From Candidatus Diapherotrites archaeon CG10_big_fil_rev_8_21_14_0_10_31_34 (GTDB lineage: Archaea > Iainarchaeota > Iainarchaeia > Iainarchaeales > 1-14-0-10-31-34): a DNA stretch of 25,344 bases. The translations under genes and the position numbers were made by a program. The notes beneath the pieces are model-generated. The model saw only the letters and a program-made list of their open reading frames with translations. It was not told where the DNA came from and ran no database searches. Positions 1-25,344 of the stretch are shown here, in pieces. The stretch's first letter is position 1. Every line of letters begins with the position of its first letter. The stretch lies in NCBI GenBank assembly GCA_002763225.1, contig PFAI01000021.1, positions 6,296-31,639 of the forward strand, read 5' to 3'.

Positions 1-159
1 CTAAATAATGGTTTTTGAATTTAATAAAGCTTGTCATCCCCTGAATTCAGTCATATTTTGCTTTATAAAAACATTTTTTAGAGACCAAATCCAAAAGCAA
101 AGCTTTTTTAGGTAGTTTTTTCATTATATAAATAATTTTTAAATTATTGAGGTGGATTA

Positions 160-480
160 ATGGTTGAAAAAACGCAAGGAGAACAAAACGAAACTAAAGG
201 TTTACCACAGTCAAAAACTAAATTTTGTTCTGAATGTGGAGAAAAAATTAGTGATAAAGCAATTGCTTGTCCAAAATGTGGAGCAACACAACCTGGAGCA
301 GAAACTTCAGAAAAGAAAAGCAGGACAGTTGCAGTAATTCTTTCAGTTGTTATTCCTGGTACTGGTCAAATGTATGCTGGGGAATTTGGAAAAGGATTAT
401 TGATACTCTGCACTTTTTGGCTTGTAATACCTTATTTTTATGGAATATATGATGCAGCAACAAGAAAAGACCTTAAATAA
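160..480 (+). CDS. Zinc-ribbon plus TM2-like membrane protein
   Basis: FCSECG...CPKCG zinc ribbon, then KSRTVAVILSVVIPGTGQMYAG (TM2-like); GAGGTGG RBS upstream of the ATG. Confidence 0.85.
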   Translation: MVEKTQGEQNETKGLPQSKTKFCSECGEKISDKAIACPKCGATQPGAETSEKKSRTVAVILSVVIPGTGQMYAGEFGKGLLILCTFWLVIPYFYGIYDAATRKDLK

Positions 481-889
481 CTCAATAAAAGAAGCAATAG
501 AATTCCTAAAAGAAAACAAACACTGTCTATTGTCACACCAGTTACCTAAAAACTATGGCAGATGTCTAACAATAAAAGGCATAAAAATTTGTTCAAGATG
601 TTTTGGGTTTTACATAGGCATTTTATCTTTAATAGTAGTTTACAGTTTTATAGTAAATCAACCAATATTTGTTTTAACAGCAGTTCCAGGAACAATAGAA
701 TGGGTATTATATAGATTTAAAAAAATTAGTATTAAACCAAAATTCATTGCAATTAATGGTTTTTTAATGGGATTAACTTATTCTTATTTTTTATTTAACT
801 TCTTAAAATTAAATATAACTCCCTTAATGACAATTTTTTTAGTTTTTTATTCAGCAACGTTTTTAATAACCCTAAAACATTCAAATTAA
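440..889 (+). CDS. DUF2085-like membrane protein (start uncertain)
   Basis: SHQLP...ICSRCFGFYIG resembles the DUF2085 CHQ.P...C.RC.G.Y.G motif; several TM segments follow. Confidence 0.7.
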   Translation: MEYMMQQQEKTLNNSIKEAIEFLKENKHCLLSHQLPKNYGRCLTIKGIKICSRCFGFYIGILSLIVVYSFIVNQPIFVLTAVPGTIEWVLYRFKKISIKPKFIAINGFLMGLTYSYFLFNFLKLNITPLMTIFLVFYSATFLITLKHSN

Positions 890-990
890 AAAATTAGAAT
901 TTTTTTCAATCACTTTAAACCTATTAATTCTAATTAATTTAACTGGCACAATTTTTATTATAAGCCATTTTGAAATTTGAATTTAAGATT

Positions 991-1173
991 TCAAGATTTC
1001 TGTTCAATTGCTTTAATGGTATAATAAAAGCCCAAAAACACAGGGATTACAATCCAATACGCAGCAAAATAAACAATCAAGTCAAAATGGTTGGCTAACA
1101 CAAAACACAAAGTAATCAGTGCTACAGTTACTAACAAAAAATATTGAGCCAAACTTTCCTTTTCAATTAACAT
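991..1173 (-). CDS. Small two-TM membrane protein
   Basis: 60 aa ORF with two hydrophobic segments, in an otherwise gene-free gap. Confidence 0.55.
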   Translation of the reverse strand: MLIEKESLAQYFLLVTVALITLCFVLANHFDLIVYFAAYWIVIPVFLGFYYTIKAIEQKS

Positions 1174-1264
1174 GCTTTAGTCTCTAATATTCTGAACAAA
1201 CCTGTATTTTATTATTTCGTTTAGCCAAAAAGGCAATTTGTTGAACAGGGAATTCAAATAATTA

Positions 1265-1519
1265 TTATTTCATTTGTTTTATTTTTTCAATAATTTTTTT
1301 ACCTTTTTCAGATAGAACATAATGTCTGTAATTGTGTCTTTCCGGGGTAATGCACATCACAAGTTTTCTTTCAAGTAATTTGGACAACGTATTAGAAACG
1401 CTTTGCTGATGCAAATTCAATTCTTTGCCCAATTCAGTAGGTGTTTTAGGAGAATTCAGTTTCTTCAAAATTTGGACTGCAGTTTTACTCTGTTTTAAGA
1501 ATGCAAGGTCTTCCCACAT
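1265..1519 (-). CDS. Winged-helix (MarR/ArsR-like) transcriptional regulator
   Basis: KTPTELGKELNLHQQSVSNTLSKLLERKLV...YVLSEKG wHTH pattern; divergent from the lipoprotein operon. Confidence 0.85.
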   Translation of the reverse strand: MWEDLAFLKQSKTAVQILKKLNSPKTPTELGKELNLHQQSVSNTLSKLLERKLVMCITPERHNYRHYVLSEKGKKIIEKIKQMK

Positions 1520-1539
1520 ATAAAAAGTGTTTACAACCT

Positions 1540-1580
1540 AATAAATAGCACATCACAATCCATTCACAATCGCTTTAAAA
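1540..1580. promoter_or_regulatory. Divergent promoter with a TCACAATC direct-repeat operator candidate
   Basis: TCACAATC at 1553-1560 and 1564-1571 (11-bp period), between a minus-strand TATA-like box (about 1540-1547) and TTTAAAA at 1574-1580. Confidence 0.5.
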
Positions 1581-1632
1581 TGTTTTCTTCCACTATTTTT
1601 AGCATAACTAAATTTATTTAGGAGGAAAGTTT

Positions 1633-2202
1633 ATGAAAAAGTATTTATGTATTGGGCTAGTTCTGTTAATTTTTTTTTCTGGTTGTACTTCAAGGGAAAA
1701 TGTTGCTCCCAATAATACAACAACTCCGACAAATAATGAAACCACAGACAATTCTAATCTACAAAGCAATGAAACCAAGCCAAGCAAATTCCAGATAGGT
1801 CAAACTTTTACAGCAGATGATTTAAAGTTTACTTTGAATTCTGTTGAATTTAAGGATATTATTGAATCAAATGAAGAATACATGTCAGATAAAGAGGCAG
1901 AAGAAGGAAAAACTTTCATGATTGCAGAAATAATTCTTGAAAACATAAGCGAAAGCGATGAATACTTTAGTTCAAGTGATATTAAAGTTTTAGATGAAGA
2001 AGGATTTGCAATTGATTATGAAGCAGGAATAACCTCAATGTATTTAGATGACGGAATATACATTGGAGAAAGCATTCCAGTTGGAGCAAAAAAGAAAGGA
2101 AAAATAATCTGGCAAGTTCCAAAAACCCAAAAACTCACTTTTAGAGTTGAATTAGGTTTTTTGGACAAAAAAGTAGCAGAATATGAAGTTAATGTTGGGT
2201 GA
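1633..2202 (+). CDS. DUF4352-like lipoprotein
   Basis: Lipobox FSGC, Thr/Asn-rich linker, then KIGQTF...GKTFMIAEIILENIS...KKKGKIIWQVP Ig-like pattern; GGAGG RBS. Confidence 0.8.
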   Translation: MKKYLCIGLVLLIFFSGCTSRENVAPNNTTTPTNNETTDNSNLQSNETKPSKFQIGQTFTADDLKFTLNSVEFKDIIESNEEYMSDKEAEEGKTFMIAEIILENISESDEYFSSSDIKVLDEEGFAIDYEAGITSMYLDDGIYIGESIPVGAKKKGKIIWQVPKTQKLTFRVELGFLDKKVAEYEVNVG

Positions 2203-2825
2203 TTTTAATAACTATAAAAAGTCAGCTTGATGCTTTGTCTCCGGGGTCGAAAATACTACTGTATACTTTCTTAGCTTTAGTAATTATATTTTTTATTGGT
2301 TACACTACTGAAAAAGTGACTGATTCAACGGATTACAGCAAAGATTCCAAACATTCTGATTCTACTGAAACTAAATTTGCAACATGCAATCTTGATAAAT
2401 CAGATAAATCTGAAGGAATTATGTGTTTAGGAGAAACAGAAAAACTGTCTATAACAATAATGAAATTTCATCAAATAAGTAATGCGGATATTATGACTGG
2501 TTTAGAGGATTTTCTTGGAAAAGAAACAAAAGAGAACTGGAAAAACGAATATTTTGTAGTGCAGGTAACTAACAATACTCTGAAAACAGAACGATTGGAT
2601 TATTTTTTTCTTAGAAACTTTAAAGTGTTCTCAAACGAAGATGAAGTAGATTTTGAAATGAAAATCTCTGAAGGGGATGGTTACTCAGTAGAAATATTGT
2701 CAGGAGAATCAGTATTTTACTATGCAAAAGCAATTTTGCCAAAAGAAAGAACAATAACAGAAATTCAATATAAAGATTCGTTATCAAGTCCATATCAGCA
2801 AATAATATATGATTTTACTCAATAA
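2199..2825 (+). CDS. Membrane-anchored hypothetical surface protein
   Basis: GTGA overlap with the upstream stop; one N-terminal TM helix, then a beta-rich domain. Confidence 0.7.
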   Translation: MILITIKSQLDALSPGSKILLYTFLALVIIFFIGYTTEKVTDSTDYSKDSKHSDSTETKFATCNLDKSDKSEGIMCLGETEKLSITIMKFHQISNADIMTGLEDFLGKETKENWKNEYFVVQVTNNTLKTERLDYFFLRNFKVFSNEDEVDFEMKISEGDGYSVEILSGESVFYYAKAILPKERTITEIQYKDSLSSPYQQIIYDFTQ

Positions 2826-2842
2826 TTTATGGTGATAGTTAA

Positions 2843-3766
2843 ATGAAAAAGATTTTGTTAATTGGATTGGTTTTTTTAATTGTTCTTTTTGGTTGTGCTT
2901 CTGTAAAGGAAGATTTTTCTTCAAATGATGGATTAAATAATTTGTCAATAGGAACTGAAACAATATCTAAGTTTGAAGTCTGTAAGAAGCATGTTGAAAA
3001 TCCTCTTGAAGATTACATTAAATATGATACTGAATGCGTGTTCAATCTGGCTAAATCAAAGGAAGACTGTCAACAAATAACTAAATTGAAGAGAATTGAA
3101 GGGATAGCTGGATGGGAAGGTGACCAAGTTCAATATTTCAAAGAGTCTGATGTACTAAACTGTATTGAAAAATTAGCGCTAAGAAATAATGACCTTGATT
3201 TATGTGATGAAATAAGCAAAAAAGGATCAGCATTTGTGAAGCAATGCAAAATACAAATAGCAGTGAGTCAAGAAAGTGTTGAATTGTGTTTGGGTATTGA
3301 GTATTCAAAAGAGTGTATTGGAGGAATCATTGGGCAATACAAGTACATGGATTATTGTTCAAATCAAACCAACTTATTCTTCTTACAAGCCTGTATTATG
3401 AAAAAATTGAATTTCAATAGTTCTGAAGAGGTTAAAGAATGGACTGAAAAACTTGGCGAACTTGGAGAAAGCGCTTTTGGAGGAACCAATCCGTTTGCAA
3501 ATAAAGATGAAGACTTTGCTACTGCCGTCCATGCAATAATGGAAGAAGACTTATCTTTATGTGATCAGGCCGGAAGCCAAAGACAGTCTTGTTATATGTC
3601 AATGTTTTATTCAAAATATGAAATGAAGAAAACAGACTGTGAAAAACTAGAAAATCCAAGTAGCTGTTTATATGCACTTTATGTTCAAAATCAAGACATA
3701 CAAGGATGCAATTCTTTAACCAATGAATACCAAAAAGAGAAATGTTTAGAGGAAGTAACTAAATGA
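2843..3766 (+). CDS. Cys-rich helical-repeat lipoprotein
   Basis: Lipobox LFGC; recurrent D.xxC..I....K..C units; GGTGA RBS. Confidence 0.8.
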   Translation: MKKILLIGLVFLIVLFGCASVKEDFSSNDGLNNLSIGTETISKFEVCKKHVENPLEDYIKYDTECVFNLAKSKEDCQQITKLKRIEGIAGWEGDQVQYFKESDVLNCIEKLALRNNDLDLCDEISKKGSAFVKQCKIQIAVSQESVELCLGIEYSKECIGGIIGQYKYMDYCSNQTNLFFLQACIMKKLNFNSSEEVKEWTEKLGELGESAFGGTNPFANKDEDFATAVHAIMEEDLSLCDQAGSQRQSCYMSMFYSKYEMKKTDCEKLENPSSCLYALYVQNQDIQGCNSLTNEYQKEKCLEEVTK

Positions 3767-5418
3767 AGAAATTTTTTGTTTTCTGGTTTGTTTTGATAAT
3801 TTTCTTTTCTAGCGGGTGCACTCAACAAAACCAATGCACTGTAGACAATGACTGTAAAATAGATGATAGTCCTTGCGTCAATTATTTATGCGAATCAGGA
3901 AAATGTTTTTCTACAGCAGTTAACAACGGAGCTAATTGTGGAGAAGGAAAAGAATGTTTTATGGGGGAATGCGTCAAAAAAGAATGTGATGCCCTTGAAT
4001 GTGACCAGAAAGATAAGTTTGATTGCAATGGAACAACAAAGGAAACATACAATTATTCCTGTATAACTGAAGAGTGTAATTATGAATTAGAAATAGATGA
4101 AAATAGTTTTGATTGTGGTTATATTATTCCTTGCATTGAAGAGGACTGTAATTCAAATAATGCTGAAAAGTGTGAAGGAACCACAAAAATAACTGAAACC
4201 TTTTACTGTGACCAAAAAGAAGGATGCACTAAAAAAACTAAAGAAGACACAAATAGCACAGATTGTGGATATAAAGCACCTAACGAACCACGAGAACTTG
4301 GCGAATCAATAATACAAGATAATGAAAAAGTAACTATTTTTTCAGCTACAAAAAAAGACAGTTATAACTGGGTAGGAATTTCGGGCAAAAGTTATACAAA
4401 TTTTGCTGAAAATGGAAAAACATTCTTATTTTTAGATATAGAAATAGAAAATGTTGGAAACTCTTCTTTCTTTGCCTGCCCAAGATTCGATTCAACTATA
4501 AAAGATACGCAAGGGAACAGCTACGACACAAGCACTTATTTAGATACGGGATCATTTGATTGCACAACACTAACTCCAAACACTAAAAAAAGAGGGCTTA
4601 TACTTTTTGAAATTCAAAAGTCAGCGACAGAACTAACTGCAGTTTATGAATTTAGTATCTACAACGACACATTCGGGTATTGGACAATAAGCAAAACAAA
4701 AAGCGAAAACAACCCCCAAATAAACTGTAACTCAGATGAAATAATTAAAGACGGAAAATGCGTGGATTGCGGAAGCGAAGGGCAATCATGTTGTGCAGAT
4801 GGATGTGATTATGGAAAAGAATGTTTTAATGGAATCTGCAAAAGCTGCGGGGGCAACGGAGAACCAGCTTGCCCATCAGATGGATGTGACTACGGTTATG
4901 AGATAATCGGTGGTGCTTGCGTTAAAAAATGTGGAAGTTATGAAATAAGACAAAATGGTGTTTGCATAGAATGTGGCGGGGCTAACCAAATTCCGTGTAC
5001 AAGCGGTTGTGATTACGGGCATGAACTTTTAAATGGAGTTTGCGTTAAAAAATGCGGGTCGTATGAAATAAGACAAAATGGAATTTGCGTTTCTTGCGGT
5101 GGTGCAAATCAAATACCTTGTAGTAATGGTTGTAGATTTGGATATGAGTTATTTGGTGGAATGTGCATTGAGTCCTGTGGGCTGTTTGAAATCAGACAAA
5201 ATGGAAGCTGTGTAGAATGTGGAGATTGGGATCAACCTTGTTGTGAAGATAATAGCTGCTCTTTTGCATATGGAGCAAGCTGTGTAAATGGCGTGTGTCA
5301 AGATAAAGGCTGTGGTGAATTCGGTGAATCTTGTTGCGAGGGGAACACTTGTAATAGCAGCGACTTATATTGTTATGAAGCAGAATACTCAGATAATTTT
5401 TGTTTATTTAAGTCTTAA
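3763..5418 (+). CDS. Cys-rich repeat lipoprotein with a central DUF4352-like domain
   Basis: Lipobox SSGC; Cys-rich N and C regions around GKTFLFLDIEIENVG...KKRGLILFEI; ATGA overlap with the upstream gene. Confidence 0.85.
   Translation: MKKFFVFWFVLIIFFSSGCTQQNQCTVDNDCKIDDSPCVNYLCESGKCFSTAVNNGANCGEGKECFMGECVKKECDALECDQKDKFDCNGTTKETYNYSCITEECNYELEIDENSFDCGYIIPCIEEDCNSNNAEKCEGTTKITETFYCDQKEGCTKKTKEDTNSTDCGYKAPNEPRELGESIIQDNEKVTIFSATKKDSYNWVGISGKSYTNFAENGKTFLFLDIEIENVGNSSFFACPRFDSTIKDTQGNSYDTSTYLDTGSFDCTTLTPNTKKRGLILFEIQKSATELTAVYEFSIYNDTFGYWTISKTKSENNPQINCNSDEIIKDGKCVDCGSEGQSCCADGCDYGKECFNGICKSCGGNGEPACPSDGCDYGYEIIGGACVKKCGSYEIRQNGVCIECGGANQIPCTSGCDYGHELLNGVCVKKCGSYEIRQNGICVSCGGANQIPCSNGCRFGYELFGGMCIESCGLFEIRQNGSCVECGDWDQPCCEDNSCSFAYGASCVNGVCQDKGCGEFGESCCEGNTCNSSDLYCYEAEYSDNFCLFKS
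4930..5244 (+). repeat. Intragenic 123-bp (41-aa) tandem repeat, about 2.5 copies
   Basis: CG(S/L)(Y/F)EIRQNG units start at 4930, 5053 and 5176. Confidence 0.85.
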
Positions 5419-5578
5419 GTTAATTAATTACCTTATTAATAGGCACAATCAAAGCAAATTCATTATTTCTATTGCCATTTTAAATAAATGACGGATTTTA
5501 CGCTTTTTTACTCAAAAAAAGACTCATTTTATGCAGGGGTTTCATTTCAAAAAAGTGTTGCATTTGTTGCTTTTTTCT

Positions 5579-6061
5579 TCACAGTTTTTGGAATTTTTGT
5601 TGATTTTTAATAAAATTCTCCTGGCTTTCAAGTAGTTGTCGTTCTTCATTATCCAAAGCCTCCAATTCTTTAACTAATTCGTCAGTTGAATTAATGACAA
5701 CAGTGTTTTCAGTGCTCAAGTTCTCCAATAACAGTTCATACTTCATTGTGGCCAAAACGTCTGAAATCTTTAGGTCGTCAATCAATTTGTCTCTTTTCAC
5801 TGGATATTGGGTCTTTTCAGCATACAAAGCATAAATTGATTTAATAATAGACAATTGCATTTCCTTGACGCCTTTTGTGGTATTCTGTAAGGCAATTTGG
5901 GCTAATTCCTTACGCCCTTCACTCCAATTATAATTAGCAATCCACTTTTGAATTGTCCTGCTATGCACTCCAACTTCTTCTGCTATTTTTTCTTGCGTTA
6001 AACCAACACAATACAAATGAAATGCTTTAGCTTTTATTTCCCAGTCAATTCTTGCAGGCAT
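5579..6061 (-). CDS. Terminase small subunit-like HTH protein (DUF1804/gpP-N-like)
   Basis: KAKAFHLYCVGLTQEKIAEEVGVHSRTIQKWIANYNW N-terminal HTH typical of TerS-like proteins; helical C-terminal part. Confidence 0.65.
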   Translation of the reverse strand: MPARIDWEIKAKAFHLYCVGLTQEKIAEEVGVHSRTIQKWIANYNWSEGRKELAQIALQNTTKGVKEMQLSIIKSIYALYAEKTQYPVKRDKLIDDLKISDVLATMKYELLLENLSTENTVVINSTDELVKELEALDNEERQLLESQENFIKNQQKFQKL

Positions 6062-6115
6062 TTAATCCCTTTTTTCAATGGCTTCTATTGAATAAACCAT
6101 TTTTACACTTTTCAT
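6062..6115 (-). CDS. Possible 17-aa mini-ORF MKSVKMVYSIEAIEKRD
   Basis: GAGG RBS upstream; its TAA directly abuts the ATG of the terS-like gene; fills the intergenic gap. Confidence 0.35.
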   Translation of the reverse strand: MKSVKMVYSIEAIEKRD

Positions 6116-6125
6116 TTTTGCTTCC

Positions 6126-7781
6126 TCACTCCCCCAGTCCCGTTGGTCCCTTCAGTCCACTCGGTCCAATTTCAGTATATTGGGGCTGATTGGGCTGATT
6201 GGGCTGGTTTGACTGGGAGAGTGTCTGTTGTTTTTCATCTTCAGTTTCTTGAATATAATCAGGCAAATATCTGCGTTTCAGGCGATTCAAAAGCTTTGGC
6301 TCCCAACACAAATAACGAATTTTTTTTCTTTTCTTGCCTTCACGTTCAGTTTCTATTGTTTCCCACACTCTTTTATCTGTAAAACCTAATCCCTTAGCTA
6401 CCTTGCCCAATTTTATTAGGGAAATGCCAGTGCTTTCAGAAACTTCAGAGTACCTTGCTTCTGTTTCATTATTGAATCTATCGTCATCAAAGAAAGCAAT
6501 TAATTGTCCTTCTGGTGTCTGAGAACGAATTTCAATGATTTCTTTTTGGTATTCTTTGGCAAAATTCCAGAACTCTGCTTCCAGTTCAGGAACAGCTTTC
6601 AACAAAACATAAAAAGCAGAAAAAACTTGCTTTAATCTTGGCTCTAACCCTTTAGCTTGGGGTTCTTTGTTTAAATCCAAAACAAGCTCTGGATTTATTT
6701 TTCTCAGGGTCTTAAAACGGAACATTAAAAGTTTTCCTTGAATCTCTTTTTGTTTCTGAAAAAAAGATGGAGGTAAAACGTAAGGAATATCTTTTCTTTC
6801 TGTTTCTTGCATTGTTTCAGTTAAAGTTCTGGCTTCAAGAGCCTTGTCATGAAACTCTCTTCTTCTCGCAAAGATTTTCGGACCAAAAGCATCAAAAAAA
6901 TCTAATTCATTCAAGTTATCGCTATTTGTTCTCACAACAGGTTTTCCTTTTTCAAATCCACCATTCAAAACTTTTGTAATCATTTGGGATTCATCAGATT
7001 TATCTCGATCACATTCTTCAATTATTAATGTGCCTTTCCATTTCTTTTGCAATCTATAAAGCGCTGAAGGAGTTACTGCCCCTGAAATAAAAATCGGTCT
7101 ATAACAAATTCCTCCAACTGAATCAGTCAATCTTGTTTTGCCTTGCCCTGTGTCTCCTTTTGCTGAAAGGTAAGGGATAGTAGTCAGTTTATCAAAAACC
7201 CAAGTTAATAAAACATACAAAGCACAAATAACATACATTATTTCTCTGACATCTAAAACATATTTCAGCATAACTTTAATTTCTTCAAATAATTCTCTAA
7301 CATCATATTCAATTGCCTGCTCTGGCAATCGCACTAATTTTAATTCAAGTTCTTCTCCTTGTAGGGGATAAAACATTTCTCCATTAACTTCAATAAATTC
7401 CTTATATTGAACAGATTCCTCCACATAACAGGCAAAAAAAGAGCCATCTGTTTTTGTTATCTGTTCTACCATAATGTTTTCTAATACTACCCCTGCTAAT
7501 CTCTTTTTTTCTTCTTTCTTTTCTTTTTCAGGCTTATCTGCCTGTTTAACAATTGTTTTTGAATTTATTAATTGAGGAATCCTTAATTGTTCAATTTCTT
7601 TGTTTATTTTGTTTAAGCTAACTCCTTTTTCAACTGCATTCGTTTTAATTGTTGTTAAATCATGTAATGCTGTTTGATTGTCAATATTGACTTGCCCAAC
7701 TATCAGTTCTCCTTCTTCAGAAATTATTTTTGCAGTGAATACTTTTGAATTTTGGCTGGCTACAATAATGAATTCTTTCAT
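6126..7781 (-). CDS. P-loop NTPase, putative replicative helicase of a mobile element (DUF3631-like)
   Basis: Walker A GDTGQGKT, TPSALYR, Walker B LIIEE, FGPKIFA, ALEAR arginine finger; start placed at MKEFIIV (AAGGTG RBS, 1 nt after the upstream stop). Confidence 0.75.
   Translation of the reverse strand: MKEFIIVASQNSKVFTAKIISEEGELIVGQVNIDNQTALHDLTTIKTNAVEKGVSLNKINKEIEQLRIPQLINSKTIVKQADKPEKEKKEEKKRLAGVVLENIMVEQITKTDGSFFACYVEESVQYKEFIEVNGEMFYPLQGEELELKLVRLPEQAIEYDVRELFEEIKVMLKYVLDVREIMYVICALYVLLTWVFDKLTTIPYLSAKGDTGQGKTRLTDSVGGICYRPIFISGAVTPSALYRLQKKWKGTLIIEECDRDKSDESQMITKVLNGGFEKGKPVVRTNSDNLNELDFFDAFGPKIFARRREFHDKALEARTLTETMQETERKDIPYVLPPSFFQKQKEIQGKLLMFRFKTLRKINPELVLDLNKEPQAKGLEPRLKQVFSAFYVLLKAVPELEAEFWNFAKEYQKEIIEIRSQTPEGQLIAFFDDDRFNNETEARYSEVSESTGISLIKLGKVAKGLGFTDKRVWETIETEREGKKRKKIRYLCWEPKLLNRLKRRYLPDYIQETEDEKQQTLSQSNQPNQPNQPQYTEIGPSGLKGPTGLGE
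6135..6217. repeat. Inverted arrays of 9-bp-period iterons, candidate replication origin
   Basis: GTCC at 6137, 6146, 6155, 6164; GGGCTG at 6183, 6192, 6201 and TGACTG at 6210 in the opposite orientation. Confidence 0.65.
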
Positions 7782-7782
7782 T

Positions 7783-8016
7783 TTATGCACCTTGAGTTGC
7801 TGTTTCATTTTTAAAGAAGTTCAGTTCGTGTTGTTGCAGGGGAATTTTTTCTAAAATTTCTAAGATCCTTTGTGCGCTTCCTGATTGTTGAACACAGCAA
7901 CAGCAGACATAATATGTTTTTTGTCCTCCGTGAACAACAAACTTAAATTTTTTTGGCCCTCCGGTTATTCCACAAAGTTCGCAAAACTTAGCTTTTTTAT
8001 TTTTCAAAAGTACCAT
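7783..8016 (-). CDS. Small zinc-finger protein
   Basis: CELC...VCCCC; start placed at MVLLK behind a GAGGT RBS. Confidence 0.65.
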   Translation of the reverse strand: MVLLKNKKAKFCELCGITGGPKKFKFVVHGGQKTYYVCCCCVQQSGSAQRILEILEKIPLQQHELNFFKNETATQGA

Positions 8017-8161
8017 TAATATCAACCTCGTTATTGAAGCCCTTTTGGGCTTCATTTTTTTCAGACAAAATCCTGAACAAAGTGAAATAGTTTATCTGAT
8101 TCTTCTTGCAAACCCTTTCCAAAAATCCTTTGGTCTGACTGAAATTCATTTTTGTTTTCAT
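7997..8161 (-). CDS. Hypothetical 54-aa protein (not in ORF track)
   Basis: MKTKMNFSQTKGFLERVCKKNQINYFTLFRIL...; ATGA-coupled to the upstream RHH gene. Confidence 0.55.
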   Translation of the reverse strand: MKTKMNFSQTKGFLERVCKKNQINYFTLFRILSEKNEAQKGFNNEVDINGTFEK

Positions 8162-8313
8162 TCAGCTTCCCTTTCTTTTTCTTGAATTTTTTTATGTTGT
8201 TTTCTGATAAGAGTTCTTAAAGTTGAAGCTATGTTGTCAGTTTCAAAGAACTCCTTAATTTTAGAAAGCTTTTTTTCATCTTCTTTTGTCATACGAAAGA
8301 ACAAACCTTTCAC
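8158..8313 (-). CDS. Ribbon-helix-helix (CopG-like) regulator, 51 aa (not in ORF track)
   Basis: GTG start after AGGTGA RBS; MKGLFFRMTKEDEKKLSKIKEFFETDNIASTLRTLIRK fits strand-helix-helix. Confidence 0.7.
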   Translation of the reverse strand: MKGLFFRMTKEDEKKLSKIKEFFETDNIASTLRTLIRKQHKKIQEKEREAE

Positions 8314-8348
8314 TTTAATCACCTGATTTTTATCTAAAATAAATCTCG

Positions 8349-8389
8349 GCGATATCGCTTTATAAAAGTTTTATCACAAAAACATGATA
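8349..8389. promoter_or_regulatory. Bidirectional promoter/operator of the element
   Basis: Palindrome GCGATATCGC 8349-8358, palindromic TATA TTTATAAA 8359-8366, TATCA-N8-TGATA 8372-8389. Confidence 0.6.
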
Positions 8390-8390
8390 T

Positions 8391-8987
8391 ATGGTTTATT
8401 TCAGCAATGGTCAGAAAAAAGCAGTAAAAGGAGAATCAAAACATCCTCAGCTTCAAGCTAAAGCTAAAGATAAAATTAGAAAAATGCCCGAAGTAATAGA
8501 AGAAATTAAGCTTGCTGTCTATTCCCGTTTTGGTAAGGAATACAGACAAGAAATATTTGCTGCTTTTGCTAAAGAATTTTCTGCTCAGGATTTTTTTGAA
8601 ATATTTGAGGCAATGCCTATAACAAAACAAAAAGAGTTTATTAGAGAATTGCACATGAGAAGTGGCGCAATACATATAAAAATGTACAACTTCTTAATGT
8701 CAAATTATAAAACAATTGAAGCCGATCTTGATTGGCTAAAGAAAAATAAAAAATATTTAAAGGCGCTTTATGAAGTATCAAAACTTGGAGTAATACAGTC
8801 AGAAAATGAGATTGGTGTTTCTGCTGGCATGTTAAAAACCTTAAATGATAAAAATTTTCTTTGGAAAGAAGAGAATTATAAGTATTATGGGGTAAAGAAA
8901 AAACGGAAAAGAAGGAAAAAACCATTGAGAATATATTACGAACTTTCATCTTATGGAGAATGGCTTCTTGAAAAAATTCCAAAATAG
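8391..8987 (+). CDS. Hypothetical protein with C-terminal winged-helix-like domain, candidate repressor
   Basis: GVSAGMLKTLNDKNFL...YYELSSYGEWLL wHTH-like end; divergent from the replication operon. Confidence 0.6.
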   Translation: MVYFSNGQKKAVKGESKHPQLQAKAKDKIRKMPEVIEEIKLAVYSRFGKEYRQEIFAAFAKEFSAQDFFEIFEAMPITKQKEFIRELHMRSGAIHIKMYNFLMSNYKTIEADLDWLKKNKKYLKALYEVSKLGVIQSENEIGVSAGMLKTLNDKNFLWKEENYKYYGVKKKRKRRKKPLRIYYELSSYGEWLLEKIPK

Positions 8988-8989
8988 TT

Positions 8990-10318
8990 TTATGCTTTTA
9001 GTCCTGCTTTCTGAATTATTTTGATCGCTTGTGGTTTACTCATTTTTTGGAATTCTTCCATTAGCTTTAGCAGGGCTTCTTGGTTTTGCCTGTCTTTTTC
9101 TCTTTCTTGTTCAATTTTGACTAATTTTTCTTTGAGTTCTTTTAATTCAGTTTGCTGGACTTTAGAGACAATTCTTTCATCTAATCTGTTGCCGCATACG
9201 CAGACACTGGAAAAAGGGCTGTTTAGTTCACCGCATTTCTTGCAGGTGTCAGGCAGTTTAGGCTTTAATTCGTCTTTATTGAAAAAGCCGTCCATTGAAT
9301 CAATGTATTTGGCAGTAGTTTTTTGGGCAATATGAGTGTAACGCTGAAGCATTCTTCCGCCAATTCTTTGCCCGACATGTTTTTGGATTACTGCATCAGG
9401 CCAGCTTAACCTCTTCAATAAAGTAATGCCTAAATGCCTTAACTGCCTTGGAGTAACCTTTTCAACATTAATATTAAGCCTTCTTGCAGTGTTTTTTAAT
9501 TGCTTAACAAAAGCTTCTCTTGTCATCTGCCTTAAACCATAATAGCAGTCATTCAATACAATAAAAGGAGAATCCAAAAAAATTTTATCAAATTTCAAGG
9601 GATGGCCTTGACAACCAATTCCATTCAAGTAACTCCAAACATATTTTGTTGCCCAAGTATGCCTTTGAATTCTTTTGCCTGTCTTGCCTTTAATTACAAC
9701 ATTCATTTTAACTGGCCTGGAAGTTAAATCCCCTAACCTTACTTCTTCATCGTTTTCCTTCAAAAACTTAAAAGAACTGACAGTTAAATTGTATTCCCCT
9801 GAACGCAGGCAGCCCTGAATGCCCATTAAAAACAAGGCAAACCATTCAATTGATTTTTTTCTCCATTCCTCTAACAATAAAATGAATTCTTCATCTGAAA
9901 GAATTTCATCTTCATCTAATTCATTAATTGTTTCTTTAATGCAAGGAAACTCTAAATCAAAGCCCTGAAGTTCAGAAGAATTAAACTGCTTTAAAACGAG
10001 TTTTCCAACCAAACGATACATTCTCTTAGAAGAATTAGAAATATCTTTTTTTTCCAGCAAAACTTTCCTTAAATCTGCTTTAGTGAATTCACTGAAAGGC
10101 TTTTGAATGATTTTAGCTATTTGAAGGCCTTTATCCAAATAAATTAATTCCCTCACTAAACCAAAGTTTTTGCCGGAAATAGATTGCTCTTCTTTATGCT
10201 TTTCAATTAATTTTTCAGAATCAGCTAAAAAATTGCTTCCAAGCTTTGAAAAAGCTTGTTTCATTCTCTTGATTTTTTTTCCAACTTTAAAATAGTCTTC
10301 AGAATACTTTAAGGACAT
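8990..10318 (-). CDS. int: Tyrosine recombinase/integrase with C-terminal Zn ribbon and coiled coil
   Basis: GCLRSGE, KGKTGKR, TPRQLRH, MLQRYTH, CKKCG...CVCG; start moved to MSLKYS because AGGAGG RBS and TTTAAATA lie upstream. Confidence 0.9.
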   Translation of the reverse strand: MSLKYSEDYFKVGKKIKRMKQAFSKLGSNFLADSEKLIEKHKEEQSISGKNFGLVRELIYLDKGLQIAKIIQKPFSEFTKADLRKVLLEKKDISNSSKRMYRLVGKLVLKQFNSSELQGFDLEFPCIKETINELDEDEILSDEEFILLLEEWRKKSIEWFALFLMGIQGCLRSGEYNLTVSSFKFLKENDEEVRLGDLTSRPVKMNVVIKGKTGKRIQRHTWATKYVWSYLNGIGCQGHPLKFDKIFLDSPFIVLNDCYYGLRQMTREAFVKQLKNTARRLNINVEKVTPRQLRHLGITLLKRLSWPDAVIQKHVGQRIGGRMLQRYTHIAQKTTAKYIDSMDGFFNKDELKPKLPDTCKKCGELNSPFSSVCVCGNRLDERIVSKVQQTELKELKEKLVKIEQEREKDRQNQEALLKLMEEFQKMSKPQAIKIIQKAGLKA

Positions 10319-10380
10319 AAGTAAGTTCCTCCTATTGAAATATTTAAATTCTAAGGAGGGAACCTTACCTTTTTCCTTCA

Positions 10381-10567
10381 CGCCTTGGCCGGGATTTGAA
10401 CCCGAGTCACAGCCTCTCCGCTTTTTTCCAAAATTTATGTTTTTGTTCAACCTTTTTTTGAAAAAGGTTGTTTTGATACAACTTTTTTCTAAAAAGTTGT
10501 TTTTGCTAAAACTTTTGGAAAATTTTTTTTTGACAGGGCTGGATCCTAACCACTAGACCACCAAGGC
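10381..10567 (-). tRNA. tRNA-Asp(GUC) with a 115-nt intron at 37/38 (intron 10416-10530)
   Basis: Acceptor GCCTTGG/CCAAGGC, G73; anticodon stem CAGCC/GGCTG; loop CT-GTC-A; T-loop TTCAAAT; central helix CUGU/GCGG plus a 3-nt 3' bulge. Confidence 0.95.
10441..10530. repeat. Three tandem 30-bp TTTTGNT-palindrome units inside the tRNA-Asp intron
   Basis: TTTTGTT, TTTTGAT, TTTTGCT at 10441, 10471, 10501, each followed by a palindrome (third imperfect). Confidence 0.85.
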
Positions 10568-10631
10568 AGAATAAGTTATTCTAAAATAAAAGTCCAGAAA
10601 AAAGTTTAAAAAAGAATAAGAAGCAAGGCTT

Positions 10632-10862
10632 TTAAAGCCCTAAAGCTTCATCTATTCTTGCTTTATCAAAACCAATGATTATTTTGCCGTTAATATCCAA
10701 AACAGGAACTCCCTGCTGGCCTGATTTTTCAATCATTTCATGGCCTTTTTCATGGTCCTGAGAAACATCAACATCTTCAAATTCAATTCCTTTTTCTTTT
10801 AAGTAATTTTTAGCCATATGGCAGTAAGGACAGGTTTGCGTTGAATAAACTATTACACTCAT
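10632..10862 (-). CDS. Glutaredoxin-like protein (NrdH/YruB family)
   Basis: CPYC active site, SGQQGVPV, IGFD; GAGGTGA RBS. Confidence 0.92.
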   Translation of the reverse strand: MSVIVYSTQTCPYCHMAKNYLKEKGIEFEDVDVSQDHEKGHEMIEKSGQQGVPVLDINGKIIIGFDKARIDEALGL

Positions 10863-10887
10863 TTTTTCACCTCAAATTTTTAAATGC

Positions 10888-11139
10888 TTAAAGTTTTTTT
10901 GCAGTATTCAAAAGCAGTTTTATTTTACTGCTGTTTAACACAATGCACTGAATGTTTTTGCCTTTTTTCTGCATTGATATCAATTTTGCGTCCCGTAATT
11001 CTTTTAAATGCCTTGAAACAGTTGAAGGATCCAGCTTAAGTTTCTTTGAAAGAGTTTTATTGCATGCTTTGCTGTCTTTTAAAAGAATTTCAAGGATTTT
11101 AATTTTTGAATCACAGGAAAGGGCTTTAAACACTTGCAT
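10888..11139 (-). CDS. ArsR/SmtB family regulator
   Basis: FKALS...KILEIL...STVSRHLKELRDAKLI; start placed at ATG 11139. Confidence 0.88.
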   Translation of the reverse strand: MQVFKALSCDSKIKILEILLKDSKACNKTLSKKLKLDPSTVSRHLKELRDAKLISMQKKGKNIQCIVLNSSKIKLLLNTAKKL

Positions 11140-11141
11140 AA

Positions 11142-11157
11142 TTGTACAATTGTACAA
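11142..11157. promoter_or_regulatory. Perfect 16-bp palindrome TTGTACAATTGTACAA, candidate ArsR operator
   Basis: Lies between a minus-strand TTTAAAAA box (about 11163-11170) and the ArsR ATG. Confidence 0.65.
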
Positions 11158-11175
11158 AACTATTTTTAAATCTTT

Positions 11176-11916
11176 TTATTCAAGCAAAAGCAACATTACT
11201 GCTATTCCTGCAATAAAACTTATCAGTAATAAAATTGATTTTTTCAAGTCATATTCTTTGTGTAATTCTGGAATCAAATCGCTTCCTGCAATATAAATGA
11301 AGTTTCCTGCTGCAAAAGGAAGTAAGAAAATCAGTAAATTTTCCATCATGGCTGAAGCTAATACAACTATTCCTGCTCCAATTACTGCGGTTAAAGCTGA
11401 AACAAAATTCATTAATAATGCTTTTTTTCTTGTAAATCCGCTGTAAATTAACACTCCGAAATCTCCTATTTCTTGTGGTATTTCGTGGAATATTACTGCC
11501 ATTGTTGTAGCTATCCCTAATGTAGTGTCTGCTAAATATGCTCCTGCAATAATCATTCCGTCAATTAAATTGTGTACTCCGTCCCCGATTAAATTCATGT
11601 AACCAAAACTTTTCAGTTCACATTTTCCTGCAGGAAAACCATGGCAGTGATGCCAGTGAATTGTTTTTTCAATTAAAAAAAACACAACTATTCCTGCTAA
11701 TAATGCAAGTGAAATGTCTATTCCAAAACCATTTTCTTTTACTGCTTCAGGCAGTAAATGCAAAAAAGCTCCTCCAAAAAGAGAGCCGGCAGAAAAGCTG
11801 ACTAAATACAATATTATTTTGCTTAAAAATTCTCTGTTTAATCCAATAGTTAAAACTCCAACTAAAGACATTAAGCTTACTAGTATTACGCTTCCAAAAA
11901 TATAAATTAGTTCCAT
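11176..11916 (-). CDS. ZIP family metal transporter
   Basis: AFLHLLPE, HWHHCH loop, GDGVHNLIDG, HEIPQEIGDFGVL. Confidence 0.95.
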   Translation of the reverse strand: MELIYIFGSVILVSLMSLVGVLTIGLNREFLSKIILYLVSFSAGSLFGGAFLHLLPEAVKENGFGIDISLALLAGIVVFFLIEKTIHWHHCHGFPAGKCELKSFGYMNLIGDGVHNLIDGMIIAGAYLADTTLGIATTMAVIFHEIPQEIGDFGVLIYSGFTRKKALLMNFVSALTAVIGAGIVVLASAMMENLLIFLLPFAAGNFIYIAGSDLIPELHKEYDLKKSILLLISFIAGIAVMLLLLE

Positions 11917-11941
11917 TACTTATTAGTGAATGAAATTTAAT

Positions 11942-12733
11942 TTAATTGTTTGTTTTGTTGTTGTAATTATAATAAACAATTAATTCTCCGTTTTTGTTTC
12001 TTAAAAATAACTGGTCTTTGTCATTATTCCATGTATTTCCGTTTCCCCAATAAAACTCATTTCCTCGTTCTATTCCTTTTGCAGAGAAAACTCTTACAAA
12101 ACTTTTTTCTTTTAATTGAATTGCAGGAAAAAAATACAAGTTTGTTGCTTCATCTTTTAGATAAAACCCGTTTAAATCAATTGAATAATTACAATTATTA
12201 GAGAATTCAACGAATTCCCCCATAAACGTGTCTTGATTGAATTCAAATCCTGAAAGGGAAATGCATTTATCCAAAAAATATTTTTGTTGGGATTCTTTCC
12301 ATAAACAGCCTTTTTTTTCTTTCATTGCTTTTTTTTGCAGTTCATCAAATTCATTTATTTCTTCGTAAGAATAATAGTGTCCTAATCCTTGTTCAAGTAT
12401 TTTTTTGTTAATGCTTTTTCCTTGAACACAGACATTTCCTAAAAGCCTTCCATAAATGTCTGTTTCATTTCCCTGAACCAAAACTTTTTTTCCTAAAACC
12501 TGTTTTTCCAGAAATTCTTTTGCTTCTTGAAAACAGCCTTCTTTTTTTTCAGGAGTATTTATTCCTGCAAGCCTGATTTTAGTGTTTTCTGATTCAATTG
12601 TGTCTCCGTCAATTACTCTTGTTACAATAAAAGTTTTTCCTTGAGTGCAGTCAAATTCAGTTCTTTCTTGAATACATGCAAATAAAAAAATTAAAAGAAA
12701 TAAAAAGAAGTAAAGAGAAAATAATTGTTTTAT
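11942..12733 (-). CDS. Thermonuclease (SNase) plus lamin-tail-domain lipoprotein; no canonical in-frame start
   Basis: Frame stays open 84 codons upstream of the track ORF: IKQLFSLYFFLFLLIFLFAC...RVIDGDT...IRLAGINTPE...DIYGRLL; LTD motifs EFVEFSN, IDLNGFYLKD, WNNDKD. Confidence 0.8.
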   Translation of the reverse strand: MKQLFSLYFFLFLLIFLFACIQERTEFDCTQGKTFIVTRVIDGDTIESENTKIRLAGINTPEKKEGCFQEAKEFLEKQVLGKKVLVQGNETDIYGRLLGNVCVQGKSINKKILEQGLGHYYSYEEINEFDELQKKAMKEKKGCLWKESQQKYFLDKCISLSGFEFNQDTFMGEFVEFSNNCNYSIDLNGFYLKDEATNLYFFPAIQLKEKSFVRVFSAKGIERGNEFYWGNGNTWNNDKDQLFLRNKNGELIVYYNYNNKTNN

Positions 12734-12747
12734 TCATTTTCCCCTTT

Positions 12748-12945
12748 TTATTTTTTTGGCATTGAACAACAGCAGATTCCCATTGCAACCATTATTCCTG
12801 TTATTACTGCAATTATTGGCCAGATTACTGTTAAATAAGGCAGAGTCCAGACATTAAAGTATGCTAGAAAACCCAGTACCCCAACAATAATTAGTGCTCC
12901 TCCTTTGCAATAACATTTATTTGAACAATTGCATTTTCCTTCCAT
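12748..12945 (-). CDS. Small two-TM protein with Cys-rich ends (LiaF/DUF5668-like)
   Basis: GALIIVG...IWPIIAVITG; AGGAG RBS. Confidence 0.7.
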   Translation of the reverse strand: MEGKCNCSNKCYCKGGALIIVGVLGFLAYFNVWTLPYLTVIWPIIAVITGIMVAMGICCCSMPKK

Positions 12946-13004
12946 TAAATCTCCTAATAAAATACTTAATCAGGCTTAATAAATATTTGTTTTATTCTTT
13001 TTTT

Positions 13005-13307
13005 ATGGATTCTTTTCAACAGGTTCTTTTTTGGCTGATTGCTGGTTCTAAAGGCGGAACTAACAGGGCCAGAATTCTTTTTGCTTTGGAAAAAGAGCCA
13101 ATGAACTCTAATGTTTTAAGCAAAAAAGTTAAATTAGATTACAAGACTACCCAGCATCACATTAACCTGCTTTTAGAAAACCATTTAATTGTCAGGACAG
13201 GAGACAAATACGGACAGATTTTTTTTATTTCCCCTCAATTAAAGGATAACTGGAGTTTGTTTAAAAAACTGTTTGAAAAGAAAGTTTTAAAGGAGGAATC
13301 AAAGTGA
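13005..13307 (+). CDS. Archaeal ArsR-like wHTH regulator
   Basis: FWLIAGSKGGTNRARIL...PMNSN...LDYKTTQHH...GDKYG; start placed at ATG 13005. Confidence 0.88.
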   Translation: MDSFQQVLFWLIAGSKGGTNRARILFALEKEPMNSNVLSKKVKLDYKTTQHHINLLLENHLIVRTGDKYGQIFFISPQLKDNWSLFKKLFEKKVLKEESK

Positions 13308-13717
13308 AACTAAATAAATCAAATTTGATTTTAACTGCAGGAGTTTTAATTGCAACTTTTGTGTTTATTTATGTATTGTCTTTTTTGTCTTATTATTTTA
13401 TGCCTCAAAGGCCAATGGGAATGAGAGCTTTTTTTGAAGACTTTATTTTAATTAAAACAGTTATTTTTTCAGTTAATACTGTTTTGCTGGTTTACCTGAT
13501 TTACAATTATGTTTCTCTTTACAATGAAGTTAAATCCCAGTTTTCTTTGGGGTTAATTACCATGAGCCTGGCTTTATTTTCTTTTGCAGTTACTGACAAC
13601 CCTTTATTTCCTTTATTGTTTGGCTTAAGAGGAGCAGGAATGGGTGCACTAACAATAATTCCTTCACTATTCACTTTAGTTGCAGTATTAGTTTTAATTT
13701 ATTTAAGCAGAAAATAA
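13304..13717 (+). CDS. Four-TM membrane protein coupled to the wHTH gene
   Basis: GTGA overlap, GGAGG RBS, hydrophobic segments with KSQFSLGL. Confidence 0.8.
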   Translation: MKLNKSNLILTAGVLIATFVFIYVLSFLSYYFMPQRPMGMRAFFEDFILIKTVIFSVNTVLLVYLIYNYVSLYNEVKSQFSLGLITMSLALFSFAVTDNPLFPLLFGLRGAGMGALTIIPSLFTLVAVLVLIYLSRK

Positions 13718-13767
13718 ACCCTTTTCAAAGGGTTTAACCAAATGTACGGCATAAAGCCGTACTGCAA
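13715..13767. repeat. Free-standing double-hairpin copy of the tRNA-intron repeat
   Basis: TAAACCCTTT-TC-AAAGGGTTTA, spacer, GTACGGC-ATAAA-GCCGTAC-TGCAA; aligns with 21792-21845 on the minus strand. Confidence 0.8.
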
Positions 13768-13820
13768 GAGTTTTCTTTACAAATCAAAAAAGTTATAAAT
13801 AACAAAGCACTAATTAATGC

Positions 13821-14142
13821 GTGGACTTAAATTATTTTTTGAGCAAAAAAGGATTAACCTAAATTGGTTTAGGGGTTTTAGGGGTAATTGTTTTTTTTTC
13901 TGCTCCCACTGTTTTTCAAGTAAGTGATTCTTTTTTACTTCCAGCATTTTTTTTAATTATTTTATTTCTTTTTCTTTGTTTTTGAATGGTTAAATAGATC
14001 AATCTCTAAAGAAAACATCAGCCTAATAGAAAGACTAACATATGGAGTAACTTTTACATTACTTTTATTATTTTTTGTTGCAATATTCTCTTTTATATTA
14101 GGTGATGCTATTGGAAATTTTATCACTTTGTTTTTTGGATGA
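13821..14142 (+). pseudogene. Disrupted small membrane protein gene
   Basis: TTATAAAT about 25 nt upstream of GTG 13821; in-frame TAA 13860-13862; frameshift between about 13957 and 13982; hydrophobic frame ends at TGA 14140-14142. Confidence 0.5.
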
Positions 14143-14193
14143 TAGTTTCAGTTGGCTTAGTGCGTTTAATAGGCATTCATAAAATTCTAAAAT

Positions 14194-14232
14194 AAAAAAA
14201 AGAGGGGAGAAAGAAGGGCAAAGCCTTCTTTC
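14194..14232 (-). terminator. Hairpin plus oligo-T, candidate terminator
   Basis: GAAAGAAGG/CCTTCTTTC stem 14209-14232, followed on the minus strand by a T run, downstream of 14259-14837. Confidence 0.4.
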
Positions 14233-14258
14233 AGTTAAAGGGATTGTTTAATCCTTTA

Positions 14259-14837
14259 TTAGGTTGTTGTGTCAGAGAAAGGGCAGTCTCCAAAATTTCC
14301 TTTCATTCCGATGCCTTTTCCTTTAAAACCGTTTGCTCCGTTTATTTCTTTGAATCCGCTTTTTCCGAAACCGTTTTCTAATCCAAGTTCTTTCATGATT
14401 GTTTTAGCTGTTTCAATGTCTCCTGACTGCATTGCTGAATGCATTTCTGAAAGCAAAGAAAAGTTGTCTTCTGTTATAATTGAAAGCATTTCTGTGTTTC
14501 TTGGGTTATTGTTTTCTTCCATTAAAGTTTTCCAGGTTGCATAGTCCTGATTTTCTATTGCTGTCTGAATTGCTTTCATGTTTTCTGTCATTTTTTCCCT
14601 GTTTTGGTTTCTTTCCTGCATTGTGTTTCTGATTGCATTAAAGTTTTCTTCAGTTAACTGGTTTTCCTGCAGTTGTTTCCATTCCTGAAAGTCATTGTTT
14701 TCTATTGCTGTTTTTATTTCCTGCATTGCATCTGAATTAAACTCTAATCCTGTTCCAAAGTTTCCTTTGAAAGCCATTGCAGTTCCTGCTGCAAGCAATA
14801 CAAACAGGATTCCTATTCCAAGTATTTTGTTGTTCAT
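14259..14837 (-). CDS. Secreted helical protein with an internal duplication
   Basis: Signal peptide ending TAMA; TAIENNDFQEWK and TAIENQDYATWK repeats; Gly-rich tail; GGAGGT RBS. Confidence 0.85.
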   Translation of the reverse strand: MNNKILGIGILFVLLAAGTAMAFKGNFGTGLEFNSDAMQEIKTAIENNDFQEWKQLQENQLTEENFNAIRNTMQERNQNREKMTENMKAIQTAIENQDYATWKTLMEENNNPRNTEMLSIITEDNFSLLSEMHSAMQSGDIETAKTIMKELGLENGFGKSGFKEINGANGFKGKGIGMKGNFGDCPFSDTTT

Positions 14838-15057
14838 TTTTTTTACCTCCTTTTTGTTGTCAATGAAATACTTTGTTTTGCTTATTTAAAAAGGATTTTC
14901 CAGACTTTCACCCAAATTCAGCCATAAACTCTTTTTTAAAAAAAAGCTGCAACTCAAACCAAAAGTTTAAGTGCACAACAAAATCAAACTTTTGTCAGTA
15001 AACAAAAAAAATGCATTTATTTAAATTCTTATTCCAGTTAAATTTTTTAGTGGTTAA

Positions 15058-16278
15058 ATGAAAAGGAAAAGAAGAAAAAGCATTGAAGTTAAAATAGGAA
15101 AAATAATGATTGGAGGAAACAATCCTGTTGCAGTTCAGTCAATGACTAATACTCCGACTGAAGACATAAAAAAAACTGTTCAGCAAATAAAAGATTTAGC
15201 TGACGCAGGAAGCGAGTTAGTCAGGTTTACAGTAAAAGATGATTTAGGAGCAAAAGCTGTTCCTGAAATAAAAAAACAGTTATTGAATGAAGACTATGAT
15301 GTTCCTTTAATCGGAGACTTTCATTACAACGGGCATATTTTGTTAACTAAGTTCCCTAAGTGTGCTGAAGCATTAGATAAATTCAGGATTAATCCCGGCA
15401 ATGTCGGTTTTGGTTTAAGCAGAGACGAAAACTTTGAAAGCATGATTAAAGTTGCAATACAAAACAGCACTCCAATAAGAATTGGGGTTAACTGGGGTTC
15501 ATTAGACCAATCAGTTTTAAAAAAATTAATGGATGAAAATTCAAAGCAAGGCAATCCAAAAACAAATAATCAGGTAATGATTAATTCAATTGTAACCAGT
15601 GCATTGGAAAGCATTAAAAAAGCAAATGAATTGGGTTTAGAAAACAACAAAATTGTTGTTTCAGCTAAAAGTTCCAGAGTGCAGGACATGATTAAAGCAT
15701 ATGAATTACTTGCAGCAAAATGTGATAATGCATTGCATTTAGGTGTAACTGAAGCCGGACCAGGAATTAAAGGAGCAGTTCATACTGCAGCAGGTTTATC
15801 TGTTATTTTACAACAAGGAATCGGAGACACTATTCGTTGTTCTTTGACTCCAACTCCAGGCGTTAAAAGAACAGAAGAAGTTGTTATTGCAAAACAGGTT
15901 TTGCAGAGCCTGAATTTAAGGAGATTTAATCCTGAAGTAACTTCTTGTCCTGGATGCGGAAGAACTACTTCAACTGTTTTTCAGGAAATTGCATTAAATA
16001 TAGATGAATTTTTAAAGAAAAAAACTCCTGAATGGAAAGAAAAAGGATTCAAGGGATTTGAAGAAATGGAAGTGGCAGTAATGGGCTGTATTGTTAACGG
16101 CCCGGGCGAAAGCAAAAATGCAAACATTGGCTTAAGTCTTCCGGGTTCTGGAGAAACTCCTTCTGCGCCGGTTTTTGCTGACGGAAAACAAATCAAATTA
16201 TTAAAAGGAAATGCAAAAACTCTTACAAAAGAATTCATTAAATTAATTGAAGAATATGTTGAAGAGCATTACAAATAA
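15058..16278 (+). CDS. ispG: (E)-4-hydroxy-3-methylbut-2-enyl-diphosphate synthase
   Basis: VQSMTNT, DFHYNG, RINPGN, RIGVNWGSL, HLGVTEAG, GIGDTIR, CPGCGRT, MGCIVNGPGE. Confidence 0.97.
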   Translation: MKRKRRKSIEVKIGKIMIGGNNPVAVQSMTNTPTEDIKKTVQQIKDLADAGSELVRFTVKDDLGAKAVPEIKKQLLNEDYDVPLIGDFHYNGHILLTKFPKCAEALDKFRINPGNVGFGLSRDENFESMIKVAIQNSTPIRIGVNWGSLDQSVLKKLMDENSKQGNPKTNNQVMINSIVTSALESIKKANELGLENNKIVVSAKSSRVQDMIKAYELLAAKCDNALHLGVTEAGPGIKGAVHTAAGLSVILQQGIGDTIRCSLTPTPGVKRTEEVVIAKQVLQSLNLRRFNPEVTSCPGCGRTTSTVFQEIALNIDEFLKKKTPEWKEKGFKGFEEMEVAVMGCIVNGPGESKNANIGLSLPGSGETPSAPVFADGKQIKLLKGNAKTLTKEFIKLIEEYVEEHYK

Positions 16279-16279
16279 A

Positions 16280-17134
16280 TCAAACCGTAAATGTTTCAAT
16301 TACTGTATGATATTTTTGTGTCAGTTTCTGTATTATTTTAGTTGAATCTTCTTTTGTTTTTGGAAAACAAAATACTGTGCTTCCTGAACCGCTCATTAAA
16401 ACTTTAAAAGAATTTTCTTTCATTATTTCTTTGACGTGTTTTATTTCAGGAAAATCTTCTAAAACACTGAACTCAAAATCATTATGCAAAAGTTCAGCCA
16501 GTTCTTCAATTTTTTTTCCTTGTTCTATTGCTTTCCTTAACTTTTTTGAAGCCAAAACTTTCCCTGATTTCTCATAGTTTACTTTTGAGTAAGCTGTTGG
16601 AGTTGAAACACGAATTCCCGGATTGCATACAAGAACTCTTGTTTTAGGAAAAGATTTTATTTCAGTTATTTTTTCTCCTCTTCCAGAAGCAAAACAAGTT
16701 TTACCATACAAAAAGAAGGCTACATCCATCCCGATTTTTTTTGTTGTTTCCTGCAAGTCTTTTTCATGCATTTTTATTTTCCATAATTTGTTTAATCCTT
16801 TGATTACTGCTGCTGCATTACTGCTTCCTCCTCCAAGGCCTCCTGCAACAGGAATTATTTTGTTAATTGATATTTCAATTCCTTTTTCTATTCCATAAAC
16901 TTCTTTTATCAGTTCAGCTGCTTTCCATACAAGATTTTTTTCGTTTAACGGCACTTCAGGAGCATTGCATTTAATTATAATTTTGTTTTCATTTAATTCT
17001 TTCAGGATTATTTCGTCTTTTAGTTCCAGTTCCTGCATTATCATTTCCAGTTCATGATAACCGTCAACTCTTTTTTTGATTATATCTAAAGTTAAATTAA
17101 TTTTTGCCGGAGAATCAATTTTCAGTTCGTTCAT
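16280..17134 (-). CDS. ispE: 4-(cytidine 5'-diphospho)-2-C-methyl-D-erythritol kinase
   Basis: PAKINLTL...DGYHEL, IPVAGGLGGGSSNAA, G.DV.FF, NDFE, MSGSGSTVF. Confidence 0.95.
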   Translation of the reverse strand: MNELKIDSPAKINLTLDIIKKRVDGYHELEMIMQELELKDEIILKELNENKIIIKCNAPEVPLNEKNLVWKAAELIKEVYGIEKGIEISINKIIPVAGGLGGGSSNAAAVIKGLNKLWKIKMHEKDLQETTKKIGMDVAFFLYGKTCFASGRGEKITEIKSFPKTRVLVCNPGIRVSTPTAYSKVNYEKSGKVLASKKLRKAIEQGKKIEELAELLHNDFEFSVLEDFPEIKHVKEIMKENSFKVLMSGSGSTVFCFPKTKEDSTKIIQKLTQKYHTVIETFTV

Positions 17135-17198
17135 TTAAATTCACTAAACTTTTTTTTAATTCATTTTTTTATTGTTTTTTCTTTTTTTGTTTATTTTT

Positions 17199-17831
17199 TC
17201 AATCTATTACTCTTACATCAACTGCAATAACCTCTTTTTCGTTTGCAATTAATGGATTGATATCAATTTCTTTTATTTTTTCTTTCATCATTAAATTATT
17301 TACTTTGATTAAAACATACTCTAGTTCTTTCAAATTAATGCTTTTTTCTCCGCGGATTCCTTTTAGTATTGGATAACCTTTTATTTCTGAAATCATTTCT
17401 TTTGCTTCTTCATGATTAATCGGGCAGATTCTCAGAGAAACATCTTTCATTAATTCAACAAAAATGCCTCCTAAACCAAATAAAATGGTTGGGCCAAACT
17501 GCTGGTCAATTTTTCCTCCAACTATTATTTGTTTTCCTTCAATAAATTGCTGAACAAAAATTCCCTGTATTACTGCTTTAGGTTTTTTCTTTTTCACATT
17601 TTTTATTATTAAGTTATATTTTTGTAAGGCTTCTTTTTCGTTTTGAATATCTAATTGTACTCCGCCGACATCGCTTTTATGTGAAATGTCTTTTGAAATA
17701 ATTTTGAGTGTTATTGGATAACCTAATTTTTTTGCTGTTGAAATTAATTCTTTTTTGTTTTTAACCAGTTTTCCTTTAACAAATTTTATTCCGTATTTTT
17801 CAATCAGTTTTTTTGATTCAATAAAATCCAT
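17199..17831 (-). CDS. acdB: ADP-forming acyl-CoA synthetase beta subunit (ATP-grasp)
   Basis: GYPITLKI.S..ISHKSDVGGV, FGPTILFGLGGIFVE..KDVS, EIDINPL. Confidence 0.9.
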   Translation of the reverse strand: MDFIESKKLIEKYGIKFVKGKLVKNKKELISTAKKLGYPITLKIISKDISHKSDVGGVQLDIQNEKEALQKYNLIIKNVKKKKPKAVIQGIFVQQFIEGKQIIVGGKIDQQFGPTILFGLGGIFVELMKDVSLRICPINHEEAKEMISEIKGYPILKGIRGEKSINLKELEYVLIKVNNLMMKEKIKEIDINPLIANEKEVIAVDVRVID

Positions 17832-17927
17832 ACACTTAATATCAGGCTTAAACTTAATTTAAATTTTGCCTTAATCCAGTCTTATTTTAAATTAAATCCA
17901 CCTTTTTTTATTTAAAAAGGAAAAGAA

Positions 17928-19199
17928 ATGAGTATTATGGTTAAATTAAAGGCTTTGGGCGCAGCAAGAGAAGTTGGAAGAAGCTCTTTTTTGCTTGATG
18001 TAGGAGAAAAAATATTGTTTGACAGAGGAATTAAATTAGGTCATGATGAAACAGAGTATCCAATGCTTGTTAAAACTAATCTTGATGCAATAGTTATTTC
18101 TCATGCTCATTTGGATCATTCAGGCAATCTTCCTGAATTATTCACTAAATCTAATTCTTTTGTTTATATGACAATGCCTACTTTAGATTTAAGCAAAATT
18201 TTATGGTTTGATTCACTTAAAATAGCAAAATTTGAGGGAATTACGCCAGAATTTTCTCCTTTAGAAATAAAGAAAGCAGAAAAATATACTTTTGCTTTGC
18301 CTTACCGAAAAAAAGTTTTTTTAAGTGAAAACACTTCGCTTGAATTATTTGATGCAGGGCATATTCTTGGTTCTTCAATGGTTAAAGTTGAATCAGAAAA
18401 AAAAAGTGTTGTTTATTCCGGAGACTATAAAATGCAGTCCACCAGACTGTTTAACGGATTAGACAAAAGAATTGGCAAGGCAGATGTTTTAATTACTGAA
18501 TCAACTTATGGAGACAGAAATCATTCAGACAGAAAAGAATTAGAGAAAGAGTTTGCAGAAGAAGTGCAGGAAACAATTAACAGAGGAGGACATGCAATGA
18601 TTCCTGCTTTTGCTGTCGGCAGAAGCCAGGAATTAATTGATATTTTGTTTGAACATAAAGTGGATGCAGAAATATTTTTTGATGGAATGGGACAAAAAGT
18701 TGCAAGAACTACTTTAGAGTACCCTGAATTATTAAAAAACCCAAAAAGTTTAGGGAAAGCATTGCATTTAGTTAACTGGGTTTCAAAAGGAAAAAGAAAA
18801 CCTGTTTTAGACAAGCCAAGTATTATTGTTACTTCAGCCGGGATGCTTGAAGGCGGTCCAATAATGTGGTATTTAAAAAAACTTTATCAGGATAAGAATT
18901 CAAAGATTTTTTTGACTGGTTATCAGGTTGAAGGCACTAATGGAAGAAAGCTGTTAGAAAAAGGAATAGTTGATATTGACGGAGAAAGACTTAAAGTTGA
19001 AAACCAGGTTAAAATGTTTGATTTTTCTGCTCATGCATCCCAGGATGAATTAATTGATTTGGCTAAAATAGTTAATCCAGAGTTAGTTGTCTGCGTTCAC
19101 GGAGATGAAAAAGTAATTAATGTTTTCCAGAAAAGGCTGAAAAACGAAGGATTTAATTCTGTTGCGCCAAAATTAGGTCAAGAAATAAAACTTGATTAA
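17928..19199 (+). CDS. MBL-fold beta-CASP ribonuclease (aCPSF-like, no KH domains)
   Basis: EVGRS, SHAHLDHSG, AGHILGS, SGD, ESTYG, PAFAVGRSQE, GYQVEGT, FSAHA, VHG. Confidence 0.93.
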   Translation: MSIMVKLKALGAAREVGRSSFLLDVGEKILFDRGIKLGHDETEYPMLVKTNLDAIVISHAHLDHSGNLPELFTKSNSFVYMTMPTLDLSKILWFDSLKIAKFEGITPEFSPLEIKKAEKYTFALPYRKKVFLSENTSLELFDAGHILGSSMVKVESEKKSVVYSGDYKMQSTRLFNGLDKRIGKADVLITESTYGDRNHSDRKELEKEFAEEVQETINRGGHAMIPAFAVGRSQELIDILFEHKVDAEIFFDGMGQKVARTTLEYPELLKNPKSLGKALHLVNWVSKGKRKPVLDKPSIIVTSAGMLEGGPIMWYLKKLYQDKNSKIFLTGYQVEGTNGRKLLEKGIVDIDGERLKVENQVKMFDFSAHASQDELIDLAKIVNPELVVCVHGDEKVINVFQKRLKNEGFNSVAPKLGQEIKLD

Positions 19200-19200
19200 A

Positions 19201-19986
19201 ATGAGTTCTTTAATTGAAATACTCAGAAACTCTTTTGTTGTATTAAAAAAAGAGCCAAAGCTTTTTGTTCCAAAAATTTTTCTTTCTTTATTATGGGGAG
19301 CCTTTTTATTGTATTACACTTTTTTTTTAAAAGAACTTTTGCAGGAAAACAGTTTGTTTCAGAACACAGTTAGTGCTTCTTTAGCTCAGGGATTTCTTTT
19401 AAAACTGTTTTTTTTGTTTGGGATTTTTTTGATTATTTTTGTCATTGACAGCATAATTAATTCTGCTTATCCTTTAATGATTCAAAATTATCTGAACAAA
19501 AAAAGTTTTTCCATTGTGCTTTCAGTTAAACTTGTTTTAAAAGACTTTTTTAAAGTGATTATCCCAATAATTTTTTCTTTTATTTTAATGATAATTGTTT
19601 TGATTCCTTTTGTTGCAGTTTTTGTTTTATTTGTTTTTCAAAAAAACTTTTTGTTTTCAACTGTTATGGCTGTAATAACTTTTATTGCAACAATAATTCT
19701 TGCAGTAATTTTTTACTTTATTTATCCTGTTGCAGTAATTGAAAAAAAAGGCCTGATTTCAGTTGTTAATACTGTGAAAAAAGCAAGAAAAAATTTAAAA
19801 GAAGCTTTTTTTGGAACATTTATTTTTTCAATTATTAGCTTGATTTCGGCTTTAATTGTTTCTTTTGCTGAAACAGATACAATTAGTGTTATTGCTTTAA
19901 TTGTTTTTGCTTTATTAAGAATTATTACAGCAGTTTTAGCAACTTATTCAATGGTGTTAAATCCTTTGCTGTATTTTAAGAAGTGA
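19201..19986 (+). CDS. Multi-pass membrane protein
   Basis: About six hydrophobic segments; ATG 1 nt after the upstream stop. Confidence 0.8.
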   Translation: MSSLIEILRNSFVVLKKEPKLFVPKIFLSLLWGAFLLYYTFFLKELLQENSLFQNTVSASLAQGFLLKLFFLFGIFLIIFVIDSIINSAYPLMIQNYLNKKSFSIVLSVKLVLKDFFKVIIPIIFSFILMIIVLIPFVAVFVLFVFQKNFLFSTVMAVITFIATIILAVIFYFIYPVAVIEKKGLISVVNTVKKARKNLKEAFFGTFIFSIISLISALIVSFAETDTISVIALIVFALLRIITAVLATYSMVLNPLLYFKK

Positions 19987-19991
19987 ATTAA

Positions 19992-20687
19992 ATGTTTAAG
20001 TTTTGTCCTAAATGTGGAAAAAAAGAAGGCAATTTTATTAAAGGTTTTTGTCAGGACTGCTTTTTGCAGGACAACAAACTATTGATTTATCCGGATAAAA
20101 TTCAGATTGAATGCTGTAAGAGATGTGATAAAATTAAGATTCAAAGGAACTGGATTGAATTGCATTCATTTGAATTAACTGATTTTTTGAAAACAAAAAT
20201 TAAAGCAAAAGAGTTTGAATTACAGGAAATTGAATTTGAATTAGAAGAAGCAGAAAAAAAAAATTTTAATGCTTTAATTGAAGCCAAAGGATTAATTGAA
20301 GGGAATCCTTTAATGCTTACAGGAGTCATAAAATTACAGTTTGTTTCAAGCATCTGTGATTCTTGTATGAAAATTTCTTCTGATTATTTTGAAGCAACTT
20401 TTCAGTTAAGGTTTTTAGATAACAAAACTGACAGGAAAGTTATTCTAAATAAAGTTGAAAACTTGATTCAAGAAATGAGCAAAAAAGACCCTTTATCCAG
20501 AATAGTTAAATTAATTGAATTAAAAAATGGTTTTGATTTGGTTTTGAGTTCAAATCGTTCAGCTAAAATTTCTTCAGAAAAAATAGCAAAACAATTTAAT
20601 TCTAAAATAATAAAATCTTTTTCTGTTGTTGGAGTTGATAAAACAGGAAAAGAAAAAAGAAGATACACTTATTGTGTGAGAATTTAA
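19992..20687 (+). CDS. nmd3: NMD3 family protein
   Basis: FCPKCG, CQDC, CKRC, CDSC...YFEATFQLR. Confidence 0.9.
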   Translation: MFKFCPKCGKKEGNFIKGFCQDCFLQDNKLLIYPDKIQIECCKRCDKIKIQRNWIELHSFELTDFLKTKIKAKEFELQEIEFELEEAEKKNFNALIEAKGLIEGNPLMLTGVIKLQFVSSICDSCMKISSDYFEATFQLRFLDNKTDRKVILNKVENLIQEMSKKDPLSRIVKLIELKNGFDLVLSSNRSAKISSEKIAKQFNSKIIKSFSVVGVDKTGKEKRRYTYCVRI

Positions 20688-20728
20688 TAATCCAAAGAAA
20701 TCCACTGCTTTTAAACAGTGAAAGAACG

Positions 20729-21433
20729 TCATACTTCAAATCCTTTTAATCCTTCAAGTATTTCCTGCATTGGTTTATTTGAAATAATTAAAGGAATTTT
20801 TTCTATTTCAGCTATTTTTATTGCTAAAGGGTCAACTTTTTTTTTTAATCCATGCAATACAATTATTGATGGAGTCATATCAGTTGAAAACCTTCCGATT
20901 TTAACTGCAATCATTGGGCTTCTGCCGTTTTCCACTGACTGAAAAATTAATGCTCTTTCAGGAGTTTTTCCGTATAACTGCATGTATTCATGCACTGGAA
21001 TATCCAGTATTACTTTTAGTGAATCAATTACTGTATACCCATAAATTGTTGTTTCTTTTAGTTTGCTTGGGTTAGCCATAACTTTTCCGTCAATTTTTTT
21101 TAGAAAGTCCTGTCCTTGTACTGCTGCAGAAAATTCATGTACTCCAAAAATTTCTTTTGATGGCTTAAAATCTTTTTCTAATTGTTTTCTTACTTTTCCG
21201 CCTCTTTTTTCATCAATCAAAATCAATGCACTTACAAGTCTTTTTACTATTCCTATTCCAGGACTTTGTCTTCTTCCTCCTTCATAATCAGAAATAGTTG
21301 AACTGCTTACTTTCAAATAGTCAGCTAATTCGGTTTGAGAAACTCCAAAGATTTCTCTCCATTTTTTCATTGCTCCGCCTGGCTCTTTGCTTAAACAAAT
21401 TTCTCCAGCCATAATAGATGAAAGCTTGTCCAT
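20729..21433 (-). CDS. Archaeal XRE-type HTH regulator (COG1709-like)
   Basis: MAGEI..S..PG.AMKKWRE.FGVSQ...ISDYEGGRR.SPG; GYTVIDS; GRSPMIA. Confidence 0.9.
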   Translation of the reverse strand: MDKLSSIMAGEICLSKEPGGAMKKWREIFGVSQTELADYLKVSSSTISDYEGGRRQSPGIGIVKRLVSALILIDEKRGGKVRKQLEKDFKPSKEIFGVHEFSAAVQGQDFLKKIDGKVMANPSKLKETTIYGYTVIDSLKVILDIPVHEYMQLYGKTPERALIFQSVENGRSPMIAVKIGRFSTDMTPSIIVLHGLKKKVDPLAIKIAEIEKIPLIISNKPMQEILEGLKGFEV

Positions 21434-21529
21434 GCATTAACTAAGAAAAAAACACTTAAAAAGCCTTTACGTCAATCGCCATTTAAAAAGGTTTTATTCT
21501 TCGACAAATGTTATTTTGTTTATATTAAT

Positions 21530-21677
21530 GCCTTGTTGAAAACAGGGCGATATATTTCGTTGCCGCCGGGCAAAACAGCGAAACGTTTATTGTAGTGCTA
21601 TCACAGATAGCACGCTCCCTTCCGACAGCTGGGCTGAAAGCCCTGCACCGTTACACCCGCACGGAAGCGGGTAACGG
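21530..21677 (+). ncRNA. Unidentified structured RNA candidate
   Basis: GC-rich island of consecutive stems; three G-U pairs all favour the plus strand. Confidence 0.5.
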
Positions 21678-21882
21678 GCCCACCGGGAGTCGAACCCGGG
21701 TCCACAGCTTACAACTTTTTCCAAAAGTTGTATCAAAAACAGTCCTTCGGACGTGCACAACTTTGTTGTGCTTTAAGCATCATCTGAACCATTGCAGTAC
21801 GACTGAAAGTCGTACGTTTTGTTACACCTTTTGGAAAAGGTGTTTTAGGAGGCTGTCATCCTATCCACTAGACTATAGGCCC
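21675..21882 (-). tRNA. tRNA-Arg(CCU) with a 136-nt insertion at about 37/38 (21710-21845)
   Basis: Acceptor GGGCCTA/TGGGCCC, G73 and A20 Arg identity elements, anticodon stem ACAGC/GCTGT, loop CT-CCT-A, T-loop TTCGACT. Confidence 0.9.
21711..21843. mobile_element. MITE/REPIN-like insert forming the tRNA-Arg intron
   Basis: Imperfect 27-28 bp terminal inverted repeats (21711-21738 and 21817-21843), each itself palindromic; three internal hairpins. Confidence 0.55.
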
Positions 21883-21914
21883 AAACAAATTGTTTAAAGA
21901 TAATTTTAAAGAGT

Positions 21915-22184
21915 TTATTGGCCTTTGAACCATTTTTCGTATTGTTTGTGGTTTCCAACAAAATGAATTTCTTTTTGCAGTTCTTCTTCGTTTTGATAAA
22001 AAGCTATTCTGTATTGCCCAACTTCTTCTACTAAAACTTTTGATTGTTTCAGCCCTCTTGCCATTAAAGGCTGTTTCATTTGACTAAATTTTTTTAAAAT
22101 TCGTTTTTGGATTTCTTTGTCAAATTTTTTAAAGTGCTTGTCCCATTCTTTCTTGAAAACCAGTTTCCAAGGCATTAATTCCAA
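21915..22184 (-). CDS. RelE/ParE-superfamily toxin
   Basis: WKLVF...FKKFDKEIQKRILKK...VGQYRI...VGNH...Y. Confidence 0.8.
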   Translation of the reverse strand: MELMPWKLVFKKEWDKHFKKFDKEIQKRILKKFSQMKQPLMARGLKQSKVLVEEVGQYRIAFYQNEEELQKEIHFVGNHKQYEKWFKGQ

Positions 22185-22189
22185 TTAAT

Positions 22190-22438
22190 TCACTTGTATT
22201 CGGCTAAAGCCTTTTCTTCGCTTAAATATTTTTCTCCTTTTTTGTTCATTTTGCCTTTTTCTTTCATTATTTTTCTTTCAACTAACTCTAATTCAATGTC
22301 TTTGACGAGTTTGTATTCCCTGTTTAAAGCAAAAACTCCCATTCGCAAAGCACTGGTTTTTGATCGAGCTAAACCTAATTCAACTGCTTTGGTTAAAATT
22401 AATTCATCTATTCCTTCAAATTCAACTGTAGTTCTCAA
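22190..22438 (-). CDS. RHH-type antitoxin
   Basis: RTTVEF...AVELGLARSKTSALR, ending KYLSEEKAL; GGTGA RBS and TTG start; directly upstream of the toxin. Confidence 0.75.
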   Translation of the reverse strand: MRTTVEFEGIDELILTKAVELGLARSKTSALRMGVFALNREYKLVKDIELELVERKIMKEKGKMNKKGEKYLSEEKALAEYK

Positions 22439-22440
22439 AG

Positions 22441-22466
22441 TGCATCACCATGCATTAATAATGCAT
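22441..22466. promoter_or_regulatory. TA operator candidate
   Basis: ATGCATTA-A-TAATGCAT perfect inverted repeat 22450-22466; TGCAT at 22441, 22451, 22462. Confidence 0.6.
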
Positions 22467-22527
22467 CAAAACACTATTAAATATATGTATTGAATAAAAT
22501 TGTTTTAAATTAATTGATTTTTTTGGC

Positions 22528-24903
22528 TTAAAGTTCTCTTAAATAACCCCATGTATGCAGTTTGTCTGAGTCTTCAAACCATCTGTTTCCAATATCATAT
22601 CTGTAATACATGTGAGGGATATTAATATTTTTTACTCTTGAATACATTTGATTTTGTGCTTGTTTCATTGTTTGCCCGGTTCCGCAGACAATTAATGCTA
22701 CTCCTGCTGTTCCTGTTATAATCCATTCTCCGTTGACTAATTTAATGTCTTCAATATGAACTCCTTCTGTTGGTTTTTTGAAGTATACAATTGAGTCTTT
22801 TGATTTTACGTCAAATGTTTCTTGGTCTGTGAATGGAAAAGGAGGAACAACTAATCTTAATCCTACTTGGAATCCAGTTTTTGTTTTGAGTTTTGGGGTT
22901 TCTCCTTTAGAGAGTTCATGCAGGAATTCTCCTATTGGAGTAATCATTCCTTCTTGTTGAATGCTTATTGTTGGATAACCAAATCTGGAAGTCCATTCCA
23001 ATGGATAAATTCCATTATTGTTTACAATGCAGTTAATGTCAATATATCCAATATAATTTTCTTCAATTAATTTTGCTTCCATTTTTTTTAGTGTGTGATT
23101 GAATATTTTGTTTGGTTCGCTCCAAAACATAAAAGTGTTTCCGCACCAATATGGTTTTCCGTTTCTTCTTATATACATTATGTGATTTTTTACTGTTGCG
23201 CAATAAACTTTTCCAGAGTATTTTTCTTTTTTAATGTCTCTTTTGTCTATCCATGAATTAATTTTTTTTACTCTTTCATGTACTTCGTATTGCGGTCTTG
23301 TTGATTCAGCGTAATGGTCTTTTATCCAGAGTTTTCCATATCTTTCTCTTTTTTTTATTATTCCTATTTTTCCGGTTTTAAGAAGCAGTTCTTGAATGTC
23401 GTCTGCAAGTTTTTTTGAAGAAGTATAAAATATTCTGTATCCTCCTTTCATTTCTGTTGCATCCCCTAAAGCAAACCATTCAAGGAATAAATTAATTTGT
23501 CTTGGACTTAAACTTTTTATGAATTCAGGAACATATTTTTCGTGTGCTTTGCCGAATTTGCTTAAATATTCGCCAAACTGTTTGTCTTGAAAGTAAAATT
23601 GGTTTTTTGTTTTTGAAAAACTGAACTGCATTTTTTCAAGCAGTCCTTTAATTAATTTTGTTTGTTCTGCTTTTTTTTGGGCAATACTTATTCGGTTGTT
23701 TGTTGTGCTTCCGTCTGCAAGCCAGATTCCTGTAAAAGAAAGCCAGTCATCCATTTCAATTTTTTGTTCGCCTGTTTCATGAAGCATTACTTGTCTTCCT
23801 TCATAATGCCCTATCTGGACTGAAGGAAGAATAAAATATTTTTTTTCTATGCCAATCCATTTTCCTGTTCTTTTTATCAGTGACTGGTGCCCTAAATTTT
23901 TTGCTTTGACAAACTTGAATGAATTTTTTTTGTTTCTTGCATTCCATTGGCTTGAAACATACATATTATGATCTAAAGTTACTTTTATGTCAAGAGTTTG
24001 GTTTTGAATTGAAATCAGTTCTTTGTGGTGGTCAAAAACAACAAGTTCTTCTGGTTCATTGAATTCAATTTCATGGTTTAATGGATTTAAAGTGCATATT
24101 TTATCTTTATAGTTTAATTCTCTGAAAAATTTCCATCCATTGTCTGTTAATACTTCTGTTTGCTCGTCATAGCATCCCATTTCTCCTGTGCTTGGACCTA
24201 AATTTCCTGGAAAAAGTTTTTTGTTTTCAAAATTCACATTAATTGGATAAATAAATTCTTTTCCGTTAAAAAATGCGCCTACTGCAACTTCTACTCCTGA
24301 AACTCTTTTTTGAAGCTGGAATACAGGAATTTTTTTTGCCCAGGCTTTATTATAGTCTTCTAAAACCTGCATGACATCTTTTCCGTCTTCTTCTTCTCCG
24401 ATAAAAAGCATTCCTTTAATGTTTTGCGCTTCTCCGCTTGGTTTTATTACATATTTATGGGGGTTTGCTTTAACAAATTCTATTGCTTCTTCAAATGAAG
24501 TAAAATCTTTGTATGGAAGAATTGGTACTCCTGCGTTTTTTAGTTCTTCTTGTCCAAAAGCTCTGTCATCTTCTAATTGGTCAGTGTAAGGTGTTCCGCC
24601 AATAACATTTTTTCCTTGTTCTCTTAATTTTTTTGCTATTGTTCCTTGCCCTAAAACATCATCAAAAATTATGGTGTCTGCCCAGTCAACTTCTTTTTCC
24701 CAGTTATCAACTTTTTCTATGAATCCGTCTGCAACTTCTTTGTCTTCAGGGTTTTCAGTGGAATATTTTACTTCATGGCCTTCTTTTTTTAATTGCCATG
24801 CAAGGTCGCCTGTTAATGCGTCAAGTGAAACAAACAAAAACTTTTTTGCTTCAATTTTATGGTTATTTTTTGTTTCAATTTTGTGGTTGTTTTTTGTTTC
24901 CAT
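22528..24903 (-). CDS. purD: Phosphoribosylamine-glycine ligase-like ATP-grasp protein containing an intein
   Basis: LEDDRAFG, YVIKP, FENKKLFPGNLGPSTGEMG|T, LEWTSRFGYP; divergent PurD-like form, function not certain. Confidence 0.75.
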   Translation of the reverse strand: METKNNHKIETKNNHKIEAKKFLFVSLDALTGDLAWQLKKEGHEVKYSTENPEDKEVADGFIEKVDNWEKEVDWADTIIFDDVLGQGTIAKKLREQGKNVIGGTPYTDQLEDDRAFGQEELKNAGVPILPYKDFTSFEEAIEFVKANPHKYVIKPSGEAQNIKGMLFIGEEEDGKDVMQVLEDYNKAWAKKIPVFQLQKRVSGVEVAVGAFFNGKEFIYPINVNFENKKLFPGNLGPSTGEMGCYDEQTEVLTDNGWKFFRELNYKDKICTLNPLNHEIEFNEPEELVVFDHHKELISIQNQTLDIKVTLDHNMYVSSQWNARNKKNSFKFVKAKNLGHQSLIKRTGKWIGIEKKYFILPSVQIGHYEGRQVMLHETGEQKIEMDDWLSFTGIWLADGSTTNNRISIAQKKAEQTKLIKGLLEKMQFSFSKTKNQFYFQDKQFGEYLSKFGKAHEKYVPEFIKSLSPRQINLFLEWFALGDATEMKGGYRIFYTSSKKLADDIQELLLKTGKIGIIKKRERYGKLWIKDHYAESTRPQYEVHERVKKINSWIDKRDIKKEKYSGKVYCATVKNHIMYIRRNGKPYWCGNTFMFWSEPNKIFNHTLKKMEAKLIEENYIGYIDINCIVNNNGIYPLEWTSRFGYPTISIQQEGMITPIGEFLHELSKGETPKLKTKTGFQVGLRLVVPPFPFTDQETFDVKSKDSIVYFKKPTEGVHIEDIKLVNGEWIITGTAGVALIVCGTGQTMKQAQNQMYSRVKNINIPHMYYRYDIGNRWFEDSDKLHTWGYLREL
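23137..24174 (-). mobile_element. Intein (346 aa) with LAGLIDADG homing endonuclease
   Basis: Block A CYDEQTEVLT, block B VTLDHNM, GIWLADGS and EWFALGDA motifs, YSGKVYC, end WCGN followed by Thr. Confidence 0.92.
24850..24900. repeat. 24-bp tandem duplication (ETKNNHKI x2) at the PurD-like N-terminus
   Basis: Units 24850-24873 and 24874-24897 differ at two synonymous positions. Confidence 0.85.
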
Positions 24904-24990
24904 ATAAATCAGATAAATTAATGTTAATCAAATATTTTTTTTTATCCTTTAATAAATTATATTATAGTATTTGTTTTTATTTTGTTTTGT

Positions 24991-25344
24991 TTAAATTAAC
25001 AGCATTAAAGCAAAACCTGTTGCTATTGGAATAGTATAATTGTCTTCTATTGGAAGGTATTCCATTGCCATTCCTGTTGCTGCTGCAGTTAAAGCAATTG
25101 AATAAGGAAACAAAAAAGATAAATAGAAAAAAGAAATTAAAATTCCTGCAATGCTTCCTTCTAATGTTTTGTCCTGTATTTTGATTTTTCCGATTAATTT
25201 TCCAAAGACTGTTGAAAAACTGTCTCCAAAAACTAATGGGATTATTGCTCCAATAAACAATAAAATATTGTTGTAAAACAAGATTCCTGCTAAAAGAGTT
25301 CCAGTAAAAAAAGTTAGTGCGCCTTTTCCGGGAATATCTTTTTC
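24991..25344 (-). CDS. SEC59/DGK1/VTE5-like polyprenol or diacylglycerol kinase, 5' end beyond the window
   Basis: Frame open to the window edge (EKDIPGKGALTFF...); GDSFSTVFGK.IGK, KTLEGS, DNYTIP. Confidence 0.85.
   Translation of the reverse strand, partial: EKDIPGKGALTFFTGTLLAGILFYNNILLFIGAIIPLVFGDSFSTVFGKLIGKIKIQDKTLEGSIAGILISFFYLSFLFPYSIALTAAATGMAMEYLPIEDNYTIPIATGFALMLLI

Follow-up and report, generated by a model that had tools for sequence, protein, structure and literature searches.

Short hairpin modules in tRNA introns, at gene ends and in coding sequences of Iainarchaeum-like DPANN archaea

Introduction

The sections of two bacterial repeat papers that deal with REP/REPIN and BIME elements describe palindromes of 20–40 bp with an adjacent conserved motif, present in ~100 or more copies that lie mostly outside genes near gene 3' ends and form mosaic clusters and subfamilies (PMC2817692, PMC3733652). 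The repeat described here resembles these elements in its combination of palindrome and motif, its copy number, its extragenic placement, its mosaic arrays with linkers and its subfamilies. It differs in its archaeal host, in its AT-rich stems (those of REP are GC-rich) and in the concentration of its copies in and around tRNA genes and tRNA introns; it also lacks a cognate Y1/RAYT gene, and its foot, TTTTGNT, is a linker rather than the GTAG/CGTC tag.

Rickettsia palindromic elements (RPEs) are characterized, in the part of a review devoted to them, as palindromic repeats of ~150 bp inserted in frame into unrelated housekeeping protein genes, where they add a short peptide (PMC10969869). The archaeal modules share in-frame insertion, here in four protein genes, but measure 28–36 nt against about 150 bp, and the hosts of RPEs are bacterial. 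RPEs occur in RNA genes too, and our modules are likewise present in RNase P RNA. We know of no RPE in a tRNA intron, and a literature search found no report of one. The archaeal MITEs treated in the relevant section of the same review, from Sulfolobus, Halobacterium and Haloquadratum, are short non-autonomous repeats mobilised in trans (PMC10969869). For our unit, in contrast, neither a parent insertion sequence, nor terminal inverted repeats apart from its hairpin, nor a target-site duplication was identified.

Transposition and gain of tRNA introns have reportedly taken place in Thermoproteales. The route by which archaeal tRNA introns arrive remains open, according to the passages of a preprint that place Asgard tRNA introns in context (bioRxiv 10.64898/2026.10.13.758758). 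The genomes studied here are like those of Thermoproteales and Asgard archaea in having many interrupted tRNA genes whose intron presence and content shift quickly among relatives, but their introns are nearly all at position 37/38, long, and built internally from a repeat with further copies beyond tRNA genes and in coding DNA, which makes this repeat a concrete DNA-level source of intron sequence.

Results

A repeat family of hairpins and linkers

The window analysed here is the whole stretch of 25,344 nucleotides from contig PFAI01000021.1 (positions 6,296 to 31,639) of a tiny groundwater archaeon of Candidatus Diapherotrites. Its source genome, G000, is a metagenome bin, 81% complete, and all genomes compared with it are also metagenome bins. 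A preliminary description of the window had placed six copies of a palindromic unit in it, and all six are present where it located them (Table 1). The strict unit pattern matches the window four times and did not match in 100 shuffles; five of the six copies are clear hairpins (z −2.7 to −5.7), the exception being the third copy in the tRNA-Asp intron. The genome-wide count that had been proposed as a check excludes chance: 104 perfect copies of TTTTGNT followed by a CTTTT..AAAAG palindrome occur in G000, whereas five order-3 Markov shuffles had 10, 7, 9, 2 and 5. The pattern was found in all nine genomes examined of the Iainarchaeum-like (DPANN) family, and a reversed control pattern gave 0 matches in every genome scanned.

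Each module measures 28–30 bases (a range of 28–36 nt is also given) and consists of a 20–23 bp palindrome and a 7-nt linker that is T-rich on one strand and A-rich on the other. The preliminary description had seen a palindrome with a foot of its own; the palindrome stands, but the foot proved to be a linker to the next hairpin within mosaic arrays. This tag reads TTT(T/G)GNT and connects in arrays to the preceding hairpin, and the GTAG/CGTC tag of REP is absent. Identical 28–30-mers recur at 3–4 dispersed G000 loci, and unit subfamilies are common to several species. The GGG subfamily has nine perfect copies in G000, and its foot abuts a B-type hairpin in the six copies inspected; B-type hairpins are themselves a family of about 32 loci (64 strand-hits; shuffles gave 0, 0 and 2). 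Under a crude gene call, the non-coding 11% of the genome holds 66 of the 97 perfect G000 units. Perfect units in or against tRNA genes number 18/97 in G000 and 20/41 in its congener G005, which is 96% complete. REP-type short palindromic behaviour is supported by high copy number, a location mainly outside genes and arrangement in arrays.

Table 1 Positions of hairpin modules and their host tRNA genes in the window
Feature	Position	Strand	Remarks
tRNA-Asp(GTC) gene	10381..10567	-	Rfam tRNA 41.4 bits
tRNA-Asp 5' exon	10531-10567	-	
tRNA-Asp intron	10416-10530	-	115 nt, after position 37
tRNA-Asp 3' exon	10381-10415	-	
A unit 1, TTTTGTT + CAACC..GGTTG	10441..10470	+	antisense to tRNA-Asp; -9.4 kcal/mol, z -3.72
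A unit 2, TTTTGAT + ACAAC..GTTGT	10471..10500	+	antisense to tRNA-Asp; hairpin z -3.40
A unit 3, degenerate	10501..10530	+	weak hairpin z -0.53; 51/200 shuffles fold equally well
A unit, GGG subfamily, TTTGGTT + AAACCC..GGGTTT	13715..13742	-	palindrome overlaps TAA stop of ORF 13304-13717
B-type hairpin GTACGGC ATAAA GCCGTAC, then TGCAA	13744..13762	+	partner of 13715-13742 unit
tRNA-Arg(CCT) gene	21675..21882	-	Rfam tRNA 41.8 bits
tRNA-Arg(CCT) 5' exon	21846-21882	-	
tRNA-Arg(CCT) intron	21710-21845	-	136 nt, after position 37
tRNA-Arg(CCT) 3' exon	21675-21709	-	
A unit at Arg intron 5' end, TTTTGTT + ACACC..GGTGT	21817..21843	+	antisense to tRNA; hairpin z -3.75
B-type hairpin GTACGAC TTTCA GTCGTAC within Arg intron	21797..21815 (C16:28092-28110)	-	directly after 5' A unit + linker
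A unit at Arg intron 3' end, TTTTGAT + ACAAC..GTTGT	21711..21738	-	sense to tRNA; hairpin z -2.68

A mobilising enzyme was sought among known candidates. In favour of a genuine REP/REPIN system with a RAYT (Y1 HUH transposase) as its mover, which the preliminary description had suggested, are the short palindrome and the conserved motif beside it, the high copy number, the mostly extragenic location and inverted pairs such as that at the Arg intron ends. However, Y1_Tnp (PF01797) was not found in G000, G001, G002, G003 (the genome with most copies), G005 or G007, all repeat carriers, nor in G023, a 99% complete genome on one contig with 19 unit-pattern matches. The domain is present in 6/31 relatives with no relation to copy number, including three genomes (G019, G024, G027) with 0 repeat matches, and the IS200-type copies of G006 end in GC-rich hairpins unrelated to the unit. 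With the foot also being a linker common to the preceding hairpin, a RAYT-driven system is extremely improbable, and no unit-flanked Y1/HUH gene emerged to sustain the proposed driver. Neither Y1/HUH, TnpB (searched in G000 only) nor reverse transcriptase was linked to the repeat; since none of these three enzymes tracks it, the family behaves in a REP- or RPE-like manner without being REP/RAYT.

Modules inside two tRNA introns of the window

The three units of the tRNA-Asp intron stand in tandem with a period of 30 nt. The exact 30-mer of the first recurs at C32:8551 and C55:3632, and that of the second at C27:138, C41:2428 and C58:13008. The third contains UUUUCCAAAA, which in the minimum-energy fold is able to pair with UUUUGGAAAA near the intron 3' end. 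In the tRNA-Arg intron, two A units lie inverted at opposite ends, with the palindrome of the 5' unit 3 nt from the exon and that of the 3' unit 1 nt from the 3' exon. The A-linker-B module at the 5' end also occurs downstream of tRNA-Ile (C44) and tRNA-Ala (C32), and the paralogous tRNA-Arg(TCT) gene (C47:13525-13735) has a homologous intron. The sequence that the Asp and Arg introns were said to share is confirmed as an exact 16-mer, TTTTGATACAACTTTT, in the second Asp copy (+) and the first Arg copy (−); both tRNA genes are on the − strand, so its two copies are oppositely oriented relative to transcription. Between the two genes, the free intergenic copy has the position and TTTGGTT foot previously assigned to it, but rather than standing alone it is half of a two-hairpin element (13715-13765) with a joint fold of −21.6 kcal/mol (z −5.74).

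A bulge-helix-bulge scan gave tRNA-Asp a 5-bp outer helix and a 4-bp central helix, cut after position 37, with no contiguous intron-internal helix, and found no canonical 4-bp central helix at 37/38 in tRNA-Arg(CCT) or Arg(TCT). The predicted motif of tRNA-Pro is fully canonical, and the palindrome would form its 10-bp intron-internal helix. The palindromes are self-complementary and can thus supply such a helix beside splice sites, as in tRNA-Pro. A candidate splicing endonuclease, a 178-aa ORF, is present.

Turnover of modules and age of the introns

Nearly all G000 tRNA introns occupy the canonical 37/38 position, and they are long (27–254 nt). The Asp intron is found at the same site in 6/6 relatives in which both exons were located, yet it holds A units only in G000 and G002 among seven genomes, its content having been replaced in these two. 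The Ser(GCT) intron, which G000 itself lacks, is present in 5/7 genomes; four congeners have it, with module counts of 1, 2, 2 and about 4. Module content also differs between G000 and G005 in the Trp, Arg, Pro and Leu-TAA introns. Outside tRNA genes, the 14 stop-adjacent G000 units with a G005 orthologue correspond there to one conserved unit, one case of rearranged units, three other hairpins and nine sites with nothing. Module turnover between species is fast.

Intron age was judged on the Asp and Ser(GCT) introns, both of which are ancestral, so that the units remodel and enlarge introns. This comparison of orthologous tRNA loci, in which intron content and module number vary, bears out one half of the suggestion that the unit may create or enlarge tRNA introns; creation is not upheld for these two introns. 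Specific insertion at tRNA position 37/38, also proposed, is not supported, as the palindrome equally abuts either end of tRNA genes, stop codons or ribosome-binding sites. A candidate minimal case of creation is the tRNA-Gln(CUG) intron of G000, whose 27 nt comprise a degenerate palindrome followed by AGAG and 2 further nt; both Gln genes of G001 and G002 are intronless. On this view, a new spliceable intron would need no more than a module inserted beside the anticodon loop and, after it, 4 nt that are complementary to that loop, and the modules might then be a self-propagating kit on which cells depend, supplying helices for processing and splice sites. We hold this extension to be decidedly unlikely.

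Orientation and conservation beside genes

Units have their palindrome side toward the feature that they adjoin, whether either end of a tRNA gene, an exon-intron border or a stop codon. Across G000 and G005, 20 units face a tRNA by the palindrome side and one by the foot side; at G000 stop codons the numbers are 16 and 3. This rule, palindrome to the gene and linker away, is real, and it is not what simple random insertion of a mobile repeat would lead one to expect.

Perfect hairpins ending 0–4 nt from the tRNA 5' end occur at 15/28 genes in G000 and 11/28 in G005, against 20/168 shifted control windows, and across 28 orthologous tRNAs 11 have one in both species, 13 in neither, 4 in G000 only and 0 in G005 only (Fisher p 6.7e-5). 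Hairpins at the 3' end are also frequent (17/28 and 14/28, against 23/168 controls), with a concordance between the two genomes that is not significant (p 0.12). The 5' concordance fits selection for structure at least as well as it fits neutral parasitism. It forms part of the case for reading the hairpins as functional RNA punctuation at the ends of tRNAs, exons, RNase P RNA and coding regions, which would fold leaders, trailers and introns away and may flag or shield the sites at which RNase P, RNase Z and the splicing endonuclease cut. Selection would keep the family while its sequence only drifts or is swapped, a reading compatible with mobility if the modules are domesticated. Consistent with it, the hairpin type differs, as read by eye, in about 4/11 of the tRNAs with a 5' hairpin in both species, different types beside tRNAs have an outer AAAC..GTTT stem in common, and these hairpins flank tRNA-Ala and 23S rRNA in the G005 rRNA operon. 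Against it, the version found upstream is the reverse complement of the downstream one and not the same RNA motif, which points to a DNA element in mirror orientation; units also lie inside protein-coding sequence, 9/14 orthologous protein-gene 3' ends are hairpin-free in G005, the 3' concordance falls short of significance, and the 5' concordance could reflect no more than a division between tRNAs that have a promoter of their own at −30 and those that are co-transcribed. We regard the punctuation reading as unlikely; the 5' hairpin is nevertheless conserved per tRNA between species, which leaves room for a processing role.

Transcription signals were weighed as a further reading of the units, either a compact promoter formed, in the direction of the gene, by the T-rich linker and the AT-rich palindrome (TTTTGNTN at −31 to −24 of tRNA genes) or oligo-T terminators or insulators against polymerases from either side. 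In 4/6 tRNAs whose 5' end is abutted by a sense unit, the foot starts at −31, which by eye matches the TATA-box position in unit-free tRNA genes. Archaeal RNA polymerase terminates at oligo-T, and the T-run of the linker is on the strand read by polymerases approaching the adjacent gene, upstream and downstream alike. Yet TATA boxes do not typically have a G at their centre, units within tRNA introns and coding sequences are placed where a promoter or terminator would harm, those after stops would drive antisense transcription, and neither TATA nor the foot peaked at any position in a scan of the regions preceding 208 start codons. A transcriptional role of this kind is highly unlikely.

Insertions in protein and RNA genes

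Four of five coding-sequence units are clean in-frame insertions of 8–14 aa relative to G005, translated as QTF(E/S)K..K. Those in an AK6/Fap7-like kinase (12 aa) and a second P-loop kinase (8 aa) of G000 are absent from 7/7 and 8/8 other family genomes, respectively, so that these conserved genes, like those receiving RPEs, carry in-frame insertions missing from orthologues. The insertions in the AK6/Fap7-like and C6 genes are two-hairpin stretches, each a unit with a neighbouring small hairpin, and the RNase P RNA gene contains a 57-nt insertion made of hairpin modules. In the two cases aligned at DNA level the insertion sites are A-rich runs, with no readable target-site duplication or defined element ends, and, in respect of MITEs, neither Y1, TnpB (in G000) nor reverse transcriptase is linked to the repeat. 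Contigs of four other runs, which are near-identical and break at the repeats, gave no instance of insertion polymorphism within the population. The in-frame insertions in four conserved G000 protein genes, two of them missing from all seven or eight other genomes, support insertion of the units at the DNA level, as the preliminary description had suggested.

Discussion

Our preferred reading, which we hold with moderate confidence, is that these repeats form a lineage-wide family of very short hairpin modules and behave, in Iainarchaeum-like DPANN archaea, as a mobile repeat of the non-autonomous kind. What enters the DNA is either one module or a unit accompanied by a small hairpin beside it. 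These insertions survive where a small hairpin is tolerated, namely in tRNA introns, directly at the ends of tRNA and RNase P RNA, within RNase P RNA, immediately behind stop codons and, in proteins, as short hydrophilic in-frame additions. The tRNA introns, as tested for Asp and Ser, are older than their present content, with modules filling, replacing and lengthening them. Spread would occur without a dedicated HUH transposase, probably by a host recombination or replication route or by an enzyme as yet unrecognised.

The family offers a tractable example of tRNA intron change, with a repeat that inserts into DNA and makes up much of many long introns, whose length and content differ between congeneric species. 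With it, miniature palindromic repeats of the REP and RPE kind reach into DPANN archaea, here with no HUH transposase, which points to some other way of moving. The hairpins that bracket stable RNAs are possibly involved in RNA processing in these reduced genomes. If modules do create introns, they would provide the first concrete DNA-level route for the origin and growth of archaeal tRNA introns.

A dispersed family of palindromic units

The A unit is 28–30 nt long and consists of a TTTTGNT foot followed by a CTTTT..AAAAG palindrome. All six copies that the preliminary description placed in the window are present as described; five fold strongly as hairpins, but the third copy in the tRNA-Asp intron is degenerate. 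A strict pattern matches four times in the window, which spans positions 6296-31639 of contig C16, versus none in 100 shuffles. The suggestion that the family extends through the genome is borne out by a strict scan for the foot followed by an outer arm, a T-run, a loop, and an A-run, closed by an arm of perfect complementarity. It gave 104 copies in the source bin, G000 (1.04 Mb, 30.8% G+C, 81% complete), whereas five order-3 Markov shuffles gave 10, 7, 9, 2, and 5; 97 of the 104 are left after removal of N-containing copies and those with outer arms shorter than 5 bp. Only this strict family pattern is informative. The count of perfect hairpins in general (1781 versus about 1550 shuffled) is barely above expectation and was rejected as evidence, as was a loose foot-plus-hairpin scan with a high background (474 versus about 220).

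All 31 genomes compared are metagenome bins, and the closest named relatives of G000 are 'Candidatus Iainarchaeum archaeon' bins (63% identity in NMD3). An IUPAC pattern matches in all nine genomes of the family, with 125 overlapping matches in G000 and 22–145 in the five congeners, and extends to certain other families of its order (among them G013 with 29 matches and G023 with 19); a reversed control pattern has no match in any of the 31. A whole-genome scan of the congener G005 found 41 perfect units, which belong to the same subfamilies as those of G000 in different proportions and share eight exact sequences with them.

Mosaic organization of the arrays

Inspection of the 97 flanks revealed another hairpin directly upstream of the foot in most cases, either an A unit or a second, B type. 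Therefore, TTTTGNT is a linker and the elements are mosaic arrays: the motif proposed as a foot is conserved beside the palindrome and joins it to the preceding hairpin. The B type (GYRCGNN, a 5-nt loop, NNCGYRC, then TGCAA) occurs at about 32 loci in G000 versus 0–2 in shuffles, and compensating changes accompany the variation at the top of its stem. Many tRNA ends in G000 have a third type, AAACG..CGTTT, directly beside them. In the window, the intergenic copy forms the A half of an A-linker-B element whose start lies inside the TAA stop of an ORF (13304-13717); the same module stands at the start of the Arg intron and, elsewhere in G000, behind tRNA-Ile and tRNA-Ala. Whole multi-hairpin blocks are also duplicated, since two loci separated by 6.6 kb carry nearly the same ~73-nt composite of two other hairpins and an A unit.

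Coordinates of features in the window and at other loci (C plus number, contig)
Feature	Position	Strand	Evidence
Integrase-like ORF, 486 aa	window 8990-10380	-	weak phage-integrase match
tRNA-Asp(GTC)	window 10381-10567, intron 10416-10530 (115 nt)	-	Rfam
A-linker-B element	window 13715-13765		
B-type hairpins, examples	window 13744-13762, 21797-21815		
GcpE/IspG gene, full length	window 15058-16278	+	Pfam, E 7e-114
tRNA-Arg(CCT)	window 21675-21882, intron 21710-21845 (136 nt)	-	Rfam
PurD-like protein, 791 aa	window 22528-24903	-	GARS_A and GARS_C matches
tRNA-Trp(CCA)	G000 C13:13021-13158		anticodon loop
tRNA-Arg(TCT)	G000 C47:13525-13735		anticodon loop
tRNA-Gln(TTG)	G000 C31:24604-24722		anticodon loop
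tRNA-Gln(CTG)	G000 C64:251-350		anticodon loop
tRNA-Gln leaders	G000 C31:24723-24800, C64:351-470; G005 C2:274803-274862		
Recurring tRNA 3' ends	G000 C13:9735, C31:24245 and 24392, C45:2803, C47:12342-12386		
~73-nt composite blocks	G000 C60:4074-4146, C60:10714-10786		
RNase P RNA gene	G000 C47:1688-2071		

Location and orientation

Perfect units were classified by location relative to tRNA genes and to crude ORF calls made for this analysis. The class counts place the palindrome side toward the gene and the linker away from it, on both gene sides.

Locations of perfect units (G000, n = 97; G005, n = 41)
Location	G000	G005
Inside tRNA introns	8	9
Palindrome against tRNA 5' end	4	6
Palindrome against tRNA 3' end	6	4
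Foot against tRNA end	0	1
Palindrome against stop codon	16	3
Foot against stop codon	3	2, each of which overlaps a tRNA context
Shortly before ribosome-binding site and start codon (scored in G000 only)	4	
Followed by another perfect unit (scored in G000 only)	8	
Other locations	51	18

It is improbable that the units are transcription signals; a positional scan upstream of start codons gave no peak of TATA or foot position. Along the G005 contigs, unit orientation followed no pattern with GC skew or coding strand at the too few sites available, and in a transcribed-strand test by G-T versus A-C mismatches the signal was swamped by background. The G005 rRNA locus carries units in the spacer after tRNA-Ala, and its 23S gene (2994 nt versus a 2987-position model) has no large insertion; rRNA genes are absent from the G000 bin.

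Two further arrangements were observed around tRNA genes. All three tRNA-Gln genes share an odd leader, conserved across paralogues and species, in which the tRNA is preceded, in this order, by a copy of its nt 1-14, A units (one or two), its 5' part copied in inverted form, and 5 nt. Elsewhere, the last 17-21 nt of a tRNA recur 100-360 nt downstream (1.1 kb at C47), beyond a hairpin array and with a T-run immediately following, an arrangement that resembles the direct repeats left by integration.

The integrase-like ORF directly adjoins the 3' end of tRNA-Asp, with HTH/terminase-like and DUF4352 genes upstream of it, to about position 1 of the window. This tRNA is probably the site of an integrated element, which would explain why its trailer lacks a hairpin array. 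Two other genes of the window merit mention. The PurD-like protein contains, between its two matches, a LAGLIDADG-like segment that looks like an intein, and GcpE/IspG, of the bacterial-type isoprenoid pathway and here in an archaeon, adjoins a GHMP kinase.

Insertions in coding DNA and RNase P RNA

Units inside genuine coding sequence are always antisense and read as QTF(E/S)K(S)L(N/I)KK. In comparison with G005, four of five coding cases are clean insertions that add 8-14 aa in frame; the fifth lies in a variable region of a helicase. A 12-aa insertion in an AK6/Fap7-like kinase is missing in 7/7 other family genomes, and an 8-aa insertion in a second P-loop kinase in 8/8. The inserted DNA consists of one unit with its linker (24-30 nt), joined in the longer form (36 nt) by a second small hairpin. 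Both insertions aligned at the DNA level lie within A-runs, and neither alignment has a clear target duplication. Clean coding insertions absent from relatives agree with the earlier proposal that the element acts at the DNA level.

Near its 3' end, between model positions 257 and 258, the RNase P RNA gene contains three hairpin modules as a 57-nt insertion; one stem has a 75-nt expansion, and further units lie downstream. Contigs of four groundwater DNA runs come from near-identical strains and break at repeats; across window positions 10300-22000 they offered no informative unit insertion or deletion within the population.

Hairpin content of tRNA introns

ARAGORN with default settings found no tRNA in the window; with its intron option the tRNAs were recovered and several mislabelled, including four in the feature table identified by their anticodon loops. 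Rfam gave no tRNA at the gathering threshold on loci of eight relatives, so exons were placed by fuzzy matching.

Long introns at 37/38 occur in many tRNAs of both G000 and G005. A geometric scan for the bulge-helix-bulge motif revealed an outer helix and a 4-bp central helix at this site in Asp, Pro, Leu-TAA, Cys, Tyr, and others; the two Arg introns, paralogues of each other, lack a 4-bp central helix. The tRNA-Pro intron has a 10-bp internal helix built from two half-palindromes. G000 has one splicing endonuclease (178 aa). According to a passage in PMC5829648, DPANN alpha4-type endonucleases with an extra loop are linked to more disrupted tRNA genes.

An intron of 112-150 nt interrupts tRNA-Asp at the same site in 6/6 relatives with both exons found, and in four of the six it is a different sequence type. 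A units occur in it only in G000 (three) and G002 (one or two, together with the 3' half of the old intron). The tRNA-Ser(GCT) intron holds one module in G004, two each in G005 and G003, about four in G001, and other hairpins in G008; it is absent in G000 and G002. Introns of tRNA-Asn(GTT) and tRNA-Gln are patchily present among relatives, a pattern compatible with either gain or loss. Turnover at orthologous tRNA loci is seen in the module content of the Asp and Ser(GCT) introns. At these loci the introns are older than their present content, and the units remodel and enlarge them. The idea that units may create or enlarge introns is borne out for enlargement; creation of an intron is a conjecture.

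Turnover at gene ends

Turnover is high at the 3' ends of protein genes. Fourteen of 16 stop-adjacent units in G000 have a G005 orthologue, where one unit is conserved, one locus has another arrangement of units, three show hairpins of other kinds, and nine lack both. At tRNA 5' ends, compared in 28 orthologous pairs, a perfect hairpin that stops 0-4 nt short of +1 (shifted control windows, 20/168) is present in both genomes in 11, neither in 13, G000 only in four, and G005 only in none (Fisher, 6.7e-5); its type, assigned by eye, differs in about four of the 11 shared cases. The corresponding 3'-end counts are 11, eight, six, and three (p 0.12). The 5'-end concordance would allow the hairpins a structural role at tRNA ends; alternatively, it mirrors the division of tRNAs into those that have a promoter of their own and those that are co-transcribed. 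That the hairpins are functional RNA punctuation, a reading partly compatible with a mobile repeat, is rather unlikely in our view, with the concordance on one side and the turnover at stop codons on the other.

Probable mobility of the units

The layout of the unit is like that of REP/BIME elements, and the preliminary description suggested looking for an HUH (RAYT) transposase beside it. Such a driver finds no support: G000 has no Y1_Tnp domain, and the domain occurs in 6/31 relatives without relation to repeat counts. IS200-type copies in G006, a relative, end in unrelated GC-rich hairpins. We consider a true REP/RAYT system very improbable. TnpB is also absent from G000, and a reverse transcriptase (PF00078) is found in 7/31 genomes, none of them G000, G001, G003, G004, or G005. 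In tolerating coding DNA, the unit is like the Rickettsia palindromic elements. Literature searches, mostly outside subscription journals, turned up no account of a comparable element within tRNA introns of archaea. We favor, with moderate confidence, a miniature mobile hairpin repeat, not driven by RAYT, that colonizes tolerant sites and supplies much of the long tRNA intron sequence in this lineage.

Follow-up and report, generated by a model that had tools for sequence, protein, structure and literature searches.

The window, the whole stretch of 25,344 nucleotides analysed here, comes from a 1.04-Mb, 81% complete assembly of an archaeon of the Iainarchaeota (G000), which we compared with five congeners (G001-G005) and with two genomes of sister genera (G007, G008). 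At 21675-21882 on the minus strand, Rfam places a tRNA with a large insert in its anticodon loop. Sequence and Rfam assign the 5' exon of this tRNA-Arg(CCU) gene to 21846-21882 (minus strand; positions 1-37, with A20 present and positions 32-35 at 21851-21848) and, together with the alignment of orthologs, the 3' exon to 21675-21709 (minus strand), which runs from A38 to G73 and does not encode the CCA. Between the two, at 21710-21845 of the same strand, sits a 136-nt intron at position 37/38, which sequence, Rfam, folding and repeat comparison resolve into a mosaic of hairpin repeat units. The initial annotation had described the exons as intact, with A20 and G73, and both sequence and Rfam confirm this; the 5' exon is identical over its whole length in G001-G003 and over the aligned part in G004. 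The predicted spliced junctions are CCTAAGCTGT for Arg(CCU) and TCTAAGCTGA for its paralog Arg(UCU).

A second tRNA gene of the window, tRNA-Asp(GUC) at 10381-10567 (minus strand), likewise has a long anticodon-loop insert according to Rfam; its 115-nt intron (10416-10530, minus strand) is built from copies of repeat unit A, keeps all four pairs of the central helix, two of them G-U, and served as an internal control. ARAGORN without intron search detected neither gene, and annotators miss genes such as these intron-bearing tRNAs. An open reading frame at 8990-10450 (minus strand) resembles a tyrosine integrase (PF00589, E 8e-5, below the cut-off); its frame starts in the tRNA-Asp intron and passes through the 3' exon, and mobile-island-like genes occupy 5579-8987. 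Elsewhere, 15058-17134 holds GcpE (IspG) and a GHMP kinase that we take to be IspE-like, bacterial MEP isoprenoid pathway genes in an archaeon, and at 22528-24903 (minus strand) a PurD-like ATP-grasp gene is broken by an intein-like insert with a LAGLIDADG match. Just upstream of tRNA-Arg(CCU), two small open reading frames (21915-22438, minus strand; 89 and 82 amino acids) have no Pfam match and presumably resemble a RelE-type toxin-antitoxin pair; a similar reading-frame end precedes the Arg(CCU) gene of G003.

The splice junction of the insert

Positions 32-35 of the tRNA (CUCC) face a GUUG at intron positions -6 to -3, which lies within the inverted repeat unit at the 3' end of the insert (21715-21712). 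C32 pairs with G(-3) and C35 with G(-6), while U33·U and C34·U are unpaired, leaving a central helix of two pairs out of four, below the four base pairs of a canonical bulge-helix-bulge (BHB); reading the sequence bears out what had been noted first about this pairing, including the pair at C32. The outer helix h, the anticodon stem, is complete with five of five pairs and adjoins a 3-nt bulge, and the h' helix is absent by eye, with AACA from position +2 facing AAAA from position -7. A UAA repeat at both insert ends permits three further registers: checked by hand, one of them gives three of four central pairs with neither outer helix, the other two give one of four each, and none yields a canonical BHB. 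Two internal CAAC tracts can pair with GUUG, and by hand no nested route results from them. The original statement that the insert lacks a canonical BHB thus stands, alternative registers and nesting included.

The insert folds much better than its shuffled versions (z = -4.99, 0/200 as good), and in the computed folds the -6 to -1 segment is either locked in a 10-bp repeat hairpin or paired to the 5' end of the intron, the splice-ready shape being absent. Given such strong folding and a G near the 3' end, one might think of a self-splicing, group I-like intron or of a nested one, but no Rfam intron family matched up to E = 10, the orthologous introns have no conserved core and the search by hand gave no nested BHB; we consider this reading barely credible.

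In its position, its 3-nt 3' bulge and its use of the anticodon stem as the outer helix, the Arg(CCU) intron resembles the canonical archaeal 37/38 BHB introns of the hBHBh' and hBH types, the more so as genes for EndA and RtcB are present and most sister introns have four of four pairs; it differs from them in its two-of-four helix, the missing h' and its construction from dispersed repeats. Its 136 nt exceed the 11-129 nt that the available text of a review gives for archaeal tRNA introns (PMC4090602), and a tRNA-Cys gene of the same genome (G000:C15:25582-25909, minus strand) has a repeat intron of about 254 nt, twice that upper length. As far as its available text describes it, a classifier for Asgard archaea scores a three-of-four helix as relaxed (bioRxiv 10.64898/2026.10.13.758758), and the Arg(CCU) junction falls below that class. 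Central-helix mismatches at a real splice site are known from the tRNA-Met(CAU-1) intron of S. tokodaii, where, in the part of the report available to us, additional flanking pairs make up for the mismatches and cleavage falls to a crenarchaeal two-subunit enzyme (PMC4307357); at Arg(CCU), in contrast, h' is missing and the EndA is a single-gene enzyme without a loop insert.

Repeat units and the mobile-element reading

Read from its 5' end, the insert begins at the splice junction with a forward copy of repeat unit A (21816-21845, minus strand; pattern match 21817-21832), an A/T-rich hairpin of -8.8 kcal/mol with a 4-nt loop and a ...CAAAA tail. Unit B follows (21792-21815, minus strand), a G+C-rich hairpin with a TGCAA tail; its pattern has 15 matches and none in the control, the stems show compensatory variants among those 15, and further copies of the unit sit within the Trp intron and following other tRNA genes. 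Folds and the comparison of introns then distinguish a GCACAAC/GTTGTGC hairpin (21755-21771), found also in the Arg(UCU) intron with its loop inverted, and a GTCC/GGAC mini-hairpin (21742-21752), which opens a 43-nt stretch that the Arg(UCU) intron repeats letter for letter. The last element is an inverted unit A (21710-21741, plus strand; pattern match 21723-21738; -7.9 kcal/mol), whose hairpin arm provides intron positions -6 to -1 and whose palindrome stands at 15 places of the genome (17 strand matches, 0 in the control). The hairpins GTACGACT and TACAACTTTT, with 3-nt loops, are present as well, and the repeat listing and the folds agree that the short-looped hairpins named at the outset are real. 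A second repeat family adjoins the 3' end of the tRNA (21590-21674, plus strand), and its unit recurs as the 3' end of both the Thr(UGU) and the Ala(CGC) intron.

The unit-A pattern has 79 matches in the genome against one in the control, 14-81 in each congener (n = 5), 5-27 in three other members of the family and at most 12 in each of 32 more distant genomes. By eye, tRNA introns contain seven of the 79, and 13 are no more than about 250 bp away from a tRNA gene; in the stretches read, the unit elsewhere forms same-direction arrays, and what immediately precedes such an array is often a stop codon or the 3' end of a tRNA. Bacterial REP, BIME and REPIN elements are short imperfect palindromes with constant tails and compensatory stems that form mosaic arrays at intergenic and tRNA-adjacent sites. 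The repeats studied here are likewise many short palindromes with a constant tail in mosaic arrays, and by this general comparison they share with those elements the tails, the stem variants, the arrays and the siting. They differ in their archaeal host, in forming strands of splice sites and in that PF01797 (Y1, RAYT-type) was not found in G000 or in four of the five congeners (G001-G003, G005), all incomplete genomes; it was found in G004, G006 and G008. A search of the 81% complete G000 for PF00078, PF01541 and PF13359 was negative too, and all four families were rejected as mobilisers of the repeats, being missing from G000 and not tracking the repeat-rich genus. Similar hairpin repeats occur in an Arg(UCU) insert from a record titled Altiarchaeota (L039).

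The insert had at first been likened to a MITE, that is, to one 136-nt mobile unit with terminal inverted repeats and, in an IS5/PIF-like manner, a TAA target duplication. IS5/PIF elements target TAA, and TAA does flank both ends of the insert in this genome's two Arg genes when they are compared with the empty site of G007 and G008, one of its bases being the fixed A38. The inverted arms are real (21714-21738 and 21817-21841; 25 nt, 88% complementary), and the genome has two DDE_Tnp_1 (PF01609) frames, at L214:790-1900 (G000:C27) and G000:C36:16222-16740. The arms, however, are two facing copies of the dispersed repeat, self-palindromes that occur singly elsewhere, and here the claim of terminal repeats parts from the sequence: facing unit-A pairs within 300 bp are, by eye and among the 79 matches, confined to the two Arg introns, and copies with both ends are found in the 81% complete genome only in these two anticodon loops. 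The comparison with empty sites, proposed earlier as a way to define a target duplication, leaves it unsupported because the other 10 of the 12 Arg genes of the genus lack the 3' TAA. Of the transposase families searched for a partner (PF01609, PF13359 and PF01797 only), PF13359 was not found, and the fetched stretches beside the two PF01609 frames hold no arms matching the insert ends. The likeness to a MITE is thus superficial and the reading largely refuted; we regard it as very improbable. An idea of our own, that the repeat ends had been point-mutated to restore pairing at the junction, was dropped as free arrays carry identical ends.

Age, exchange and pairing across introns

Both Arg(CCU) and Arg(UCU) carry a 37/38 intron in six of the six genus genomes, and on this comparison of sequences the Arg(CCU) intron is old rather than newborn, contrary to what had been supposed. 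Among the genus orthologs of Arg(CCU) the exons are nearly unchanged, the exon differences of G005 being compensatory stem changes, whereas the intron contents largely differ and the interiors are unalignable. In G007 and G008 (L232 and L231) position 37/38 of Arg(CCU) is empty and another intron lies near position 29/30, with a full hBHBh' in G008, while Arg(UCU) of both has a 37/38 intron with four of four pairs. The Arg(CCU) gene of G006 was not found; a candidate for it (L233) proved to be a Gly gene. Within G000, the introns of the two Arg genes are 94% identical over the first 36 nt and 100% over the last 43, and in G003 both Arg introns begin with one shared variant of the 5' unit. In the simplest reading, the Arg(CCU) intron was gained at the base of the genus and probably copied from Arg(UCU).

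Conservation suggests that the Arg(CCU) intron is very probably spliced. Arg(UCU), which has the same 3' end, is the only AGA reader found, and AGA is in use, supplying five of the six Arg codons of endA. The Arg(YCU) 5' exon matches exactly twice in each genus genome, and a search of all six, five of them 90-96% complete, turned up no Arg(YCU) junction without an intron. RtcB is present alongside EndA; its frame (G000:C60:39638-42454, minus strand) encodes 984 amino acids with two matched parts and is probably split by an intein. Another reading, foreshadowed by the suggestion of an inactivated, dispensable isoacceptor, is that a repeat at the 3' end destroyed CCU splicing, leaving a young pseudogene, and that Arg(UCU) reads AGG. 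U34 wobble makes a CCU isoacceptor dispensable in principle, and the two-of-four helix, the lack of h', the competing hairpin and a genome 81% complete, in which a second Arg gene copy could therefore be missing, would all agree with such a loss. Nevertheless, the intron of Arg(UCU), a tRNA that AGA codons need, finishes with exactly these 43 nt, a diverged metagenomic relative (L230) retains this end, the Arg(CCU) junction of G002 has independently come to two of four pairs and the exons are without decay. This makes inactivation quite improbable, and neither the shared 3' end nor the lack of an intron-less junction across the genus agrees with the suggestion from which it started. Among other tRNAs of G000, a tRNA-Ile with a UAU anticodon was seen at G000:C44:2600-2676 (minus strand), and its G003 counterpart has an intron (L184).

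Pairs were scored by eye except in a column count of seven aligned genes, and the genomes are related, so the counts are not independent. In the seven genes, C32-G(-3) and C35-G(-6) are both paired in 7/7, while the two middle positions do not pair in 5/7 and 4/7; the slid controls are 27-56% paired against 86%, and the shuffle control (18/500) is weak, as kin share letters. Among the 12 Arg introns of the genus, two have four of four pairs, seven have three and three have two; G(-3) occurs in all 12, over nine distinct ends, and C35-G(-6) in 9/12, with G(-6) in eight of the nine distinct ends. The three introns lacking the C35 clamp are the UCU introns of G003-G005, and the Arg(UCU) junction of G000 has two U·U mismatches. 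Order members outside the genus, in contrast, keep four of four pairs in 10/11 Arg introns. G000 has introns in 17 of the 39 tRNA genes found, and its 14 non-Arg 37/38 introns comprise 11 with four pairs and three with three; of the matches listed for the congeners, 25 long ones were taken, four were dropped as non-37/38 or double introns, and the 21 scored comprise 18 with four pairs and three with three. Altogether the non-Arg introns of the genus have the full helix in 29 of 35 scored, and imperfect helices occur in 14 of 17 loops with C32 and C35 versus two of 30 other loops. The 32:-3 pair, singled out from the beginning as the key element, is indeed the most constant, being formed in 47/47 scored 37/38 introns of the genus (12 Arg, 14 other in G000 and 21 of relatives); in the non-Arg introns U32 faces A or G and C32 faces G. 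In summary, C32-G(-3) is invariant, the end G-C pairs are mostly kept in CUCC/CUUC loops and the middle pairs drift.

Beyond the genus, a three-of-four helix appears in CUCC loops of two unrelated archaea (L056, L065). Fifteen metagenome loci gave 13 scorable Arg introns, one intron-less gene and one that is cut off; eight of the 13 have four pairs, three have three and two have two, and G(-3) is present in 13/13. One of them, L230, carries the same 43-nt end with two of four pairs behind a different 5' unit and flank. The same two-of-four end stands in two metagenome contigs, one with a different context, and so is neither an assembly error nor fleeting. The free repeat arrays, on the other hand, carry the same ends with the G's at -3 and -6 ready-made, so part of the constancy at these positions could reflect a fixed insertion register rather than selection. 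Three other introns were noted in passing: tRNA-Pro(GGG) (G000:C13:9881-9977, minus strand) has a C at position 33 matched, by eye, by a G at intron -4, and full BHB motifs occur in the Met anticodon-stem introns of G002 (L196) and G004 (L203) and in the Phe D-loop intron of G000 (G000:C9:20088-20207), all in genomes with a single-gene EndA.

The endonuclease and the proposed history

A single EndA gene was found in the genome (L001:1218-1736, minus strand, G000:C6; 172 amino acids), and 36 of the 37 genomes with a match, among 41 searched, have one copy, the remaining genome having two partial matches at contig ends. The protein is one catalytic unit from one gene, as in alpha4 enzymes; by profile it aligns gap-free with the M. 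jannaschii alpha4 EndA (PDB 1A79), which is also the top fold match (TM 0.89) of its predicted model (pLDDT 90.6), and relative to 1A79 it has no L1/L2/L3 insert and no insertion for a broad-specificity loop (CSL/ASL/L3). Y108, H118 and the recognition arginine R142 are invariant, as in the M. jannaschii enzyme; the Tyr-His-Lys triad, unlike there, is incomplete, with T149 aligned to K334 of M. kandleri and to the equivalent lysine of three other solved enzymes, and there is a conserved YPxGKKPG loop. Replacing that lysine (K334A) abolished cleavage by the M. kandleri enzyme. Residue 149 is Thr in 27, Ala in two, Ile in one and Lys in none of 30 order members, and in a set of 120 homologues at least 90% carry Thr at this position. 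We also compared 41 single-unit representatives, selected by length out of the 150 listed: Lys stands at the position in 25 of them and Thr, Ala or Ile in the other 16, of which the three Ala forms have an extended Tyr-His loop containing a GPK motif. The case for K112 as a specific replacement for the lysine is weakened, because a Lys at that place is also present in many EndAs that keep the catalytic Lys and is missing from several that have Thr instead. Nor can the change from Lys to Thr alone explain the erosion of the Arg junctions, because it is order-wide while the eroded junctions are genus-specific, and outside the genus Arg introns keep the full helix.

According to the available text of two papers, relaxed motifs are efficiently removed only by (alpha-beta)2 and epsilon2 EndAs, although loop-bearing alpha4 EndAs of DPANN archaea may be broader (PMC5829648, PMC6379350), and a BHL at 37/38 is cleaved by the A. 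fulgidus enzyme when it is part of the full pre-tRNA (PMC6379350). A very relaxed endonuclease, as first proposed, captures the need for a tolerant splicing step; its generality is contradicted by the full helices that most non-Arg introns of the genus keep. A stronger form would have splicing follow the eukaryal style, in which a mature tRNA body, the 32:-3 pair and a 3' bulge suffice, the 5' site is cut single-stranded and the rest of the helix is optional. The 32:-3 pair as the one pair present in every scored intron of the genus and every scorable metagenomic Arg intron, the lack of h' in Arg(CCU), the three UCU introns without C35-G(-6) and the unusual active site all speak for it. Yet a pure 32:-3 rule would not maintain four of four pairs in 29 of the 35 non-Arg introns or G(-6) in nearly all distinct Arg ends, the introns at non-canonical positions (Phe D-loop, Met and G008 Arg) have full hBHBh' motifs and only one EndA-like gene was found; we hold this explanation to be unlikely.

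We therefore favour, at a probability of roughly two in three, a working 37/38 intron remodelled by repeats and spliced at a mismatched helix clamped by G-C pairs, the splicing being inferred from conservation. Arg(UCU) would already have carried its intron in the family, and the genus ancestor would have gained the Arg(CCU) intron, the simplest route being a copy passed from one of the near-identical Arg genes to the other, possibly through gene conversion. Small hairpin repeats, perhaps targeted to exon boundaries, would then have repeatedly replaced the interior and the ends of the intron, the two Arg introns exchanging ends and selection keeping only what splicing needs. In the full precursor, the competing repeat hairpin would first open or refold against the 5' unit; the single-gene, alpha4-type EndA would then cut a helix in which two G-C clamps enclose a 2x2 pyrimidine mismatch, presented by the anticodon stem and a 3-nt 3' bulge without h', and RtcB would seal the exons. 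K110, K112 or K113 of the Tyr-His loop, or K148, is likely to stand in for the catalytic lysine. Against the clamp model, EndA has the same colinear layout as the alpha4 enzyme of M. jannaschii, which is strict, and the folds bury the -6 to -1 segment. In a bolder version, which we find rather doubtful, the hairpin repeat would be a REP-like element that homes in on the boundaries of tRNA exons, on both strands, and actively supplies intron sequence and splice-site strands. It would be tolerated because a loop-less, lysine-less single-gene EndA can cut where hardly anything beyond the 32:-3 pair holds the junction together; the system might then stand, in a living lineage, halfway between the BHB rule of archaea and the anticodon-intron rule of eukaryotes.

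In the mostly open literature searched, supplements aside, we found no report of repeat-built tRNA introns or of a Thr-for-Lys EndA in Iainarchaeota, and a prior mention is possible; the available text of the Forterrea paper does not describe these repeats (PMC5905446). Intron transposition among tRNA genes is known from Thermoproteales (available text of PMC4090602 and bioRxiv 10.64898/2026.10.13.758758), where closely similar introns likewise sit in different tRNA genes of one genome; what is shared here is, by contrast, a hairpin repeat spread across the genome, within tRNA genes and elsewhere, combined with an exchange of ends between Arg paralogs. The same preprint, in its available text, treats the origin and turnover of tRNA introns in archaea as an open question and found no general route in Asgard archaea (bioRxiv 10.64898/2026.10.13.758758). 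The genus studied here offers a visible donor, a dispersed hairpin repeat from which both the interiors of introns and strands of their splice sites derive, as well as two paralogs that exchange ends. It also forms a natural mutation series of one splice site, with four, three and two pairs of four, and together with a small, easily expressed single-gene EndA this makes two textbook rules directly testable, one demanding a strict BHB for alpha4 EndA, the other holding the lysine of the triad to be indispensable. If the Arg(CCU) intron is cut out, a simple EndA would be more tolerant than the textbooks say.
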